Part shown: piece by piece, positions 1 through 64,000 of the stretch
Position numbering within the stretch: the first letter of the stretch is position 1
Layout of the letters: each line of letters starts with the position of its first letter
DNA from: a virus
Strand: one strand, 5' to 3'
Length of the DNA: 64,000 nucleotides
Virus record (IMG/VR): IMGVR_UViG_3300018026_000007
Coordinates: 10,897 to 74,896 of that record
Program-made: the position numbers and the translations under genes
The notes under the pieces: generated by a model
What the model was told of the DNA's origin: nothing
What the model saw: only the letters and a program-made list of their open reading frames with translations
Database searches by the model: none

Positions 1-205
1 TGGTATTGAGCGGTTGGTCGGCAAAGTAGTCGGAACCGCATTGAATCAATCGAAACGGGGCGACTAAAATGCGAGATCGAATTTTGCTGTGGGTGTTGGT
101 GGCTATCATCGTCGGCCAGGCTTGGATGTATAGACAGCAGAGCAAAGTTGTCGCATACCAGCGGGCAGTAATTGTCGTGTTGGCGCGCGACCTGGGATTG
201 ATCCA

Positions 206-388
206 ATGACAAACACAGAATTTGAAAAGCTGATTCGAAGCACACTAGATCAATGCGATCTAGCCGATCTGGCCGACTTCTTGGGAGTTAGCAAGCCGAC
301 CATAGAGCGATGGAGCCGAGGGCAGAATCTGCTGTGCATGAGCCTGCGGGTTCCAATTGTCGCAGCAATAGGGGTGTTTCTGCTATGA
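206..388 (+). CDS. Small XRE-like helix-turn-helix protein
   Basis: LADFLGVSKPTIERWSRG fits an HTH recognition helix; ATGA coupling to the next ORF (385). Confidence 0.6.
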   Translation: MTNTEFEKLIRSTLDQCDLADLADFLGVSKPTIERWSRGQNLLCMSLRVPIVAAIGVFLL

Positions 389-1920
389 CTTGGCAAGCAC
401 TGACAATCGCGATGGTTGGCTTGGGCGCGGGACTCTGCCTGGGCGTTTATCTCGGCATCTGGCTAGAGACCTGGGCATTAGTCACCAAGTTGAAAGACGC
501 TGATCGGCTAGATGATTTCCTGGACATCTTGGATTCGATAAAGGACAAGTGATGACGATTCAAATTACCGATGGGCCAAGTTTACTGGACCCGCTTGGGA
601 TCGCTCCAATTCATGTGTTAGGGGCCCTGCCTGGCAATCGGCGAGTAGTTGTGCTGACCGCTAGGACGTGGCGAGTCCGACTGGCCATCTGGTTGTTGCG
701 GGCGTATGTTAATACGGCAATTGCGAGCGCAAAGTGAGTACAAGCGCATATCTGCGCGGGGTGCCGCCAGGAATAGAAATCTGGGAGCGCATTGGCTTTC
801 GCGGACAAGAAGCCGTTTCATGGGAACAATCATTCGACCTTGGCAACCTGGACAGCGACTGAGTACAACGATGCCTGTCTACGTGGGCAGCAGAATCGAT
901 TGGAGAATCCGCCAGTCGAAGACGCGATCTACCTTGCTCGGGTAGCATGGTGTCATCTTCTGCAGTATGGCTTTCCGATACAGTCTGGCGCGCCACGAAC
1001 GGCTGCGCTCGGAGGGGCGGATGGACACGCAACACGAACTGAGCATTCTGACTAATGACGGCTGGGTGATTACGCTTCTTGCGGACCAGCCGCTGAGTTT
1101 CGACGACGCCGTGATATCGTCCATAATTGTCCAGCCGAAGGAAGACTATGCCAAAGGACTCGGGCAGCGTGGCTTTGGACGGCAACGCAGGATGTACCGA
1201 CTGAACCGCAGGGGCGTGGTGGTCTACCAGGATGGAGACGAAATATCGCTGTGAACGCGGCGCGCGGTCGGCACTTCAGATGGGCTGCAGGGCTATTCCA
1301 GATGTGCATCATTCCAAACAACAAACGGGGGGCAACAGTGATCTTTCAGTCCTGCCCGCGATCCAGTAGAGAGAAGGGAGACATACAGACAATGGTAGAG
1401 AAGATATGGGATGACGATCTTACAGCGGCAGAACGAACGCTATTGTTGCTGGCCGCGTATAAAGGCGAAGCTCGCCGTCTTCAAGGTTATGAGGCAGGAG
1501 TATTGTGGTATCGGCTGCCGTCCGATCTTCGGCGAGCTTTGCGAAACGTGAACTGGGCCATGGTGCTGGATCGCAACGTCGGATGACTGCGACCCTCGCG
1601 TCGGGTGATTGCGCTCGTCAAATCACGCTGGGGTTCCTCGACGGCAGTCGGTGACAGGTAGGTAGATTTTACGCGAATCGAGTGACGGCAGTTCGGCACT
1701 TCGCGAGCCAAATTTTGGTTGGTGCCGACATTTCGGCACTTCCAAATATGGAATATTCTATGATTTTGCGGATTTGATACAATTTCCCATATATTTGATT
1801 CGAAAGGGAACAACCATGACAGTCTGCAGACAGCCAGTCGAGAAGTTGCAGTTGATTCGAGTCGGCACGAAGGTGTATTTGTGCCGCGGCTGCGGTCAGA
1901 AGATCGTGCGCATCCGCTAA
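385..1920 (+). CDS. Cluster of small hypothetical ORFs (385-552, 552-737, 1021-1254, 1392-1586, 1816-1920)
   Basis: Stop/start overlaps and SD-like sequences; 1816-1920 (MTVCRQ...YLCRGCGQKIVRIR, 34 aa, AAGGGA SD) is not in the ORF track. Confidence 0.5.
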
Positions 1921-2265
1921 GTCCAACACCGCCATTACATTATTCGGAATCAGTATTTTGGCATAGTCGCGGCGTGTGTGCTAAGTCGTTTGGATTGATG
2001 CGATGCGCACGCCGCCCGCGCCTGGGCTCGTGATTGGAATGCGATTACTCTGCGCGCCCCGCGCGTCCTGTTGATAACACAAGAGTTAAAAGTATTCTGC
2101 GCGTTTGGCACGCGACGTGTTGTGGTCATCGGCGTGCGGGGCAGCAAGTAGGGGTCCCTTTGAAAACTGATTTTGTAACTTTTCTACCCCGTCAACGTCT
2201 CCTGCTACGCAGAGCTTGATTACCCCCCTATGACTTGTTCCGTTAATGTTGGTTACACATTTTCC

Positions 2266-2294
2266 TTGACAAATAAAACGGGTTCTGGCAATAT
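2266..2294 (+). promoter_or_regulatory. Sigma70-type promoter
   Basis: TTGACA-17-CAATAT. Confidence 0.6.
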
Positions 2295-2309
2295 GGGTCC
2301 CATAAGCCG

Positions 2310-3683
2310 ATGAGTACTATAGCCAGAGAAATTACCCCAGGTCTCCAAAACCCCGACATGCCTCCAGGTATGCGTAAGACCCGTGTTCTACAGCCTGCGC
2401 CAAATTATATGAGGCCGAATGGGTATGAGATTAAGGATTTGACTGGCATGGTGTTTGGTCGGCTTACGGCACTCAGATATGAGGGGCGAAGTGATAACGG
2501 CAAAGCTCTTTGGATTTGTCGGTGCTCGTGTGATGGGAACGAGCGCGCGTACCTGGGTCTTCGGATTCGTTCTGGTCATACTACCAGTTGCGGGTGCTAT
2601 CGGCAAGAAGTGATGAGAATACGGCAACAAACTCAAGCGGAAATTGGGGCATTAGCAAGAGCCCGCAAGGCAGTCGCGAAATCCAACCAGCCCCTGCTCC
2701 GAAATCCCGTCGCAATTTATGAATTGACTGATCCCCGAGGGTTGCCGTGGGTTTATGTAGGGGCGTCGGAACATCCCGTCTCTCGGTACAGCAGTCACTG
2801 CACGTCTTCGTCGGCGACGAATTTGAAGATGCAGCGGTGGATTACTGAACTACGAGAGGCGGATTTGAGACCTAATTTTCGGGTTCGGGGTTGGGTGGAG
2901 CGAGAGGCTGCAGGTGATATGGAGTTGCAGGCGATTGCAGAAGCGCGCAGGCAGTTCAAACGCTATTGTCTTAACACAAAGAGAAGTCCTGCATACGGTC
3001 GTGTTCATGAATCAAAGGAGGCACCAAAATCCCCAAAGCCTACATATGGTGTTTGTCGGACAATGGAATGTATCCAGGTAGCTACACATAGCACAGGCTG
3101 GTGCGACTCCTGTTATCGTCTGCGCGAAGCCGTGCGGGATGAAGCGAAAAGACAGGCAGGAAATCCGACCATTGCTCCGCGCGGTAAGGGGACAGGGCTA
3201 TGTCATGATTGTCGGGACCCTATTCCCTTTAATACAAGCCGCTGCGTGAATTGTCGTCGGGATATGGGGGTCCTCGTCTGCCGACCATGCGGGATATGCG
3301 GGCGAGATTTCAAACCATATAGTACACACCCTAATGAAGTATGCTCGGACGCCTGCCGTGAACAACGGAAGAACCCGCTAGGTTTGACGATCCAAGAACG
3401 GCGAAGGATCGGCGCAAAGAAAGCAGCAAAAACTCAGAAAGCCCGAGGTAGTGGTCTCTATAGTCTGTCCTCCGAACAGCGGTCAGCTAATGCAATTAAA
3501 GCAATAGAACACCAAAGAGAGACTGGTACTGGTTTTTTCGGGCATACAAAAGAACAAAAGGCTGTTTTCGGAAGAAAGGGAGGCATGAGCCGTCAAGCAT
3601 CAATGACGCCCGAGCAAAGGAAATATCTATCACAAAAAGCTCGTGCCTCTCAAATCCATCATTGCAACCAATACTCTACTTAA
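2310..3683 (+). CDS. Multidomain GIY-YIG homing-type endonuclease
   Basis: N-terminal DLTG-FGRLT..WICRCSC..TSCGC module; AIYELTDP..YVGAS..RYSSH GIY-YIG core; several CxxC pairs; basic repetitive C-terminus. Confidence 0.7.
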   Translation: MSTIAREITPGLQNPDMPPGMRKTRVLQPAPNYMRPNGYEIKDLTGMVFGRLTALRYEGRSDNGKALWICRCSCDGNERAYLGLRIRSGHTTSCGCYRQEVMRIRQQTQAEIGALARARKAVAKSNQPLLRNPVAIYELTDPRGLPWVYVGASEHPVSRYSSHCTSSSATNLKMQRWITELREADLRPNFRVRGWVEREAAGDMELQAIAEARRQFKRYCLNTKRSPAYGRVHESKEAPKSPKPTYGVCRTMECIQVATHSTGWCDSCYRLREAVRDEAKRQAGNPTIAPRGKGTGLCHDCRDPIPFNTSRCVNCRRDMGVLVCRPCGICGRDFKPYSTHPNEVCSDACREQRKNPLGLTIQERRRIGAKKAAKTQKARGSGLYSLSSEQRSANAIKAIEHQRETGTGFFGHTKEQKAVFGRKGGMSRQASMTPEQRKYLSQKARASQIHHCNQYST

Positions 3684-3701
3684 TGTCTGTTACGAATTTC
3701 C

Positions 3702-3730
3702 TTGACAAGTTTTCCCGACTCTGGTAATCT
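3702..3730 (+). promoter_or_regulatory. Sigma70-type promoter, probably giving a leaderless mRNA
   Basis: TTGACA-17-TAATCT, ATG 6 nt downstream (3737). Confidence 0.65.
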
Positions 3731-3736
3731 CCGCAT

Positions 3737-6700
3737 ATGCTATTTCACCGATGCGACCGACTGTTCTACACGCGGCAGCAAGCGGCGTATCATTTGCATG
3801 CGTTGCATCCTCTGCAGTGTATCAGCGGCTGGCGCGCCGCCACCGAGAAAGAGTACGCTCAGGCACCAGAGCAAGCACTAGAAACCCCGAGTACCTTGGG
3901 GAAGCCTACTACAGAGGAGAAATCGTAATGGGTGACGGATTACAGCGCGCATGGGCCGCGACGCATGGCGTCAAGATCGGCCAGCTTTGGCAGGACAACG
4001 ATCCTCGGTACAAGAAGGTTCGAACCCTACGAATCGATGAACTGTGGGTGAATAGTCGCGGAGAGCTTCGAGCCCGCTGCCATGTCTTGGAAACGGGCCG
4101 CGCGGCATTCATTGCTGTCCGCCGATTCAAGCCGACTAGCACGGGGTATCGTCTCGTGAAGGAAGCCCCGCCGTTGTGGCCTCTGGTCGAAGAGACGCTC
4201 CCGAAGGTATTCTAGACGAGTTACTGGGTTCGAATCCCAGCAATGTGGAGCCCCAGCATTGATGACCCAACTGGTGGTTGGGCGCGGCGGTTTGAGTCCG
4301 CCAGGGGCATAAAATTTCAGGAGGTGTCGTAATGGCACAATGGTCTGAAACACGAATCCAAGCGGAGAAGGCTCTGAAGGCAGAGTCCCAGAAGAAACGG
4401 CTGGCATTGATTCTCGCCGAGCGCGCCAAGTTGTTCAAACAATTTCGGGACGGCGGCTGGCAGATCAAGGTATTGAATCCCATCATGCGAGAGTTTGCAG
4501 TCCTGCCCGATGACTTTCCGACAGATGATCCCGACTATCTGGTCAAGATGCCAGGGGCCCATCCCATGCGTATCAGGACCGAAGCCCAGCTTCGTCGGCC
4601 GGTGAAAGGGGTGGTGGCGTGATAGACTACGACAAGACCGCACTTGAGCGGGCAGCCGCCAAGCGGACGCAAAAGAATCTGACCAGGGTTTTGAACTCAT
4701 TCCTGGGCGGCTTCAAGTACTCGCCCGCGACTCAATCCCATCCAGACGGCCCGACCAGCACTCGGGGCGAACGGCGGCGCGCGAAGTTGGGGCGAACATG
4801 AAGTGGCAAGCGATGGTTCAACCAATCGGCATATTTCAGGTTCTCGTATTGGTGATTCGGGGCGGCGCATGGGTTTACGAGTACCAACCGATGATGCTGT
4901 ACCGCGCCGTCAACGTGCTGGTGAAGGCATGAAGATCGTCGGCATCATGATTGCGCTGGCTCTGTTCGCCGAACTGGCTGGTGAGATCGGCGGCGACTGG
5001 GCGGCGATGGCTGCTCTGTTGTTCGGGGCTGGGATTATTTCCTGGCTCCGCATTCGAAGGGACTCAAGGTGGGGACGATGAGAGAACTGATTGACATCCT
5101 GACGAGCTACGAAGGCGCACTGCAGGACGTTGAAGAAGATCGCTCGGACGAGAATCTCGAAGCTCTGAAGAACGCTCGCGCCGAGTTGTTGGAAGTTCTG
5201 CAGGTCGCCCGCGAGTGGGAGAAGGCAAAATCATGAAATCTATTCCAATTGCGGCAGCAAAACAGATCGCAGAACGCTATGGATACGACCAGGTGATTAT
5301 CATCGCCCGCGCTGTCGGCCAGGGCGAGCATGTTACGACGTACGGCAAAGACAAAGCCAACTGCGACGTGGCAGCCCGCATCGGTGATTTCCTGAAATAC
5401 AAAGTCATGGGTTGGGTGAAAGACCATTAGAGAGGAATCATGAGCACTGTTCTAAAACCTTGGGTCGAAAACATTCCGTGGAAGCAACAGTCCATTCTGT
5501 TCTCGGGGCTGCGCGGACCCGACAATCAATTCTGCAAGCACATCAAAGCGGTCGGACGCTGGATGCGCTCAGTCTCACAAAACAACGCCGACCCGTCGAA
5601 AGACTACATGCGGAACGATCCGCTGCCGATATTCGCCGACTTGGACAAGGAACTGGAAAACCAGCCCGCGCATTTCGTCCACCACTTCGCCAGCGCCCTG
5701 CGCGTGATTGCAATTCATCATCCTCAACTCAAAGTACGATCCTATGCTCAGTCGATTCACGACCAGATCGCTATCGAGTTGTTTCACTTCAAACCAGAAT
5801 CTGATTCTGAGTTTTTGTATCGGCACCGAGACAAAGTCGAGCACGACTAGGAGGAACCATGGAGCGAGCAGTCTACAACGAAGAACTCGGGCAGTGGCAC
5901 CGCGAAGGCGAGCATCCGTTTGAGGGCGTGACGGCGACTTCGTATCCCGAAGCATTCGAGAAATTGTTCGGGCATCCCGTGCCAATCCCGCCGCCCGTGC
6001 GGGAGCCGCGCAGAAGTCAGGAGGCGTTATGACATCCGAAGAAATCCGAAACATGCACATGGATAATGTGTCAGACGATGGGTTTGAAATAGGTCTAAGG
6101 CTGCAAGAAATCGCATACCAGCTTGCTCTACTCAACGAGACCATCCTACCAATTCTGCAGGAAGAGGCCGCTCAAACTAAGAAGTGGCGAGCCGACCAAG
6201 CTGCCTTCATGAATCGAGACCGAAAATGAAAACCGCAATCTACATCGAAGATGGGCGCACACAATTTGTGTTGACGCCCGAGACCGAGATCGACAAGAAG
6301 GTGCTCACCGAACTTGAGAGCACAAAACTCAAAACGTATCGCGGTCAGTTCTATTCCTGCAAGGGCGGCTGGACCCGATGGGATAATTCGTTCGGGGTGA
6401 ACATCGTCGGGCATGATACAAACATTGACCACAGTCTGATCTTCGTGATTGACAAAGAAACCCCAGGGGCAGAACAGTCATGAGCCGCTTCGAGCAAGTG
6501 TTGGATGAAGCTGCTGAAAAAGTCGCGTTGATGAAAGAAGTTCGATCACTGACGCCAGAGCAAATCAGGCGAGCTACCGAGATTTTGCGCCTGTTGAAAG
6601 CGGGACGGCACGTCATCTCGCATGCGCCGAATCACGCGGCCTGGTGCCCCGTCAGCAATGGATGTTGTGAATGCGGATTGGAGAATGTATGATTCAAGAA

Positions 6701-8528
6701 ACTTTCGGCATGCTGTTGCGCAATCGCGCGCACTGGGAATTCGAACTGTTCCTGATGCTGCTGTTCGATGGACTGATCGCGGGGATACTCATCCCGCTCG
6801 GCCACAAGCACTGGAAGCATCATCTTGCCCGCGACGAGCGCGAACGCTGGGCGGGTATAGGGTTATCACATGTTCAAGACCAGATTGCAGCCGAACAAAA
6901 TGGCGTCGATCCATTGCCGCCGCTTTGGTCGATGGCGTATCCCAGCCACGTCGCAATCCCAGAGTGTGGCGAGGCGCAAACTCGCGTAGGTTGGTGGTGT
7001 ACTCGGGAGATTGGACACGAAGGACCCTGCGCGGCTATCTCGTTTTTGGATTGGGCGGCGCGGAACGGAAGAAACCCCGCCCCCGAGATTTGTACTGGCT
7101 GCCATGGCACATTCGCATCGGTGTCGGAGTACATCGAGCGTTGTACTGGTTGCGGCCAGGTTCGACAAATGTCGCTGGACGGGACATGGTTCTACTGGGG
7201 TGGTGAAAACCCCGCAAAAAACCATGACGAAACCCTGACCCCGTCCTGAAATCGCATTACAGGTTTTTGACTTTTTATTCTAAAGGTAGGAGCACTCACA
7301 TGAGCATGTGGCAGAAGTTCATCCGCTGGTGGAACTGCGAAGACGAGATAGACCTATTGCTGTCGCAGTACGTCCAAGCCCAGCGAAATTTCAACCAGAG
7401 CCAGTTTTTGCTTGAGTCCGCGCCGATGATTGATGCGCCGCTGAGTCCAGTGGATGCGTGTTCGCGATTTGCAGCCATCCGATCCAAGTACGGGTTTATT
7501 CATCCCGCGACAATGAGCAAATACATGGGCTGGATATCGAGAGACGATCATGCCATTTTTCCTGGATCGCCAACCAAGTGGCTCTTGACACCGCTGATGC
7601 CAGAGAATCGGATTCTGATGACACCCATGCCGATGCCGTTTCTGAACGCGGCGAAGAAGTAGCCATGATCGGAACCGACATACTGCAGTGGCGGGGCCCC
7701 ATTACCGTGAGTCGGCGCGCCGATTCTGATGCGATCCCGACGTTACATGAAGTCGATATGCCGTCGAATTGGTTCTACTGGGAACGTCTGATTTTAATTG
7801 AGGCGTTAGAGCGGTGGTTGGAGTCGCTGGAGGCTATCCTATGAGCATCCCACGAATCTTTGTTACTGGCACTCGATTTCGGATCACAGAGCACCCAGGA
7901 TATCTCAAAGCGCATCTCAATGGCTGGATGGGCTGGACTTCAGTCTGGGCAACGACAGGCGAAGCCCTGGTGCGACGCATCAAGCAGATCAGGAGTGGCG
8001 GCCAATGAAAATCAAGAAATACGGCATCGTCATTTTGACGGAAGGTCCCGTGCGCATCGAAGGCTGGCAGGTGGAGTCCGAGCCGAGCGACCCGCCCGAT
8101 GCAAAACCTGAGCAACTACTGACTGCGCTTGCCATCGATTGGGCGAAAGCGCGATTGACGGCGGCAACCAACCAAGCGATTCAAGACGCGGTGAAAGAAC
8201 GCCATCGCCAAATACTGGCGGGCTCGATGCCGAAGCTAGTGCAATGAAGTACATCATTCGGCTGAATCCGCGCGCGTTCAATCCGCTCACGCGGAAGGTC
8301 ATCGCCGAGCGATTGTGGGAAGTCGAGCAGTGCGCGACGCGAGATAGCGAGAAAGTGATTTGGCACTGCGCGGACATTCGAATTAACTTGACACCGATCC
8401 GCGAGTTGTATACACTACCGAAACCAGGTGAAAAAGTTTGGGAGTGGGAAGGCTTCGGGATTTGCGTTCGCGGGCAAGACAATGCCGTGGAGATCAAGAC
8501 AGGACCCCACGATGCGTCAGGAAACTAG
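3737..8528 (+). CDS. Operon of about 19 small hypothetical phage ORFs (3737-3928, 3928-4215, 4332-4622, 4619-4801, 4798-4932, 4929-5081, 5078-5236, 5233-5430, 5440-5850, 5859-6032, 6029-6229, 6226-6483, 6480-6692, 6689-7249, 7300-7662, 7666-7844, 7841-8008, 8005-8247, 8244-8528)
   Basis: Near-continuous tiling with ATGA/GTGA overlaps and GGAG SD motifs. Confidence 0.65.
4170..4309 (+). ncRNA. Two tandem degenerate tRNA-like elements
   Basis: T-arms CTGGG-TTCGAAT-CCCAG (4224-4240) and GGCGG-TTTGAGT-CCGCC (4286-4302), each with a partial acceptor stem; no canonical anticodon arm. Confidence 0.4.
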
Positions 8529-8537
8529 GAGAAGATT

Positions 8538-9299
8538 ATGAAACGGCTTCTGGCAATGATCGCGGCTCTTCTGTTTGCCATCAACTCTTTTGCGGCAGGT
8601 CCGATGCGACCGCCCAAGGGATTCGCGGGCCAGGTATACGCGGGCACATTCGTTCTGTACGATGAGTACGAAAATAAGCTCCAGATGCTCTGCACCGCCG
8701 CCGCGTACGAATCGACCCCAGGCGGATATCATTTGCTGACCGCAGGCCATTGCATTCAGGAGACGCCAGCCGAAGTTGCGCTCTTTGTTTCCGAAGAAAT
8801 CGGCGGCACCCTCATGCCAGTAACTGTTGTGAAATCCTTCGTGGGAAATGGCATCGACTTTGCGACTCTCGAACTGCGAACCCCAAGGAAGTATCCTGTG
8901 TTCTCGCTCGGGGACGAAAGGGATTTGAGAATTGGCGACGCCACGCTGATGGTAGCCTTCTCGGAAGGTGTTGTGAAACAGTTTGGATACGGTACAGTTG
9001 CGTCTGAACCATTCGTTGAATCTCCCGAGTGCAATGTTGATTGCAGCGGTGACCTCTTTGTTCAAACCTATGGATCGGGCGGGGCGTCTGGGGCGCTCAT
9101 CTTTTCAGCCAAGACCCATAAAGTTGTGGGGATATTCCGAGCGATGTTCACCAGTCGTGTTGGCACTACAGGCGCGGTAGTTGAGCCGATTTCAAAGTTT
9201 ACGACCTTTCGCGGTCTGCCAGGGCAGACACGACCGTCGATGAGCGACCTACGCGACCCCGAAGATGATGATCCCGCAGTCACGGAGCCAAAGAAGTAG
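8538..9299 (+). CDS. Secreted trypsin-like serine protease
   Basis: Sec signal MKRLLAMIAALLFAINSFA; LLTAGHC (His), DFATL (Asp), GGASG (Ser). Confidence 0.8.
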   Translation: MKRLLAMIAALLFAINSFAAGPMRPPKGFAGQVYAGTFVLYDEYENKLQMLCTAAAYESTPGGYHLLTAGHCIQETPAEVALFVSEEIGGTLMPVTVVKSFVGNGIDFATLELRTPRKYPVFSLGDERDLRIGDATLMVAFSEGVVKQFGYGTVASEPFVESPECNVDCSGDLFVQTYGSGGASGALIFSAKTHKVVGIFRAMFTSRVGTTGAVVEPISKFTTFRGLPGQTRPSMSDLRDPEDDDPAVTEPKK

Positions 9300-9301
9300 C
9301 C

Positions 9302-9882
9302 ATGGTGTTACTCGACAAAAACCAGACGCTCCAGCCGCCCGAAGGGTATACACTGCGAGCCGTAGCGGCGGACGGCGCGTATTTAAGAGCGACGTATGAC
9401 AAAACGCTGCGACCTCACGTTGTCTCCAAAGTGGTCGTCTACCTAAACGATCAGGGTCGAGAAGTGGCGCGCTCGATTGACGAAACGGACTATTCGGCGT
9501 TCGCGCCCAAACCCGAGCCGCCACCTGCGCCGCGTCGGTTCAGATTTCGCAACGGATTTCTAATCGCCCTCCAGGGCTTACAGGAGATGTTGAAATGTCT
9601 AAGCAAGTCGTGAGTCAACGCATGAAGCAAACCTGCGACGGCTGCGGGTCATCGAAAGAATGGGAGTTGGTAGGTGCCGATGCCGACCCGAATATTCTGG
9701 CCGAAATGCAATGCTGGTTTGTCGTCGCTCGTAAGATCGTGAACGATAGAGGCGAGATGGTGGCTTTGAGTGCCGATGCGTGTTCCGTGGCTTGCGTTTC
9801 AACGATTGCGGAAAAGCTCATGAAGCTGCCAGAGTCCGAACCTGCGGACAAGATCGACCTGGCGTCTTTGCGCATCAACTAA
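9302..9882 (+). CDS. Two hypothetical proteins (9302-9613; 9595-9882 with CDGC..CSVAC zinc-binding pattern)
   Basis: ORF tiling and Cys pattern. Confidence 0.55.
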
Positions 9883-9905
9883 CTTTTCGGTCGGAGCGAA
9901 CGGAA

Positions 9906-11504
9906 ATGAGCAAACTGATTCGACATGGCGCGGACGCTCGTGAAGCTCTCTTGCGCGGCGTTGATTTTCTCGCGGATGCGGTGAAGATCACCGAAGGTCC
10001 CCGAGGGCGAAATTGCATTCTGGGGCAGCGGGCCCTGGGTCAATCCCCGAAGGTCACGCGCGATGGTGTGACCGTCTCCAATTACGCCGACCCATCTGAC
10101 CCGACCGAACAACTCGGTGCCGACCTTATCCGCGAAGCCGCACAGAAGACCGATAACGCGGTAGGCGACGGCACCACGGCATCTATCGTCCTGGCTCAGT
10201 CCATGATTCACGCGGGATTCGACCTGATCGCAAAAGGAGCGAACCCGATGGCGATGGAGCGCGGCATCCACAAAGCCACCGATGCAGTAATCAAACGACT
10301 CTGCGACATGTCCGTTCCCGTCGCAGGGGTAAAGGTCTTCCAGGTCGCCACGGTCTCGGCTCATGGGGACACGGAAATCGGTCGTCTTGTTGCAGACGCG
10401 GTCTACAAGGCAGGCAAAGAGGGGGTAGTCACCGCCGAGCCGTCATCGACATCGGAAACCTACGTGGAAACCGTCGTCGGGCTCGAACTTGAAAAATCCA
10501 ATCTCATCTCGACGGCATTCATCACGCACCCCGAAGACATGAAGGCGGAACTGCACGATTGTCGCATTCTCCTGTGGGAAGGGGTGATTGCCACGGCGAA
10601 ATCCGTTGTGCCGCTGTTAAAGCAGGTGAACGACGCGGGCGGTGCGAGTCCTCTTTTGATTATTGCAGGCGGATACGAAGCGGAAGCTCTCGCCTGTATC
10701 ATCAAGAACAAGACCGCCCTCGCGCTGCCACTTATCGCTGTCCGCATGGAAGCATACGGCGAACGGCGAAAGGAATTGATGCGCGATATCGCGGCGTTGA
10801 CGGGCGGTAAGGCATATACCGAGGACCTGGGTCTGAAGATCGAGAGCATCAAGCTCGCCGAACTCGGCCAGGCACGCAAGGTCATCACGAATATGTCCAA
10901 GACTCAAATCATCGAAGGCCGAGGCAACCAGACTGAATTGATGGGGCGTTTGAACCTCATCACCACGGCTCTGGAAACTGCCGCGCCGATGGAAAAAACG
11001 ATTCTGCGCAAGCGATACGCCGCGCTGGTTGGTGGCATCACGGTCATCAAAGTTGGCGGGGTCACCGTGACCGAGATGGAAGAAAAGAAAGACCGTGTCG
11101 TGGATGCGATGTCTGCAGCAAAGGCAGCAGTTGAGTCGGGCATTGTTTCTGGCGGCGGAATTGCACTACTGCATGCGTCGGGGGTTATCGCGGCGTTGAA
11201 ACTTCCCGCCGAAGAGCGCGCAGGGCTTGAAGTTGTTTACACCGCCTGCCGCGCCGTTGCACGCCAGATTGCCGAGAACGCGGGAATCGATGCCGATGGT
11301 TTGATGAATCAACTGATGGCGACTCCCGATCTTGGCTATAATGCGCTGACAGGTGAATTCGAAAATCTCATCGACTCAGGCATCATCGACCCCTTGGCTG
11401 TTGTCATCGAGTCCCTGAAAAACGCAGCCGCAGTTTCCTGCAGTATCCTGACCATGGGCGCAACCGTGGCAGAGAAAGTGACGGAGAGAATCGCCAATGT
11501 CTAA
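9906..11504 (+). CDS. groEL: Phage-encoded chaperonin GroEL (532 aa)
   Basis: GPRGRN, VTRDGVTV, GDGTT, EKKDRVVDA, GIIDP motifs; start at MSKLIRHG. Confidence 0.95.
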   Translation: MSKLIRHGADAREALLRGVDFLADAVKITEGPRGRNCILGQRALGQSPKVTRDGVTVSNYADPSDPTEQLGADLIREAAQKTDNAVGDGTTASIVLAQSMIHAGFDLIAKGANPMAMERGIHKATDAVIKRLCDMSVPVAGVKVFQVATVSAHGDTEIGRLVADAVYKAGKEGVVTAEPSSTSETYVETVVGLELEKSNLISTAFITHPEDMKAELHDCRILLWEGVIATAKSVVPLLKQVNDAGGASPLLIIAGGYEAEALACIIKNKTALALPLIAVRMEAYGERRKELMRDIAALTGGKAYTEDLGLKIESIKLAELGQARKVITNMSKTQIIEGRGNQTELMGRLNLITTALETAAPMEKTILRKRYAALVGGITVIKVGGVTVTEMEEKKDRVVDAMSAAKAAVESGIVSGGGIALLHASGVIAALKLPAEERAGLEVVYTACRAVARQIAENAGIDADGLMNQLMATPDLGYNALTGEFENLIDSGIIDPLAVVIESLKNAAAVSCSILTMGATVAEKVTERIANV

Positions 11505-11775
11505 GACCTATCTGGAACCCGCAGGGGATCATTTGCTTGTCGCGGACAGCCCGCGAGAGACAACGCTGGACGGCATTACTCTGCCCGACAATGTGCGCCA
11601 GCAAGAGATGGTGTTCGGTACTGTGGTATTCGTGGGACCCCAAGCTGTCGCCACTAAACCAGAAGACCGCATCTGCTACGGCCCGTATGCGGGCAAGACA
11701 GTGGCAATTGACGGCATGGAGTTTCGCCTTCTGCGCGAAGGCCAGATCGAAGGATACATCCGAAAGACCGACTAA
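11497..11775 (+). CDS. groES: Co-chaperonin GroES
   Basis: LEPAGDHLLV, mobile loop GITLPD, GTVVFVGP, YAG, LLREGQI. Confidence 0.9.
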   Translation: MSKTYLEPAGDHLLVADSPRETTLDGITLPDNVRQQEMVFGTVVFVGPQAVATKPEDRICYGPYAGKTVAIDGMEFRLLREGQIEGYIRKTD

Positions 11776-11776
11776 C

Positions 11777-12289
11777 ATGACCGACCTATCGAGACGGCTG
11801 CCGCTGGCGGAACTGCAGAACACTCAAGAATATCAGCGGCTGACCCAAAAACAAAAACTGTTTGTCGCCACATACTGCGAAGGCGGCATGGTGGATGGGA
11901 ACTATGATCCTGTCGCAGCCACGCAGACGGCATATGCCTGCAAGACGCTGGAGATTGCCCGTGTCATGTCATACGCGCTGATGTCGAACATCCGCGTGGT
12001 TGCAGTGCTGAATCGGCACTTCAACGCCGAGCCGATTGAAGAATTTTTGGTGCTGCTCGACCGCGCCATCAACAATAAGCATCTCACCCTGGCGCAACTG
12101 CAGGCATTGAAACTCAAGTGTGACATCTTGGGCTACGCGAACCGACTCCCTGGGGCTCCTGGCATTCCGCGCAACGTCATCCCGCCCGACATCGCCGAAG
12201 CGTCGAAGCAAGCGCGCAAGTCGAAGCGCAAGACTCCCGAGAAGCACGCCAAGTCTGAACCCGAACCTTCCTTCGGTCAATACTTTTAA
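11777..12289 (+). CDS. Probable terminase small subunit
   Basis: LTQKQKLFVATY..DPVAATQTAY resembles the TerS N-terminal HTH. Confidence 0.6.
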   Translation: MTDLSRRLPLAELQNTQEYQRLTQKQKLFVATYCEGGMVDGNYDPVAATQTAYACKTLEIARVMSYALMSNIRVVAVLNRHFNAEPIEEFLVLLDRAINNKHLTLAQLQALKLKCDILGYANRLPGAPGIPRNVIPPDIAEASKQARKSKRKTPEKHAKSEPEPSFGQYF

Positions 12290-12310
12290 GACTTTCCTTT
12301 CCATTTGTGT

Positions 12311-12779
12311 ATGGACACTTTGCCGATTCCTGGACTCGGGATGCTTGGGCAACCGCGCCTGGGCTCTATCTTTGATGAGACGGGTACGCCCGACTCTGGG
12401 TATGAGGAAAACGGCCCATACCACTGTGAAGATTGCGTTCACAAGACGGCCATGGATGAGCCGTTCTGCATTCATCCGCGAGTGGTTGGGGACCATCGAC
12501 TTCAGGATCGGCTGGTTTCAATTGATGGCCGTCCTGCAGTGAAAGTTGATATGTGCCACGGCTGTTGCAAGTTTGTGCGGCAGGCGCGAGAAGAAGAGCA
12601 CGAGGATAAAGACAATGGCCGAGAAAATGAGTAAGGCAGCCGCTTTTCACGAAGTCTTCCACGACAAACCGAGCACGGTCGATACCAGCAAGTCGGCCAA
12701 GGGTCAGCGCAAGCAAATGATCGCCATCGCATTGTCGAAGGCGGGTTTATCAAAGCCAGGGAAGAAAGCCAAGAAATAA
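12311..12779 (+). CDS. Two hypothetical proteins (12311-12634 Cys-rich; 12615-12779 basic, KQMIAIALSKAG)
   Basis: Follow the repeated GACTTT motif; overlapping tiling. Confidence 0.55.
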
Positions 12780-12793
12780 TTTGGCCAGGCGCA

Positions 12794-14056
12794 ATGATTT
12801 CGTTCTCCAAACGAACGACGGCAGCCGTCACTGTTTTTGCCTGCATATTTGCGAATAGAGATGCGCTATCCCTGACAACAGATGTCTCTCAAGTCTCTGC
12901 CCTGTCTTTGAATTATGCGCGCTTGAATTGCGTTTACCGCCAGTTGATTCATCAAGACATAGAGCATCAGGCGATAGTTTTGGCACATATCATTGCCAGC
13001 GCGCGCCATGCGATTTGTAAGCTGAATCAAACTGTTCTGGCCATTACGCCGACGCCGCAAACCGCAGTAGCGTTGGCTCTAGTTCAATCCAAAGTCGGAG
13101 ATGCACTCTATGTGATGGCAAGCGCGGAGTTGATGGGGATCGCCACGATAGGAGACAACATGCAAGTTCAAACTTCTCGGGTAGTTCATACCGTTACGAC
13201 GGAAGACATCATAAACGGGTTCATCCCCGTGCCCGTTGTGTGGCAGACACCTTTTGCAGACAACAACTACACCGCTGTGTTTGCAGTCCATGATCTCGAG
13301 AGTACGATTGATTTGAGTGTTGGCGTACTAGATATTCACAATAAGACAGCATCTGGAATGACTGCCGTTGCGTTGTTGGCCGCTGCGTTGCCCCTGGCAC
13401 AAGGAACACTCGATGCTCTCGACGTGAACACAAATCAATCGATGGTGTTTGTTGCTCCGCTTTCTACGCTCTATCAGCTTACGTTCTATATCGCGTCGCA
13501 CAATACTGGGTCTGCGGACCAACTTTTACAATTGAACGCGGTCTACACCGATGGTAGCGGACTAGGTCAGCAATCATTTGCTCCTGTTCTTGGGGCGGTC
13601 AATGGGAATAGCACGCCACTCAACAGCCAAAATTTTTCGATTCCTTTATTTGCCGTCGCGGGGTCTCCCATCGCCATTTCGGCAGTGTTTCTGGCAAAGG
13701 TTACGGGCACTGTTACAAGCGGGGTATTTGTGCTGGGCGAAGAAGTTAAGCAAGCCAACACGAACGCGACTTCATATTTATTGGGCGGCGGATTCGAATA
13801 TACACCCACTGGCAGTGCTCCGATGTACTTGGATTCTAGCCGTATGACTGGAGCGCCCGACGCCAGTCACGCATGGACTGGGCAGACGAGCGGAGCCATT
13901 TACACCCCGTCATCCGCGCCAATCGTCTCGCCGTTTGCCTTTGATTTCTCAGTCCGAATTGTGCAGATGCCCAGTAATGCGATCACGGTCGTACCTGGAG
14001 ACCAATTTGAAATAGACGCCATTGGGGTGGCCGACCGCACACCCTGCGGCACATAG
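12794..14056 (+). CDS. Putative structural protein; internal SD+ATG at 13160
   Basis: Beta-rich T/S/G/A C-terminal part; TAGGAG upstream of 13160. Confidence 0.55.
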   Translation: MISFSKRTTAAVTVFACIFANRDALSLTTDVSQVSALSLNYARLNCVYRQLIHQDIEHQAIVLAHIIASARHAICKLNQTVLAITPTPQTAVALALVQSKVGDALYVMASAELMGIATIGDNMQVQTSRVVHTVTTEDIINGFIPVPVVWQTPFADNNYTAVFAVHDLESTIDLSVGVLDIHNKTASGMTAVALLAAALPLAQGTLDALDVNTNQSMVFVAPLSTLYQLTFYIASHNTGSADQLLQLNAVYTDGSGLGQQSFAPVLGAVNGNSTPLNSQNFSIPLFAVAGSPIAISAVFLAKVTGTVTSGVFVLGEEVKQANTNATSYLLGGGFEYTPTGSAPMYLDSSRMTGAPDASHAWTGQTSGAIYTPSSAPIVSPFAFDFSVRIVQMPSNAITVVPGDQFEIDAIGVADRTPCGT

Positions 14057-14071
14057 GATTGGAAGACGATC

Positions 14072-14485
14072 ATGCTCGCCGCTCTGCTCGCCACGCGGTC
14101 TGTATCGCCGCCTCGGGGATTTCGCTACACCAATCGGTTGGTGGCCGAAACAACTACGTTCACCTGCATTACGGTCACCAAGAAAGCGGCATTCATCACC
14201 ACCAGTCTGCCGATTCGCCAGCAGTTGAGTGTCTCTATGCCTGGCCAGGAGTCGATTCTTGACCAGTTGAATCGCCAGTTCTACCAGATGATTAACCAGT
14301 ACGCGCTGGATGGCACCGACTATCTGAGCGCGCTTATCGCCCAGGTGATCGCAATCGATGTTGTCTTGACCCCCATCCTACAGACCATGCCAGTGGCTCC
14401 GCAGAATGTGCCGTTTTTGATTCGTCTGCAGCGGGAACTGGCACGCGCGCTGGCGGTTCTGCAGTCCCTGGCCGTCCCGATCTAG
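14072..14485 (+). CDS. Hypothetical protein, paralogous to the N-terminus of the 12794 ORF
   Basis: QLNRQFYQMINQ vs RLNCVYRQLIHQ and further colinear matches. Confidence 0.55.
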   Translation: MLAALLATRSVSPPRGFRYTNRLVAETTTFTCITVTKKAAFITTSLPIRQQLSVSMPGQESILDQLNRQFYQMINQYALDGTDYLSALIAQVIAIDVVLTPILQTMPVAPQNVPFLIRLQRELARALAVLQSLAVPI

Positions 14486-14531
14486 AACAAGACTTTTCCT
14501 TTCATAAGTGGAGTCTTGCACTCTACCACCT

Positions 14532-17500
14532 ATGTCTACGCCTGCCATCATTGCCGTCACTCCAGGCACAGGGATATTGCTTGACGCCGTGAGCCTGGTT
14601 GTCGGCGCGAATACTGTCGTCCGCGAGACGATGGTAATCGCCGACCCGTCCAATCCTACCCGCTTAGCCAACGTGACGGCGGCTGGTGCGCTGCAGGTTG
14701 ATGGGTCCGCAGCGTTGCAGCCTGTCTCGACCATCGGGCAGACGATAGCAGTGACGAACGCGGGTGTTTTCGCCGTTCAGGATTCTGCTGCCGAAGGTTA
14801 CCTGGGGACAATCGCAGGAGCCATTTCCGCCAGCACAATGACGGTGACGGGAACAGTCACGGCCAACATCGGAACCACGAACGGGCTGGCTCTGGATTCT
14901 TCGCTCTCAACCATCGACGCGGACATCAAGAGCAACATCACGCTGCATGCTGGAACCAATCTTATTGGCAAAGTAGAAGTCAGCGATGGCACGAATGTGC
15001 TGTTCACTGTGGGCAATCCTGGCTATGTGCAGGGCACCATCAGTATCGGCAGCGGACCCTTTGCTGTCACGCAATCGACTTCGCCGTGGATTGTGGCGGG
15101 TGGTGGTACCGCAGGCTCGCCAGGAACAGCCGTTCTCACGGTTCAGGGTATCAGCGGCGGCCAGGCGGTGCCTGTTAGCGGAACCTTCTATCAAACTACG
15201 CAGCCCGTTTCAATTGCATCGGGGCAGGTCGCGAGCGGGGCATTTGCATCGGGCTCGATTGCTTCGGGAGCTATCGCATCGGGTGCGGCAGTCTCAGGTG
15301 CATTCGCTGACGGGTCTCTTGTTACGCTTGGTGCTGAGTCCGACGCGAAAAATTCCGCAACCGATAATACCGCCGTTACAATCATGTCCGTGTTGAAGGA
15401 AATTAGCTACATGGCGCAGAATCCTGCGGCTGTGTCTGCAACAAACAACATTGCAAACGTATCGGCAGTCGTGAATGCGGCGAATAGCAGTACTTCTGCG
15501 CTCAATGCGGGCGTATCGTTTACAGGCACTGTGGTTGATTTGATTAGCGTGATGTATACCGCAATTCAAGTTCAACTGTTGACCGATCAAAACGGGATTC
15601 TAAAAATTCAATTCAGCACAGATAACAGCCATTGGGACCATACGGTTTCTGGACTCGTCACTGCAAATGAATCGACCAGCCTAAGCACAGGTATTCATGG
15701 TCGCTACATGCGTGTGATGATGACCAATACATCCGCCAGCAATCAAACATTCTTGCGGCTTCAGACGCTGCTCGTCCCGATTCCCGTTCAGCCTACTATC
15801 AAGGATTTAGATACAGCGGTCGGCAACGACGACAACGCCATGGTTACACATACCGTAATTACAGGTATAGTGCGCTCGGCTGCCGGGTCCTTTGAGAATG
15901 TTGAGGTTTCTCCATCAGGGGCATTGCTGATAGCAACAGAAGGCTCGGTTCTGGGTGATACTGTAACAACTGCGCGCCGTAACCAAATCGAAATAAATTT
16001 TTCTAGCTCTGATGCGACAGACGCCACACTCATCACTAACACAACGTCTGGTACGGGAGCGATTACACAGGCGAATGGCGAAGCTCTATACTCAACGGGT
16101 ACGGGGGCGGCAGGCGAAGCGCAAGGCGTGACAGTTGCCTCCATTCGCTATCGTCCTGCAAACGACATTTACGCAGAATTCACTGCCGCATTTACAACAC
16201 CTACGGATGCAACTGCCGCCAACGACTATCAACGAGTTGGTGTCTATGATACAAACAACGGCTTATTCATTGGATATGAAGGGACCGCATTTGGAGTCAC
16301 AATTCGTCGCGCCACGGTCGATACGCGAGTATTATTAGCAAACTTTAATCTGGACCCGCTCGACGGTTCTGCGGATTCTGACTTCACTCGTGCGGGAGTG
16401 CCGGAAGCAGTCGATTTTACAAAATTAAATATATTTCGCATTCGGTTCGCTTGGTTTGGCGCGGGTCCCGTCTTTTTTGATATCTTCACTCCTGATGGCG
16501 CATGGTTGCCGTTTCAGATGGTTCGCAACCCCAATCTCTCAAATACGCCATACATCGCGACCCCGAATCTGCCACTAACGATAGACGCATTCAAAACTTC
16601 ATCGGACAGCACCAATCTGCAAATTCGACTCGGCTGCATGGCGGCGGGCGTGACCGAGTCTGCTATTCGTTTGTCCGATCCGATGGTCAACTCTACTCTG
16701 GCTATTCCTACTCGGTCGATTCTTGTGGGTCAGAATCCTTCCGGGTCGTACACAAACGTGGGGGTGGATGTCACCGGCTCCCTGAGTATCGGCACAATTA
16801 CCGCTGAGACGAATTCCGCAACTTCGGCGGCTTGGACTCATGCAACAGCAGGAAATACGACACTGGTCGCATCCGCCATTGGTTTTGCCAACGCGACTTT
16901 TGGATTCTCTCTGTCTGGGGGTGTCATTGCCAGCGGAGTCATTCAGTTTGAAGGGACGGTTGACGGTACCAATTGGATTGCTCTGTCTGTGGAACCTATC
17001 GCTGGACAGACCAATCCGGTTACGAGCTATAGCCTTGCCGCTGCCGCGAATAACATTTGGCAAACCTTCATAGGCGGACTTTATCAGGTTCGCATCCGCC
17101 TGAGTACAGGCATTTCAATTTCATCCGGTTCTCCGGTTGCAACTGTCTGGATTCGTCCTTCATTTGCGACAACAGAACCCACAGGATTAGTTTTTCAACC
17201 AACAGGCTCTAATCTTCATGTCGTTGTAGATTCTCCGTTGCCTTCTTTAGCCGCTGGTTCTCAAATCATCGGGCAGATCAAACTGGTAGACGGGCCGGGA
17301 AGCGTCAACCAAGCGATGGTAAAGGCTGCATCTACGCAGTCGGCATCCACCGACACCTCGTTAGTTGTTCAGATAAATCCGAACCAGCCAAACCTATCTA
17401 CAGCCTTGAACGTGAGCGCAAGCATCGCGGCAGCCCAAACACTGGCGACAGTTACTACCGTCTCTACGGTCACCACAGTAACGAATCCAGTATCAACGCG

Positions 17501-17834
17501 ACCCGCGTCACCCACGACATCTACTTGGAGTCAGGCTGCTATTAGTTTCAGCGGCAGCGGTGCAAATATACTTGTGGCGGGCGTGGGTGGTCAGACCGTT
17601 CGGATTATGCGGCTCTTTATAGTGAATTCGGATGCAGCGACCGCGACAAACATCACCATTCAAGACACAACTCCGACCTCGTTTTCGGGAGCCTTCAGAC
17701 TGGCATCGGGGGGTAGTTGGTCTGGCGATGGCGCTGGTGATCCACTCTACACTACCGCAACAGGCAAGGGATTTCAGTTAAATAGCTCGGTGGCGGTTCA
17801 GATTTCAGGAACGGTGTGGTACACGCAATCCTAA
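14532..17834 (+). CDS. Large fibre/spike-like virion protein (about 1100 aa)
   Basis: S/T/G/A-rich, TQPVS and IASGA repeats, modular beta domains. Confidence 0.6.
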   Translation: MSTPAIIAVTPGTGILLDAVSLVVGANTVVRETMVIADPSNPTRLANVTAAGALQVDGSAALQPVSTIGQTIAVTNAGVFAVQDSAAEGYLGTIAGAISASTMTVTGTVTANIGTTNGLALDSSLSTIDADIKSNITLHAGTNLIGKVEVSDGTNVLFTVGNPGYVQGTISIGSGPFAVTQSTSPWIVAGGGTAGSPGTAVLTVQGISGGQAVPVSGTFYQTTQPVSIASGQVASGAFASGSIASGAIASGAAVSGAFADGSLVTLGAESDAKNSATDNTAVTIMSVLKEISYMAQNPAAVSATNNIANVSAVVNAANSSTSALNAGVSFTGTVVDLISVMYTAIQVQLLTDQNGILKIQFSTDNSHWDHTVSGLVTANESTSLSTGIHGRYMRVMMTNTSASNQTFLRLQTLLVPIPVQPTIKDLDTAVGNDDNAMVTHTVITGIVRSAAGSFENVEVSPSGALLIATEGSVLGDTVTTARRNQIEINFSSSDATDATLITNTTSGTGAITQANGEALYSTGTGAAGEAQGVTVASIRYRPANDIYAEFTAAFTTPTDATAANDYQRVGVYDTNNGLFIGYEGTAFGVTIRRATVDTRVLLANFNLDPLDGSADSDFTRAGVPEAVDFTKLNIFRIRFAWFGAGPVFFDIFTPDGAWLPFQMVRNPNLSNTPYIATPNLPLTIDAFKTSSDSTNLQIRLGCMAAGVTESAIRLSDPMVNSTLAIPTRSILVGQNPSGSYTNVGVDVTGSLSIGTITAETNSATSAAWTHATAGNTTLVASAIGFANATFGFSLSGGVIASGVIQFEGTVDGTNWIALSVEPIAGQTNPVTSYSLAAAANNIWQTFIGGLYQVRIRLSTGISISSGSPVATVWIRPSFATTEPTGLVFQPTGSNLHVVVDSPLPSLAAGSQIIGQIKLVDGPGSVNQAMVKAASTQSASTDTSLVVQINPNQPNLSTALNVSASIAAAQTLATVTTVSTVTTVTNPVSTRPASPTTSTWSQAAISFSGSGANILVAGVGGQTVRIMRLFIVNSDAATATNITIQDTTPTSFSGAFRLASGGSWSGDGAGDPLYTTATGKGFQLNSSVAVQISGTVWYTQS

Positions 17835-17846
17835 GTTGAGGATTTC

Positions 17847-20525
17847 ATGACGATAGTAATAAACAATCCTGGCGCGAGCGTTCCGCTAACAACATACGGC
17901 GATACGCTCTATGAAAACGGAACTCCTGCGCCCGCTCGATTGCCTGGAAATATAAACCCGACACGCCGGTATCTCAGCGAACTGGGTGCGTCGGCTCTTA
18001 CGCCAACTTTGGTGCAGTCCGCTAAGAACGTCGATGTGACAGGAACGACCCATCTGACGTTTGCACAAGCGTTTTCAAACAACAATACGGCAGGAAACCT
18101 TTTGTTTGTCTCGGTAACGTGGTATGGCGCGGGCTATACCGCGTCGGTTGCGGATTCCCAAGGCAATTCAGGATGGACCCCCGTCGCGGCCAAAGTGACA
18201 AACACCACGACGACCCAGGCTTTCTACTGCCCGAACTGCAAAGCTGGCGCAAATACGATAACAGTCACTTTTAGTAATTCCTCCGCGTCGTATCAGACAC
18301 TCACCATCGCCGAATTCTCAAATGTCAACACACTGGAGACCGAGGCTCAAACGACTGGAAGCGGCACGACGGCGGCAGGCGGGTCCATCGCCCCTACAGC
18401 AACAACATCGCTTGTGGTCGGTTATGCTGGCTCGAACATCAACGGGTATAATAGTCCGAGTGCTCCATGGGCTTTGATTGGGAGCGGTGCCAGTTGTGAC
18501 GGCCAAGTAGAATATCAAGTGGCTGCTGCGGGCACTTATGCGGCGGCGTTTCCGCTCGTCGGCACTGATTCATGGCAGGGGGGCACCGCCAGTTTTTATT
18601 TGGCTCCAGCGGCATTTGTGCAGGCGACCGATGCTTACGATGGATCGGGCGGTGCCAACACCACTTACAGCAAAGCGTTTGGCTCAAATAACACAGCAGG
18701 AAATTTGTTGTTTGTTGTCATCTCCTACGAGACGGGTGTTTCGATATCATCCCTATCGGATACGAACGGCAACGCTTATGTGCCGCTGCCCGCTGTCACA
18801 AGTTCCACTCATATTACCCAGACGTTCTATGCTCTGGGGTGTAGAGCGGGAGCCAATACAGTCACGGTTGCATTCTCGGGCGCAGGGGCAACGTATCCCG
18901 ATTTGATTATCAGCGAATACTCGGGCGTGAACGCCGTAGGCTCCTATACGACAGCCACGGGAAGCAGCAATGCGCCAGCCAGCGGCAACATCACGGCAGC
19001 CCCATGGTCTTTAATTTTGGGATATGGCGACGAAGGTTCGTGTAACTGGACGGCAGGAACAAGCTGGACTTTACGCTCAACGGCGGGGAGTCGTCGAAGC
19101 GCGCTGGAAGACCAGTTGAACGTGGCATCGGGAACATATAGCGCGACTTTTTCGATAAACGTCTCGTCATCGTGGAGGGCGGGTATCGTCTGTTTCTACC
19201 AGACATTCACAGGAACGGGCGCGCCAGCTTGGTCAACTCCGTCCGCCGCCGATTTAGCCAACGGCACCACAGGATCGGGAGCGGTTGTTTTGGCAACGTC
19301 GCCGACATTAGTAACGCCCAATATCGGTGCCGCCACGGCGACCACACCAACGGCAGGCGATAGCTCTACCAAAGTCGCCACGACCGCTTTTGTTTCATCG
19401 GCGTCCGCAAATACGCTTAATGTGAATGGTTCGGTGGTGGTGACCCCGTTTGATGTGAACGCCCTAGTGAATGGTAACGGTGTTGGCGGACAGGTGAACG
19501 TAAATGGGACGCCCGTTGAAACCGCCATTTCATGTATGATCGAGAATCCCGTCAACTTAGTAAATGGGCAGCGGGCCATAGGAACCACCTACTACAACAA
19601 CACGGGATTGCCGATGCTTGTGATTGTTTCGGTCTTTTCGGATACGGCGAATGTGGTTTACACGGCGGCGGCTGATAGCAGTGCCAATCCCTCGACGGTC
19701 GTTTATAAGACCGTAGGAGACAACAACTCATCCTACAACGACGTGTCCTTGACTTTCTTCGTCATGCCTGGACAATTCTACTCGGTGACTGCGAGTGCGG
19801 GATCGACCACAATTGAAGGATGGAGAGAATTCATTTGTCAGCGAGGTGCGATGACCGATAGCGGGGATATCCACACCACTCCAGGTCGTGCGCTCGCCAC
19901 CGTTTATCAGAATACTTCAGGAAAAACCATGTTCGTGGTGGCCCAAGTGGCGTCAGTAAACGCGGCTAGTGCGGTGCTGGGTCTCTCTGATTCGTCTCCC
20001 GCCCCGACAAATGTGGTCGATAGTTTTATGCAAAACTCTAGCGGAGCCAACACCGTCACCGTCATCATGATTGTGCCCAACGGGCATTACTATGAAGTGA
20101 CTGCGGCATCGGGCTCACTGGCGTTATGGCATGAGTACTCATGGGCTATCTCATGCCAGAAATCGACCGATTTGATTTTGACATCGGGGAGCGGGCAATT
20201 GCGAACGGGTGCTGGTTCCGCCGCACAGGTAAACACTGGGTCGAGCACATCTACGTTCGGTTCGCAGCAATACTGGCAGAACAATACTCAAGCTGTTCGG
20301 TGGGTTCAAGTGATTACGACGAGCGGCGCAGCGGATAGTTTTTGTCAAATTGCGGCGGGCGACGGAATTCCGCCGTACCAGATTTTGTCGGTTTGCAGGA
20401 GACATACGGCGGCTAGTTCTCGCCACACGTATGGACCCGTTTTGCCAGGAAAAACGTATGCATTTCTTGATACGACGAACAGTACTTTGACGCAATCCCA
20501 TTGGTGGGAGTACCAACTAGGATAG
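17847..20525 (+). CDS. Tail-fibre-like protein with internal domain repeats
   Basis: DSSTKVATTAFV fibre motif; duplicated NNTAGNLLFV..FY..C.AGANT domain; repeated Y.N..G..M.V modules. Confidence 0.65.
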   Translation: MTIVINNPGASVPLTTYGDTLYENGTPAPARLPGNINPTRRYLSELGASALTPTLVQSAKNVDVTGTTHLTFAQAFSNNNTAGNLLFVSVTWYGAGYTASVADSQGNSGWTPVAAKVTNTTTTQAFYCPNCKAGANTITVTFSNSSASYQTLTIAEFSNVNTLETEAQTTGSGTTAAGGSIAPTATTSLVVGYAGSNINGYNSPSAPWALIGSGASCDGQVEYQVAAAGTYAAAFPLVGTDSWQGGTASFYLAPAAFVQATDAYDGSGGANTTYSKAFGSNNTAGNLLFVVISYETGVSISSLSDTNGNAYVPLPAVTSSTHITQTFYALGCRAGANTVTVAFSGAGATYPDLIISEYSGVNAVGSYTTATGSSNAPASGNITAAPWSLILGYGDEGSCNWTAGTSWTLRSTAGSRRSALEDQLNVASGTYSATFSINVSSSWRAGIVCFYQTFTGTGAPAWSTPSAADLANGTTGSGAVVLATSPTLVTPNIGAATATTPTAGDSSTKVATTAFVSSASANTLNVNGSVVVTPFDVNALVNGNGVGGQVNVNGTPVETAISCMIENPVNLVNGQRAIGTTYYNNTGLPMLVIVSVFSDTANVVYTAAADSSANPSTVVYKTVGDNNSSYNDVSLTFFVMPGQFYSVTASAGSTTIEGWREFICQRGAMTDSGDIHTTPGRALATVYQNTSGKTMFVVAQVASVNAASAVLGLSDSSPAPTNVVDSFMQNSSGANTVTVIMIVPNGHYYEVTAASGSLALWHEYSWAISCQKSTDLILTSGSGQLRTGAGSAAQVNTGSSTSTFGSQQYWQNNTQAVRWVQVITTSGAADSFCQIAAGDGIPPYQILSVCRRHTAASSRHTYGPVLPGKTYAFLDTTNSTLTQSHWWEYQLG

Positions 20526-20536
20526 GAGAAAATTCG

Positions 20537-22830
20537 ATGGCACAGACAATCAACTGGAGTGGCACAACACCCGCCGCCCCCGCAAACGCAATCAACGTGG
20601 CCTGGCAGAATGACAGCAGCACGCCTCCGAACATTTCGGCGAACGTGCCGAGTGGTGTCGGCGGTGCGGCCAATATCGTTGCCCGTAAAGTTCTTACCGC
20701 TCAGACGGCGGCGCAGAGTAGCGTTAGCCTTTTGTCGGTGCCGTCCAGCGGAGCGGGATTCTACAAGGTTCACTACGTCGCTACAATCACCACGGCGGCG
20801 ACGACTGGCGCGGCCACCTCTACTTTGGGTGGCTCAGCGGGCTTCCAGTTGGTCTATACCAACGGAAACGGCGACGCTGTCTCCAAAACGACAGTCGGAA
20901 CCGTAAACAACTCAACGGCAAACACGACTGGCACATCGATATCGGGGTGTGTCGCCGCCTATTGCTCGGCGTCTTCAACCTTGGCATTCAGTTTTGGCTA
21001 TGCCAGCAATACGGCGGCACAGATGGCTTACGATCTTGCAATCTTTGTCGAATTCGTGGGAGCCTAATTCTAAAATAAGACTTTCCGTTCCATAGGTAGG
21101 AGAAGGACTATGCCGAACAGTATTGCCGACACTTTGAGCGCGGCGAAGGGCGCGCTTGTTCATGCAAACGCTGCATTTCCGAGCCCATCCACCCCGAAGG
21201 CGGCACCTGCCGCACCGAAACCAGCGGCCAAAGCCGCACCGTCACTCGGCGAAGAACTAGCTGTCAAAAAGAGCATGGTGGATAAAGCGGTATCCGCGCT
21301 GCCGAAAATGCATGACGGCGGGCCCATCCTCGCGGACGGAGGCTATCAGTTGAAAGCTGGGGAGCATGTCTTGACCGCGCCGCAGGCAAAGATGGCACGC
21401 AAGCACGCGCTGATGGCTGTTGGACTAAAATCCTTGAGCAAACCAGGCAAGACAAGTTCAAAAAAGAGGGCATAACAATGAAATCGAATAGCGGACACGA
21501 GAAAGCCCCGCAACCCAAATCGGTTATGGTATTCAAGGGCATCAAGGGGCTCGTCGCTTCGGGACCAGGAACCAAAAAAGCCGTTGTCCATGCGAAGGTG
21601 CGCCCCGAGCAGAACGAGGGTGCAAAAATCCCGCAGGACGCGACGAAGAAAACGCCTACCATGACCGCATCCAAAACGGCCATGAAGACCATGCCGCATG
21701 GCAAGGTCAATGTCTCGTCGAACATTCGACCAGAAGGCGCGATTAAACGCGACGCCGCGAGCGTCGTGAAGCTGTAACTAGGGAGAATCTCATATGGGAT
21801 CGATTAGAACACTCGGGCTTGCCACTGCTGTCACAGGGACGCCGACGCCCGCCGTCTTGGCTGCCGCATACTACACCAGTTCGAATTTGGCAACGCCTGG
21901 AGTGGTGATTGCCGCTGTGTCATTCTCAATCAAGAACAACATCGCAACCATTGTGATGGGCTCTCTGCCGACGAACGGCTACAACGGTCCCAACGGCTAT
22001 CCGACCGCCAACGCGACCACGGGATCGCGGTTCGATCTTCAGTCGGTATCTCCTGCAGCGAATGGCCAGAAGGTTGTTCTGTGGGGCTTCTCAACCGCGA
22101 CGTATTTCAACGGCAAGGTTGTGACGGTTCGGGACTGCGACCCATCCACTCTATCATTCAGTTTTTATTTCAAGCATGCCGATGTCAACAGCACAAACGA
22201 CACAGGAAATACCGCGCCAGCCCCCGCCCAGCACTATCGGGCCATTCGGCTCGAATGCGGCCAGTCACTCAGCACCGACCTCATCTATGTCGGTGACGGC
22301 AACGTGTCTTCGACGCAGTATATGGCCTGCTTGTCCCTTGCGGGGCAACTCGCCATCGAGATCGCGTCGGACAACATCCCGCCCGAAGGAATTTGGATTG
22401 ATACCAGCGGGTCGTCATCTAACGACCAAGTCATGGTGACAGTGATTTACTAAGTCAGGAAAGATGAGCCATGCCCGTCCTGCATTACTCTATTAGTGGC
22501 AATGTCGGGGTGGCGGCTGCAGGCGCGACGGTAACCCTCTCGGGCGCAGCCAGTGCAACAACGACTGCCGATATTGCAGGGAACTACACGTTCGGCGGTC
22601 TTCTGAATGGCGCGTATTTTATCACACCTGCCCTGGCGGGATTTGTTTTTACCCCACACAGCGCGGCTAGATCGATATCGGGGGCAAATGTCACGGGCGT
22701 AAATTTCACGCCGTCGCCGATAGTCATACCGCCCGCATCCGTAGTTTTTAAGACAGAAATCTCCGCGCGGATTACCTCGGCGCGCACGGAGCTTGTGGGA
22801 ACAAATTTAGGCACAAGAACCATGAGGTAG
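20537..22830 (+). CDS. Small putative virion proteins (20537-21067, 21110-21475, 21478-21777, 21794-22453, 22471-22830)
   Basis: SD motifs and tiling; 22471 has an Ig/carboxypeptidase-regulatory-like pattern (GATVTLSG..GNYTF..L.NG.Y.ITP). Confidence 0.6.
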
Positions 22831-22837
22831 GTGGAGC

Positions 22838-23134
22838 ATGTTACCGTTCGGAGCATGGATACGCAGTGCGTTTTCGGAGTCAGATGGCACGGGGTCTTCG
22901 TCACGAATTCTCTTTGCGTCCGCAATGGGAATCACGCTTGTCCTGATAATCATCATTTGTGGCGTCCATCTTCGCCAGCACGTCGATACCGTGATAACCA
23001 AAGAGACGTTGGACGGCTTTCGCGATTTCGTTGGCATCGCATGGGGTCCGTACGCAGCCAACAAAATAACTACCGTCGCGACCAGCATATTTGGCAACAA
23101 GGGTGGTGCAGGGGATCAGCCGTCAGAGCACTAG
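22838..23134 (+). CDS. Holin-like membrane protein
   Basis: Two hydrophobic segments, 98 aa. Confidence 0.4.
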   Translation: MLPFGAWIRSAFSESDGTGSSSRILFASAMGITLVLIIIICGVHLRQHVDTVITKETLDGFRDFVGIAWGPYAANKITTVATSIFGNKGGAGDQPSEH

Positions 23135-23161
23135 ACGTTTTTTGATGCGGGAGCAGCCGCC

Positions 23162-25069
23162 ATGTTTGTATTACCTGAAAAAGAACAACCCATTTTTGAG
23201 CAGTACTGCAGGTCGGTGGACCTGACCAACTTCCCTAAAAAGTTTGTGAAGTCCTTTGAGGGTTTTGACGAAACGACCAGGCAGAAATGGTATCTCGGGC
23301 GGTATCGGTGTCTGAAGGACCCGCTCTACTTGAGCGGTTATGCCGTTGCCGAAAAAGCGGGAGACGACCATCTGCCTGAGAGTTACAAGCCCATTCTAGG
23401 AATGGATTTTCAGACGGACCCACATGAACTTTTGTTCAAACAGTTTCTGCAGAAACGACCAGGCGAAGGGCTCGTCGTCTCGGACCTAGACACGGTCACC
23501 AAAAAGCGGATGATTCTCTGGCCGCGCGGTATCTTCAAAACGTCCGCCATCATTGTCGATATCGTTCAAACCATTCTGAACTACCCCAATATCCGCATAT
23601 GCTTTCTGACGGGCGGCGATCAACTCGCCAAGCGTCAATTGGCGCGCGTAAAGCGTGTCTTTGAGAGACCATCCGAACTGTTCAAGTGGCTGTTTCCTGA
23701 ATTCTGTCTGAAGAGTGTTCGAAACAAGAAAATCCAGGACGAGAGTAACCCCCGAGCCTGGTCTGATGAACTCTGCAAGATGGGGACGGCTCATGAATTT
23801 ACAGTTCCGTGTCGCACCAACGACACGTTCGCCGAGCCGACCTTTGCAATCTCTACCGCGAAGTCAGTCAAGGCGGGATCGCACTTTGAACTCATCTATA
23901 TCGATGACTTGGTGAACGACCAGAACTATCGCAGCGTCAAAGCCCTTGAAAAATGCTATCAGGATTATCTCGACATCTGCCCTGTGCTCGATCCAGCGGG
24001 CTTCATCGTCATGACGGGAACTCGCTACTCGTTTGGCGACACATATGAGCGGCTTCAAGACCTAGCCAAAGAAGAAGAGAAGTTGATGGGCCAGACGATC
24101 TGGAAATTCTCCATCCGCGATTGCTGGAGTTGGGGCTGCAAAACCTGCGGGCACTCCAGCGTGTATCACGACACCGACAAAAACATTCTCGAACCCCCAT
24201 GCACCAAGGTTGGATGCCCCTGCAGGGGATTTCAATCGAGTGGTTCGAAGGGGGTGTTGTTCCCGCAGACTCGAACTTTCGATAAACGGGTGATCGGGCA
24301 CACTCTGGATTTCTTAGAGGGCGAGCGGATTCGCCTGGGCAACGAATTTTTTGCGAATCAGTATGAAAATAAACCCATCGCGACGGGCGCGCAGACGTTT
24401 GATGAGGTGATGATAGGCGGCCAGACCCTGCACGATCTATCTCAAATCCCGTCCTATCAGCAGTCGTTCACATTCATGGTGGGTGACTTGGCGTATGTGG
24501 GGCAAGATGGACGGGACGACTCCGTGTTGTTCATCTGCAGGAAGTTTCAAGGCCAGATTTTCATCTTCGACTGCGACTTTGGGAACTGGGATGCCGCGCA
24601 AGTGGCCGAACATACGGTCAACAATCTGTTAAAGCATCGCCCTCAGATGATTTATTACGAAAAGTTCAATGGCTGGGAAGCGTACGAGAACATTATCACC
24701 GCCCATGCAGCCACGCGCGGGATCATGAAGCTCCCGATTCAATGGGAGAAGGGGTCGCAGGCTCCGAAGGCGAAGGTGACTCGCATCGGCGCAGTCAAGG
24801 GACCCTTAATTGCAAAGCGATTGTGGTTCTATGCAGGCATGCCAGGTTATTCGCGGCTCTCCGACCAGTTGGTGAAGTGGCCGAAGCTGGGACGCCACGA
24901 TGATTTTGCCGACTGCGCGGGCATGGTAATGGCTGCACCGACAGGATATCAGCTTGAGACGCCGCCCGAAGTGCTTCTGCCGTCGAATTGGTTGCGTAAG
25001 CTCAATCAGTCCGAGCCGATAGACGACTCGTACGGCGACAACGGGTGCGGGACAGGCATAGTTTGCTGA
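23162..25069 (+). CDS. terL: Terminase large subunit
   Basis: WPRGIFKTS Walker A-like, LIYIDD Walker B, TGTRY coupling motif, FANQYEN, GDLA and HDDFAD nuclease acids. Confidence 0.9.
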   Translation: MFVLPEKEQPIFEQYCRSVDLTNFPKKFVKSFEGFDETTRQKWYLGRYRCLKDPLYLSGYAVAEKAGDDHLPESYKPILGMDFQTDPHELLFKQFLQKRPGEGLVVSDLDTVTKKRMILWPRGIFKTSAIIVDIVQTILNYPNIRICFLTGGDQLAKRQLARVKRVFERPSELFKWLFPEFCLKSVRNKKIQDESNPRAWSDELCKMGTAHEFTVPCRTNDTFAEPTFAISTAKSVKAGSHFELIYIDDLVNDQNYRSVKALEKCYQDYLDICPVLDPAGFIVMTGTRYSFGDTYERLQDLAKEEEKLMGQTIWKFSIRDCWSWGCKTCGHSSVYHDTDKNILEPPCTKVGCPCRGFQSSGSKGVLFPQTRTFDKRVIGHTLDFLEGERIRLGNEFFANQYENKPIATGAQTFDEVMIGGQTLHDLSQIPSYQQSFTFMVGDLAYVGQDGRDDSVLFICRKFQGQIFIFDCDFGNWDAAQVAEHTVNNLLKHRPQMIYYEKFNGWEAYENIITAHAATRGIMKLPIQWEKGSQAPKAKVTRIGAVKGPLIAKRLWFYAGMPGYSRLSDQLVKWPKLGRHDDFADCAGMVMAAPTGYQLETPPEVLLPSNWLRKLNQSEPIDDSYGDNGCGTGIVC

Positions 25070-25103
25070 AAATAAGACTTTTCGCTCTTAGATGAGACTA
25101 TTT

Positions 25104-27338
25104 ATGGCTGATACACCGACAACCGAGATTACAGCTACCAGTCATTTCGAAGATAAAGGTCAAATCCGCGTCCAAGACCTGCCTGGAGCCGTGCCATACG
25201 GCGAGACCGCGCTTCCCATTGGTGCTACAGAGGTTGCCTTCCCCGACCAGGGTCGCTCAGACCTGTCGCTGATGAAGGAAGCGAACCTGAATCGCGAAGA
25301 ATCCGAGAATTTTATCGCGACGCGGGGTCTGATCGGGCGTTGGAACATGGCGGAAATCATGTTGCGCGCCTGGGTCGAGCCAATCAAGTGGAAAGGCAGT
25401 GAACAATTCCGCTCTCACTTGGGCGTGCCCTTGGTTGCAGAGCAATTCTACAGCATTCACAGTGTGGTGAACCAAACGCTGTTCGGCGGCTATCAAGTTT
25501 TCAAAATCGACGCCACTTCTGGCACGCCGCTCGAATGCGCGCTGGCTCAACAGGCCATTCTGAACGCGCAATTGAAAACATGCGGGTACAAGGGCGTTTC
25601 CGCGAAGACCGAGTTTCGCGAAATTACCTACGACGGATTGTTTTATGGGTTCGGGGTTGCGCACTACGGCTGGAAGACAGTCAAAAAGAACATCATCAAG
25701 AAAGTTCCCCGCGTTCATACTCAGACGACCAGTGTCAATGGAAACCTGATTCAAATTCCTACTGAGTCAAAGGACGAAGATGATTTTGTCGAAAAGATTG
25801 TCGGCATTTTGGAAATCAATCAACCCATGCTTGAGCATGTGCCGATTCGCAGATTTCGATATGCGCCCGATCTTCGCCGAGGTGATCCGCGATGCTCAGA
25901 GTGGTGCGGTCGGCTCATTTATGTGACAGGATATGACCTGGACGCCCTTCGTAACACCGAAGGCTGGAATATCCCTACCCGCGCTCAACTCGTCGCACTG
26001 ACAACTCCGCAGATGCAGAGCCAGGCGGCAACCAATCCACTGGAGACGCTTGGTTCCAATACTGGCAATCCCGTCTTTCAGCAGACCACGACGCCACAAA
26101 AAGCGTATCCAGAGAATTACACGGAGCGGACAGCGCATGACCCCCTGATGCGCAAATTCGAAGTCTTCGACTATTGGACTGCAGACCGTCATGCGGTTAT
26201 TCTTGGCAAAGAGTACGTGCTGCTGAACGAGACGCACAAATTTGGGCGTCCGCCGTTTCTTGGATTCTGTTTCCGCAATGCGCCCGACTCGGCGCACGGC
26301 TACGGCATCGCATTTTGGCTGACCGATTTCCAGCGCGTCTGCCAGGGCGTCATCAATGCTTTCTTGGATGACATGAACTTGAACTTGATGGGTACCTACA
26401 CGGCTCCTGCGGGCACTACGAACAGTGCGCAGGCGCAGTGGATTTTCCCAGGTAAGGTTTTCAAGACCGATGCCGCAGGTAAGGTTGAGCCGATGACGCG
26501 CAACGCGGTCAATGCTCAAGAGCCGCTCTCGGTAATCGCCCAGATGAAACAATGGGCGGCTTCGATCACAGGGGCGGGGCCGAGTACTCTCGGGGCGGCT
26601 CCTGGTCCGTCTGGCGCGATGCGGACTCCCGCAGGTGCAGAGGCGGTCTCTGGCGGCGAGTCGGTCAAGCTCCAAGACTTGGTGGATGTGATTTCGGAAC
26701 AGATATTCATTCCGTTCATCGAATTCTGTATCGAGCAGAATCAAAAGCTCAAGCCATCTCAAGTACGCGCGATGCTTTCGCAGGCCCTGGGTGATGCATT
26801 CAAGGCCACGCCGCTCGATATTCTTAACGGTTCTTACCGAGTCGATATTTCTGCGGCGACGAAACTCGCGGCGCGGGAAGCACTGAACAAATACATGGGC
26901 GTGCTGCAGACATTCCTGCAATCGCCAGGCACGGTAGAAAATCTTGCCGTCCAGGCCATGAAGCTCGACTACAACGCCATGTTCGAAGCTCTCTACGATT
27001 CCTTCGGCGTGCCGTACAAGGAAAAGATTATCGTGCCGATGAACGACGAAGACAAGGCGCGCATGGCCGCACAGACACAACAGGCCGCCGCGCAGGGCAA
27101 ACTGGCACTGGTGCAGGCGCAAGGTGAAGTGAAGAAAGATGTGGACAACAACCAGGCCGAAAATCGGATGTTGATTGAAACAGGCAAGCACACACTGAAG
27201 ACGCATGGAGCAGACCATCAGGCGAGTATCGACGCGGCGCAGGCGAAAGCCGAAGCCGCGACACCGCAAGCCCAGGGTCTCGACCGAGCCGCGAAGGGTG
27301 CGTTTGCGACGATGGACAAATCAGCTTTCGGGCAGTAA
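25104..27338 (+). CDS. Portal protein
   Basis: Position after TerL, about 745 aa, GRPPF..GYGI, PGKVF, helical C-terminal tail. Confidence 0.8.
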   Translation: MADTPTTEITATSHFEDKGQIRVQDLPGAVPYGETALPIGATEVAFPDQGRSDLSLMKEANLNREESENFIATRGLIGRWNMAEIMLRAWVEPIKWKGSEQFRSHLGVPLVAEQFYSIHSVVNQTLFGGYQVFKIDATSGTPLECALAQQAILNAQLKTCGYKGVSAKTEFREITYDGLFYGFGVAHYGWKTVKKNIIKKVPRVHTQTTSVNGNLIQIPTESKDEDDFVEKIVGILEINQPMLEHVPIRRFRYAPDLRRGDPRCSEWCGRLIYVTGYDLDALRNTEGWNIPTRAQLVALTTPQMQSQAATNPLETLGSNTGNPVFQQTTTPQKAYPENYTERTAHDPLMRKFEVFDYWTADRHAVILGKEYVLLNETHKFGRPPFLGFCFRNAPDSAHGYGIAFWLTDFQRVCQGVINAFLDDMNLNLMGTYTAPAGTTNSAQAQWIFPGKVFKTDAAGKVEPMTRNAVNAQEPLSVIAQMKQWAASITGAGPSTLGAAPGPSGAMRTPAGAEAVSGGESVKLQDLVDVISEQIFIPFIEFCIEQNQKLKPSQVRAMLSQALGDAFKATPLDILNGSYRVDISAATKLAAREALNKYMGVLQTFLQSPGTVENLAVQAMKLDYNAMFEALYDSFGVPYKEKIIVPMNDEDKARMAAQTQQAAAQGKLALVQAQGEVKKDVDNNQAENRMLIETGKHTLKTHGADHQASIDAAQAKAEAATPQAQGLDRAAKGAFATMDKSAFGQ

Positions 27339-27381
27339 TCATGGCCGTGGTAATTAACATGGCCATGGGACGGAGCATAAC

Positions 27382-27804
27382 ATGAGCAGCAATCCCAATC
27401 CCATCATTGAAGGGGGCTCGCCCTTTCAAACAACCACGACCCCAACAATCGAGCGGGCGAACCGCCTGATGGGCCTTCGCGCGCATCCAGGGTTCGCCGA
27501 CCTGGTGCGGATTTCGCAGGAGATGGTGCAAACAGCGGCGGATCAGTGCGCTGATTATCCTGGCTGGGACCCGCTGCAAATCACCGTTCTGAAAGTTCGC
27601 ATGCAAGTCGCGAAAGAGCATCATCAACTTCTGTTGGCCCGAGTTAATATGGCAATCGAAGCGGGAGTCGAAGAAGCCCGCGCGTTCGTTTCATCCCTGC
27701 CCGCCGTCTCCCCCGAAGAAGCCGTTAACAATGGAGACCTGGTTCGCCAAAAAGTGCTGGAACAATTCGAAAACATGGAAATGCGGCCAGCAGGGTCATA
27801 CTAG
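27382..27804 (+). CDS. Hypothetical head-module protein
   Basis: Between portal and scaffold; SD GGAG. Confidence 0.6.
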   Translation: MSSNPNPIIEGGSPFQTTTTPTIERANRLMGLRAHPGFADLVRISQEMVQTAADQCADYPGWDPLQITVLKVRMQVAKEHHQLLLARVNMAIEAGVEEARAFVSSLPAVSPEEAVNNGDLVRQKVLEQFENMEMRPAGSY

Positions 27805-27882
27805 ACCAGTTGCTGAAATCTTATTACAAGTTTTTGACTTTCCTTTCCATTAGTGTAAGTTCACTTTAGGGAGCGTCCAGCA

Positions 27883-28959
27883 ATGAGCACTAATCCAGTT
27901 GTCCTGAATCCCGTAGTCATGAATGACGAGTTGGCGAAGGCTGTCCACGGCGCGCTTGACCCCGAAGATATCAAAGCCGCGATTCTGGCAGAAGCGGCCA
28001 AACAGACCACTGCGGCCACGCAGACGGCGGCTGATACTGCGGCACAAAAAGCGGCGGCGGACAAAGCGGCTGCCGATGCCGTTGTAGCCACGGAGCCTTT
28101 CAAGCGCGTGGAAGTGATCGGCGGACGAGAGTTTACATTCGAAGCCGAGAGCGAGCTTGAACTGGAGCGCGCGGTCAACAACGCTTATAAAGTTGCCTAC
28201 GCGGTTCAGGAGTCTGCGCCAGTGGCTGCAGCGACCCCTGCCGCCCCTGTGGTGCCACAAAAGACTGCAGAAGAAATTGCAGCAGAGCGCGCAGAGTTGG
28301 ACCTGAAGTTTAAGCGCGGAGATATCTCAACAAAAGAATATCTTGAGCAGTCTGGAGCCGTGGCGGATTACTTGGCCAGCCAGGGGATTTCAATCGATAG
28401 GCTAAAGTCCACAGTTGACCAAAACGAAAATACGCAGTATAAACAGTCATGGGAACAAGCCACTGACTCATTTTTGAACAGCACTGCGGGCGCAGATTGG
28501 CCAGGCGGCACAAAGAATCTCAAACTGATCGGCAGAATTATTGCGGCTGATCCGAAATTGGCTGAGGCGGAAGACAAAGTCGCCGCGTTGGCGCAAGCCT
28601 ATAATCAAATGAAAGCGGATGGTACGGTTTTTCCGCCCGAAGACCCCACACTTGTGGATGCAACTCAGACGCCCGCTGCACCCCCCACTCCAGTAGTTGT
28701 GCCTGCAACCCCCGCTCCCGTAGTCGCGGCTCCTGCGGCTCCTGCGCCGCGCGTAGCGGCAACATCGTCTTCTCTCTTCGGAGCAAGTTCAGGCGTAAGC
28801 GCAAATACCGCCGTGCCAGCAGCAACAACCACCAAAGTGGATGTCCCTTCAAATGCAACACCAGAAGAAATTCTCGATGCGTGGAAAAAGGCACAGGTCG
28901 CCGCAGGAAAAAATCCCGACGACGCTTTCAAAGAGACCTTTTCTGCCCGTCGTGCGTAG
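27883..28959 (+). CDS. Probable capsid scaffolding protein
   Basis: Acidic, Ala/Pro-rich, helical, immediately before the capsid gene. Confidence 0.65.
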   Translation: MSTNPVVLNPVVMNDELAKAVHGALDPEDIKAAILAEAAKQTTAATQTAADTAAQKAAADKAAADAVVATEPFKRVEVIGGREFTFEAESELELERAVNNAYKVAYAVQESAPVAAATPAAPVVPQKTAEEIAAERAELDLKFKRGDISTKEYLEQSGAVADYLASQGISIDRLKSTVDQNENTQYKQSWEQATDSFLNSTAGADWPGGTKNLKLIGRIIAADPKLAEAEDKVAALAQAYNQMKADGTVFPPEDPTLVDATQTPAAPPTPVVVPATPAPVVAAPAAPAPRVAATSSSLFGASSGVSANTAVPAATTTKVDVPSNATPEEILDAWKKAQVAAGKNPDDAFKETFSARRA

Positions 28960-29115
28960 GCATTCGAGCGTGCTGGCCACACGCTTTTAGGCGCGTACGG
29001 GGAGTGCAAAGACGCTCCCCACGCAGCCCCTTCCAAAGTTTTTGACTTTCCTTTCCTATAGTGTAGGGACTTGAATTGAGCAGTTAGCCCATACTGGGCA
29101 CAAGGAAATACGACC

Positions 29116-30111
29116 ATGATTTTACCGCCTGGCGTGCAGAGTACGACTCTTGCCGCTTTCCCACAGATCGCATACGACCGAACCGCCATTCTTGAGTGGC
29201 AGTTCAACACTCCGTTCCTGGAAGAGCTTTGCGACTTCCGACCTCTGCCGCGTCGGTCTGGTCGGACGCTCCAGTTCTACGGGCAAACTCCGTATGCTGC
29301 CGCGACCTACGACCTGTCTGAAGGTATCCCAGGGCCGTCACTCCAGTTGAACCAAGTTTTCAGCGATGCATTCGCCGATGAATACGGCGACTGGATCGGC
29401 ATTTCGAACGTCGCACAGCAAATGTTCCTTGCGGACATCACGCTGGACGCGAGTCGCAACCTGTCGTATCGGGGTGCTCTGACGAGCAACCTGATCGCGA
29501 TTAACGGCTTCGAAGCCGCTGCGACCGCTCAGGCTTCCGCCCGCATCGACTTGCTCGACAACGAATTCATGCTTTCCAACACGATTCGGAAGTGCGAGTC
29601 CCAGTTGATGGGCAACGCGGTTCCTGGTCGCGATGGTGGGCTCTATACGTCGGCTCAGCACCCGTACGTTGTGTACGACTTCATGTCGGACAACAGCGCG
29701 GGCTCTGCCGTCGATACGCTGAAGCGATCCGAATCGGGTGCGAATGTCCTGAAGTCGGACATGACGCGCGGCTACACCGTCCTGGAATGGGCGGGCGTCC
29801 GCATCATCCGTACCCAGACCGTGCCGACCTACACCAACTACCCGTCCACGGGCAAGACTGGTTATGCGTCGTACGTTGTGGGCCGCGAAGCCATGATGGC
29901 TTCCGAGTTGCTGGGCCAGCGCGTTCCGCGCAACCCCAGCTTCAAGGTGAACGTCAAGACCTTCGGCGATAACGACATCGACCTCAGCAACCCCATGTTG
30001 CAGACACGAGCAATCGTGAGCTACGACTGGTTCCTGGGAGTCGTTGCCCGTCCGAATACGAACAACACTCCTGGCTTCCGCCGAGTGCGCTGCGAAGTCA
30101 GCGCGGTGTAG
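29116..30111 (+). CDS. Major capsid protein (HK97 fold, N4-gp56-like)
   Basis: PLPRRSGRTLQF, LSEGIP, EYGDWI, HPYVVYD, GVRII; strong codon bias. Confidence 0.85.
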   Translation: MILPPGVQSTTLAAFPQIAYDRTAILEWQFNTPFLEELCDFRPLPRRSGRTLQFYGQTPYAAATYDLSEGIPGPSLQLNQVFSDAFADEYGDWIGISNVAQQMFLADITLDASRNLSYRGALTSNLIAINGFEAAATAQASARIDLLDNEFMLSNTIRKCESQLMGNAVPGRDGGLYTSAQHPYVVYDFMSDNSAGSAVDTLKRSESGANVLKSDMTRGYTVLEWAGVRIIRTQTVPTYTNYPSTGKTGYASYVVGREAMMASELLGQRVPRNPSFKVNVKTFGDNDIDLSNPMLQTRAIVSYDWFLGVVARPNTNNTPGFRRVRCEVSAV

Positions 30112-30209
30112 TCGGGACCTGAAACCAAGATCGGTTTTTGCACGACAAATTCGTAGGTGGGTTGAAATCCCCACCCCGAGATTTTCTTTGAATTGACAGG
30201 AGAACTACC

Positions 30210-30821
30210 GTGTCTAACGCTTCAACCATTCGTCGGCAAGTCGCAGGAACCCAGCAATTGACTCTCGCGTCGTTGCTCGGCTCGACAATTACCACAACGG
30301 AGACCGCGTTCAAGCTGAACGATAACGGTCTGACCTTGACTGGCGGGGGCGTCGTGCCTCTGGCTGCAGGGAACACTGGGCTGTACGCGGGCACTGGCCA
30401 GGTTATTTGGATTCACGCTGCGGGTACGATTACGGGCGGAACCGCCAGTTCTACCTCGCTGATTCTCAAACTGTACGAAGTTCCTGCGTCTTTGCTGCCC
30501 ATCGCCGATACGCTGGCTGGTCAGCAAACCTTCACAAGCTGGAACCTGATTGCCACGTCGGCGCCGGGAGTCCTCAGTTCGGGTGTCACCGCTGGAAACT
30601 TCTCCGTGGACGCTTATGTCCAATTGGACTCGCAGTACAATCTCGACGGTTGGTTCGAATCGCAGGTATTTGCGTCTACGACTGGCGCAAAGACCGCCAT
30701 CACTGCAGTCAAGGGTCTGGTCGGCGAAGCGGATTTGAACTTTGCTCTGACCACCACCTTGGGCGGAACCGAAGCGGGCGTTACCGTCAACCTGAACGAA
30801 TTCGAACTCTCGCTCGTGTAG
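30210..30821 (+). CDS. Putative capsid decoration/minor head protein
   Basis: Follows the capsid gene, AGGAG SD, GTG start, beta-rich. Confidence 0.6.
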   Translation: MSNASTIRRQVAGTQQLTLASLLGSTITTTETAFKLNDNGLTLTGGGVVPLAAGNTGLYAGTGQVIWIHAAGTITGGTASSTSLILKLYEVPASLLPIADTLAGQQTFTSWNLIATSAPGVLSSGVTAGNFSVDAYVQLDSQYNLDGWFESQVFASTTGAKTAITAVKGLVGEADLNFALTTTLGGTEAGVTVNLNEFELSLV

Positions 30822-30853
30822 TCCTGAGCGAGCAACAATTTCTTGACACCTCC

Positions 30854-30892
30854 ACCCCTCAGCACCAGTATGGCACTGAGGGGTTTTCTTTT
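30854..30892 (+). terminator. Rho-independent terminator overlapping a sigma70-type promoter
   Basis: ACCCCTCAG/CTGAGGGGT stem followed by TTTCTTTT; TTGACA(30843)-17-CAGTAT overlaps it. Confidence 0.7.
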
Positions 30893-31093
30893 ATGCTGCC
30901 GCTTGATGATGTCGCGTACGATTCCATCTCAATAGAAGAATGGAAAATGAACACGATGTTTGACAGTTTTCTGGACTTTCGTCCCCTGCCGCGCCGATAC
31001 AAAAGCATCTGGCGCGTGCTGCATGTGGATGGTTTCGAAGCTGGAAAACCCGTCATGTTCAAGACTTTTTCTTCCATAAGTGAACCTGAATGA
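30893..31093 (+). CDS. 66-aa ORF homologous to the capsid N-terminus
   Basis: 17/30 identities to capsid residues 18-47 including DFRPLPRR; GAGGGG SD. Confidence 0.6.
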   Translation: MLPLDDVAYDSISIEEWKMNTMFDSFLDFRPLPRRYKSIWRVLHVDGFEAGKPVMFKTFSSISEPE

Positions 31094-31098
31094 ACAGG

Positions 31099-31175
31099 TG
31101 CGGAGTGGAGCAGTCAGGTAGCTCGTCTGCCTCATAAGCAGAAGGTCGCAGGTTCAAATCCTGCCTCCGCAACCA
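31099..31175 (+). tRNA. tRNA-Met (CAT), initiator-like body
   Basis: Full cloverleaf, loop CTCATAA, encoded CCA. Confidence 0.95.
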
Positions 31176-31177
31176 AA

Positions 31178-31253
31178 GCACGAGTAGCTCAGACGGCAGA
31201 GCGGCTGTTTTGTAAACAGCGGGTCGGTGGTTCGATTCCATCCTCGTGCTCCA
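31178..31253 (+). tRNA. tRNA-Thr (TGT)
   Basis: Full cloverleaf, loop TTTGTAA, encoded CCA. Confidence 0.95.
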
Positions 31254-31271
31254 AATTTGTGATAGGATAGA

Positions 31272-31889
31272 ATGATGTTCAACATGGACCCATCTCGGAC
31301 AAAAATCGGCTACCTAGTTCGCCATGGTGAGTTGAAGAACATGCGGATTTGGGATGGCTGGGGTGACTTTGATTTGTCCGAAGAAGGCAAACGCCAAGCC
31401 GAGAAGGCTGCGCAGTGGCTTTCATTCGAACATTTCGGTCGCGTGGTTTCATCCGATGTGCCGCGCACGATGCACACCGCGCAATATTTGATGGACTCTG
31501 GCTCGGTTGACTGCCAGTACATGGTGTGCGACCCGAACCTGCGACCATGGAACGTGTCGGATTTTACGGGCAAGGAAAAAACGCCCGAGCGGATCGCTGA
31601 ATTCAAGAAGTACATTGATGACCCAACGCTGCCGATCCCTGGCGGCGAGAGTCGCAATCAACTCAAGGATCGCGTGCAAGTCCTGTGGCAGTACTTCATG
31701 GCTCCGTACAAGGGTCTTCCGACCGTGGGATTCATTCACAACTCGGTGCTGAAATCGTTGATGGGAATCGATGACGTGCGAGATGCCGTGTCGCCAGGCG
31801 GGATCGTCGCCGTTTATATGACCGAAAAGGGCGAGATTGAATTTCAAATCGTAATGGGCGAAGTCAATTTTGAAAAGGGAGTTTCGTAA
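31272..31889 (+). CDS. Histidine phosphatase (phosphoglycerate mutase family)
   Basis: LVRHGE, SSD..RTMHTA, PGGES, IHN. Confidence 0.85.
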   Translation: MMFNMDPSRTKIGYLVRHGELKNMRIWDGWGDFDLSEEGKRQAEKAAQWLSFEHFGRVVSSDVPRTMHTAQYLMDSGSVDCQYMVCDPNLRPWNVSDFTGKEKTPERIAEFKKYIDDPTLPIPGGESRNQLKDRVQVLWQYFMAPYKGLPTVGFIHNSVLKSLMGIDDVRDAVSPGGIVAVYMTEKGEIEFQIVMGEVNFEKGVS

Positions 31890-32470
31890 TGGCATCCCCA
31901 ACCCCGCCGCTTACTGACCTCGCCGCGCCGATTCTCGCGGGCGATCCCATTCTGTCCGACGAGAACCGTGCCGACCTGTGGGACACGTTCCACAGTTCCA
32001 AAAGTCCCGAAGAACTTATTCAGCACCTGCAGCCATTGGTAATCCCCGACGATACCAAGAAGCGGCTGTACGACGCCAAAAGGCAATCGATGCCCGTGGT
32101 CGGACCGATAGACAAAGTCACAACCGCCATGCAGCAACTGGCTCAGATAGACCCCAAAATACTGGATGTCGCGGAAGCGCATCCGAATGTCCTGAAGGCA
32201 CTCACCAGCGCGGCTACGACCCCCGAAAAAGGGGCTACAGCGACTTCTGGCGCATCGACACCTGCGGGGAAGGGAAAGACACCAGCCGCTGGCTCTGCGC
32301 CCGCCCCTGTCGCCCTACCGCCAAGACCCGATGGTTTAGAGCACATGCCGCCGATTCCTGAAGGTCATAAGCGCGTCCAAGCCAGCGATGGTGGGATTCA
32401 TGACATCCCCGAAGAGAACTTGCCCAAGGCATTTGAACTGGACCCCCGACTGCATGTAATGAATCCATAG
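31889..32470 (+). CDS. Hypothetical, possibly internal virion protein
   Basis: Directly before the giant polyvalent gene. Confidence 0.55.
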   Translation: MASPTPPLTDLAAPILAGDPILSDENRADLWDTFHSSKSPEELIQHLQPLVIPDDTKKRLYDAKRQSMPVVGPIDKVTTAMQQLAQIDPKILDVAEAHPNVLKALTSAATTPEKGATATSGASTPAGKGKTPAAGSAPAPVALPPRPDGLEHMPPIPEGHKRVQASDGGIHDIPEENLPKAFELDPRLHVMNP

Positions 32471-32479
32471 GGAGCCTTT

Positions 32480-35400
32480 GTGGCCGACGATCAAACACCG
32501 ACTCAGACACCTGCTGCGCCGCCCGCCGAACCTGCCGAAGGGGTTCTTCATTCCCTCGCAACTTCGGTTGGTATTGATCCCGAAGCGGTCAAGAGTGCCT
32601 GGCGCACGATTAAGGCGGACCCTGTCCAAGCGGCCAAGGAAATCGGCGGGGCGCAGGTCGATGAGTTTGTCGAAGCCGCCAAACATCCCGTGGGCGCAGC
32701 TATGCTCGCGCTTCATGGTGTTGTAAACTCCATTACTAACCCCGAAGCCCAGGCGCAAGCCAAAGCGCGACTGCACTCGCCAGGCATCATGAATAAGCTG
32801 ATCGGGGCTCAAGAGTACCTGACCAGCGGAATTCCGTTTGTTGGTGGTGGGTATGCGAAAGCCGAAGAGCAGGGCGCGCGCGGCAATCTCCCTGGCGCGA
32901 TAGGTACAATCGTCGGTACTACGGCTCCGATTTTGGCAGGCGAAGCCGCACGAGTACCAGAAGCCATTCATGAAGCTGGGGCAGAAGCCCGTGCAAGCAT
33001 GGCCGCTCGGCATGAAGCGCGCATCGCCGAAGCCAAGACGGGTGACGTTATCACTGTCCGCCCAGACGAACAAACTCTGCCGCCAGCCCCTGCAGAAGCC
33101 GCGCCAGAAGCTAAAGCGGCTGCAGCACCAGAAGCTAAAGTTGCCCCCGAAGGTGGAGTGGTTCCCACTCACATTGATTTCAGCAAGATCGGCGGCATCG
33201 AGCGTCGGGGCCCGACTACCTTTGGTCGCGGTCAGGGCTCGTTTCCCGACACAGTCAACACGACATTTCAAATCATGCGCGAACTCGAAACGCCGACTGG
33301 CACCGCGCCCGAGGCACCTGAGATTCGCACCGAAGGTCCTACGTGGGATCGCATGCATAGCGCGTACGTGGGTGATGAAAAAGTCGGCTCGGTCGGGTAT
33401 AAACTCGATCCCGAAGGCGAAGCCAAGATTTATGGCTCCCAAGTGAAGCCCGAGCTTCGCGGCAAGGGCATCGGCCAGAAGCTCTATCGGTCAGCGATTG
33501 AAGAAGCGCGCAACGCGGGCGCGACTCGCATCATGAGCGATCCGACCCATCTATCGCCCGACGCGGCGCGCGTGTGGGAGCGGCTACAAGGTCGCGGTCT
33601 GCCTGTCGAAAGCATTACACACCCCACGGGCGAGCCAGGGTATCAGATTGATTTCGAGAAACAAGCAGAACCGCCAGCCGCGACGCCCGAGCCTCAGTTC
33701 GAGCAAACTCTTGCCCGTCGTGGTCAACTGCCGAACCAAAAAGTGAATCTGAGCGACGCATATGGTGCCACTGGCAAGTATGTCGGCGGACTGGTGGATT
33801 ATCGACCTCCCGCAGACATGCCTGCCGCCAGCCCGCTGGAAGCAGCGAACAAACTGCATGGCGTGACACACGGTCCAGAACTGTTGCCGATTCCCGAGCA
33901 TCTAATGACGCCTGGCGGAACATCGCATGATACCATCACTCACGAACTGGCGCATGGCGTGGTTGCCGACTTAGTAGGGCTACCCACGGAAGGCGCAGAA
34001 GTTTACAGTCATTTGCATCCCGTGGCGACGGCGCGGGGGTCCGCCGCGACTATCGACCTCCCGTACCATAAGATTCCAGGCACTAGACAGGATTTTCTCA
34101 GCGGTGATGTGCATTTTCCGCGCCCCGTCCTGGAAGCAACCTGGCCGAAGTTCATTCCGACATATTTGGCTGGTGGCGTGGCGCAAGAACTTGTCCACGG
34201 CATTCCCTTCGAAAAGAATGAGGGAATGTATGGGGACTTGGAAGGGCTGCACCATATTGGCAAGATGATGGGCTTCACGCGCGCCGAAACGCAGGACATG
34301 ATTAACGCAGGCATTCAGCAGACGCGCGACCTATTGAACCATCCCGAGACTCTTGAGATACTCAGGAAATCGGCGGGCGAGCGCGAAGAAGGTCTGCCGA
34401 GAACGCTGCATGCCAGCGCGGATAAAGTTCAAGATGTTATTCGACAAGTAAGGGAGGCACGACATGAACCAATCATTACTGAAGCTGGGGCTGAACATGG
34501 CGCAGTCCCTGCGGAAGCTGAACCCCGAGCAGCAGGAGCAGGCGCGGAAAAAGATGTACGAGAAGACTACGGGCAAGGAATATCGCCCCGCGCAGAAGCA
34601 AGAAAAGTAGGTGCGGAATACCATCCCGACCTGCAAAAATTGGCAGATCAATTTGGCGTCGATTCCGATGCCGAGAAAATACGAAACGGCGCGTCATTCA
34701 TCGCACCAGACGGAAAGTTCATTCATTTAAGTGGTGGGGCAACACATGACGCAGCGATTGATTGGGCGACGGGGCGGGGAGTCACCAAAGAAGCTCCCGA
34801 TAATCGAGTGGCGTTTTTGCGCGATACGGGTGCAGTTCGCACTCGCTTCACAACTGGCAAAGCAGGCAACCAACTTGCCGTTTCTGTTCCGAAGGCTGGT
34901 ATTACGCCCGAGCAAGTGAATGCTCTCAAACAGGCGGTCGGTCAAGGGCTAGGCCGAAACGGAAATCTCACGATGGAAATCGGAGAGCCAAGCGGAGCGG
35001 CGGCGGGGCCTAAAGAATTTGCCACTCCAAAAGATGTCGAGCCAATGTTGAAACAGATTGGCGCACATCCCGAACAAGCCGTTACCCCGAAGCTAGATGC
35101 TCGCAAGCGCGCCGCCATTCAGAATAACGTCACGCCGATTGAACATACCACAGCAAACGACCTGATGTTCGAGCAGGGGAAGAAAGATTGGGCGGCCCGC
35201 GCGGCAGAGTCTGTCAAGACGGGCGGCTTCACGATTCATCCAGAGACTGGTCATATTCCTGAAGAGGGGCATGTGATTGAAGTGGCACCTGAGCAGCGCA
35301 AAGCGTTGCCAGCCACCCCAACCAAGGAAGACATCGAACAGTTTCATGCAGAGCGCAAGCCGCTGTTCCAACAGCATCCCGAGTTGCATGTGGGCGGCTA

Positions 35401-38053
35401 CGGGAATGAATTAAATGTGAGCGCGGTCGGCACACCCGAAGGTGCGAAGCTGGTCGGCAACAAACTGGACCAGGAAGCGGGCTGGGATGCCAAGAATAAA
35501 GAACTCGTGCCGTATGAAGGTAAAGGTAAACAGACTTCGTTCCCTGGCTATCCGCTTGAGCAGCGACTGAAGGAACTCGGGACGCCAGAAGGTGGCACGA
35601 TTTCTCCGATTCTTGAGGCGCGCAAAGCACCAGAAGAGCCGACGCTGCCGCTGTCCCAATTCAAAATCATTGGCGGCAAAGAAGAAGAATTCCAACAGGC
35701 AGTGAAGAACTCCCCGTTCGCGGGCATTAGCAAGCGCGGGCTGACCGTGAACTTGACACGATTCCAGAAGCCAGAACAGAAGGGTGAACAAGCTGGGCGT
35801 GGTGGCGTCTTCTATTTGGGCGGCGAAGGCGGAGCAGGTTACTATGCTCGCAAAACAGTGGGCGGAATGCCTGTGCCATACGGCGGCCCAGAAGAAATGC
35901 GCGGACGAACTACGTTCCAGAACCCGCTGATTGTGAAGGGTGGATTTGGCGGGCATATGCAAGAAAAAGCCATAGATGCATTATCTGGTGGGGCCAAAAC
36001 ACTGAGGGGACTTTTCATTGCCGCTCATACTGCAGCACAATTCAAAGCGGGCGATGAACAAGTTCAGGCAATCGCCGATGTATTGAAACAATATGGTGGA
36101 AATCCTCAATCCGCTTATGATATATGGGCGGGGTCAAGAAGCACTCAGCAAATAGCCGCAGCGGTCTACGACCATGTGGTAGGACAAATGGCAAAAGACG
36201 CAGGACATGATGCCATCATTGGCTACTACAAAAAGCCAGGTGGCGGCTATCGTATTTCGGAAGTCTTCGACCTAACTGCTGAAACATTCCCAGAGAAGTC
36301 AGAACCCAAGGGTGCGACGACGGTGCTGCAAAAGCATCCGCTTGTAATCGAAGGGACGGGACCTGGCGGACGTACGACGGTCGTCGATTTGGCAAGCGCG
36401 TTGAACGAATGGTCGCAAGCGGGATTGAAACCCAAGAAGGAAATCAGTGTTGCTCTTGACCGCGCTCGGGCCGAACTACAATATCAATTGGCGCAGGACA
36501 ACAGCGGGCTAAACTGGTACAAGTCCGATGTGAAAGACGCCATCGGGCACCTGCAGGCAAATGGATTCCCTGAGTTGAAAGACCCTGTCCAGGACAAACT
36601 ATTCCGCGTTCTGTGGGGAGTCACTTCGTACGGCGTTGACCCCGATGTCAATCTGACTTCGGCGGCGGAAGCCTGGAAGCAATACAAGGAAACTGGCAAG
36701 ATTCCGCTCAAGGCGGACGCGAAAACTAACTGGCCTGGCTACAGCGGCATCAAGGGTAGCATCACGCTCTTGAACAAACTGATCGACGAGAAGGGCGAAC
36801 AGGGCGCGGTCGATTGGCTGCTCTCGAAGCATCCCGTGAGCGAGATTCGCGAACAGAAATTGAAGACCCATGAAGTTCATGGTGTAGCTGGAAAAGCGGG
36901 CGAAGAAAAATATGGAGCCTTTATCTTCGGTCCCAAAGGCGGACCATACACACTCAGTCTGCAGGGTATTACTGACCACACGACCGTTGACGTGTGGGGC
37001 GCGCGCATGATTCGTCGTTGGACTGGCACGCTGACGCCCGAGAGCATGATCCAGCCCGTGACGCCAGGAGAGGCGCGGAAGTTTCATCAGGTAGTTGAGA
37101 ACGTCGGCAAAGAGTTTGGACTTGACACGTCGGATGTCCAGGCGGTACTATGGGGGTACGAGCACGATCTATACGAAGCTCACGGCGCGGGCGAAGCCGC
37201 GAAGAGTTACAAGGGAGCAGCAGAAAAATATGTCACAAGACAAAAAGAAGGAAACACCCGAGACTTCATCCGAGAGCAATCAGGTCTTTTCGCCGAAAAA
37301 TATGCAAGACCGATGGAACAAGCTCAAGGCGGCAGGGAAAGTGCCCCCGCTGGCGGACCTGCTGAAAGTCGTACAGAAGGGCTGATGGAGGGTCTCTCCC
37401 GTCTCGGCAAGCCCGCTGAACCAAGCGAAGCTGCCGAGCCCGAAGAGGGCGATACTTCCTTTCAGTTTGGCGCGAATGTTCTCAAGGGCTTGGAAAAACC
37501 TGGCTCCGCAGCCAAGAAGCCCATCCCAACAAAACTCAAGCAAACCAAGACGGTCGCGGATAATATGAACGATCCCGACACCCGTTTCAATGCTGCCCGT
37601 CATGAGGCAGCGCACGCCGTCATTAGCGAAGCACTGAATCCTGGCTCTGTCAACATGACTGGACTCACGGCTGGTGGTGGCGTGACCGACATCCAGCCGC
37701 CCGCTGGAAAGCAAACCGTGGGTCAACTCTCGCCCGACGAGGTTCGCAATATGATCGCCACGTCGTACGCGGGTGGTCTCTCGGAACAGGGCGGCACGAC
37801 CGCGCGGCATGCGAGCGGCGATGTGGCAGCACGAGCCCAGGTCCTGGCGGGCAGGGGAACAGCGGCATTTGGGCAGGCTCCTGAACTGCAGGCGGAAGCG
37901 CGGGCCCGTGTGAATGCGTTGCTGGCTGATCCTGCGGTGCAACAGCACATCAACACGTTGACGACACACATCACGACCAAGGGAAAGCTCTCGGGTGATG
38001 AAGTCCGCGCGATTTTGAAGGGGCAAACGCAGTCCTTGACACCCGTGCGGTAA
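32480..38053 (+). CDS. Large polyvalent protein (GNAT, two HExxH metallopeptidase domains, ART-like, HhH-glycosylase-like)
   Basis: VKPELRGKGIGQKLY; HELAH and HEAAH each followed by a (Y/L)AGG..E and D; GVFY..GHDAII..E; GPK..TVDVWGAR..VQAVLW. Confidence 0.75.
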   Translation: MADDQTPTQTPAAPPAEPAEGVLHSLATSVGIDPEAVKSAWRTIKADPVQAAKEIGGAQVDEFVEAAKHPVGAAMLALHGVVNSITNPEAQAQAKARLHSPGIMNKLIGAQEYLTSGIPFVGGGYAKAEEQGARGNLPGAIGTIVGTTAPILAGEAARVPEAIHEAGAEARASMAARHEARIAEAKTGDVITVRPDEQTLPPAPAEAAPEAKAAAAPEAKVAPEGGVVPTHIDFSKIGGIERRGPTTFGRGQGSFPDTVNTTFQIMRELETPTGTAPEAPEIRTEGPTWDRMHSAYVGDEKVGSVGYKLDPEGEAKIYGSQVKPELRGKGIGQKLYRSAIEEARNAGATRIMSDPTHLSPDAARVWERLQGRGLPVESITHPTGEPGYQIDFEKQAEPPAATPEPQFEQTLARRGQLPNQKVNLSDAYGATGKYVGGLVDYRPPADMPAASPLEAANKLHGVTHGPELLPIPEHLMTPGGTSHDTITHELAHGVVADLVGLPTEGAEVYSHLHPVATARGSAATIDLPYHKIPGTRQDFLSGDVHFPRPVLEATWPKFIPTYLAGGVAQELVHGIPFEKNEGMYGDLEGLHHIGKMMGFTRAETQDMINAGIQQTRDLLNHPETLEILRKSAGEREEGLPRTLHASADKVQDVIRQVREARHEPIITEAGAEHGAVPAEAEPRAAGAGAEKDVREDYGQGISPRAEARKVGAEYHPDLQKLADQFGVDSDAEKIRNGASFIAPDGKFIHLSGGATHDAAIDWATGRGVTKEAPDNRVAFLRDTGAVRTRFTTGKAGNQLAVSVPKAGITPEQVNALKQAVGQGLGRNGNLTMEIGEPSGAAAGPKEFATPKDVEPMLKQIGAHPEQAVTPKLDARKRAAIQNNVTPIEHTTANDLMFEQGKKDWAARAAESVKTGGFTIHPETGHIPEEGHVIEVAPEQRKALPATPTKEDIEQFHAERKPLFQQHPELHVGGYGNELNVSAVGTPEGAKLVGNKLDQEAGWDAKNKELVPYEGKGKQTSFPGYPLEQRLKELGTPEGGTISPILEARKAPEEPTLPLSQFKIIGGKEEEFQQAVKNSPFAGISKRGLTVNLTRFQKPEQKGEQAGRGGVFYLGGEGGAGYYARKTVGGMPVPYGGPEEMRGRTTFQNPLIVKGGFGGHMQEKAIDALSGGAKTLRGLFIAAHTAAQFKAGDEQVQAIADVLKQYGGNPQSAYDIWAGSRSTQQIAAAVYDHVVGQMAKDAGHDAIIGYYKKPGGGYRISEVFDLTAETFPEKSEPKGATTVLQKHPLVIEGTGPGGRTTVVDLASALNEWSQAGLKPKKEISVALDRARAELQYQLAQDNSGLNWYKSDVKDAIGHLQANGFPELKDPVQDKLFRVLWGVTSYGVDPDVNLTSAAEAWKQYKETGKIPLKADAKTNWPGYSGIKGSITLLNKLIDEKGEQGAVDWLLSKHPVSEIREQKLKTHEVHGVAGKAGEEKYGAFIFGPKGGPYTLSLQGITDHTTVDVWGARMIRRWTGTLTPESMIQPVTPGEARKFHQVVENVGKEFGLDTSDVQAVLWGYEHDLYEAHGAGEAAKSYKGAAEKYVTRQKEGNTRDFIREQSGLFAEKYARPMEQAQGGRESAPAGGPAESRTEGLMEGLSRLGKPAEPSEAAEPEEGDTSFQFGANVLKGLEKPGSAAKKPIPTKLKQTKTVADNMNDPDTRFNAARHEAAHAVISEALNPGSVNMTGLTAGGGVTDIQPPAGKQTVGQLSPDEVRNMIATSYAGGLSEQGGTTARHASGDVAARAQVLAGRGTAAFGQAPELQAEARARVNALLADPAVQQHINTLTTHITTKGKLSGDEVRAILKGQTQSLTPVR
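34464..34610 (+). CDS. Nested +1-frame ORF (48 aa) inside the polyvalent gene
   Basis: TAAGGGAGG SD 6 nt before ATG; helical peptide MNQSLLKLGLNMAQSLRKLNPEQQEQARKKMYEK... Confidence 0.55.
   Translation: MNQSLLKLGLNMAQSLRKLNPEQQEQARKKMYEKTTGKEYRPAQKQEK
37230..37385 (+). CDS. Nested +1-frame ORF (51 aa) inside the polyvalent gene
   Basis: AAGGGAG 12 nt upstream; amphipathic MQDRWNKLKAAGKVPPLADLLKVVQKG. Confidence 0.45.
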   Translation: MSQDKKKETPETSSESNQVFSPKNMQDRWNKLKAAGKVPPLADLLKVVQKG

Positions 38054-38070
38054 GCGTGTAACATAGGGGT

Positions 38071-38316
38071 ATGTTCGACCACGTCCTGCTGGTCTTACTT
38101 CTCCTAGCCGACATCCTGTGCTGGTATGAAGCGCGGCGGTCGGGCAATGTCATGCAACTCTATTTTAGGGAGCGGCATCGATGGTACGCAGCGAGAGCCA
38201 AAAAGACCGAGCCAAAGACCTCCGAATCCAGCGTAAATTTGGCATCACTCTCGCCGACCGTAACGAGCGAGCCCGCCAACAAGACGGCAAATGCAAAATC
38301 TGCGGTGGTCCCCTAG
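38071..38316 (+). CDS. Small membrane protein overlapping the endonuclease VII gene
   Basis: N-terminal hydrophobic helix, AGGGG SD. Confidence 0.45.
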   Translation: MFDHVLLVLLLLADILCWYEARRSGNVMQLYFRERHRWYAARAKKTEPKTSESSVNLASLSPTVTSEPANKTANAKSAVVP

Positions 38317-38648
38317 ATGCGCATGGGCACCCGTGTGTGGATCACTTCCATTTTAAGGTGTGCGCGACCAGGCAAACCGATCCCCATATGATCGCTATGG
38401 GTTTGAAATGGTTCGCCCAAGGTTGCGACGAACAGCGCAAAGTTGTTTTTTCGAAACACGCGCGCACCAAAGCGGCAGCAATCGCAGGTGTGAAAAAAGA
38501 AATGATGCCGCAGTCGATTCGAGGAATTCTGTGCGGGAAGTGCAACTACGGGTTGGGATACATCGAGCGATTTTTCGATGCAGCGGCGCATCCAGAAAAT
38601 TTGCAGCCCGTGATGGATTATCTCTTTGCTCGACTAAAAAAGTCTTGA
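38181..38648 (+). CDS. Endonuclease VII-like protein
   Basis: KFGITL, QDGKCKICG, VDHFH, RGILCGKCNYGLG. Confidence 0.8.
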   Translation: MVRSESQKDRAKDLRIQRKFGITLADRNERARQQDGKCKICGGPLDAHGHPCVDHFHFKVCATRQTDPHMIAMGLKWFAQGCDEQRKVVFSKHARTKAAAIAGVKKEMMPQSIRGILCGKCNYGLGYIERFFDAAAHPENLQPVMDYLFARLKKS

Positions 38649-38673
38649 CATTGGGCTAGTACTGCCGCACTAT
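38645..38673 (+). promoter_or_regulatory. Sigma70-type promoter
   Basis: TTGACA-17-CACTAT. Confidence 0.6.
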
Positions 38674-38691
38674 ATAGACCTGGAGACTAAA

Positions 38692-39432
38692 ATGTCCGAT
38701 ACACCTGCCATGTCCTTCCTGAAAACCCATGAACGTCTAATTATTATTGTTTTGAGCTTGTTGGCCAGTCTGTATTTTGTGCATCGCGGCTTGAACGCCT
38801 GGGAAGCTCACGACCAGCGAACCGACATCTTGGCTCATGCCAAGCTCCAAGCGGACACCGATGCCGTCAAACAGATTGCGGCGGATAATGCGAAAGCTGC
38901 CGCCCAATACCAGACTCTCGCGACCCAACTCGCCGCTGCAAACAAGGCACTGGCGAACGCGCAGGCTACACGCAACGCCGTGACGCAAACTCAACAAGCC
39001 GCCGACCGAACACTCCCCCCGAATGAACTGGGCAAACGATGGGCAGCTTTGTTGAATGCTGCGCCTGAGTCCATTCAAGTCGAGCCTGGGGGTAAGGGTA
39101 TTCCCGATGCATTGTTGGTGACACCCGCAGCGGCGATAGAAACGGTCGTGCAACTCGAAAGTGTGCCGACTCTGCAGGCCGACCTGAAGGACGAACAGAC
39201 CATCGCCACCAATCAGACAACGCAACTCACGAGCCTGGCATCCATTAACGTCGGGCTGAATAAGCAAATCGATGCACTGAACATCGAGAATGTCGCGGCA
39301 GCAAATGCATGCACTGACGACAAAAATTTACTGAAGGCGCAGGCACGCAAATCCAAGCTGCATTGGTTCGAAGCGGGCGTTGTTGTTGGGTTCATCGGAC
39401 GCCAAATAATCAAGACTTATACTGGCTTTTAA
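38692..39432 (+). CDS. Spanin-like coiled-coil membrane protein
   Basis: N-terminal TM, long Ala/Gln coiled coil, C-terminal hydrophobic segment. Confidence 0.5.
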   Translation: MSDTPAMSFLKTHERLIIIVLSLLASLYFVHRGLNAWEAHDQRTDILAHAKLQADTDAVKQIAADNAKAAAQYQTLATQLAAANKALANAQATRNAVTQTQQAADRTLPPNELGKRWAALLNAAPESIQVEPGGKGIPDALLVTPAAAIETVVQLESVPTLQADLKDEQTIATNQTTQLTSLASINVGLNKQIDALNIENVAAANACTDDKNLLKAQARKSKLHWFEAGVVVGFIGRQIIKTYTGF

Positions 39433-39440
39433 GGGGGCTT

Positions 39441-39746
39441 ATGCCGCTACCTGCGGGTTTCAGAGTGAACGGGGCGAAAGTCTTGTCCACAAATCAGATG
39501 CCGATCCCTCCAATGGTTCAGAAAATCATCGCGTTTCTTGATAAGTTGCCGTTCGGTGATATCGTGACGACTATGGAACTTGGAGAGCAGATGGGCCTGT
39601 CACCATCAGGCTCTCAACTCCGACATCCCATTCTGCGAGACTACCGCGAGAAGGTTGACCAGAAACTGTTCTGGGGCAGCACAAAGAGCATTGCAAAGTT
39701 GCGTGCGCAGTTGACAGAACCCGAGGAAACCAATGGCGAAAATTAA
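39441..39746 (+). CDS. Hypothetical protein
   Basis: AAGGGGG SD; overlaps next start. Confidence 0.55.
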   Translation: MPLPAGFRVNGAKVLSTNQMPIPPMVQKIIAFLDKLPFGDIVTTMELGEQMGLSPSGSQLRHPILRDYREKVDQKLFWGSTKSIAKLRAQLTEPEETNGEN

Positions 39747-40788
39747 GGATGTAGTGGCAAAAGCAAAACCCGTCTCCGAAAAGGCAAAAGTTGATCTTGC
39801 TCTGCAGGCGTTGCGGGACAAGCGTGAAGGGAAAGAAGTCCAAATCCATGCGCTGCAGGAGAAAGTGGTGCAACTCGAAACTGAGTTGCATACGATTACC
39901 GACTTCCGCCAGTTAACTCCCCAGGCATCCGAGATTCACCCCCACGTATCGACGGGCACGAGCGAATCGGCAGCGGTCGCGGTATGGTCCGACCACCACA
40001 ATGAAGAGAAAGTGGACCCAGGTCAAGTCAGCGGCAAGAATGAATTCAATCTCGAAATCTATGACCGCCGATTCTCCCAGTTGGTTCATGGTACGTTGGC
40101 GTGGCTGGGCATCGAGCAACAAAAAACAAATATCCACACTCTGGTCATTGCACTACTGGGCGACTTTTTCAACAACAACATTCACGAAGACGCGGCTGAG
40201 TCCAATCTTCTCGCGCCAATGGATGCGGCGTACAATGCGCAGAATCACTTGATCGGCGGCATCGATTACATTCTGGCGCACACCCCAAAAGACCTGGAGC
40301 TTCTCGTTGTCTGCCACAGCGGCAATCACGCGCGGACAACAAAGAAACAGCGCATCGCAACCGAAGCGGGAAACTCGCTGGAAAACTACATGTACTACGT
40401 GATGCGGGACCACTACAAAGACAACCCGCGCATAAAATTCCAGGTCGCGACTGGCTATCACTCGTATGTCACCTTCTTCGACAAGTATGTGGTGCGGTTC
40501 CACCATGGACACCAGATTAACTACCAGGGAGGCGTTGGAGGCATAACCATCCCCGTGAACAAGGCCATCGCGCAGTGGAACAAAGCGCGGGTCGCGAATC
40601 TCGACGTGTTCGGCCACTTCCACACCAAATTTGACGGCGGAAATTTCATTTGCAACGGTAGCCTGATCGGCTATAATGCTTACGCTGTTTCGATCAAGGC
40701 ATCGTTTGAGAAGCCGAGCCAAACTATCTTCCTTGTGAACAAAAAGTTCATGGAGAAGACGATGACTGCACCAATTTTCCTTGAGTAG
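39733..40788 (+). CDS. Calcineurin-like metallophosphoesterase
   Basis: SDHH, LGD, GNH, HHGH, GHFH motifs. Confidence 0.85.
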   Translation: MAKIKDVVAKAKPVSEKAKVDLALQALRDKREGKEVQIHALQEKVVQLETELHTITDFRQLTPQASEIHPHVSTGTSESAAVAVWSDHHNEEKVDPGQVSGKNEFNLEIYDRRFSQLVHGTLAWLGIEQQKTNIHTLVIALLGDFFNNNIHEDAAESNLLAPMDAAYNAQNHLIGGIDYILAHTPKDLELLVVCHSGNHARTTKKQRIATEAGNSLENYMYYVMRDHYKDNPRIKFQVATGYHSYVTFFDKYVVRFHHGHQINYQGGVGGITIPVNKAIAQWNKARVANLDVFGHFHTKFDGGNFICNGSLIGYNAYAVSIKASFEKPSQTIFLVNKKFMEKTMTAPIFLE

Positions 40789-40809
40789 TCGCCCAGTTCG
40801 GAGGCATCC

Positions 40810-41826
40810 GTGAGCAGCAAAGACGAAGTGTCTACAAATCTATCTGACGTGGTCGCAGGCATCGAAAAGCAACACGGCAAGGGTTCTATCATGATGCTGG
40901 GCAGCAAGGAATTTGTGCCCATCGATGTGATCCCCACGTCATCGCTGGCTCTCGACGAAGCTCTGGGCGTCGGCGGGCTTCCACGCGGGCGCGTTGTTGA
41001 AATCTACGGGCCCGAGTCGGGCGGCAAGACCACTCTGGCACTCCACATCATCGCCGAAGCGCAAAAACTCGGCGGTAAGGCAGCCTTCGTAGACGCCGAG
41101 CATGCCCTGGACCCAGTCTACGCTCGCAAGCTGGGCGTCGATGTTGACCACCTGCTGGTGTCTCAGCCCGATAACGGAGAACAGGCACTGGAAATCACAG
41201 AGTCCTTGATTCAGTCGGGCAAAATCGCCATCATCGTGGTTGATTCGGTGGCGGCCCTAGTGCCGAAGGCCGAACTTGAAGGCGATATGGGTGATCCGCA
41301 GATGGGACTTCAGGCGCGCCTGATGTCACAAGCTCTGCGCAAGCTCACGGGCATCACGAATCAGACCAAGACGGTGCTGATTTTCATCAATCAGATTCGC
41401 GAAAAGATCGGCGTGATGTTCGGCAATCCCGAGACAACGACGGGCGGGCGCGCTCTGAAGTTTTATGCATCCGTCCGCCTAGATATCCGCAAGATCGGGG
41501 TCATCAAAGATGGCGACAAGGTGATTGGTGCCGACACCCGTATCAAAGTTGTCAAGAATAAAGTTGCCAGCCCATTTCGTGAAGCGGAAGTCCGCATCCT
41601 GTATGGGTACGGCATCTCGCACGAGACTGATTTGCTGCGCCTGGGCGAGCAGCATAAGGTTCTCGAAAAGAGCGGCACTTGGTTTTCATATAGGGACGAG
41701 CGACTGGGACAAGGGGAAGAAAGAGCCCGTTTGTTTTTGGTCGAACATCCCGAAGTCGCGGGCAAGATTGAAACAGAACTGCGCAAGCTAATCTTCAAAA
41801 ACGAGGTGAAAGATGTCTCAAAGTGA
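40810..41826 (+). CDS. recA: Recombinase RecA
   Basis: [44 protein letters not shown]. Confidence 0.97.
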
Positions 41827-42268
41827 AAAAGCAACGTATTTTGTTTCCAGCGGAAACTCTGGCCCGATAATCGCGCCTGGGCATATAATCGCGCCTGGGC
41901 ATATAATCTGCGTTACAAATCCGCTTCTGCCTGCCGACCCCCAAGAACGGAAGCAGATTCCGATAGGGACAGGAGTGCTGGACTATTTCCCAGCCGCTCT
42001 GGCCGAAGTCGCCAAGGTCTCGTTTCATGGCAACCAGCAGCATAATCCTGGCGAGCCGCTACATTGGGCGCGCGGGAAGAGCACCGACCAGGCCGATACC
42101 ATTGTCCGCCACTACCTGGAGCGTGGCAAGATCGATACTGATGGCATGCGGCACTCCGCGAAGCTCGCATGGCGTGCCCTGGCCTTGCTGCAACTCGAAC
42201 TCGAAGCCGAAGGCGCGCCTATTGCGCGTGGTGCCAAGCTCCCAGACGTTAAAGTGGAGGGGAAATAA
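41813..42268 (+). CDS. DUF5664-type dATP/dGTP diphosphohydrolase
   Basis: [37 protein letters not shown]. Confidence 0.75.
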
Positions 42269-42714
42269 TGAGCACTCTTAGCGACCGTTTCATTACTGCC
42301 TTTGAAGATTTTCAAGCCGAAGCGGCGACCATTAACCAGAAAAACGGGTTCACCAATCAAGATTCCCGTCTCAGACAACTACAAGCCTACCTCATTGGCC
42401 TGGATCGATGTGAATTTCTTCCGCTTCTAGAGCAATATGAGAACGCCCGCATTGGTTTGAAGCTGGCTCTTGTCACGAGTGAACTCAGCGAAGCCCTCGA
42501 AGCAGTCAGGACAAACGCGGAGGCGGACGATCATATCCCTGACTTCACAGCAGAAGAGGCCGAGATTGCTGACGCCGTGATCCGTCTCATGAACTACGCC
42601 ACCGACCGCAAGTTGCGACTAGCGGACGCCATCGTGGCGAAGAATGAGTACAACCGCAATCGTCCCGACCACCGCCCAGAAAATCGTGCGTTCCCCCACG
42701 GCAAAAAATTCTAA
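42268..42714 (+). CDS. MazG-like nucleotide pyrophosphohydrolase
   Basis: SELSEALEA..EIADAVIRL..K.EYN..R..HGKKF. Confidence 0.85.
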   Translation: MSTLSDRFITAFEDFQAEAATINQKNGFTNQDSRLRQLQAYLIGLDRCEFLPLLEQYENARIGLKLALVTSELSEALEAVRTNAEADDHIPDFTAEEAEIADAVIRLMNYATDRKLRLADAIVAKNEYNRNRPDHRPENRAFPHGKKF

Positions 42715-42719
42715 CGGAG

Positions 42720-43154
42720 ATGACCATGAAACCATTGAAAGTCTATTTGGCTGCGCCGTATTTAATGAAGGACGAGATTCAAGCGCGGGCAGAAGAACTG
42801 CGCGCGAGCGGGATCGTTGTCACGTCCAGTTGGCTCACCGAGCCGCATGCTCCGAGCACGCAAATGGCTGACATCACTCCCGAGCAGCACCGCACCTACG
42901 CCATTCAGGACATGAAAGACGTGCGTGCAGCGGATATCCTGGTCTTTTGGACCGATCCGACCAAAACAATCATCCGCGCGGGGCGGCATGTCGAATTCGG
43001 TGTTGCGCTCGGCATCGGGCTCACGCGCAAGATACCGATCTTCGTTGTAGGTACCGAGTATGAGAACATCTTTCACTACATGCCCCAGGTCACGCATTTC
43101 GACTCGTGGGAGAAGGTGAAGGACCTGCTGTGCGCGATGGCAGTTCCCGCATAG
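42720..43154 (+). CDS. Nucleoside 2-deoxyribosyltransferase-like protein
   Basis: VYLAAPY, D..DVRAAD, GRHVEFGVA. Confidence 0.8.
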   Translation: MTMKPLKVYLAAPYLMKDEIQARAEELRASGIVVTSSWLTEPHAPSTQMADITPEQHRTYAIQDMKDVRAADILVFWTDPTKTIIRAGRHVEFGVALGIGLTRKIPIFVVGTEYENIFHYMPQVTHFDSWEKVKDLLCAMAVPA

Positions 43155-43162
43155 GACATTCT

Positions 43163-45433
43163 GTGGCCTATCAAGTTCTTTATGCCGACTACGAAACCTT
43201 CTCCCTCATTGACCTGAAGGAAGTTGGTCTCGATAACTACGCCAAGCATCCGTCTACTGGGATATCGATGCTGGCGTGGGCTCTGGACGACGAAGAGATT
43301 GAAGTGTGGCTGCCGCACCAGGGCCCCATGCCTGAGAAGTTGTTCAACGCGCTGTACGATCACAAAATCATCAAAGTGGCGTGGCATGCTGCGTTTGAAC
43401 GCGCGATCACGAAATATGTTCTCCCCCGATACGTCGGGGATTGGCCTGCCCCGCCGATATCGGAATTCCGCGACCCCATTGTCTTGGCACATGCGCTCTC
43501 TCTCCCAGGGCATCTGAAAGACGTAGCTGAAATTCTTCGGATGAAAAATCAGAAAGACCCGCGCGGCGAAGAATTGGTTCATATGTTTTGCAACCCCGTT
43601 AGCCAGGGTGGGGAGATGACGCTGTTCGGTATTGCGCCACCACTCTTTCGCACCCATGAGAGCCATCCACGCGAGTTTGCAGAATACATCGAGTACTGCA
43701 GACAGGATGTGCGCGCCGAGCGAGACTTGTGGCATCGATTGCGCAAGATCGCACTCCCCGAACGCGAGTGGCGGGGATGGCTGTTAGACCAAAAAATCAA
43801 TATCTTCGGCATCCCTATACGCCGCGACCTTGCCGAGAAAGGGCTGCGGCTGGCTCTGCGCTTCATTAAGGATCAGCGGGACCTGCTGAAAGAGGCGACG
43901 GGGCTGGAGAATCCCAACTCTGACGTGCAAATGAAAGAGTGGGTCGCCGCGCGCGGGTACAAATGGAACTCGCTGCGGGCCCCGACCGTCAAAGCAGAAA
44001 TCGATAATCCCGCGTCCCCCATTACCCCAGAGTGCCGTGCGGCATTAAAGTTGCGTTCTTCTGCCCGTAAGTCATCATACACAAAGATTGAAAAGCTCCT
44101 GGCATTACTCTCGGCGGATGACCGTCTGCGCTACCAGTTCCGCTATATGGGCGCGCCCCGCACGGGGCGCTGGGCGAGTGGCGGCGGGGAAGACACATCG
44201 ATGCAGGTTCAGAATCTCCCTCGGGGCGAGAAAGCGGTCAAGAAAAAATTAGCCCTGGCACTCGATCTTCTGGACCGCGAAGACTACGATGGGATTATCC
44301 GAGAATTTACGAACACTCCGAATCCCAAAGACTCAATCACGGTCGTCGAATTCGTTATTACGCTGTTGCGGTCGCTCTTCCAAGCGACGCCTGGGAAAGT
44401 CTTTCACGTCGCCGACAAGAACGCCATTGAAAATCGCGTCCTGGGGTGGGCATCTGGCTGCCAGAAAATCCTTGATGTTTTCAGGCAAGGTCGCTGCCCC
44501 TATATGTCATTTGGGGTTGAACTGTACGGGATTCCGTACGAAGAGTGGATCAAAATCGACGAGCACGGCAATCACAAACCGAAAAATGCCGAATTTGAAG
44601 AGCGACGCCAAAACTCAAAGCCGCCTGTGCTCGGCGGCGGGTATGGTCTGGGCGGCGGCGAGATGTATTTCAATGAATACGGCGACGAAGTGCGCGGCGG
44701 GCTATGGGGTTATGCTTTGTCCGTCTGCGGCGTTGACATGCCCAAAGAATTGGCTCATAAAGCCGTGAAGATTTTGCGCGACGCCTGGCCAGAAGTCGTC
44801 CAGTTCTGGACGGACTTGGAAGAAGCCTTCAAGCAGGTTTTCAAGCATGGCGGCGTCATCAAAGTCGGTGAAGTGACCTGGGACAAAAAGGCAAAGGAAT
44901 GGGTTGAGCATCCGACCAAAGGCAAGCAATGTGTCATTACGTTTCGGCGTAAAAAAATGGAAGATGGCGGCTACATGATTCAGATGGTGCTGCCATCGGG
45001 ACGCGCGCTCCACTATCTCAATGTCTCGCTCGAAGAAGAAAAGCGCACCAGCCAGAAGACGGGCCAGCCGTACACGGCGTACACGATCTATTACGACGGC
45101 ATCGAGCACAGTGCGATACAGGGTGCAGACGGCAAGAACATTAAGAAACGGCACAAGTGGGGGCGGGTCAAGACGTACGGCGGGAAGCTCTGCGAGAACG
45201 CGGTGCAGGCAATCTCGCGCGACGATCTCCTGAACAGCATGTTCCTGGCCGACGAGATGGGCTTTAATATCTGGGGATTGTTCCACGACGAAATCGCGAC
45301 GGAAGATAACGACGACCCCTTCGGGCTGCGGCTCGATGACTTGATCTGGTGCATGACGCAGGTGCCTGACTGGGCCCCTGGTTTGATTTTAGGCGCGGAA
45401 GGGTACACCAGCCAGGTTTACAAGAAAGGCTAA
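43163..45433 (+). CDS. polA: DNA polymerase family A with 3'-5' exonuclease
   Basis: DYETFS, HAAFER, YCRQDV, RTGRWAS, QNLPR, ADKNAIENR, RQNSK..LGGGYG, HDEI. Confidence 0.92.
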   Translation: MAYQVLYADYETFSLIDLKEVGLDNYAKHPSTGISMLAWALDDEEIEVWLPHQGPMPEKLFNALYDHKIIKVAWHAAFERAITKYVLPRYVGDWPAPPISEFRDPIVLAHALSLPGHLKDVAEILRMKNQKDPRGEELVHMFCNPVSQGGEMTLFGIAPPLFRTHESHPREFAEYIEYCRQDVRAERDLWHRLRKIALPEREWRGWLLDQKINIFGIPIRRDLAEKGLRLALRFIKDQRDLLKEATGLENPNSDVQMKEWVAARGYKWNSLRAPTVKAEIDNPASPITPECRAALKLRSSARKSSYTKIEKLLALLSADDRLRYQFRYMGAPRTGRWASGGGEDTSMQVQNLPRGEKAVKKKLALALDLLDREDYDGIIREFTNTPNPKDSITVVEFVITLLRSLFQATPGKVFHVADKNAIENRVLGWASGCQKILDVFRQGRCPYMSFGVELYGIPYEEWIKIDEHGNHKPKNAEFEERRQNSKPPVLGGGYGLGGGEMYFNEYGDEVRGGLWGYALSVCGVDMPKELAHKAVKILRDAWPEVVQFWTDLEEAFKQVFKHGGVIKVGEVTWDKKAKEWVEHPTKGKQCVITFRRKKMEDGGYMIQMVLPSGRALHYLNVSLEEEKRTSQKTGQPYTAYTIYYDGIEHSAIQGADGKNIKKRHKWGRVKTYGGKLCENAVQAISRDDLLNSMFLADEMGFNIWGLFHDEIATEDNDDPFGLRLDDLIWCMTQVPDWAPGLILGAEGYTSQVYKKG

Positions 45434-45437
45434 ACCA

Positions 45438-45647
45438 ATGAATTGGGATGCGTACGAAAAGAAAGTGGTAAAGCAAATCGACGGACATTGGTGCAATGAC
45501 TGGGATGGACTGGCAGTTAGTGCTTGGACCTACGAGTATGATTGCTGCGCCGATTTCAAAAAGACTCTGTTGGGGAGAGTAATCAATCAATTCGTGATGT
45601 GGCGCTTTTCCTTCGGCTGGTGGTGGTATATCGGACGGCGGCAATAA
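45438..45647 (+). CDS. Hypothetical protein
   Basis: HWCNDWDGL pattern; fills the gap after PolA. Confidence 0.5.
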   Translation: MNWDAYEKKVVKQIDGHWCNDWDGLAVSAWTYEYDCCADFKKTLLGRVINQFVMWRFSFGWWWYIGRRQ

Positions 45648-45654
45648 AAAGTTC

Positions 45655-45683
45655 TTGACAATGCAATGGTACTTTTGTACTAT
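45655..45683 (+). promoter_or_regulatory. Sigma70-type promoter, probably leaderless
   Basis: TTGACA-17-TACTAT, GTG 6 nt downstream. Confidence 0.7.
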
Positions 45684-45689
45684 AGGTGA

Positions 45690-46922
45690 GTGAGCAGTAC
45701 CGACTCATTTCTTGACATGGCCCGAAAAGAGGTAGTCGCTGCGGGCGGCGAGTGGGATGGTTTGCAAATTCCATTCGGGGAATCTGATCCTACTCCCGCC
45801 ACGATTCATTTTTATCATCGCCCGACAAGTCGGCACTTAACGGTATCTGCGAATTTATTGATTGATACCCGAGACTGGGTTGCACAACAAATTCAAGAAG
45901 CGATTACAGGGAAAAAGGTTCCTAATAGGAGAAGTTCTATGACACTGCGCGAGAAGCTGATTCAGGTTTACGAAGAGATTGACCACATTGAAAAGCTGGG
46001 GACGAATAGCAAGCAAAATTACTCGTACGTGCGCGCCGCCGACATGGTTCGCGCCGTGCGCAAGACCCTTCTGAAGCTCAAGGTCTATGCCGAAATCAAC
46101 ATGGTCAATGAGCGGCAGTATACCATCGCCCGAGCGAAAGATGTGAATGCCCCTTTCAACGCCGTCGATGTACGTTGCACTATCGTGTTTCATGACGCCG
46201 AGTCGGAAGAGATGCTGACTTCTAGCGGTCTCGGGACTGGCGCGGATACGGGCGACAAAGCCATCTACAAGGCCCAGACGGGCGCAATCAAGTACGCGCT
46301 ACGAAATAGCTTCCTAGTGCCCGATGAAGCGGACCCAGAAGCCGATCCAGTTGTGGATGGCGCGCCAGAGCCCGAAGGCTACTCTCCAGCCGAGCCCCCT
46401 GACTTCCAGGATGCCCGCCACGCGGCTCCGCGCGCTCCAGCCGCCGCTGCCGCCCCAGCGCAGCGGGTTTTGGAGACGACCGATGTCCCTTTAGGGCCCG
46501 CCCAGCCCGAGAATGCTCCTGCCTCGGCTGGGCCCAGCCAGCCTGTCCCCTCCACGGGGACTCAACAATCATCTGGTGCGGCACCTGCGGCTGCCCCGTC
46601 GCAGATGAAGAATGCACAGGCTGCGGCTGACGACACACTGCCGACCGAAGAAGAACTGACGCAGTATCGCAAGGCGTTCAGCACCCTGGGCGACGACTTG
46701 ACGGCCAAGGGGAAACTGAAGTCCAGCAAGGGGCTGCCCGTCAATCGCAAACTGCTGGCATTCTTGCTGTTCATCACTGGCGCGGCGGAAGCCAAGAGCA
46801 TCACGAAGGCGCAATGGGATGATTTCTTCCAGCGCGTGGATCACGTCAAGGGCTTGGAAGACGGTTTGGTTGGTCTCGCCAAGCTGGTGAACAAGGCCAA
46901 CGGAGTTGAAGAGAAGAAGTAA
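45690..46922 (+). CDS. ERF-family ssDNA annealing protein (second start at 45939)
   Basis: K.G.N..QNYSY, G.DTGDKAIYKAQTGAIKYAL...F.VP. Confidence 0.8.
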   Translation: MSSTDSFLDMARKEVVAAGGEWDGLQIPFGESDPTPATIHFYHRPTSRHLTVSANLLIDTRDWVAQQIQEAITGKKVPNRRSSMTLREKLIQVYEEIDHIEKLGTNSKQNYSYVRAADMVRAVRKTLLKLKVYAEINMVNERQYTIARAKDVNAPFNAVDVRCTIVFHDAESEEMLTSSGLGTGADTGDKAIYKAQTGAIKYALRNSFLVPDEADPEADPVVDGAPEPEGYSPAEPPDFQDARHAAPRAPAAAAAPAQRVLETTDVPLGPAQPENAPASAGPSQPVPSTGTQQSSGAAPAAAPSQMKNAQAAADDTLPTEEELTQYRKAFSTLGDDLTAKGKLKSSKGLPVNRKLLAFLLFITGAAEAKSITKAQWDDFFQRVDHVKGLEDGLVGLAKLVNKANGVEEKK

Positions 46923-46964
46923 CGTCACGGCTCGCAAGAGCAAACTCAAAAAGGAAGGTGTAGC

Positions 46965-47411
46965 ATGGCAATGTCAGTGAACAAGGCAATCGTAATCGGT
47001 CGGCTCGGGAAAGACCCCGAAGTCCGTTTTACAGGAAGCGGCGCGGCGGTGGCGAGTTTCAGTCTCGCAACCGACGAGTCGTACAAGAACAAGGACGGCG
47101 AAAAGGTTCAGAAGACAGAGTGGCACAATCTTGTTGTCTGGGGAAACTCCGTCGAAGCGTTCGTTCAGAAATATCTCCACAAGGGCGACCTGATCTACGC
47201 CGAAGGCAAACTGCAGACCCGATCCTGGGATGACAAAGACGGCAACAAGCGATACACGACCGAAATCAATGTGACCGACATCAAAAAGCTGTCCGATGCG
47301 AGCGGCGAGAAGCAAAACCCCGCGCAGAATCGCCAGGCCAGCAAGCCAGCGGCTCGACCCGCGTCGCGCCCCACAGCCCAGCCCGTTGACGACGACGATA
47401 TCCCGTTCTAG
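46965..47411 (+). CDS. ssb: Single-stranded DNA-binding protein
   Basis: SVNKAIVIGRLGKDPE, TEWH, EGKLQTRSW, DDDIPF tail. Confidence 0.97.
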   Translation: MAMSVNKAIVIGRLGKDPEVRFTGSGAAVASFSLATDESYKNKDGEKVQKTEWHNLVVWGNSVEAFVQKYLHKGDLIYAEGKLQTRSWDDKDGNKRYTTEINVTDIKKLSDASGEKQNPAQNRQASKPAARPASRPTAQPVDDDDIPF

Positions 47412-47417
47412 CGAGAT

Positions 47418-47566
47418 TGAAGCAGCCCTAGTGACCAAGCGGAGCTATAGGGAAGCAACCTGACACGGGGCTCGTACGGCTGACCACAGAGATGCCTACC
47501 GTGGCTGCTTCATGGGGCGGTGTAAAGGGCCGACCTGATAAATCGGACTCCAGCACCGCCTCTCCA
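47418..47566 (+). ncRNA. Candidate structured RNA
   Basis: 10-bp closing stem TGAAGCAGCC/GGCTGCTTCA, then a long hairpin ending in CCA. Confidence 0.35.
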
Positions 47567-47582
47567 ATTTCTGAGGTGATTC

Positions 47583-47753
47583 ATGCTTCGTGATATTTTG
47601 CGGCTTGTCTGGGCTGGTCTCTGGCAAGGCTTCGGGGTAGAGTTGTCTTTCTTTGTGCTCTGGGTTGGCTGGCACTTCCTTCACGGGAAGGTGGCACACA
47701 AGCTCGACCCAGAGCACTGGTTTCACCGCATTCATGACTACTTCGCGAATTGA
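47583..47753 (+). CDS. 56-aa Trp/His-rich membrane peptide (not in ORF track)
   Basis: GAGGTG SD; MLRDILRLVWAGLWQGFGVELSFFVLWVGWHFLHG... Confidence 0.6.
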   Translation: MLRDILRLVWAGLWQGFGVELSFFVLWVGWHFLHGKVAHKLDPEHWFHRIHDYFAN

Positions 47754-47759
47754 GGCCCC

Positions 47760-49340
47760 ATGCTGGAGTTGAATCCAGATCAACAGCGGGTTGTTACGGA
47801 CTACCGAGGCGCGCGGTCGGTGATCGCGTGTCCTGGCTCGGGTAAAACAGCCACCATGACCGCTTTAATTAACAAGTTGATCGATTCTGGTGTCTCCCCA
47901 TCTGAAATCCGCGCAGTGACGTTTTCGAAAGAGATGTCATCTGCCCTAGAGAAACGGGCAGGTGTGAAGGGCGTCGTATCCACCTTCCATAGCCTGGGCT
48001 ATCTGATTTGTTCCGAGACTGAACGCAAACCCGTCGATCCCGAGTTACGGCACCGACTGATGTGCAAGCTCGTGCGCAAGTATCATCTGGATTACAAGGA
48101 ACTGGATGGCTTCATCGCACGCATGCGGCGCAACAACATTTCGCCAGACGAAGCCGTGAACGGCATGAACGATTTTGATTACGGCATGGCGCGAGGGTAC
48201 GCGGAATACGAGCAGACCCGCGCAACCGAAGGCTGGATGGACTTCGATTCCATGTTGGCCGATTCTGTGCAATCACTAGAAAATGCACAAACTCGTGCAA
48301 GGTGGTCTCCGAAGTATTTGATTGTCGATGAAGCCCAAGACACGGACGACCTGCAGTGGCGCATGATGCAACTGATGGCCGAGAAGCATGGAAACATTAC
48401 AGTAGTCGGGGACCCAGGACAGGCGATTTACAGTTTTCGTGGCGCGAAGCCTGACAACATCACGAACTTTCAGCAGTGGTTTCCGCAAGGTAAATACTAT
48501 TACTTGGGGCGCAATTACCGCAGCACACAAACGATAGTACAGTTCATCCGAGAGAACGCGCCGCCTGGTACCCCGAAAGAGTTGCTAGATCGAATGGTGG
48601 CCGCCCGCAAAGATGTAGGCACGCCTATTGGCTTGCGGATGTACTGGACAGACGATGCCGAAGCTGAGTCCGCGTTGAAACTTTCGCAGCGGGACCCACT
48701 TAACAGCATCATTCTTGCCCGCACGAACCGCATGGTTGGATTGCTGGAGCGGCTGTGCGCGCGGTATAATCTTCGATATCATTTGCTGGGCAAGTCGGGA
48801 TTCTGGAAACAGAACGAAATCCGCAAAGCCATCGAAGCCCTGAAACAGTATCCCTTGATTTCGACCGAAGCTGGATTGAATTTAACCATACCAGGAGTCG
48901 AAAAACACTACGCTGTTGAAGATCGTACGGAGCGCGACAACGACGCCCTGGAAAACCTGAAGACACTGCAATTGATCGGAAAAGATTTTCGGATGGCGAA
49001 GGATTTTGTCGTCTACGCGAACAAGATGATGCATCGACGCAACGACCCGCGCGGCGTGTCAATCTCCACGGTTCACCAGGCGAAGGGCGGTGAGTGGAAG
49101 AATGTTTACATCATCGGTGCGAACGCCAAGGGCTTCCCGCACGCTAAGGGCGATCCGATGGAAGAGCGAAGAATTTGGTTCGTGGCAATCAGTCGGCCAA
49201 TCGACATGCTGCGCATTTCGTTCGCAGGAACACCGTCGCCGTACCTACGGCGATATCTAAACGACGAAATTTTGGACAAGTTGCGCGAGAAGGCAACAGA
49301 AGTTGACCACCTACAGGAACAGGCGAACCTTTTTTCTTGA
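47760..49340 (+). CDS. UvrD/Rep-like SF1 helicase
   Basis: LNPDQ, ACPGSGKT, DEAQD, VGDPGQAIYSFRGA, NYRS, TVHQAKGGEW, EERRIWFVAISR. Confidence 0.92.
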   Translation: MLELNPDQQRVVTDYRGARSVIACPGSGKTATMTALINKLIDSGVSPSEIRAVTFSKEMSSALEKRAGVKGVVSTFHSLGYLICSETERKPVDPELRHRLMCKLVRKYHLDYKELDGFIARMRRNNISPDEAVNGMNDFDYGMARGYAEYEQTRATEGWMDFDSMLADSVQSLENAQTRARWSPKYLIVDEAQDTDDLQWRMMQLMAEKHGNITVVGDPGQAIYSFRGAKPDNITNFQQWFPQGKYYYLGRNYRSTQTIVQFIRENAPPGTPKELLDRMVAARKDVGTPIGLRMYWTDDAEAESALKLSQRDPLNSIILARTNRMVGLLERLCARYNLRYHLLGKSGFWKQNEIRKAIEALKQYPLISTEAGLNLTIPGVEKHYAVEDRTERDNDALENLKTLQLIGKDFRMAKDFVVYANKMMHRRNDPRGVSISTVHQAKGGEWKNVYIIGANAKGFPHAKGDPMEERRIWFVAISRPIDMLRISFAGTPSPYLRRYLNDEILDKLREKATEVDHLQEQANLFS

Positions 49341-49364
49341 CATTCTCCAGTACTTTAGTACTAT
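49337..49364 (+). promoter_or_regulatory. Sigma70-type promoter
   Basis: TTGACA-16-TACTAT. Confidence 0.55.
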
Positions 49365-49409
49365 TGACGCCAGAGAACAGAAGAAGTAAGATGGGCGTGG
49401 CTAAAGAGC

Positions 49410-50549
49410 ATGAGCAGCATGAAACCGCACTTGTACATCAACAGTAAGGGGTACTTCGTCACCCGCCATAGTTATAGCGGGTCCGACTCGTTCACCTACT
49501 GCGCCCGCAAGTACTATCTGGAGCGCGTGCAGGGTTGGACCGAAAAAATCCAACGGTCGTCTACACACTTCGGCACCGCGCTGGAGAAGGCCATCACATT
49601 CTGGCACCAGCACCGCCAGGACACGGCGGCGGCTGTCGCGGAATTTGTGCGGCTCTGGGCCGCGCACAACGACAAGCCGTACACGTATTCCAAGACGGAC
49701 AAGGACTGGAACAACCTGAATCTGAACGGCCAGGACCTGGTGCGTCTCTACGCTATCCGCTATCCGACGTTTCCATACGTCGTGAACAATCCCATGGACT
49801 TTCAGGTCGAGACCAACTTTGAGGTGTTTCCAGACACGAAGTTGGCTGGGATTGAATTCACATCCTACATTGATGTGGTGGTGACTGACAAAGCCACGGG
49901 CGAGCCTGAGATTGTTGATATGAAGACATCGGGCGACGATGTGCCTGAATTTACGGTGCTGGACCCACAGCTTCGCAGCTATGCGTGGGTGAAATGGCGT
50001 CCCGAAGACACCAGCAAGCTCGTCGCGTTCTTGTGGTTCCGCAAGATGGGGCGGTCTATTTCTCGGGGCGACACGGTTACATTCCTGGAGCCCTACGCCG
50101 ACCTGCAGCCTGGTGATAACGCCATCGTGTTGGCGAAGGATGAATTCGGCATCTGGGTTACACAGAACCAGCGTGTCGTTGATGAAATGGACGCGCAATT
50201 CGTCGGCGAGAGCAAGGCGGTAAAGGCGGCGCGCCAGCAATACATCGAGGCAAACGCCAAGCATGCGCCCGAGCGGGTCATCACCAAGCAGCGTGTACAA
50301 TTCAAATCGGCGGTCATCACAAAAGAAAGCGCGGAAGATATCGGACGCAAGATCAAGCGCGACATCGTGAACATCGTGCGGGCAAACGAGAACGAAGACT
50401 GGGCCATGAATTCTGGGGTCCGATTTCCGAATGAGCGGTGCCCGAACTGCCCGATGCGGGGCATCTGCGCTAATCGTCCCGAGTTGCGGGACATGCTTCT
50501 GGTTCGCAAGCAAGAAGATGAGCTTGACTTCGGTAAAGAATCGGAGTAG
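49410..50549 (+). CDS. PD-(D/E)XK nuclease (RecB/Cas4-like)
   Basis: SYS..CARKY, FGTA, ID..IVDMKT, QLRSYA, C..CP...IC. Confidence 0.85.
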   Translation: MSSMKPHLYINSKGYFVTRHSYSGSDSFTYCARKYYLERVQGWTEKIQRSSTHFGTALEKAITFWHQHRQDTAAAVAEFVRLWAAHNDKPYTYSKTDKDWNNLNLNGQDLVRLYAIRYPTFPYVVNNPMDFQVETNFEVFPDTKLAGIEFTSYIDVVVTDKATGEPEIVDMKTSGDDVPEFTVLDPQLRSYAWVKWRPEDTSKLVAFLWFRKMGRSISRGDTVTFLEPYADLQPGDNAIVLAKDEFGIWVTQNQRVVDEMDAQFVGESKAVKAARQQYIEANAKHAPERVITKQRVQFKSAVITKESAEDIGRKIKRDIVNIVRANENEDWAMNSGVRFPNERCPNCPMRGICANRPELRDMLLVRKQEDELDFGKESE

Positions 50550-50560
50550 TCTACACTCTC

Positions 50561-52393
50561 ATGCTCGAAAATATCCCTGCGATACTCAAGCAGTATCCGA
50601 ATTGGGTCGTCTGGAAGTCTGTCGTCCGCGATGGTAAGGCGACCAAAATTCCCTTCGATGCCAAGACTGGCAGCATGGCGAAATCCAATGACGCCATGAC
50701 CTGGGCAACATTCGAACAAGCCATCAAAACTGGGGACGTGCTGGAAGGCTCCGACTACAACGGTGTGGGATTCGAACTGCATGGAACTTCGATAGTTGGG
50801 ATCGATTTCGACAACGCCATCAATCATAAAGGTGTCATTGATCCATACGTGTTGGAGATTCTGAGCTTATTGGGGGACCCATACACAGAAAAATCCCCGA
50901 GCGGGACAGGGCTTCATGCTTTTGTAGATTGCGCCGCGTTGCCCGAGGGCGGCAGAAAATTATCACAGGCGCACAGCGGAATTGAAATATATCACGGTCA
51001 AGAGGGCGGTCGCTATTTCACAATGACTGGGGAAAAGGTGCTCGGCGACGGAATCCCAAAAATCGCGGACATCACACTGCCGTATCTCCTGATAACCCAG
51101 AACAAAGATAAAAAGTTCAAATCCGCATGGCTGGGAGATACATCACTGTTTAACGGCGACGACTCCAGTGCGGATTTCTATCTATTGACTCGGCTTGCCG
51201 CGCTCACACAAAACAACCCGCTGAAAATGGAATCATTCTTTAGTGTGTCCAAGCCAGGGCATCGGGAGAAATGGCACAACCGAAAAGATTATCGTGAGCG
51301 ATCCATCAAAGCGGCTATTGGCACCAATCTTACTGGTAAGCCTGTGTCAGTATCTGCCGCGATTGAATTTCACACCCCTGCGCGCCCTGATCCAGATGGG
51401 GAATATGTGATTGCACCTATGGCTGGTCAAGATGATGGATGGTTCCCTCTTGGCGACATCAGTCTGATTGGTGGAGCCAGCGGTACGGGAAAGACAACGT
51501 GGATTTTTGAAATGCTGCACAAACAGAAGCAAGGCTACCCCATACACGATCACCGCACTCATGGATATTTGTTTCAAGTTCTGGCATACGACCGAGGCAG
51601 GAATGCGTTCGCCCGCACGATGCGGCGATTGAACCTGCTTCCATCGGATATACCTACGACGCCGCTACCGCTTGCTTTCGGCACCGAGGCAGTGCAAAGC
51701 GTCATCAATGAAATCGAAAAGATGAATCCAACCCCCAACATCATCTTCATTGAGGGGCTGGATATGCTTCTCGACGACGCCAACAAAAAATCAGTCGTTT
51801 CCCCCTTCATGCGCCAACTACAAGAAACGGCAGCCCACTTCCATATAGCCTTAATTTGTAGCGTCGGGGCTCCTAAGACCAAGCGCGGGGAAGATTACGC
51901 AGCCAAGCGCGACAAACTGTCAGGCAGCGAAGCCTGGGGCCGCAATTGTGAAACCGTCTGCGTTCTGGAATTCGCGGAGGATGATGACGGCACCGCGCCA
52001 CAGAGAATTTTGACGATCCTTCCACGAAACGCCCCTGCTGAGAAGTTCACGCTGCAGTTTGAGGGTGGGCGTTTGGTGCCCGTTCAGGCAACAGAAGACC
52101 CGAAACAGGACCCTGGCGGGCGGCCACCTGAATCACTTCAGAAAGCCATCAATTTCCTTGAGCGCGAGCTTCAAGATGGGCCGCGCCTGGGCAAAGAAAT
52201 CATCGTTCTTGCACGGGATTTGGAAAACATCAGTCGTGCGACTCTCTATCGGGCCGCCGAGGTTGCACACGTTCAAAAGGATGTTCGCATAGCGGGAAAA
52301 TTGTGTTGGAAACTTACCCCTATGAACGAAACCAACGATCCACAAGAGGACGAAGAGGCGGGGCCGACCAGCACGGAGTTTAAGTATGAGTGA
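50561..52393 (+). CDS. Primase-polymerase (AEP) fused to an AAA/RecA-fold ATPase
   Basis: WVVWK..KIP, GIDFD, EKSPSGTGLH, IEIY..RYFTMTG, D.SSADF; GASGTGKTT. Confidence 0.85.
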   Translation: MLENIPAILKQYPNWVVWKSVVRDGKATKIPFDAKTGSMAKSNDAMTWATFEQAIKTGDVLEGSDYNGVGFELHGTSIVGIDFDNAINHKGVIDPYVLEILSLLGDPYTEKSPSGTGLHAFVDCAALPEGGRKLSQAHSGIEIYHGQEGGRYFTMTGEKVLGDGIPKIADITLPYLLITQNKDKKFKSAWLGDTSLFNGDDSSADFYLLTRLAALTQNNPLKMESFFSVSKPGHREKWHNRKDYRERSIKAAIGTNLTGKPVSVSAAIEFHTPARPDPDGEYVIAPMAGQDDGWFPLGDISLIGGASGTGKTTWIFEMLHKQKQGYPIHDHRTHGYLFQVLAYDRGRNAFARTMRRLNLLPSDIPTTPLPLAFGTEAVQSVINEIEKMNPTPNIIFIEGLDMLLDDANKKSVVSPFMRQLQETAAHFHIALICSVGAPKTKRGEDYAAKRDKLSGSEAWGRNCETVCVLEFAEDDDGTAPQRILTILPRNAPAEKFTLQFEGGRLVPVQATEDPKQDPGGRPPESLQKAINFLERELQDGPRLGKEIIVLARDLENISRATLYRAAEVAHVQKDVRIAGKLCWKLTPMNETNDPQEDEEAGPTSTEFKYE

Positions 52394-52491
52394 GTGTGAG
52401 CGCAACCCCCTGCCTTCAGGCATGGGGTCAAGCGAGTAGTTTGCACAAAGAAACCTATTGCAATAGGTAGCGGAGACTGGTATAATGCATC

Positions 52492-52890
52492 ATGCTCGAA
52501 GGATACAAGTCAAACAACAACGTCGTGTACTCCAGCAAATATCACGTCGTCTGGTGCCCGAAGTATCGACGCGAGGTGCTGGATGGTCCGATAGCGAGAC
52601 GATGCGAACAGGTCCTGCGACAGACATGCAAGAAGTATCGAGCCGAAATCATCGCCTTAGAGATTATGCCCGACCACGTACATCTGCTGGTCGAAGTGGA
52701 CCCACAATTTGGGATACATCGACTTGTCAAAAATCTCAAAGGTGTGTCGTCGCATACACTGCGCAAAGAATTTGCCAGTTTGGTTTCACGTCTGCCGACG
52801 CTCTGGACAAATTCGTATTTCGTTTCGACAGTCGGTGGTGCTCCGCTTTCAGTGATTAAACAGTACGTTGAAAATCAGAAGAACGTCTGA
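52492..52890 (+). CDS. tnpA: IS200-type HUH (Y1) transposase
   Basis: YHVVWCPKYRR, DHVHLL, LWTNSYF, YVENQK; promoter TTGCAA-17-TATAAT at 52458. Confidence 0.96.
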   Translation: MLEGYKSNNNVVYSSKYHVVWCPKYRREVLDGPIARRCEQVLRQTCKKYRAEIIALEIMPDHVHLLVEVDPQFGIHRLVKNLKGVSSHTLRKEFASLVSRLPTLWTNSYFVSTVGGAPLSVIKQYVENQKNV

Positions 52891-53936
52891 TGATTCAAGC
52901 GCAACTCAAACTTCGGCTCAACACCAAACAGGATGCCATTCTGACGGGCTGGCTGTGGAACCTCACGGGTGTGTGGAACTGGGCGGTCAAGAAAATAGAA
53001 TTGGATGCGAAGGATAAGATTTTCTACTCCCCGAAAGAATTTCACAATCTGCTGGCAGGGCACAGCGAAAAGATGGAGATTCCCAGCCACACCCTGCAGG
53101 GCATGCTATCGCAGGCGCATCTAGCTTGGAGCCGATGCTTCAAGAAATTAGCAAAGAAGCCTCACCTCAAAGGACTACGCAACAAACTCAATAGCATTCC
53201 GTTCCCTGATCCATTACGTGCGCCTGTCGGCAACCATATTGCAGTGCCTGGGTTGGGCTCTGTTCGATTCCACCGTCAGGATATTCCCGAGGGCAAAATC
53301 AAGTGTGGGCGCATTGTCAAACGTGCGTCGGGTTGGTATCTCTGCCTGTTCATTGCTGCCGACCGAGAACCGATTGCGCACACAGCGCATGGACAGATCG
53401 GAATCGACCCTGGATTCAAGAGCCTGCTCACGACATCCGAGGGCGAGATTATAGAGCATCCTCGGGAACTGGAAGCGGGCGCACAAAGATTGGCGCAAGC
53501 GCAACGCGGCAACGACCGAACCCTTGCCGCACGTTTGCAAGAACGCATGGGCAATCGGCGCAAAGACCGAAACCACAAACTATCTCGGCAACTTGTCGCG
53601 GAAAACGATTTGATTGCGTTCTCCGCAGACAACCATAAAGGTGTTGCCAACAAATTTGGGAAGAGCGTTTCCAGTTCTTCACATTATCAACTTCGACGGA
53701 TGCTTTCGTACAAAAGCCGTGCAGGCGGTACGGAATATGTCGAAGTTGATTCTAAGTTTTCCACCAAAACCTGTTCCAACTGCGGGAGCCTCTCTGGTCC
53801 TACAGGATGGGCAGGGTTGTCGATAAGGCAGTGGCGATGCACAGAGTGTGGAACTCTTCACGACCGCGATGTCAATGCGGCTCGTAACACGCTACAGGCT
53901 GCCCTCGGAACGAGGGTCGAGGTGTGCTGTGCGTAA
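52890..53936 (+). CDS. tnpB: TnpB RNA-guided nuclease homologue, RuvC-II Glu apparently absent
   Basis: GIDPG, CSNCG..CTECG, DRDVNAARN; IAFSADN where IxxEDLN is usual. Confidence 0.92.
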   Translation: MIQAQLKLRLNTKQDAILTGWLWNLTGVWNWAVKKIELDAKDKIFYSPKEFHNLLAGHSEKMEIPSHTLQGMLSQAHLAWSRCFKKLAKKPHLKGLRNKLNSIPFPDPLRAPVGNHIAVPGLGSVRFHRQDIPEGKIKCGRIVKRASGWYLCLFIAADREPIAHTAHGQIGIDPGFKSLLTTSEGEIIEHPRELEAGAQRLAQAQRGNDRTLAARLQERMGNRRKDRNHKLSRQLVAENDLIAFSADNHKGVANKFGKSVSSSSHYQLRRMLSYKSRAGGTEYVEVDSKFSTKTCSNCGSLSGPTGWAGLSIRQWRCTECGTLHDRDVNAARNTLQAALGTRVEVCCA

Positions 53937-54014
53937 GCATGGCGCAGTTCGGAATCCCCATGGCTTCAGCCATGGGGAGGTTCAGGTTCAAAATATCCTC
54001 GGAACAGATAAAAC

Positions 54015-54236
54015 AGTTTTGAGACGTGAGATTTTACCTCTATATATAATAGAATCAATAATATATTCGTCTCAAAACCCTTCTGAGACAGTTCTGAGAC
54101 AGAGGGGGGTTTTGAGACAAGATTACTCTTTGGTCACAAAGTTGTCTCACGTCTCAGAACTGTCTCAAAACCCTTCTGAGACAACCAACCCTCTGATATC
54201 AATAGCTTTACATACGAAATCTCACGTCTCAAAACT
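54015..54236. repeat. Iteron/inverted-repeat cluster, probable replication origin
   Basis: Perfect 20-bp IR (54015-54034/54217-54236), 22-bp direct repeat (54069, 54162), about 10 TGAGAC/GTCTCA hexamers, AT-rich core. Confidence 0.7.
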
Positions 54237-54260
54237 AAATGCATGTTGCGGGAGGTTCTG

Positions 54261-54755
54261 ATGTCTCTTCAGAAGTCATTACCACGGATCGCGGCTCGGG
54301 TTCTCCACAATACCCATGTTGGGTTATCGCGGATGAAAGATAAATTTGAATTGATCGAAGAGGCTTACGGGCGCGCTGCCGTCGAAGCCGATTTTGAGAA
54401 ATGGTGCCGCGAGGTCCAGGATAAGAACCCGCGATACCCCTTGACCGAATATGTGAAAGTAGTGGATTCTCGGCTTGGTCCCGAGTTTGCCGAGAAGCGC
54501 GCCGATGTGGATGATCCCCGAGTCTCTCAAATTACGGCGACCGCGTACGAAATGACAGGCGTGCTTCCTTCCGCGCGCTCCATCGCAAAACTACTTCTTG
54601 CTGCGCCGCCAGAAGAAATCATCGCGGCACTCAAAGAATACGTGACCACACTGGACGAGAATGAATACAAAACGGGGATGCGCGCGTTTTTTACAGAAAA
54701 TGGTGGCATCGCGGTGATTATCGCCCGCAAAGGTAGAACCGACAATGCCCGTTAA
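54261..54755 (+). CDS. Hypothetical protein
   Basis: GGAGG SD. Confidence 0.6.
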   Translation: MSLQKSLPRIAARVLHNTHVGLSRMKDKFELIEEAYGRAAVEADFEKWCREVQDKNPRYPLTEYVKVVDSRLGPEFAEKRADVDDPRVSQITATAYEMTGVLPSARSIAKLLLAAPPEEIIAALKEYVTTLDENEYKTGMRAFFTENGGIAVIIARKGRTDNAR

Positions 54756-54999
54756 AGTTGTGAAGATCAACCAAAAGCAAATCAATTTTACGCTCTATAT
54801 TGGGCGTAAATGGGCGGGGTTCCCTGAATCTATTTTCTGTAATCCGTTTCATGTCGGAAAAGACGGCACACGCGAAGAAGTTTTGGAAAAATTTGCGGCC
54901 TATTGGTGCGCCCCCGAACAAAAGTCTTTGCGTGATATGGCACTTTATCCACGGCGTCGTAAAACCCCGCACTTCAGGCGGGGGAGGATGTCAAGGTGA
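54745..54999 (+). pseudogene. Truncated DUF4326-like gene
   Basis: LYIGR..SIFCNPF..DGTREEV; expected C-terminal CWC.P..CH region missing, replaced by an IS-end remnant. Confidence 0.6.
54949..54994 (+). mobile_element. Solo IS200/IS605 end remnant (46 bp)
   Basis: TTTAT|CCACGGCGTCGTAAAACCCCGCACTTCAGGCGGGGGAGGATGTCAA. Confidence 0.65.
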
Positions 55000-56292
55000 T
55001 GACTGCTGAGTTGGCTCATACCTGGCCCGACTCGCGCGGTAAGTGCGGCTTCTGCGGCAAGGAAGAGAACGGCTATGCCAAGCGCGACGAAAGCGGACAG
55101 TTCCGCGCAGCCTGCTGGTCGTGCATCAACAAAGACCGCGTGATAGGCGAGCAGCCCAAGCGCAAGCAAGTTGGCACCGTTTTCACCGAAGACCTGGACA
55201 CGGACGACCAGATTGCCAAGCGAGAGAAGGCCACAAAGAAAGCGAAAGGGATTCCGCCGTCCGATTACAGACCGAAAGTTTTATAGGGAGGCCCCGATGC
55301 TGGGACGAATTCTTTTTAGCGTGATTACTGGGATGGTTCTTGGTGCGCTGCCCGCCCTTCCCCTGTTTCTCATCAGCAGTTTTGTCGATGACCGTCCAAA
55401 TTTATGGTTTTGGCCGCTATTCGGCGGGGTATTCACCATTGTTATATTTTTTAGTCCTGCTGCAAAAGGGGAGAAGAAATGACAAACAGAACGAAAACTG
55501 ACTGGGCCTATAAAAAAGCCGAAAAACTTCAACAAGCGGTGATGGATCACCTTTGGTTCACGCCGCTGGGGCACATCAACGAACGAAAACTTGAAGATCG
55601 GCGAATGATTGCCGCTGCACTGCGTCGCGCCTATCGGAAGGGGCTGCACGCCAATGGATGATTCAATCAAAACCGCGACTGGCGACGACGCGCTGCGGCA
55701 GGTGCAGAAACAGGCGGCTGAGATGGCCGCCGTTGATAATCAGGCCGAACGCGGCTATGCTCATCTAGGCTGGTTGTTACTCGAAGTCGCTGAGATGGGA
55801 TATTGGCGTGTGCGCTACAACACTTTTCGCGACTACCTGCGACTGGTTGCGGCTCACGCAAAGCGGACGGTCGGGCAACTTCAGCAGTATTATCTCACTG
55901 TCCGTGATCTGAGTGACACTTTTTCAGCCGCGCAGTTAGAAACCATGGGAATAACCAAAGCAATTCGGTTGCGGGCAGCCAAGGACTACGCTATTGTGCT
56001 GCCCGCCTCCGTGGTGAACGCCGCACTGGACCCGAAGGTCACGGTCAAGGAATTGAAGCAAATAATCTCCACCGCGCTGAAGATGCCCGAAGAAGAAGGT
56101 GATTGGATGGACCTGGAGTTTGAATTTATGGTGACTCCCGAGCAGCGAGCACTCTTCACCCAGGCCATTGACGTGGCGATGCACACCGAGCCGCTGACGA
56201 AGAAGACCATCTCGAAGTCGGCGCAGATGTTGGATGTCATGACCAAGCTCGCGCAAGAATTTTTGGGGGCGCACTCAGGGGACGGCCAATGA
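54996..56292 (+). CDS. Four hypothetical proteins (54996-55286, 55297-55482, 55479-55661, 55654-56292)
   Basis: Coupled starts and stops. Confidence 0.6.
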
Positions 56293-56651
56293 AAACGAAA
56301 CGCAATAAATGGGTGTGGGGTGAACTGAACGCCGACCGCACGCATGTCGTCCGAATATTCAAAAGTAAGAAGGCTGCGGTCGCCGCAGGGCTTTGCGCTC
56401 CAGTTGTGCAAGTGCTGTACGCCTACGCCGTACATCAGATTCGCCATCAACTTTTTGTACGCTCGCACGGCGAATGTGAAATTTGTCTGGCACCTGTAAC
56501 CGAAGATAGCGGTCACATGCACGAGAAGCGGCATCGGGGCAAGGGTGGTGAGATTTCGCTGGACAACTCGATTTTCATCTGTCTGTCGTGCCACCGCCGC
56601 GCTCATCAAGACCGCAATCCAAGATTCAAAAAAAAGTTCTTGACATTCTGA
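56289..56651 (+). CDS. HNH endonuclease
   Basis: CEIC..HMHEKRHRGKGG..N...CLSCH...H. Confidence 0.8.
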   Translation: MKTKRNKWVWGELNADRTHVVRIFKSKKAAVAAGLCAPVVQVLYAYAVHQIRHQLFVRSHGECEICLAPVTEDSGHMHEKRHRGKGGEISLDNSIFICLSCHRRAHQDRNPRFKKKFLTF

Positions 56652-56668
56652 CTAAAGCCTGGCAATAT
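56640..56668 (+). promoter_or_regulatory. Sigma70-type promoter
   Basis: TTGACA-17-CAATAT. Confidence 0.6.
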
Positions 56669-56794
56669 CCAGACTGATAGCAATACCCCGCGACAGCGGG
56701 TCAACCAATAGGAACGCACCACCACTAGACGCACGGCGGGGCGGGTTGTCTTGAGCAAGCGACCCGCCTCTAAAAAACTCAACAGGAGCACCCC

Positions 56795-58378
56795 ATGGGT
56801 CACAACGTCGGCGATCAGGCAAATCGAGCGGTCAAGAAGGGCGAGCGCAAGCAAGTCGAAGATAAGCGTACGCCCGAGCAGCGACTGGCGGACATTCGCA
56901 AGAATCTGGATGCGAAGTTGTTCGTGACACCCGACGATCAGCGATGGCTGCTGAGACAGTACGATGAAATCCATGCTATTCTGACCGCGTTGAAGCACAA
57001 CACTGCAGCGAAAATCGCGGAGATGACCACGGCCAACTTCGATGCGATGACGGCGGCCAACCAAGAAATCGACAATCTCAAGGCGCAGATCGAACAGTTC
57101 CGCACAGTTTACGAACAGGAGAACCGCAGCGTGGCTGTTGAGATTGAACAGGTTGTGGACCAAGGCGGAGTGTTTGAGGAAAGTAATGAAAACTCCTGAT
57201 TGTGATTTCTGTTCCCTAGTTTCAGGCATCTGCGTCGAGTGCGGCGGGTGTTTCGGCGAACACTGCCAGTGCGACCCGTGTCAACACGGGAAGGCCCGAG
57301 CAGATGAGTGCGTCTTTTGCGGGCGCGGCTTTGGTCCCTCTGAAGAGCAACTCCAGGCCAGCTTAGACTGGCTATTCAAGGCGCAGCCGTCGCCAGACCA
57401 GGAGTTACCGTAATGCTCAACATCCATGTAGAAATGCCGCTCGGGAATAAATCTAGAGGGTTTGACCGAGAAGATGCCGCCGAAGCCGACAAAATCTTCG
57501 ATCAGATGGTGGCACAGATAAAGAAGTGGAAAAATTTCGTCGCGGATGTCGTGATGCGAGATGAGCAGCATGAGATTCGTCGGGAGCACATCGAATGCTG
57601 AAAGATGTCAACGGGAATAAATTGTTTCGCAAAGTCGTCGTGAAGATTTTCTTTCCTGACGACGTTCTTCCGATGAAGACGATCTCGCAACGCGCGGGCC
57701 CGCACCAGGGTTTCGGTCCAGCGGGCATCGATGATATTCTGATGAGTGTCGCCGACCAGCTTGACTCTCTCTATCCGTGGTGGGACTTCAAAATGGTTGA
57801 GCTTGCCCCTGAAGGGCGCACCGCTCGGTACAGTTTCACGTTCGCGGGATACCGATCCACGTCCGCGACGCTACAAGATAATCCCAACGCAGAGAGCAGT
57901 ACACTCATTCCCGAGACGGCAGATAGCAACCCACCGACGGCAGTCGCATAAGAAAACGTCGGGACATTCACTGAAATAACTGCCGTCTCGGGAATGAGTG
58001 CCAGGAGGATTTCATGGAAGACAGAGTCGTGAAAAACATGCAGCCACCTAAAGACGACGAAGTCCAAGTCAATCTTCATTTCTCAAGGGGACCCGTAAAC
58101 TATCATCTCATCAATATCTTCACACGCAATCAATCGGCATGCATTCAGGTAAAGGTAAACCTGTCGCGTGAAGAGGTAGCTCGTTTTGCCGCCTGCATCG
58201 CGGGGCTGGGGGTTATATGACGGCGCATGCGCTCTATGATATCTGGGAAGACGAAGACGCCAGCCTACCCTGGTGCGCGCAGCTAGTCAATTATGTCGGT
58301 CATTTTGCGACGCGGGAGATGGCTGAGAACTTCATTGCACTGGTGCAGGCGTATCGCAAGAAGCATGGATTCAAGTAA
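56795..58378 (+). CDS. Small hypothetical ORFs (56795-57199, 57186-57413 Cys-rich, 57413-57601, 57595-57951, 58014-58220, 58217-58378)
   Basis: SD motifs and overlaps. Confidence 0.6.
57902..58000. repeat. Perfect 21-bp inverted repeat
   Basis: CACTCATTCCCGAGACGGCAG / CTGCCGTCTCGGGAATGAGTG. Confidence 0.9.
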
Positions 58379-58550
58379 GTTTGAATGGTTCTTTGAACCC
58401 GCAGGTGAGCGGTCCGCACTTGCAATCCGCACAAGTAGTTTCGTAGGGCTCCCAGCAAAGTGTGAACAGGCAGTCCCACTCCGCGCCGCAAATGCGGCAG
58501 ACATGCGGCTGGCTCCAGGGCGTCTCTTCGGGCGCAGGCTGATTTTCCAT
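58371..58550 (-). CDS. Cys-rich zinc-finger-like protein, the only plausible minus-strand gene
   Basis: CRIC..C....C..CADC; minus-strand TTGCGC-17-TAGAAT ending 7 nt before the ATG. Confidence 0.5.
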   Translation of the reverse strand: MENQPAPEETPWSQPHVCRICGAEWDCLFTLCWEPYETTCADCKCGPLTCGFKEPFKLT

Positions 58551-58574
58551 GTCCGCTATTCTACCAGAAAATTC

Positions 58575-58603
58575 TTGACAGCGCAAGCCTGCGGGTGTAT
58601 TAT
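58575..58603 (+). promoter_or_regulatory. Sigma70-type promoter, probably leaderless
   Basis: TTGACA-17-TATTAT, ATG at 58610. Confidence 0.7.
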
Positions 58604-58609
58604 CACCTC

Positions 58610-59077
58610 ATGAACACACAACAAATCACGATTGTCTACAGCGATGTCGAAATTCGGTACGACGAGTCCTCCAACCGCTGGAATTTTGAGTTGCGCGGAC
58701 GCGAGCGTTTTGCTGATTCCCTGAAAGCCGCGAAGGAAGCCATTGACAAACCCGAGCCTGTAAAGAAAAAGCCGTTCGCACGTATCTCGGCGTTCAGAAC
58801 TGTTCGTTGGCCGATGAGAGGGCAGAGTACCTTTGAAAAGGTGGAAGTTACTTCAGTTGCGGCGAGAGAAGGTGATGGTCCTTCTATCCAAGTTTGGGTC
58901 GTCACCCGAGGTTCGAGCGAGAAGGTCGCCGCTAACTCTATCTACCAGGATACGCCTGGGAATATCGCCCTGATGGAGACTTACGTGGAGCGGGAGAAAG
59001 AAGTCGAGCGACTTCAAGCCGAGAAAACCAAAATCGAGAAATCTCTGACGCGGATCGAAATCCCCTCCGAGGATTAA
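58610..59077 (+). CDS. Hypothetical protein
   Basis: Follows promoter; tiles into endolysin. Confidence 0.6.
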   Translation: MNTQQITIVYSDVEIRYDESSNRWNFELRGRERFADSLKAAKEAIDKPEPVKKKPFARISAFRTVRWPMRGQSTFEKVEVTSVAAREGDGPSIQVWVVTRGSSEKVAANSIYQDTPGNIALMETYVEREKEVERLQAEKTKIEKSLTRIEIPSED

Positions 59078-59078
59078 C

Positions 59079-59588
59079 ATGGCCGACGCGAAAACAGCGA
59101 TCTTGATTACTCTGGACCCCGAACACGAAGGTGGGTTCCAGAAACTCTATCACGACCGCGCGAACTGGACGAGCGGTCAAGTTGGCGTCGGCACCCTGGT
59201 AGGAACAAATGGCGGCATCACGGCTTTGGATATACCTGGCGCAGATATCGAGCATCTGACCGTCGAACAAAAAGTCGAGTATTATCTGGAGCACGACTGG
59301 ACGCCGCTGTACAACCAGATTGTTTCGCAATCGGTCACCAACAAATTATTTGACATGGGTGTCCTATTTGGGATCGGCTCTGCTGTGAAAGCACTGCAGC
59401 GTGCTCTCGATATGACGCCTGATGGTATCTTTGGGCTGCACACGCTCGCCGCCGTCAATCTCGTGAACGCGACTTTGTTGCTCAATGCATTTAAGACCGA
59501 GCTTCATGAACATGCTCAGTCTGTCGCGGCGGCAAATCCGAACGAAGCCCCATTCTTGCCCGACTGGACCAGGAGGATTGATTCATAA
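59079..59588 (+). CDS. Endolysin, glycoside hydrolase family 108
   Basis: HEGG, GTNGGIT, LFDMGVLFG, LQRAL..DGIFG..T, W.RR. Confidence 0.85.
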   Translation: MADAKTAILITLDPEHEGGFQKLYHDRANWTSGQVGVGTLVGTNGGITALDIPGADIEHLTVEQKVEYYLEHDWTPLYNQIVSQSVTNKLFDMGVLFGIGSAVKALQRALDMTPDGIFGLHTLAAVNLVNATLLLNAFKTELHEHAQSVAAANPNEAPFLPDWTRRIDS

Positions 59589-59715
59589 GAAGACTTTTCT
59601 CATCATGAGTGAGAGACAAATTTGACCGAGTCGGCGCGGGCCAAGGCTTATCATCGAATGGGAGCCTATAAAACCAAAGCAATACGCCGACACTTTTTCT
59701 TCGGGAAGGTGGGCC

Positions 59716-61843
59716 ATGGCGGGACTGCGGCATCGGTATACGTTCAAGTGCGAAGTCGGACACGAGACTGAGAAAATCTTTCCGCCTGGGACACGCATAG
59801 ACGAGAACGACGAGACCACCTGCCTTGAATGTTTGAAGAAAGGCGATCTGAAAACGGCATACGTGATTTTCATTTGTTCTATGCCCGCGAAAGGGAAGTA
59901 AGATGGCGGACAGCGTTCATAAATACTATTGTTCCTACTGCGAGCGATTCACATTTGGTGAGACGCTGGCCGACCTGGTGCGCGGCGTGAATTTCCACAA
60001 TACGACCATGCACCCCGCAGATTTCGATCAATGGACGCCCGAGACAATCACCCATTCTCATAATTACACTGGTTCGGCGGGCAAAGCACTCCCGCAGTAT
60101 CTGCGGCCTTATGGCACCACGTCCAAGAATGAATGGGGCGACGCACAGAACCCCCCAAATATCACCCCGCAGGATATTGCGCTACTTGCAGAAGCGAGAA
60201 TCAAATGGTGAGATTGCTAGTCGCGGCCTGGTTCATGATGGTGCTGGCTGGCGGGCTCGTGCATCGCTGGTATGAGATTTGGAGGTTTCGTCGTGGAAGA
60301 GCTAGAAAAAAAGTTCATTGAGTTGGGGAACGCACTCGCGCGCAGTTTGGGTCATAATCCCCGCTGTCCGAAGGCATCGCATGCCGTGCCGTGTAGCTGC
60401 GGAGTGGGATCGCGACAGGCTCAAGCACTGAGTGACTGGGATCGTTTTGTGGCCACTCTTCTGAGCTTAAAAGACGAAATCAAGGAACATCATTATGGCA
60501 CCTGACTTCTGGTCTCCTGAGTACTTCGCGCAAAAAATGCACGAGCGTGTCTCCCAGATGAAGCCGCAAGACTTTGAACCCTGGGACGAAGCGCGCGAGC
60601 GGTACGCCAAAACAAAGATCGAACCGATTCTGCAGAAGTATCGCCAGTCAGACCATGATTGGTTTCGTGACTGGAGCCGCCGACGTGGTGAGATGTTGCA
60701 CTCCAGTGATGTGATTTTTCGACTGCAGAAGTTGAACCCACATATTTTTGTCCAGCAACAAATCAACTTTCCCGACGACTGGGGGCTGTATTCTTCGGCA
60801 CTCGGGCGCATCCAGTTTCTGACTGGGCTGCCGAAGGGCTGGCTGACCGAGTTTTCTTACGCGCTCGTGGACGACCGCGACCTGCCGACCGAAGAGCGGC
60901 GCGGGTGGCGGACAGTATTGGTCTATTGTTTGATGAAAGGCGCAATTACCTGGGATCAGGTCCTGGCGGAATTCGGCGAACCCAACGACGCTTGGAATGA
61001 ACAGCGTTGGTGCGAAGTGACGGCGGATTTTCGCTTCGGCGGCGACGGGATCGTGGATCGCAATATCGCGAACGCTGTCGCAACTGATTAAAACTTATTA
61101 CAAGTTTTTGACTTTCCTTCCCATTAGTGTAGAGCATCCAGCAAGTGAGCATTTCAGGAGCAGTCTAATGGGAACCGACCACAGCGACAACCGCAGTTCA
61201 GCATTCACCCCCGAGCAATTGGCAACCATCAATGCCCAGGCGAACGCGCTCGTTCGTGAGACAATCACGCAGCTTTTCGCGAGCCTTGCGCCGACGCTGA
61301 AGGATATGGCGATCACGCCAGAGAAGTTGCGGGAAGCCAGTCGTCCCTGGGTCGATCCCGCCGTCGAAGAGCGTCAGAAACGCGAGATGGCTTTGTGGAA
61401 GGCCGACGAAGAAGAGCGGCTGAAGAATGAGCGGAGGGTGAAGGACGCCTGCCGCCACCTGGACCCACGCGGTCAGACTTCGATTCGCCTGGTCAGGAAT
61501 TTCCCTGACCGTCAAGCACGCGGCCTGTGCATGCTCTGCCACGATTTGATTCACCCGAAGGAATGGCGCATCGGGCCCCCCGACAAGCAGAACCCGCGCG
61601 GCAAGGCGTACCTGGTCGAGCCGCATAAGGACTATATGACCGTCGTTCACATCATCGCCCATGAGTAAGAACGGCAAGGTCGGGCGACCGAAGCAACCGA
61701 AGCACTGTCCCGCCTGCGGCACGGGAGACCTGGCCGCATTCGCGGAAAATCAGCGACGGCATGATGGACTGCAAGTCTATTGTCGTGAATGCATGAGATA
61801 CGACTACTTCCTGAAAAAACTCGCGATTATAGTCAAAAGTTGA
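59716..61843 (+). CDS. Hypothetical proteins (59716-59901 zinc ribbon, 59903-60211, 60495-61091, 61168-61668, 61661-61843 CPAC..YCREC)
   Basis: Tiling, SD motifs, Cys patterns. Confidence 0.6.
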
Positions 61844-61922
61844 CTTTCCTTCCTATAGTGTAGGGTGAAGTTTTATGCTTGCCGCGATTCTCAGTACGCG
61901 GCCCCAAAGGATCGAAACGACC

Positions 61923-63257
<1,335 letters not shown>

Positions 63258-63304
63258 TAATACCGATCTTCCAGACCGCTGCTCACGGCTGGATGCTCCG
63301 AACG

Positions 63305-63341
63305 CGCCCGCCTCTGGCATCAGGGGCGGGCGTCTCTATTT
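63305..63341 (+). terminator. Probable terminator hairpin
   Basis: CGCCCGCCTCTG-GCAT-CAGGGGCGGGCG followed by TCTCTATTT. Confidence 0.55.
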
Positions 63342-63375
63342 AAGACTTTTTCTGTCATGAGTGTAAGGACAAGCC

Positions 63376-64000
63376 ATGCCTAATTTCAATCTGGTGCCGA
63401 ATGTGAATATGACCACCACGCTTCAAGCGATGGCGGATCAACTGAAGATTCACACCAAGCTCCAGAATTATTTCAATGTCGGTGGGATTGACGGTCAGCC
63501 GATGCGGCGCATCGCGGAGAATGTCCAGCAAATGTTGCTCTCACGCCGCATGCCGTGGAAATTTAATCGCGTGAACTTGGGCAGCAACAATCCCGCAGTC
63601 AATCCGCATTTCGTTATGTCGCAGCAAGGATTTCAGGATTATCATTACGCGGGTGCAACGTGCTTTGCTTTGATTAACAGCACGCTGCCAGGGGGTCAGC
63701 TTCCAGCAGGCGGCGCGGGCATTGATTTGAATCCAGGGACCTACCAGAACGGCACTGCGAAAGTGGCATACGGCACGTTCAACGGCGGCAATTCCTATGG
63801 GCCGATGGGGAACTGGCAAACGGCGGGAATCATCTTCAATCCCGCGACGGGGAACTTCACGATACAGTTTCTTGATCCGCACCCCTTTCAGCCTGGTAAT
63901 ATCGGCACGTCGCAACTATTGGTCGCGGGCGTCGTGAATCCCGCGTACAACAGCACGTTCTCGTACAACCAACTCGCACAAACGAGCCAATGGATTGATA
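63376..64000 (+). CDS. Structural protein, possible head-tail adaptor (runs off the window)
   Basis: Open frame MPNFNLVPNV.. with PWKFNR motif; preceded by the GACTTT motif and AAGGA SD. Confidence 0.55.
   Translation, partial: MPNFNLVPNVNMTTTLQAMADQLKIHTKLQNYFNVGGIDGQPMRRIAENVQQMLLSRRMPWKFNRVNLGSNNPAVNPHFVMSQQGFQDYHYAGATCFALINSTLPGGQLPAGGAGIDLNPGTYQNGTAKVAYGTFNGGNSYGPMGNWQTAGIIFNPATGNFTIQFLDPHPFQPGNIGTSQLLVAGVVNPAYNSTFSYNQLAQTSQWID

Follow-up and report, generated by a model that had tools for sequence, protein, structure and literature searches.

The window analysed here is a single stretch of 64,000 nucleotides of phage DNA in which the tetramer CCGG is nearly absent, and the question that it raises is why most of the few remaining copies lie together inside one tail-fibre gene. 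CCGG occurs 11 times, against 300 expected from a second-order Markov model (observed/expected, O/E, 0.037) and 346 from base composition. No other tetramer of the 256 has an O/E nearly as low, CCTC (0.51) and GGCC (0.54) coming next. Nine of the 11 copies fall within 15883-17969, and the clustering is significant (change-point log-likelihood gain 21.5, binomial P 9e-11); the largest cluster among 20,000 simulations held 7 sites. An earlier note on this DNA had counted about 11 sites, at 4599, 30564 and nine places between 15883 and 17969, and estimated that several hundred were to be expected at this GC content; the recount matched it exactly, the expectations are of that order, and the word is neither near expectation nor uniformly distributed.

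4599, 15883, 16401, 16741, 16774, 17016, 17125, 17133, 17295, 17966 and 30564: positions of CCGG in the window
1-64000, no strand assigned: CCGG-purged phage backbone, with sites outside the island at 4599 and 30564 in the window and two more upstream in the contig

The full 74,896-bp contig contains 13 CCGG where about 347 are expected. A codon-pair model gave a genome-wide expectation of 350; by the same model the 72 kb outside the island have 4 CCGG against 336 expected (O/E 0.012), and the interval 15700-18100 has 9 against 14.6.

The depletion is present in all three codon phases and so acts on the DNA word itself. Proline is encoded by CCG in only 1 of 440 uses before codons beginning with G, compared to 346 of 736 elsewhere, and arginine by CGG in 1 of 374 uses after nnC (275 of 1117 elsewhere). 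Codons of the form NCC make up 2 of 432 before glycine and 1595 of 5336 elsewhere. The dodging of CCGG by codon pairs, noted previously, is real and appears in the codon counts as a context-dependent synonymous choice. At least 15 hexamer palindromes are also at or near zero in the genome (O/E of 0.15 or less). A short palindrome is strongly under-represented, independently of reading frame and codon bias, and the avoided set varies between related phages; these observations support sequence-level selection of the restriction-avoidance kind, and we infer that restriction enzymes were the selective agent. [quoted passage not shown] 2018, PMC6286503), as has a lifespan effect in such avoidance (Rusinov et al. 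2015, PMC4687349). The present case resembles those in that Type II-like palindromes are under-represented through synonymous choices and the set differs between related phages. It differs in being unusually extreme and multi-site (within a single 75-kb genome, one tetramer has an O/E of 0.04 and no fewer than 15 hexamers are absent or nearly so), and in that the leftover sites are concentrated in one cassette.

Different words are purged in relatives of this phage (G000), whose mean protein identity is 58-64%. The observed and expected numbers of CCGG are 22 and 343 in G006, 127 and 361 in G007, and 457 and 432 in G010, whereas G008 has no GATC where 347 are expected. Avoidance of CCGG, GATC, GGCC and many hexamers differs among these five genomes and 27 loci, but each of the five has the same eight hexamers close to zero. 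Partial depletions (CCGG and GGCC in G007, GGCC and GATC in G000) are thinned evenly and are not patchy. G006 has an unpurged island of its own, with 6 CCGG in 1057 bp where 5.9 are expected in that bin (binomial P 1e-7), which sits in unrelated accessory genes and is independent of the fibre island. A core-gene tree of the five genomes was an unresolved star (bootstrap 35-44), on which shared and independent purges in G000 and G006 are not separable.

The features of the fibre region are as follows.

14508-17834, + strand: tail-fibre-like virion protein, an ORF of 1108 codons with a GTG start; in public gene calls it begins with the ATG at 14532 (1100 aa)
15027-15882, + strand: left-border support interval of the putative import (likelihood support region), containing the module start at fibre residue 312 (nt 15441)
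15883-17298, + strand: core of the island, not purged, with 8 CCGG (a normal density), within the fibre gene at about residues 459-931
17299-17969, + strand: uncertain tail, comprising the C-terminal fibre module (residues 932-1108), 12 bp of spacer and codons 1-41 of the gene that follows
17847-20525, + strand: another fibre-like gene, of 892 aa, purged completely beyond codon 41, with partial homologues in relatives from residue 31 on

The 8 CCGG of the core compare with 8.5 expected, ie the density of unselected DNA, which sets the island apart from the genome in a lineage-specific signature. The fibre gene to its left is purged (none, 9.1 expected), as is 17970-20525 (none, 15.4 expected). 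Between the core and the latter, 17299-17969 has a single CCGG, at 17966, where 4.6 are expected, and this may be a stray site; by an interval-based estimate the last 177 or so residues of the fibre (nt 17301-17831) should have about 3.6 and have none. The likelihood support interval for the right border is 17307-18888. A separate C-terminal homology module begins at residues 929-938 (about 932, nt 17301), abutting the end of the core at 17298. At the other end, the alignments of P0002, P0003, P0008 and P0006 to the fibre begin at residues 312-318, and the unpurged core possibly starts as early as residue 312. The borders thus match joints between protein modules, the right one at 17298/17301 and the left one in that its interval holds residue 312. 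The C-terminal part of the gene had been proposed as a recent import: the segment does behave as a post-purge arrival, but its unpurged core is confined to 15883-17298, and the last 177 or so residues are a separate module free of CCGG. Neither GC content nor general tetranucleotide distance singles out the island; the whole fibre region from 14 to 19.6 kb is mildly atypical.

The island is not naive foreign DNA, for hexamer avoidance is already present in it. None of the 15 hexamer palindromes avoided by the genome occurs there, against about 10 expected. For the eight shared by the clade the expectation is 6.3, and none of 300 resamplings was as low as zero; for the further seven avoided in G000 it is 4.2 (P 0.017). 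The donor was therefore probably already purged of these hexamers and naive for CCGG only, ie it had most of the restriction history of the recipient. Such a donor type exists in the phage group, since G010 has such a hexamer-purged, CCGG-unpurged profile. Scans of the locus in viral and metagenomic data and two protein searches found no donor or pre-swap allele, the best match having 77% protein identity over residues 312-780, and no near-identical DNA was found in the phage collection. The protein searches yielded no protein with the same N-terminal part and another cassette, nor did they or the locus scans, which covered more distant relatives, recover siblings with the same backbone and an alternative cassette.

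The window also contains an insertion element.

52485-53936, + strand: IS200/IS605 element, a tnpA-like gene and tnpB (Pfam OrfB_IS605, Cas12f1-like_TNB)

Together tnpA and tnpB have no CCGG (8.1 expected) and no avoided hexamer (5.3 expected), whereas their bacterial homologues hold 3-10 CCGG each. The element is absent from the orthologous site in G006, G007 and G008. It had been noted as free of CCGG, and the suggestion that it is long-resident or came from a similarly purged genome agrees with these data. Accessory genes specific to the lineage are likewise fully purged of CCGG.

The probable explanation is a lineage selected against short palindromes, into which a fibre cassette was swapped, after the purge of CCGG, from a hexamer-purged but CCGG-naive phage; the order of events and the type of donor are what we infer. 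Over a long period, selection would have acted against short palindromes at which both strands of the lineage's DNA are cut, most simply by Type II enzymes of its hosts, and CCGG and at least 15 hexamer palindromes would have been removed through context-dependent synonymous codon choice. With the purge of CCGG essentially complete, an internal cassette of the fibre (1.4-2 kb, about residues 312/459 to 931) would have been replaced by recombination with a related allele, from a phage which already avoided the same hexamers but in which CCGG had never been under such selection. Amelioration of the cassette would still lie ahead, leaving it visible through its nine CCGG sites (eight in the core). 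The thirteen sites of the contig would leave the phage open to an enzyme that cuts CCGG; either this cost is borne or the pressure has relaxed. The phage encodes a set of recombination proteins which could perform such swaps.

40810-50549, + strand: phage recombination toolkit identified with Pfam, consisting of RecA (40810-41826), Erf (45690-46922), SSB (46965-47411), a UvrD-like helicase (47760-49340) and a PD-(D/E)XK nuclease (49410-50549)

The earlier note had attributed the purge to strong selection by a CCGG-recognising, HpaII/MspI-like host system. The selection itself stands, but the HpaII (PF09561) and MspI (PF09208) families had no match over the cut-off, whether in the five genomes of candidate hosts or among 301 sampled genomes from the same phylum, the MspI control also being silent. 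The candidates show no CCGG avoidance of their own. Acidobacteriota were considered as hosts through the insertion element, whose TnpB shares only 75-77% identity with its counterparts in metagenome-derived genomes of that phylum. The CCGG content of these genomes is normal, and neither HpaII nor a permuted tmRNA was found in them above the cut-off. The host assignment is weak because the candidates do not have a permuted tmRNA like that of the phage.

Chimeras classically form in tail-fibre regions, and this contig was assembled from a metagenome, so the fibre segment might have been stitched in from a co-occurring strain. That reading is effectively refuted. A 30-kb contig from another sample spans 12500-19724 with 7 differences, and Logan contigs of other peat samples bridge 14961-16497 and 16495-21500, with flat depth across both borders; because both borders are bridged in this way, the island is not an assembly chimera. 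The full-length fibre (1100 aa) also occurs as seven intact natural protein variants, on separate contigs of 6-93 kb. Loss of the word by mutation is very unlikely. Wherever CCGG is C5-methylated, by host or phage, deamination of 5-methylcytosine could in principle erode it with no selection, and G000 does have a mild excess of the products CCAG and CTGG (1.28 and 1.19). However, the neighbours of CCGG are all raised to a similar degree and transition products do not exceed the rest: enrichment of the transversion neighbours CCGC, GCGG and CCGT is as great or greater, and the ratios for CTGG and CCAG in G006 are 0.96-0.97. Ahead of G, CCG is exchanged mainly for CCC and CCT, and the transition product CCA is not preferred. 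Outside the island the O/E, at 0.012, is much lower than the value of roughly 0.2 reached by CpG decay in vertebrates. Neither C5 nor N4/N6 methyltransferases of the phage were found in the contig, which is about 75% complete, so that some phage genes are out of view.

These missing genes also bear on whether the selecting agent was something other than a classical host Type II restriction-modification system, ie a different defence nuclease or one encoded by this or a competing phage. That no cognate enzyme family was found in the candidate hosts would fit, but a CCGG cutter encoded by the phage itself would make a nine-site island self-destructive, the sole nuclease seen is the RecB/Cas4-like PD-(D/E)XK protein beside the recombination genes, and the fact that at least 15 hexamer palindromes are avoided alongside CCGG is a classical Type IIP signature; such an agent is improbable. 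A less remote alternative, though still an unlikely one, is that the CCGG-cutting system has been lost from the host population, the purge being a past trace and the cassette neutral and of any post-purge age. Genomes do hold documented traces of lost restriction-modification systems (PMC4687349). The failure to find a CCGG enzyme in the candidates is compatible with such a loss, the phage that bears the island is widespread, with finds in 24 runs from peat and wetland (2017-2020), and none of the nine island sites is polymorphic in four other samples. Against this, only 4 CCGG are present outside the island where 336 are expected, and even the lineage-specific accessory genes and the insertion element are fully purged; with hardly any sites having drifted back, the pressure would be either still on or only very recently ended. 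Finally, the cluster could be resident DNA kept or tolerated for a function, its hexamer avoidance being that of the genome. In one form of this idea, to which we give hardly any credence, CCGG forms a tolerated or favoured break-prone patch at which host cleavage feeds RecA, Erf, UvrD and the PD-(D/E)XK nuclease and speeds exchange of fibre modules. If true, it would explain why the natural variants have amino-acid polymorphisms near the left border, where two pairs of sites show all four combinations of alleles. A maintained exemption is nevertheless extremely unlikely in any form: an extra mechanism is required, a donor of the right type exists in G010, the density of the core is that of unselected DNA and is not enriched, and the island of G006 lies in genes of another kind.

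A later swap of the fibre cassette would combine restriction-site avoidance with fibre mosaicism, both known processes, and no new mechanism is required. Lawrence and Ochman reportedly described the amelioration of horizontally acquired DNA, with compositional islands yet to take on the signature of the recipient. Here too a segment without one recipient-specific signature is read as a later arrival, but the signature is a single selected word and not a mutational bias, and the segment already shows the other signatures selected in the recipient, so that the range of donors narrows to phages of similar restriction history. A literature search found no paper using unpurged islands as markers of swaps. 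Within one uncultured phage genome the layers of avoidance act as a relative clock: the group-wide avoidance of hexamers would be old and the sub-group avoidance of CCGG younger, with the insertion element already purged and the unpurged fibre cassette youngest. The same logic could date swaps of host-range modules and narrow the range of donors in metagenomic phages lacking a cultured host, and avoidance profiles at scale could help to infer the restriction repertoires of unknown hosts.

Modular exchange in phages by relaxed homologous recombination is said to have been described by De Paepe et al. in 2014. The fibre conforms to this pattern in its conserved N-terminal anchor, its interchangeable distal modules, borders at module joints, and a genome encoding Erf and RecA; it differs in that the swap is deduced from site content only, and no pair of genomes with alternative cassettes was recovered. 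A set of 179 proteins of varied length has only the anchor in common with the fibre, and behind it the family is highly modular. Behind the anchor, residues 318-428 form a beta-sandwich, 478-718 a ConA-like jelly roll and 998-1108 a C-terminal sandwich. A PDB sequence search with both fibre proteins gave no matches. Residues 504-710 match phrog_1645 (virion structural protein), and together with the anchor and the jelly-roll fold this marks the protein as a virion fibre or receptor-binding protein. Foldseek matches include the central fibre of phage Douge and PBSX XepA. In an AlphaFold2 model, residues 172-410 of the model gave Z scores of 17.9 to GH16 glucanases and 15.3 to the lectin ERGIC-53; the GH16 catalytic motif was not found in the jelly roll. 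The cassette, with its beta-sandwich and ConA/lectin-like jelly roll, is likely to be the glycan-binding part of the receptor-binding apparatus.

The hand count of CCGG in the earlier note was exact: there are 11 in the window, at 4599, 30564 and nine from 15883 to 17966, where 300 are expected from a second-order Markov model and 346 from base composition. The whole 74,896-bp contig, of which the window is bases 10897-74896, has 13. The scarcity also held under the Markov model, the observed/expected ratio (O/E) of 0.037 lying far under that of every other tetramer (the next lowest in the window are CCTC 0.51, GGCC 0.54, GAGG 0.56 and GATC 0.59). CCGG is avoided in all three codon phases, and its depletion therefore reflects selection against the word itself at the DNA level rather than codon bias. 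CCG is the commonest proline codon (346/736) except before a codon beginning with G (1/440), arginine CGG is used 1/374 times after nnC versus 275/1117 after codons without a final C, and NCC codons (Ser, Thr, Pro, Ala) are used 2/432 times before glycine versus 1595/5336 generally. Deamination-driven decay of CCGG is not supported, since the replacement codons track general codon preferences rather than the transition product (before G, CCC and CCT exceed CCA) and the one-step neighbours of CCGG are all raised about equally. AAGGAG/CTCCTT is also scarce in the whole window (3 versus 20 expected), and GAGG/CCTC is at about half of expectation; what is being avoided here may be Shine-Dalgarno-like words inside genes rather than a restriction site.

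The nine clustered sites lie in or near a fibre gene, the features of which are as follows.

Fibre gene and domains of its AlphaFold2 model
14508-17834: tail-fibre-like ORF, 1108 codons (public call from the ATG at 14532, 1100 aa)
Residues 318-428: beta-sandwich
Residues 478-718: jelly roll
Residues 998-1108: C-terminal sandwich

Local expectations were taken from a codon-pair model (neighbouring codons independent, the genome's own codon usage, crude gene calls), which expects 350 CCGG. Outside the island 4 are seen versus 336 expected, and in 15700-18100 there are 9 versus 14.6. The binomial P for 9/13 sites falling in the island's share of opportunity is 9e-11, and no cluster in 20,000 simulations exceeded 7 sites. 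A change-point likelihood using the same expectation gained 21.5 log units, with the left border at 15027-15883 and the right at 17307-18888. The core, 15883-17298, is at unselected density (8 CCGG versus 8.5 expected), while there are none in 17299-17965 (4.6 expected), in the fibre gene left of the island (9.1) or in the next gene from 17970 on (15.4). Judged by its homologues, the fibre has module joints near residues 312-318, 480, 760-800 and 929-938. The unpurged core finishes at one of these joints, its final CCGG ending at 17298 and residue 932 beginning at 17301. The C-terminal module, with 0 CCGG versus about 3.6 expected (our estimate from interval counts), probably belongs to the purged background; this partition was drawn after seeing the data, and has a P of about 0.01-0.03. 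The CCGG at 17966, which lies in codons 40-41 of the gene that follows, could be a stray of the same sort as the four non-island sites.

An assembly artefact was ruled out as the island's origin by seven full-length natural variants of the fibre protein, differing at four residues, on separate contigs of 6 to 93 kb, and by Logan contigs from four other peat/wetland runs. One of the latter, of 30 kb, spans 12500-19724; the stretches 14961-16497 and 16495-21500 are bridged by others, and depth is flat. None of the nine island CCGG sites was variant in the Logan contigs of these four runs. Near where the 892-aa gene starts (17902-17938), a low-depth 152-bp contig from one run matches 37 bases, 4 of them differing, before diverging; its source may be a relative in which homology stops at that point.

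Soil and peat viromes yielded relatives, found by terminase (50-73% identity), that differ in their purges. The whole records of four were compared with this genome (G000), to which their mean protein identity is 58-64%; a 12-gene tree of the five is an unresolved star.

Avoided words in G000 and four relatives (seen/expected)
CCGG: G000 13/347, G006 22/343, G007 127/361, G008 349/504, G010 457/432
GATC: G008 0/347
Near zero in all or nearly all five genomes: CGATCG, GGCGCC, GACGTC, CTCGAG, CGGCCG, GGATCC, CACGTG, CCGCGG
Zero in G000, the other four not clearly avoiding (G008 expectations too low to judge): GTCGAC, TGATCA
Zero in G008 only: CTGCAG, CCATGG, TGGCCA, TTCGAA
G000 hexamers: AAGCTT 0/24, CGATCG 0/35, CCGCGG 1/48, GGCGCC 1/27, GTCGAC 0/20

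G000 has none or almost none of at least 15 hexamer palindromes, the relatives' sets overlap, and G008 lacks about 20 hexamers besides GATC. Lineage-specific palindrome sets are a known signature of restriction avoidance (PMC6286503; PMC4687349), and the sets here are likewise lineage-specific. Also missing are two words that are not palindromes, AGATCC/GGATCT (0/16) and CAGCTC/GAGCTG (0/15). G006 has an unpurged island of its own, and the marking of a local later arrival by residual sites is therefore not unique to G000: 6/22 CCGG lie within 1057 bp (52176-53229), in a 2-kb bin expecting 5.9 (binomial P 1e-7, uncorrected for the roughly 91 windows). They fall in three small ORFs with weak Ig-like/Hoc-like matches and no G000 counterpart, adjoined by an HNH endonuclease gene (53509-53943).

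The codons of the G000 island were resampled synonymously 300 times with genome codon usage. CCGG was near expectation (8 versus 11.6, P 0.14). The eight group-shared hexamers were seen 0 times versus 6.3 expected (0/300 resamplings so low), and seven further G000-avoided hexamers 0 times versus 4.2 (P 0.017). The cassette is therefore not naive DNA; it shows the same hexamer avoidance as the recipient, and the CCGG layer alone is missing. Most simply, the donor would have belonged to this phage group, or shared its restriction environment, without ever having been under selection against CCGG. G010 fits that profile, with a CCGG O/E of 1.06 and nine hexamers at or near zero (AAGCTT, CACGTG, CGGCCG, GACGTC, GGCGCC, GGATCC, AACGTT, ACGCGT and AGCGCT); it has no homologue of the cassette. 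A search for the donor sequence and the pre-swap allele found neither.

The IS200/IS605 element (within 52393-54243) is flanked by a primase/helicase-like gene and a gene for 170 aa. The orthologous gap in G006, G007 and G008 is empty and only 202-259 bp, so the insertion is lineage-specific. As the earlier note had found, the element has no CCGG (8.1 expected); it also has no avoided hexamers (5.3 expected). Its bacterial homologues hold 3-10 CCGG each, and it is therefore either long enough resident to have been purged or from a purged source. Lineage-specific accessory genes elsewhere in G000 are also purged of CCGG. Group-wide hexamer avoidance would have come first, then CCGG avoidance in a subgroup of G000, G006 and partly G007, then the IS insertion in this lineage, and last the fibre cassette, still unpurged.

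The N-terminal anchor of the fibre (about 60-85 residues) is common to 179 proteins of 611-1921 aa, with identity up to 89% and differing remainders, an arrangement typical of fibres and spikes. Residues 504-710 match a PHROG of virion structural proteins. The AlphaFold2 model covers residues 309-1108 (mean pLDDT 68), with three confident domains. Its jelly roll superposes on GH16 glucanases with Z 17.9 (177 residues, rmsd 2.6) and on L-type lectins, among them ERGIC-53, with Z 15.3; Foldseek matches also included carbohydrate-binding modules, PBSX XepA and the mycobacteriophage Douge central fibre. No GH16 catalytic motif is present, so glycan binding would be more likely than hydrolysis. The fibre variant codons (15679-16147; S383N, V447A, Q531T and R539L in the 1100-aa numbering) all change the amino acid, and two site pairs show all four allele combinations; over 12500-21500, the variation is protein-changing at 9 codons and silent at 3. 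Such variation suggests that the fibre genes recombine and are under diversifying selection.

The sole host lead, a weak one, is a TnpB 75-77% identical to copies in Acidobacteriota metagenome-derived genomes. Those genomes have normal CCGG content, no HpaII family and no permuted tmRNA above cut-off; neither the HpaII nor the MspI family was found in 301 sampled Acidobacteriota genomes, the MspI control being silent. With so weak a lead and neither family found, restriction enzymes are inferred as the agent from the pattern only. The earlier note's interpretation, erasure of CCGG by an HpaII/MspI-like host system and recent import of the C-terminal part of the fibre, was largely right; the extent of the import and the donor type are refined here, and the host-enzyme part is unproven. 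The phage is still cuttable at thirteen CCGG. Restriction is leaky and escaper phages become modified, so acquiring a new receptor-binding cassette could be worth more than the cost of cutting. Another possibility is that CCGG pressure has recently eased; that it is long gone is argued against by how few sites have re-arisen outside the island (4 versus 336). Both processes, avoidance and cassette exchange, are of known kinds, and the interest is in how cleanly the layers of avoidance can be read.

The contig is about 75% complete (CheckV estimate), and no methyltransferase gene was found in it. It encodes a large terminase, SU10-like portal, major capsid protein, GroEL, RecA, Erf, SSB, UvrD-like helicase and PD-(D/E)XK nuclease, and has two tRNAs, a permuted tmRNA and the one IS200/IS605 element. 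The major capsid protein (29116-30111) is 94-97% identical to those of the four relatives, where other shared proteins average 58-64%.

Follow-up and report, generated by a model that had tools for sequence, protein, structure and literature searches.

A small phage gene family that resembles the arm of its own capsid: a candidate mimic of a major capsid protein

Introduction

Why would a phage carry, close behind its major capsid gene, a separate small open reading frame whose product resembles the N-terminal arm of that same capsid? The question was raised by a 64,000 nt stretch of viral DNA (hereafter the window; positions 10,897 to 74,896 of IMG/VR record IMGVR_UViG_3300018026_000007). The source record is a 74.9 kb phage, about 75% complete, with every gene on the + strand. 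Here we describe the mini-ORF, its relatives and its surroundings, and weigh the explanations for its likeness to the capsid.

Results

The capsid gene and the copied arm

The head genes of the window and the gene that closes the capsid operon are as follows.

25092-27338, + strand: portal, SU10-type (Pfam)
between the portal and the putative scaffold, + strand: 140-aa gene (gene order)
27883-28959, + strand: putative scaffold, 358 aa, Ala/Pro-rich (gene order)
29116-30111, + strand: major capsid protein, 331 aa, HK97 fold (PHROG 1357 major head protein, E 8e-14; AF2; Foldseek)
29167-29286, + strand: capsid N-arm and first strand towards the E-loop, aa 18-57, the part copied by the mini-protein family (BLASTP, hhalign)
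30210-30821, + strand: last capsid-operon gene, 203 aa (ORF list; kept in relatives)

The AF2 model of the capsid (pTM 0.76) contains the N-arm, E-loop, spine helix, A domain and P domain of the HK97 fold, and its best PDB matches in Foldseek were the capsids of Pan3, GP4 and N4 (E 3e-13). Against the N4-gp56 family (TIGR04387) the capsid scored 39.1 bits, below the curated cut-off of 60; by this score its relationship to the N4-gp56 type is only distant. The N-arm motif was kept in 32 capsids, down to 36% identity, and the N-arm and the P-domain strands are the most conserved motifs of the capsid. The 203-aa gene had no family match in Pfam, PHROG or NCBIfam.

Some capsid loci of the relatives are interrupted. 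In one relative (G005, 111.5 kb) the capsid gene lies in three pieces (L113 578-2931), separated by two ORF-bearing insertions (168 and 229 aa). On visual inspection the ORFs resemble LAGLIDADG-type and HNH-type endonucleases, and they had no Pfam match; the insertions are probably introns or inteins. In two further loci (L045 6001-7212 and L048 2544-3754) the capsid match spans 1212 nt rather than 993, which suggests an insertion of about 220 nt. In L026 an ORF of the Endonuclease VII family (7004-7432; PF02945, E 4e-11) lies between the capsid gene and the next gene, a further sign that the region is a hotspot of mobile genes. Elsewhere in the window a Cpn60/GroEL-type chaperonin is encoded (9780-11504; PF00118, E 1e-56); its homologue in L067 is 78% identical, and the gene is conserved in relatives.

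The mini-ORF matches the capsid arm in protein, with different codons

The mini-ORF begins downstream of the 203-aa gene and has the following parts.

30893-31093, + strand: mini-ORF, 66 aa (P0002), ATG at 30893 and TGA at 31091-31093; new small-protein family
30911-30997, + strand: capsid N-arm-like segment, mini-protein aa 7-35 (BLASTP to capsid aa 18-47)
30998-31039, + strand: family core YKSIWRVLHVDGFE, mini-protein aa 36-49, an insert relative to the capsid
31043-31069, + strand: GKPVMFKTF, mini-protein aa 51-59, counterpart of the capsid strand GRTLQFYG (hhalign columns past the insert)

The match of mini-protein aa 7-35 to capsid aa 18-47 given in the first-pass annotation, with 17/30 identities, was reproduced exactly by pairwise BLASTP (E 6e-10). 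The annotation had also described the synonymous codons as divergent, and the count agrees: the same codon is used at 6 of the 17 shared residues and a different one at 11. The DNA of the two segments is identical at 52 of 87 positions. With this low DNA identity and the mostly different codons at shared residues, a recent gene conversion from the capsid gene was rejected. A silent cassette for variation of the capsid arm was rejected as well, because selection acts on the protein sequence of the non-capsid core and because recombination would need a higher DNA identity than is seen. A longer ORF in the same frame (30407-31093) was rejected too, since the 203-aa gene occupies part of it in another frame and the homologues begin just before the AYD motif.

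The mini-ORF was identical in contigs from independent peat metagenomes. Moreover, contigs of two other peat metagenome runs with separate study codes bridge at least 30006-32361 with a single difference, indicating that the arrangement of the mini-ORF is not an assembly artefact.

The AF2 monomer of the mini-protein reached pLDDT 73 and pTM 0.30, and its most confident part is a helix in the arm-like segment (aa 11-20). Given this moderate confidence, mimicry is argued here from sequence and not from a shared fold. A Foldseek search with the model and a search of the ESM Atlas gave no usable match, and the predicted complex of capsid (A4) and mini-protein (A3) scored 0.00, which is no verdict either way.

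A phage-only family of small proteins

An exhaustive HMMER search of 1.84 billion representatives retrieved 46 cluster representatives at the threshold of E<=1e-3, 16 of them at E<=1e-10. All but one of the 46 proteins are 54-183 aa long and none is capsid-sized; one protein of 422 aa with nine short matched stretches was excluded. The family core reads Y[RK]S[NI]WRxLHxDGFE. In the family alignment (A3) W40, R41 and D46 are invariant, S38, L43, H44, G47 and F48 are conserved at >=90%, and Y9 is also near-invariant. The mini-ORF product matches the family profile at 88 bits (E 3.7e-26); at 66 aa it has the size of a member, and it carries an arm-like stretch (aYDxxxIxxW ... RPLPR) 5' of the core. 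Homologues keep their start position with respect to the AYD motif.

When the 14 core codons were compared pairwise among 30 DNA copies, identity at codon positions 1, 2 and 3 was 0.82, 0.88 and 0.49, and the core Ser is encoded by both AGY and TCN, which indicates that the core is under purifying selection at the protein level. The first-pass annotation had named a search for relatives and for purifying selection as the check that would expose a recombination scar; homologues exist and are under selection, and the mini-ORF is not such a scar.

The window's mini-protein had no match in Pfam, PHROGs, NCBIfam, PADLOC or PDB sequences, and in the same databases the other 45 members gave only scattered chance matches of single members. 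No relative of the family was found in 185,579 prokaryote genomes, and no match in the cultured-phage database (DNA search, tblastn). Judged by its conservation, the mini-ORF is a true gene, one of a phage-only family of small proteins that has not been described before.

A faint likeness also links the core (SNWRxLHxDGFE, 31010-31039) to SNLIAINGFE, where the capsid spine helix ends (29464-29523, aa 124-133). The comparison of this helix end with SNWRILHIDGFE gave pairwise E values of 0.05-0.09 from non-independent queries and is not significant.

The likeness to the capsid continues beyond the core

The two profiles, that of the family (A3) and that of 32 capsids (A4), were compared with hhalign and aligned over capsid aa 20-62 with a probability of 95.8% (E 8e-9). 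In this alignment the core is a 14-residue insert between capsid RPLPRR and SGRTLQFYG. The earlier statement that the mini-protein diverges completely from the capsid after RPLPRR did not hold up at the level of the family, where likeness resumes past the 14-aa insert with G[KR]x[IL]QF[FY] against capsid GRTLQFYG. At the position of GKPVMFKTF in the window other members have KTLQFY or RTIQFF, and in L100 the segment LPRRSGRQLQFF stands 3' of the core with 10/12 identities to capsid aa 44-55. Since the alignment continues past the insert, the likeness covers the arm and the strand into the E-loop. The family profile alone also retrieved the capsid N-arm in 8 related genomes.

A third capsid segment recurs in the family. 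Many relatives start with GYxTY[VI]xGxxA, which matches a conserved capsid segment at about aa 249-259 (match to aa 249-261, hhalign E 2.5e-5; BLASTP 1e-4 for L070), and P0029 has TYVMGRNAM followed by IAYDRTAIKEW. The order of the capsid-like pieces differs from that in the capsid, indicating that the gene is not the product of a simple deletion. In L069, L070 and P0048 the arm motif is almost gone. Taken from these alignments, the mini-protein is composed of a stretch homologous to its own capsid's N-arm, a near-invariant non-capsid core of 14 residues and a short stretch of the E-loop strand.

Capsid-like flanks agree with the phage's own capsid type in three genomes

Identity between the window-type and the G004-type capsid is only 21%. 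The arm of the G004 capsid reads ILFDKELIPNLK ... QPLHMGINRTFFQY, and the mini-gene of the same lineage (L066, with intact orthologues in L095 and L097) reads LFDKELI ... core ... IPFHMGNIRYFFQY. The mini-proteins of the window and L026 matched only the window-type arm (37.7 and 31.6 bits), and the G004 mini-protein matched only the G004/G005-type arm (28.5 and 28.1 bits). In three segments of G004, the same codon is used at 0/5, 2/9 and 4/5 of the shared residues. As shared residues mostly have different codons, the cognate likeness does not come from recent gene conversion.

The mini-proteins of G001, G002 and G005 showed weak matches to capsid aa 249-261 only, and L070 is closer to the window-type motif than to its own capsid; the tracking thus rests on three genomes and two capsid types. 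Within these three genomes the alignments clearly show capsid-like flanks that agree with the cognate capsid type, around a constant core.

The mini-gene is accessory and changes position

A total of 62 related IMG/VR loci with capsids 75-97% identical were compared. A homologue of the mini-gene lay near the capsid gene in only one of them (L026), and the DNA that separates the 203-aa gene from the phosphatase gene is hypervariable. In L026 the homologue encodes 64 aa, lies 3' of the phosphatase gene and shares an ATGA overlap with both neighbours. The order phosphatase, mini-gene, 193-aa gene is found in L026 and L083, and a mini-gene stands beside a histidine phosphatase in three lineages. 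Other members lie 5' of a 775-aa gene (L091, L099), 3' of a 169-aa gene (L066, L095, L097) or inside arrays of 60-150-aa genes (L067-L069), giving at least five different neighbourhoods.

Members were found in G000-G005, at a different position in G001, G002 and G005, and as a divergent copy in G007; no member was detectable in G006 and G008, both 97%-complete genomes. The variable sites and the absence from these two genomes mark the mini-gene as an accessory gene that moves about within a single lineage of peat and soil phages (about 97-111 kb).

Two copies depart from the usual form. The G004 copy (L066, about 9872-10111) carries a single in-frame TGA in place of the Arg of its orthologues (SLL*VL against SMLRVL), which marks either a recent pseudogene or a site of read-through. 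On one metagenome contig (L087 994-1860) two members of 47 and 75 aa lie within 0.9 kb, apparently as a tandem duplicate.

A candidate promoter overlaps the terminator of the capsid operon

The signals around the mini-ORF are as follows.

30840-30871, + strand: host-type (sigma-70-like) promoter candidate, TTC-TTGACA-17-CAGTAT (shared motif class)
30854-30892, + strand: intrinsic terminator of the capsid operon (RNA fold)
30878-30883, + strand: GAGGGG Shine-Dalgarno (SD) (sequence, fold)
31063-31087, + strand: phage-specific promoter-like motif GACTTT-N11-GTG, overlapping the last mini-ORF codons and preceding tRNA-Met

The intrinsic terminator has a 9-bp stem (30854-62 with 30876-84) with 6 G-C pairs, followed by UUUUCUUUU. 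Its loop of 13 nt is longer than usual and holds an inner 3-bp stem. The first-pass annotation had placed a promoter over this hairpin, and both of its elements are present, TTGACA at 30843-48 and CAGTAT at 30866-71, spaced by 17 nt. The -35 element of this candidate agrees with the consensus at 6/6 positions and the -10 element at 3/6, with A2 and T6 kept. A generic scan for promoters and terminators listed neither site, the -10 element having only 3/6 consensus bases and the loop being longer than 8 nt. The GAGGGG SD reported with the promoter was also confirmed; it lies 9 nt 5' of the ATG and forms part of the 3' arm of the terminator.

The overlapping candidate belongs to a recurrent class. 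TYCTTGACA-N16-18-NANTAT occurs at 6 sites in the window, on the + strand only, where 0.005 would be expected. These candidates lie at 2263, 30840, 45652, 49334, 56637 and 58572; upstream of them the DNA is often A/T-rich, and their leaders would often be very short, the mRNA from 45652 being almost leaderless. All except that at 30840 precede genes of the replication region.

A second motif, GACTTT-N10-11-GTR, is present in 11 copies, on the + strand only, against 0.16 expected (7269, 12290, 14491, 21079, 27836, 29044, 31063, 59592, 61110, 61842 and 63344). Its copies precede the scaffold, the capsid, other genes and tRNAs. The motif resembles promoters of single-subunit phage RNA polymerases (CTATAGTGTAGGGA 5' of the capsid gene); no RNA polymerase gene was found by Pfam among the large ORFs tested. 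The annotation had set the capsid gene, in contrast to the mini-ORF, behind the GACTTT motif. This stands, as the capsid gene and its neighbours lie behind this different, phage-specific motif, with the correction that a further copy lies inside the 3' end of the mini-ORF (31063). With the host-type site on its 5' side and this copy in its last codons, the mini-ORF is the only gene confined between a host-type and a phage-type start, both of them candidate promoters.

A transcript from the candidate promoter is predicted to start at about 30877-30879; it would lack the 5' arm of the hairpin and leave the SD free, whereas in read-through RNA from the capsid operon the SD would be buried in the hairpin. 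The locus thus documents a terminator that contains a candidate promoter and could switch the accessibility of an SD. A promoter of its own is missing from most members of the family, and the L067 copy lies behind a GACTTT motif, indicating that early expression is not a general family trait.

Genes downstream of the mini-ORF

Two tRNA genes and a phosphatase gene follow.

31099-31175, + strand: tRNA-Met (CAT) (ARAGORN; Rfam tRNA 70.8 bits)
31178-31253, + strand: tRNA-Thr (TGT) (ARAGORN; Rfam tRNA 65.4 bits)
31272-31889, + strand: histidine-phosphatase superfamily protein (PF00300, E 1.4e-24)

An Rfam match to YrlA across the two tRNAs scored 27 bits against a threshold of 69 and was discarded as noise. 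The phosphatase gene, directly 3' of tRNA-Met and tRNA-Thr (31099-31889), is kept in nearly all relatives. It is followed by a 193-aa gene and then by a giant protein of 1857 aa, a putative virion protein module. A tRNA-repair role for a histidine phosphatase adjacent to tRNA genes is conceivable, given that toxSAS enzymes pyrophosphorylate tRNA ends (PMC9712102).

Discussion

A constant core combined with flanks that track the cognate capsid, across capsids only 21% identical, makes it possible to test directly whether a virus imitates one of its own structural proteins, in a new protein family of about 46 clusters at 50% identity from abundant peat and soil phages. The first-pass annotation had suggested a decoy or inhibitor, an assembly regulator or an exclusion factor; its reading is supported in part, in that the gene is genuine and selected, its promoter candidate belongs to a recurrent strand-specific class and the capsid gene lies behind another motif. 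The explanation we favour, with slightly less than even confidence, is that the mini-protein may act as a competitive mimic of the cognate capsid arm that carries a constant core. A mimic of the capsid N-arm/P-domain surface would tie up some protein to which freshly synthesised capsid subunits normally bind, and the conserved core would supply a common function, either blocking or structural.

As the protein to be occupied, a host immunity protein that senses capsid is slightly and tentatively favoured, with the mini-protein as a decoy or antagonist. This preference comes from the accessory and mobile nature of the gene, from the host-type promoter candidate that stands before it in the window, where the capsid gene has the phage-type motif, and from the adjacency to phosphatase and tRNA genes in three lineages. 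In a known case the capsid protein directly activates CapRel-SJ46, which pyrophosphorylates tRNAs (PMC9712102). Binding of such a fragment could, however, also activate the sensor instead of blocking it. With a host sensor as its target, the mini-protein would be a first example of a phage decoy against capsid-sensing immunity and would reveal the capsid surface under surveillance. To our knowledge, no phage-encoded capsid decoy has been described.

Nearly as likely as a host sensor, and a possible alternative, is a target within the phage's own assembly line. The mini-protein would then dock where the capsid N-arm binds, on the scaffold (27883-28959) or on adjacent capsid subunits, and would delay, nucleate or cap the polymerisation of its own capsid. 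The copied segments, which are N-arm and P-domain strands and thus the most conserved capsid motifs, would suit this role, as would their agreement with the cognate capsid. The mini-gene lies less than 3 kb from the capsid gene in the window and L026, and a precedent exists in phage 80alpha, where the N-arm helix folds along the P-domain and docks the scaffold C-terminus, and where CpmB of SaPI1, a small protein, competes (PMC5644958). Assembly factors, on the other hand, are usually core genes at a fixed position, but the mini-gene is missing from two near-complete relatives and lies in replication or small-gene regions of others. In the window, moreover, a terminator and a different type of promoter separate it from the capsid operon. 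Should the scaffold or the shell prove to be the target, the mini-protein would represent an assembly competitor encoded by the phage itself, for which only satellites have provided examples to date.

An unlikely alternative is that the likeness is merely historical. An old partial duplicate of the capsid gene would have been recruited for an unrelated job of the WRxLHxDGFE core, for example the binding of an enzyme of the host or the phage, and the flanks would now be linkers. The core is indeed far better conserved than the flanks, the arm motif is almost lost in the three members named above, and neighbourhoods vary. However, an unconstrained old duplicate predicts equal similarity to both capsid types, whereas the matches are reciprocal and cognate-specific; residue identity has been kept while synonymous sites were scrambled, and three separate capsid motifs recur in the family.

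The whole island might also serve against capsid-triggered immunity that attacks tRNAs (toxSAS/CapRel type), with the mini-gene as the part that blinds the sensor, a scheme that we regard as quite unlikely. An early-made copy of the capsid arm would occupy the host sensor without activating it, the histidine-family phosphatase would remove damaging phosphates from tRNA 3' ends, and the tRNA-Met and tRNA-Thr genes would provide spares. The flanks of the decoy would then co-evolve with the phage's own capsid.

It is very unlikely that the mini-protein is a packaged passenger, whose arm segment would be an address into the procapsid via the scaffold, in analogy to the capsid-targeting sequences of T4 internal proteins, and whose core would come into play in the next host once ejected. 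A design of address plus payload would suit the combination of cognate-specific flanks and constant core, and in L026 and L083 the mini-gene lies upstream of the module of the 1857-aa putative virion protein; yet 14 aa make a very small payload, and many copies are far from structural genes. The chance that the ORF is a non-functional recombination scar or a chance ORF is close to negligible: 61 of the 62 related capsid loci lack it here, and it lies in a hypervariable spacer, but 46 clusters with invariant residues, a codon-position signature of selection on the protein, the translational coupling of the L026 gene and the conserved start position relative to the AYD motif speak against it, and synonymous variation argues against an artefact of a conserved DNA element.

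Comparison with known systems

The comparison with N4-gp56 (TIGR04387) concerns the parent capsid and not the mini-protein. The HK97 fold is common to both, the nearest solved structures are podophage capsids including that of N4, and JGI gives that name to relatives of the capsid. Full-length capsid paralogues are known, such as T4 gp24 beside gp23 and the Ccm proteins of PICIs, which have the whole HK97 fold and form part of the shell. Like the mini-genes, these are extra genes derived from a major capsid gene; unlike them, the mini-proteins retain about 40 arm and strand residues together with a new core. We know of no earlier description of partial capsid copies as separate, selected small genes.

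The internal proteins of T4 carry a capsid-targeting sequence, a short N-terminal address that brings small proteins into the procapsid. This signal of about 10 residues binds the scaffolding core and is removed by the prohead protease; it differs from the mini-protein in that it is not a copy of the capsid.

CpmB of SaPI1 is, like the mini-protein, a small copy of an interaction motif of a morphogenetic protein, and it competes at the interface of capsid N-arm and scaffold (PMC5644958). It differs in that it copies the scaffold C-terminus and not the capsid arm and belongs to a satellite, a parasite of the phage; its structure and its influence on capsid size have been established, and it has no sequence relation to the mini-protein family. 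For CapRel-SJ46, the escape mutations L114P and I115F of the capsid concerned are not in the N-arm (PMC9712102). As a host sensor that is bound by newly made HK97-fold capsid protein and whose output damages tRNAs, it nevertheless represents the kind of target that a decoy encoded beside tRNA and phosphatase genes might have (PMC9712102).

What the first reader, a model, noticed from the sequence alone, without database searches (positions are those of the whole stretch)
34449..37385. Small genes nested in the +1 frame right after enzymatic domains of the polyvalent protein: candidate built-in inhibitors
Seen: inside the 1857-aa ORF, a strong SD (TAAGGGAGG, 6-nt spacing) precedes a 48-aa +1-frame ORF (34464-34610) directly after the first HExxH peptidase domain. 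A second +1-frame ORF (37230-37385, 51 aa, weaker SD spacing of 12 nt) directly follows the glycosylase-like domain. In both places the host frame degenerates into a G/A/E/R/P linker (HEPIITEAGAEHGAVPAEAEPRAAGAG; MEQAQGGRESAPAGGPAESRTEG) while the nested frame reads as amphipathic helices, suggesting the constraint sits on the nested frame. Known: phage polyvalent proteins are thought to be delivered with the DNA and to carry conflict enzymes. Inference: each cassette carries an overprinted inhibitor or chaperone that silences it in the producer cell and is left behind on injection, so domain and inhibitor shuffle as one unit.
Basis: partly seen in the sequence, partly recalled or inferred. 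Interest (0 to 1): 0.9.

Follow-up and report, generated by a model that had tools for sequence, protein, structure and literature searches.

The report
Hidden partner genes inside giant phage gene
Two small genes are written one base out of step inside the floppy spacers of a 1,857-codon phage gene, each right after an enzyme-like domain; distant phages keep both, and the first is predicted to dock onto the protease domain it follows, so these giant 'polyvalent' genes hide unannotated partner proteins.

Summary
Both nested +1-frame ORFs exist as described, and both belong to conserved small-protein families.

ORF1 (34464-34610) has the phage's own AGGGAG-type ribosome site. The same SD-ATG small ORF sits in the +1 frame in every viral-contig relative found (18 distinct ORFs, about 14 giant genes). 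It starts 163-180 codons after the HExxH motif. In the overlap, substitutions follow the nested frame's codon pattern, not the host's.

The upstream domain folds like the FtsH (M41) protease domain. A controlled complex prediction places the peptide over its catalytic cleft (score 0.88, best control 0.52). The family also occurs fused to a small HExxH peptidase, and as a free gene 1.5 kb from a stand-alone HEAGH peptidase.

ORF2 (37230-37385) is a C-terminally shortened member of a second family. That family lies next to a DNA-glycosylase-fold domain in 16 of 25 relatives. It is usually a free-standing gene just past the stop, and is sometimes nested as here.

The inhibitor role, silencing in the producer cell and exclusion from the virion are untested. 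No paper found describes this. Earlier follow-ups of this scan reported the same layout on other DNA.

The parts
32480..38053 (+). Host gene: 1857-aa modular 'polyvalent' protein. It lies downstream of the portal and major head genes and upstream of the endonuclease VII, exonuclease, recombinase and DNA polymerase genes.
   Evidence: domain shuffling among homologues; neighbours.
33344..33592 (+). GNAT acetyltransferase domain (host aa 289-371).
   Evidence: Pfam PF00583, E 1.5e-11.
33821..34465 (+). Domain A: FtsH/M41-like zinc peptidase domain without an AAA+ module. HELAH lies at 33941-33955. H41, E42, H45, H66-P67 and D139 are invariant in the alignment.
   Evidence: Alignment A6; model pLDDT 90.6; best PDB matches are FtsH/YME1 protease domains, E 8e-4, TM 0.50-0.56.
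34449..34457 (+). Ribosome-binding site of ORF1 (TAAGGGAGG), coded inside host codons V-R-E-A. Its TAA closes the +1 frame 4 codons before the ATG.
   Evidence: An SD is kept in all relatives even where the host residues differ.
34464..34610 (+). ORF1: nested +1-frame gene of 48 aa, a helix-(S/N)P-helix peptide. It belongs to the 'window-type' branch of family X.
   Evidence: predicted to bind domain A.
36296..37229 (+). Domain E: all-alpha domain with an HhH-GPD DNA-glycosylase-like fold (weak DUF7178 hit).
   Evidence: Model pLDDT 88. The top 23 structural matches are all HhH-GPD glycosylases or DUF2419, Z up to 10.5. Pfam DUF7178 E 0.018.
37211..37217 (+). Candidate ribosome-binding site of ORF2 (AAGGGAG, 12 nt before the ATG).
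   Evidence: The spacing is longer than at this phage's confirmed starts (5-9 nt).
37230..37385 (+). ORF2: nested +1-frame ORF of 51 aa, a C-terminally shortened member of family Z. It sits in a ~55-codon host-frame insert, absent from relatives where Z is free-standing.
   Evidence: A Z profile built without the window finds only this run in the six-frame window: E 7.9e-7, profile positions 5-34 of 56.
37475..38053 (+). Domain F: second, shorter HExxH (HEAAH) peptidase-like domain at the host C-terminus. No nested ORF follows it.
   Evidence: The family X profile finds only ORF1 in the window.

Best explanation
ORF1 and ORF2 are members of two conserved small-protein families, here called X and Z. 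Each is genomically tied to one enzymatic domain of giant phage polyvalent proteins.

In this phage both are overprinted in the +1 frame on low-complexity inter-domain spacers of the host gene. Each is translated from its own SD-ATG on the same mRNA.

X is a ~45-aa helix-SP-helix peptide. It most likely docks onto the FtsH/M41-like zinc protease domain encoded just upstream and covers its catalytic cleft. This would regulate, and most probably restrain, a protease thought to process the polyprotein.

Z plays an analogous, still undefined, partner role for the DNA-glycosylase-fold domain. The window's copy is shortened and may be weakened.

Shown: the sequence features, conservation, frame-specific constraint, domain linkage and fold assignments. 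Inferred from a model: binding. Inferred only: inhibition and its timing.
For: 1. Conservation of layout. Loci were fetched by patterns that say nothing about context. In them, every viral-contig X member is in the +1 frame of a giant ORF (complete host frames 1068-2163 aa; several loci are cut by contig ends). That is 18 distinct ORFs in about 14 host genes. All have an SD 5-10 nt before an ATG, and the start lies 163-180 codons after HExxH. The exceptions are tandem second copies and L115.

2. Frame-specific selection. In the 35-codon core, mean pairwise identity is 0.397 in the nested frame and 0.245 in the host frame (88 of 91 pairs). In domain A it is 0.211 and 0.417 (0 of 91 pairs). Nucleotide diversity at host codon positions 1/2/3 is 0.49/0.55/0.32 in the overlap and 0.45/0.36/0.66 in domain A. 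Between the window and L003, differences at host positions 1/2/3 are 22/12/5 in the overlap and 57/36/107 in the flank, chi-square p = 1.8e-5.

3. Independent initiation. In 9 of 18 cases a +1-frame stop lies 0-4 codons before the ATG.

4. The family is large: 72 small proteins and 239 clusters at 50% identity.

5. Functional link to the peptidase.
- Domain A resembles the FtsH protease domain.
- The co-fold scores ipSAE 0.88 against a best control of 0.52. This mark was reached by 58 of 80 solved complexes and 2 of 110 mismatched pairs. The runs share at least 86% of contacts, and partner pLDDT is at least 83. The interface includes His45 of HExxH, invariant Asp139 and strand 77-80.
- P0199 is X fused in frame to a small HExxH peptidase.
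- On contig L398 a free X-Y gene lies 1.5 kb from a stand-alone 210-aa HEAGH peptidase.
- The X subtype tracks the domain A subtype.

6. Family Z. It is present beside domain E in 16 of 25 loci. It is a free-standing SD-ATG gene just past the host stop in at least six of them, and nested +1 in L332-L336/L343 and in the window. An unbiased profile hit to the window has E 7.9e-7. In L332/L334/L335 the nested frame changes less, and more conservatively, than the host frame.
Against: - There is no expression or translation data.
- Binding rests on a structure model. The peptide also scored 0.52 against an unrelated protein, so it is somewhat sticky.
- A profile of TTEQL-type X members alone does not detect the window's ORF1. 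Homology of the window-type branch rests on a profile-profile match (probability 90.8%, E 1.2e-6, 29 columns), on position, and on the intermediate P0053.
- L115 has two X copies but no HExxH domain in the host ORF.
- X also exists as free genes whose neighbourhoods are mostly unexamined.
- ORF2 lacks the family's C-terminal helix, its SD spacing of 12 nt is long, and no close relative of the window allows a selection test on this copy.
- Physical adjacency alone could explain why the small ORFs co-travel with their domains.
Confidence: 0.6

Rival explanations
1. X is a real overprinted gene, but it acts as a chaperone, activator, cofactor or decoy substrate of the FtsH-like domain, or as an assembly factor of the polyprotein, rather than as an inhibitor.
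For: The same linkage and co-fold data fit any tight binder. Lambda CIII is both inhibitor and substrate of FtsH (PMC1838920), so the categories overlap.
Against: The predicted interface covers the catalytic His45, Asp139 and the edge strand. That is the expected footprint of an occluding ligand or substrate, not of a distal activator.
Confidence: 0.25
2. X targets the host's own FtsH or another host protease, like lambda CIII. It is merely encoded next to a phage domain of the same fold.
For: Domain A has the FtsH protease fold. CIII is a ~54-aa amphipathic FtsH inhibitor (PMC1838920). Free-standing X genes exist.
Against: X is fixed right after the phage's own domain in about 14 giant genes. 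The X subtype co-varies with the phage domain subtype. An in-frame fusion to a small phage-type peptidase exists. Sequence similarity to CIII was not tested.
Confidence: 0.1
3. ORF2 in this window is a decaying relic of a Z gene that was carried into the host linker. It is open by chance and no longer functional.
For: It stops at profile position 34 of 56 and lacks the C-terminal helix kept in free-standing members. The SD spacing is 12 nt. No downstream remnant of the lost part was seen by eye in the frames after the stop at 37385 (sequence; no dedicated search).
Against: The retained part keeps the family's best-conserved motif. The AGGGAG site matches this phage's start signals. The independently nested copies in L332-L336 are also shortened (to position 45) yet look constrained. 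The host frame is pure low-complexity filler over exactly this insert.
Confidence: 0.3
4. The +1 peptide is reached by programmed +1 ribosomal frameshifting stimulated by the SD-like element. This would give a truncated host protein with an alternative tail, not a separate small protein.
For: SD-like sequences can stimulate frameshifting (general knowledge; review PMC5009743 listed, not read in detail).
Against: An ATG is kept in all 18 cases at SD-appropriate spacing. In 9 of them a +1-frame stop lies 0-4 codons upstream, leaving no room for a shift site. In L152 the stop abuts the ATG.
Confidence: 0.03
5. Both ORFs are chance open frames in compositionally biased linkers.
For: Nine +1-frame ATG ORFs of 30 aa or more occur in the host gene, and ORF1's length is unremarkable.
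Against: Conservation, an inverted codon-position pattern, a conserved SD-ATG and hundreds of database relatives.
Confidence: 0.02

Closest known systems
Embedded spanin genes Rz/Rz1 of phage lambda and relatives (Kongari et al. 2018, PMC6139136)
   Same: A small gene lies wholly inside a larger gene, on the same strand and in the +1 frame. It has its own ribosome site, and its product works together with the protein encoded by the host frame.
   Different: Rz1 is a secreted outer-membrane lipoprotein. X and Z show no signal peptide or lipobox, and the window's ORF1 peptide has no cysteine. Here the host is a multi-domain polyprotein, the overlap is confined to a spacer, and the partner is an enzymatic domain.
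Lambda CIII, a small amphipathic inhibitor and substrate of the FtsH protease (Kobiler et al. 2007, PMC1838920)
   Same: A phage peptide of ~50 aa, largely one or two amphipathic helices, that engages an FtsH-type zinc protease. This is a functional analogy to the predicted X-domain A complex.
   Different: CIII targets the host's AAA+ FtsH and is a free-standing gene. X follows a phage-encoded FtsH-like domain that lacks the AAA+ module, and it is overprinted. Sequence relationship was not tested.
Polyvalent proteins of phages and conjugative elements with zincin-like metallopeptidase domains (Iyer et al. 2017, PMC5512222)
   Same: A giant multi-domain protein with shuffled enzymatic domains, including HExxH peptidases proposed to process the polypeptide.
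   Different: That paper's text has no occurrence of 'overlapping' and no mention of nested genes. The peptidase here is FtsH-like by fold, and none of the LPD families matched X or Z.
Enzyme or toxin genes with an adjacent small cognate inhibitor or immunity gene, such as polymorphic toxin-immunity pairs and toxin-antitoxin pairs (own knowledge)
   Same: A small binder is encoded immediately after the enzymatic module it neutralises, and the pair moves together.
   Different: Here the binder is overprinted inside the same ORF for X, or alternates between nested and free-standing for Z. Inhibition is not shown, and the enzymes are not known to be toxic.

Membership tests
Same-strand embedded overlapping gene (Rz1-in-Rz type architecture) | Small ORF lies wholly inside a larger ORF, same strand, +1 frame. 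| tested here: met
Same-strand embedded overlapping gene (Rz1-in-Rz type architecture) | Purifying selection acts on the embedded frame. | tested here: met
   ORF1 family. ORF2 family: only in L332/334/335, by eye. Not testable on the window's own ORF2.
Two-component spanin (o-spanin Rz1) | Lipoprotein signal peptide with a lipobox cysteine. | tested here: not met
   The ORF1 and ORF2 peptides have no cysteine and no hydrophobic N-terminal segment.
Peptidase family M41 (FtsH protease domain), for domain A | HExxH zinc site plus a downstream acidic third ligand. | tested here: inconclusive
   HExxH is invariant, and Asp139 is invariant and lies at the predicted interface. Its role as a ligand was not verified.
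Peptidase family M41 (FtsH protease domain), for domain A | Fold similarity to solved FtsH protease domains. | tested here: met
   Foldseek top hits are FtsH, YME1 and FtsHi: E 8e-4 to 5e-2, TM 0.45-0.56.
Peptidase family M41 (FtsH protease domain), for domain A | Pfam PF01434 match and a preceding AAA+ ATPase module. | tested here: not met
   No Pfam hit for the domain. The domain is preceded by a GNAT domain and a linker, not by an AAA+ module.
Family X (new; TTEQL...MSPEEKAE-type nested peptides) | Sequence match of window ORF1 to the family profile. | tested here: inconclusive
   A TTEQL-only profile gives no hit in the window. The profile-profile match of the window-type branch has probability 90.8%, E 1.2e-6. 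P0053 is intermediate.
Family X (new; TTEQL...MSPEEKAE-type nested peptides) | Position: +1 frame, SD-ATG, 163-180 codons after the HExxH of an FtsH-like domain. | tested here: met
   The window's ORF1 starts 174 codons after HExxH.
Family Z (new; small gene beside the glycosylase-fold domain) | Sequence match of window ORF2 to a profile built without it. | tested here: met
   E 7.9e-7; it is the only hit in the six-frame window and covers profile positions 5-34 of 56.
HhH-GPD DNA glycosylase superfamily, for domain E | Fold. | tested here: met
   The VIA-align top 23 hits are all from this superfamily or DUF2419: Z 10.5 to 5.4, with 163-214 residues aligned. Foldseek alone was weak.
HhH-GPD DNA glycosylase superfamily, for domain E | Helix-hairpin-helix plus Gly/Pro-rich loop and catalytic Asp. 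| not tested
   Residue-level mapping was not done.
Lambda CIII-type FtsH inhibitor | Sequence homology to CIII; inhibition of FtsH. | not tested
   No CIII sequence was fetched. Activity needs an experiment.

The most novel reading that the evidence does not exclude
Giant phage polyvalent proteins are built from cassettes, each made of an enzymatic domain plus its own small cognate binder. The binder gene can sit free beside the domain or be overprinted on the spacer that follows it. The binders act as removable safety catches that keep the protease, the DNA-glycosylase-like module and others silent until delivery. Under this reading, dual-coding spacers would be a general, unannotated layer of phage counter-defence genes.
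Probability: 0.35. Interest if true: 0.9.

Novelty: new variant of a known kind. Interest (0 to 1): 0.8.

Why it matters
Gene callers never report ORFs nested on the same strand inside a long ORF, so these proteins are invisible in phage annotation. Yet family X alone has 239 clusters at 50% identity.

If the peptides are cognate regulators of the domains they follow, they give a handle on how polyvalent or ejected polyproteins are kept inactive, processed and deployed. They would also supply a natural peptide ligand for an FtsH-type protease fold and a candidate partner for a phage DNA-glycosylase-like enzyme.

The family also offers a clean natural case for studying how overprinting arises. 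The same small gene is found free-standing, fused in frame and overprinted.

Tried and rejected
DNA for most protein-database homologues (Logan/ENA) could therefore not be fetched, and the contexts of most of the 72 and 239 small proteins are unknown.
- The metagenome scan with alignment A1 found nothing, because the degenerate HExxH patterns swamped the candidates.
- The YEKTTGK DNA pattern in viral contigs recovered only L003's contig.
Its first 120 loci held only unrelated proteins, such as DUF3106-like repeats. This is no evidence of absence from bacterial genomes.
- GenBank phage records show no tblastn match to X or Z at E 0.01 or better. The whole host protein gave only four distant domain E matches.
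- Pfam and PHROGs give no family for X, Z or domain A. The sub-threshold hits were judged compositional: Inhibitor_I34 for the 96-aa ORF2 run (20.6 bits, cutoff 25), BESS and Toxofilin-like.
- The ESM Atlas search for Z gave nothing usable. The PDB sequence search for domain E gave nothing.
- Sequencing runs: no RNA holder is listed. The phage is near-clonal in the four runs laid, with one substitution in 4.3 kb, so polymorphism could not test selection on ORF2.
- Promoter scan: a TTGACA-18-TACTAT site lies at 37122-37151 upstream of ORF2. However, the number of sites equals the shuffled expectation (3 against 2.5 +/- 1.5), so it was not used.
- The TTEQL-only profile failed to find window ORF1.
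- P0199 against the domain A profile matched only the HExxH helix (probability 41%).
- A co-fold of Z with domain E was not run because the cap is one job.
- Formal two-frame dN/dS was not computed. Codon-position and per-frame identity statistics were used instead.
Full report
**Observation**

The window is part of a 74.9-kb uncultured virus record. It is found almost unchanged in more than twenty peat and wetland metagenomes.

The 1857-aa ORF at 32480-38053 lies downstream of the portal and major head genes. It lies upstream of the endonuclease VII, exonuclease, UvsX-like recombinase and DNA polymerase genes.

- ORF1 is ATG 34464 to 34610, 48 aa, in frame +1. It follows TAAGGGAGG by 6 nt.
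- ORF2 is ATG 37230 to 37385, 51 aa. It lies inside a 96-codon +1 open run and follows AAGGGAG by 12 nt.

Their length is not special. The host gene holds nine +1-frame ATG ORFs of 30 aa or more.

Their start sites are special. AGGGAG is this phage's ribosome-site motif.
- Five of its 12 plus-strand copies precede major genes, including the host gene itself.
- Nine of the 12 are followed by ATG or GTG within 5-12 nt, including both nested ORFs.
- None of the five minus-strand copies precedes an ORF of any length.

**The host is a shuffled modular protein**

BLAST of P0001 against 22 database homologues shows blocks that recur in different orders:
- GNAT, aa 289-371 (Pfam)
- domain A, about 460-660, the first HExxH
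- domain B, about 712-870
- domain C, about 903-1035
- domain D, about 1062-1272
- domain E, about 1273-1583
- domain F, about 1666-1857, the second HExxH

ORF1 covers host aa about 662-711, between A and B. ORF2 covers aa about 1584-1635, just after E.

**ORF1 is a conserved overprinted gene**

The host-frame 'linker' after domain A looked oddly conserved in protein homologues. DNA from relatives explained this.

L003 is 48% identical to the window in the host frame. It has GGGAGG, 6 nt, an ATG and a 49-aa +1 ORF at the same place. That ORF is 56% identical overall to ORF1, and 62% identical over the 37-codon core where the host frame is only 32% identical.

I then fetched loci with patterns that do not depend on the nested ORF. 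One was a motif of domain B. The other was the MSPEEKA motif scanned regardless of context. A profile search of six-frame translations gave a clear result:
- Every family member in viral contigs lies in the +1 frame of a giant ORF. This covers 18 distinct ORFs in about 14 host genes whose complete frames run 1068-2163 aa; several loci are cut by contig ends.
- Each has an SD 5-10 nt before an ATG.
- Each starts 163-180 codons after HExxH.

The exceptions are tandem second copies (L110, L115, L142) and L115, whose host has no HExxH.

In L109 and L112 the domain order is B then A, and the nested ORF still follows A. Loci without domain A (L124, L127) have no member.

**Frame-specific constraint**

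| Region | Identity, nested frame | Identity, host frame | Diversity at host codon positions 1/2/3 |
|---|---|---|---|
| 35-codon ungapped core, 14 loci | 0.397 | 0.245 | 0.49/0.55/0.32 |
| 165 ungapped codons of domain A | 0.211 | 0.417 | 0.45/0.36/0.66 |

The nested frame is the more conserved in 88 of 91 pairs in the core, and in 0 of 91 pairs in domain A. The codon-position diversity pattern is inverted between the two regions.

For the window against L003, differences at host positions 1/2/3 are 22/12/5 in the overlap and 57/36/107 in the flank (p = 1.8e-5).

**Initiation, not frameshifting**

The ATG is present in all 18 cases. In nine of them a +1-frame stop lies 0-4 codons upstream; in L152 the stop abuts the ATG, and in the window it is the TAA of the SD. 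This leaves independent initiation as the only plausible route.

**The X family**

A profile of 11 nested peptides finds 72 small proteins in the 5.8-billion-protein set. It finds 239 clusters at 50% identity in the exhaustive search. None has a Pfam family.

The signature is T-T-E-Q-L, about ten residues, then M-S-P-E-E-K-A-E-x-R-K-x-L. This reads as two amphipathic helices joined at Ser-Pro.

The window's ORF1 belongs to a divergent branch with L003, the first copy in L142, P0035, P0044 and P0063.
- A profile of the main branch alone does not detect ORF1.
- The two branches match profile to profile (probability 90.8%, E 1.2e-6, 29 columns).
- They occupy the same position and frame, and P0053 is intermediate between them.

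I treat family membership as probable, not proven. The window-type branch is conserved and nested in its own right.

In metagenome contigs the family also occurs as free-standing genes. One example is a 115-aa fusion of X with a second module, Y.

**Link to the peptidase**

Domain A was modelled from a 14-sequence alignment at pLDDT 90.6. It is most like the FtsH/YME1 M41 protease domain (Foldseek E 8e-4, TM 0.50-0.56).
- It keeps HExxH, an invariant Asp139 and an FtsH-like GGxAA(D/E)E motif.
- It has no AAA+ module and no Pfam hit.

A controlled complex prediction of domain A with the ORF1 peptide supports binding.
- The score is 0.88 against a best control of 0.52.
- That mark was reached by 58 of 80 solved complexes and by 2 of 110 mismatched pairs.
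- The runs share at least 86% of contacts, and partner pLDDT is at least 83.
- The interface includes His45 of HExxH, Asp139 and the edge strand 77-80, which is the catalytic cleft.

This is a model's confidence, not a measurement. The control with an unrelated chain 1 scored 0.52, so the peptide is somewhat sticky.

There are three independent genomic hints:
- P0199 fuses X in frame to a small HExxH peptidase.
- On contig L398 a free X-Y gene lies 1.5 kb from a stand-alone 210-aa HEAGH / LAGITSEA peptidase (Pfam M41 E 8.8e-4, below cutoff; hhalign to domain A 79%).
- The X branch tracks the domain A branch.

**ORF2 belongs to a second family, Z**

tblastn of the ORF2 run against 25 viral loci that carry domain E (30-36% identical) found relatives right after that domain.
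- In L321, L322, L325, L326, L327 and L330 they are free-standing 56-84-aa genes with SD and ATG, starting just past the host's stop.
- In L332-L336 and L343 the host reads on, and they are nested in the +1 frame, as in the window.
- A profile finds Z beside domain E in 16 of 25 loci.
- Built without the window, that profile picks out only the ORF2 run in the whole six-frame window (E 7.9e-7). It aligns only to positions 5-34 of 56, so the window's copy lacks the C-terminal helix.

Compared with relatives where Z is free, the window's host frame carries a ~55-codon low-complexity insert. It lies between the end of domain E and the conserved F-x-F-G-A-N tail, and it is exactly the Z-coding segment. 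The arrangement is therefore not a simple read-through fusion.

Among the close trio L332/L334/L335, the nested frame shows 6 mostly conservative changes in 42 residues. The host frame shows 10, several of them radical (by eye).

No close relative of the window exists to test its own copy. The four runs laid carry the phage with a single substitution over this 4.3-kb stretch.

**Domain E**

The model has pLDDT 88. It gave weak Foldseek hits. A full structural scan returned 23 top matches, all HhH-GPD DNA glycosylases or the related DUF2419, with Z up to 10.5. 'Glycosylase-like' is therefore right in the DNA-glycosylase sense. The 'lysin' label on distant phage homologues is probably wrong.

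**Mechanism**

*Shown:* two conserved small-protein families, dual coding under selection for X, own start signals, and tight linkage to one domain each.

*Inferred from a model:* X binds across the protease cleft.

*Inferred only:* X restrains a protease that, by the proposal of Iyer et al. (PMC5512222), processes the polyprotein. Z does something similar for the glycosylase-like module.

Lambda CIII is a ~54-aa amphipathic inhibitor and substrate of FtsH (PMC1838920). It is the nearest functional precedent. Rz1 inside Rz (PMC6139136) is the nearest architectural one.

Whether the peptides stay behind at injection cannot be addressed here.

**Novelty**

I found no paper describing nested genes in polyvalent proteins. 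Iyer et al. never use the word 'overlapping'.

Earlier follow-ups of this same scan reported the same layout on other genomes. One of them pairs a peptidase-like and a DNA-glycosylase-like domain with two small-protein families. I saw these notes only after reaching my reading, and they are unchecked AI notes.

My estimates:
- ORF1 is a real gene: about 0.9.
- It binds domain A: about 0.6.
- It is specifically an inhibitor: about 0.35.
- The window's ORF2 is still functional: about 0.5-0.6.

Noticed in passing
L109:917-1144(-), L112:2168-2368(-); also L110:5467-5688, L142, L195, L129: A third conserved +1-frame small ORF ('Y', motif ...TRENYLRLxFLGNPP...ELPE, 66-78 aa) lies near the 3' end of the giant ORFs. 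In L129 it lies mostly downstream of the host stop. Y is fused to X in free-standing proteins (P0133, P0189, and the 115-aa gene L398:2203-2553(-)). It is not present in this window.
   Followed up: partly
window 1375-1380 (ATG 1392, 64 aa) and 55285-55290 (ATG 55297, 61 aa): Two further AGGGAG ribosome-site motifs are followed by ATG ORFs of about 60 aa. They could be unannotated small genes.
   Followed up: no
L110:2824-3075, L115:6904-7227(-), L142 (two copies about 200 codons apart): Tandem or repeated X genes occur inside one host gene. In L115 both copies follow a GNAT domain directly, with no HExxH domain in the host ORF.
   Followed up: partly
database proteins P0029, P0042, P0043, P0047, P0051, P0058, P0060, P0064, P0072 and others: Many called X-family proteins end in a shared C-terminal motif just before the stop: (K/R/E)-(P/W/R)-(V/I)-(N/H/Q), for example GKPVN, EWIN, DRVN. 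It may be a functional tail or the shadow of a conserved host-frame motif. Another recurring short motif is (S/T)xxDRxFLxxxGI.
   Followed up: no
L346:11845-13186: Just upstream of the free-standing X-Y gene lie two genes: a pentapeptide-repeat plus TIR-domain protein (PF13676, E 1.4e-24) and a RusA-like resolvase.
   Followed up: no
window about 33686-33790 (host aa 403-437) and the same segment in L001: A conserved segment (PQFEQxLAxRGQLPxQ...AYGxTGxYV) lies between the GNAT domain and the peptidase. It is kept even where about 100 residues are inserted before HExxH. It is a possible processing or docking site.
   Followed up: no
window 37122-37151: A sigma-70-like TTGACA-18-TACTAT site lies about 80 nt upstream of ORF2's ATG. 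The count of such sites in the region equals the shuffled expectation.
   Followed up: partly
window 33800-38060: This stretch, sampled by 31-letter words, is held by 24 listed peat or wetland metagenome runs from 23 studies (2017-2025). In the four runs laid there was a single substitution (35481 G>A).
   Followed up: partly
L323 and L328 (minus strand just after domain E): In two loci the Z-family hit lies on the opposite strand, immediately after the glycosylase-fold domain.
   Followed up: no
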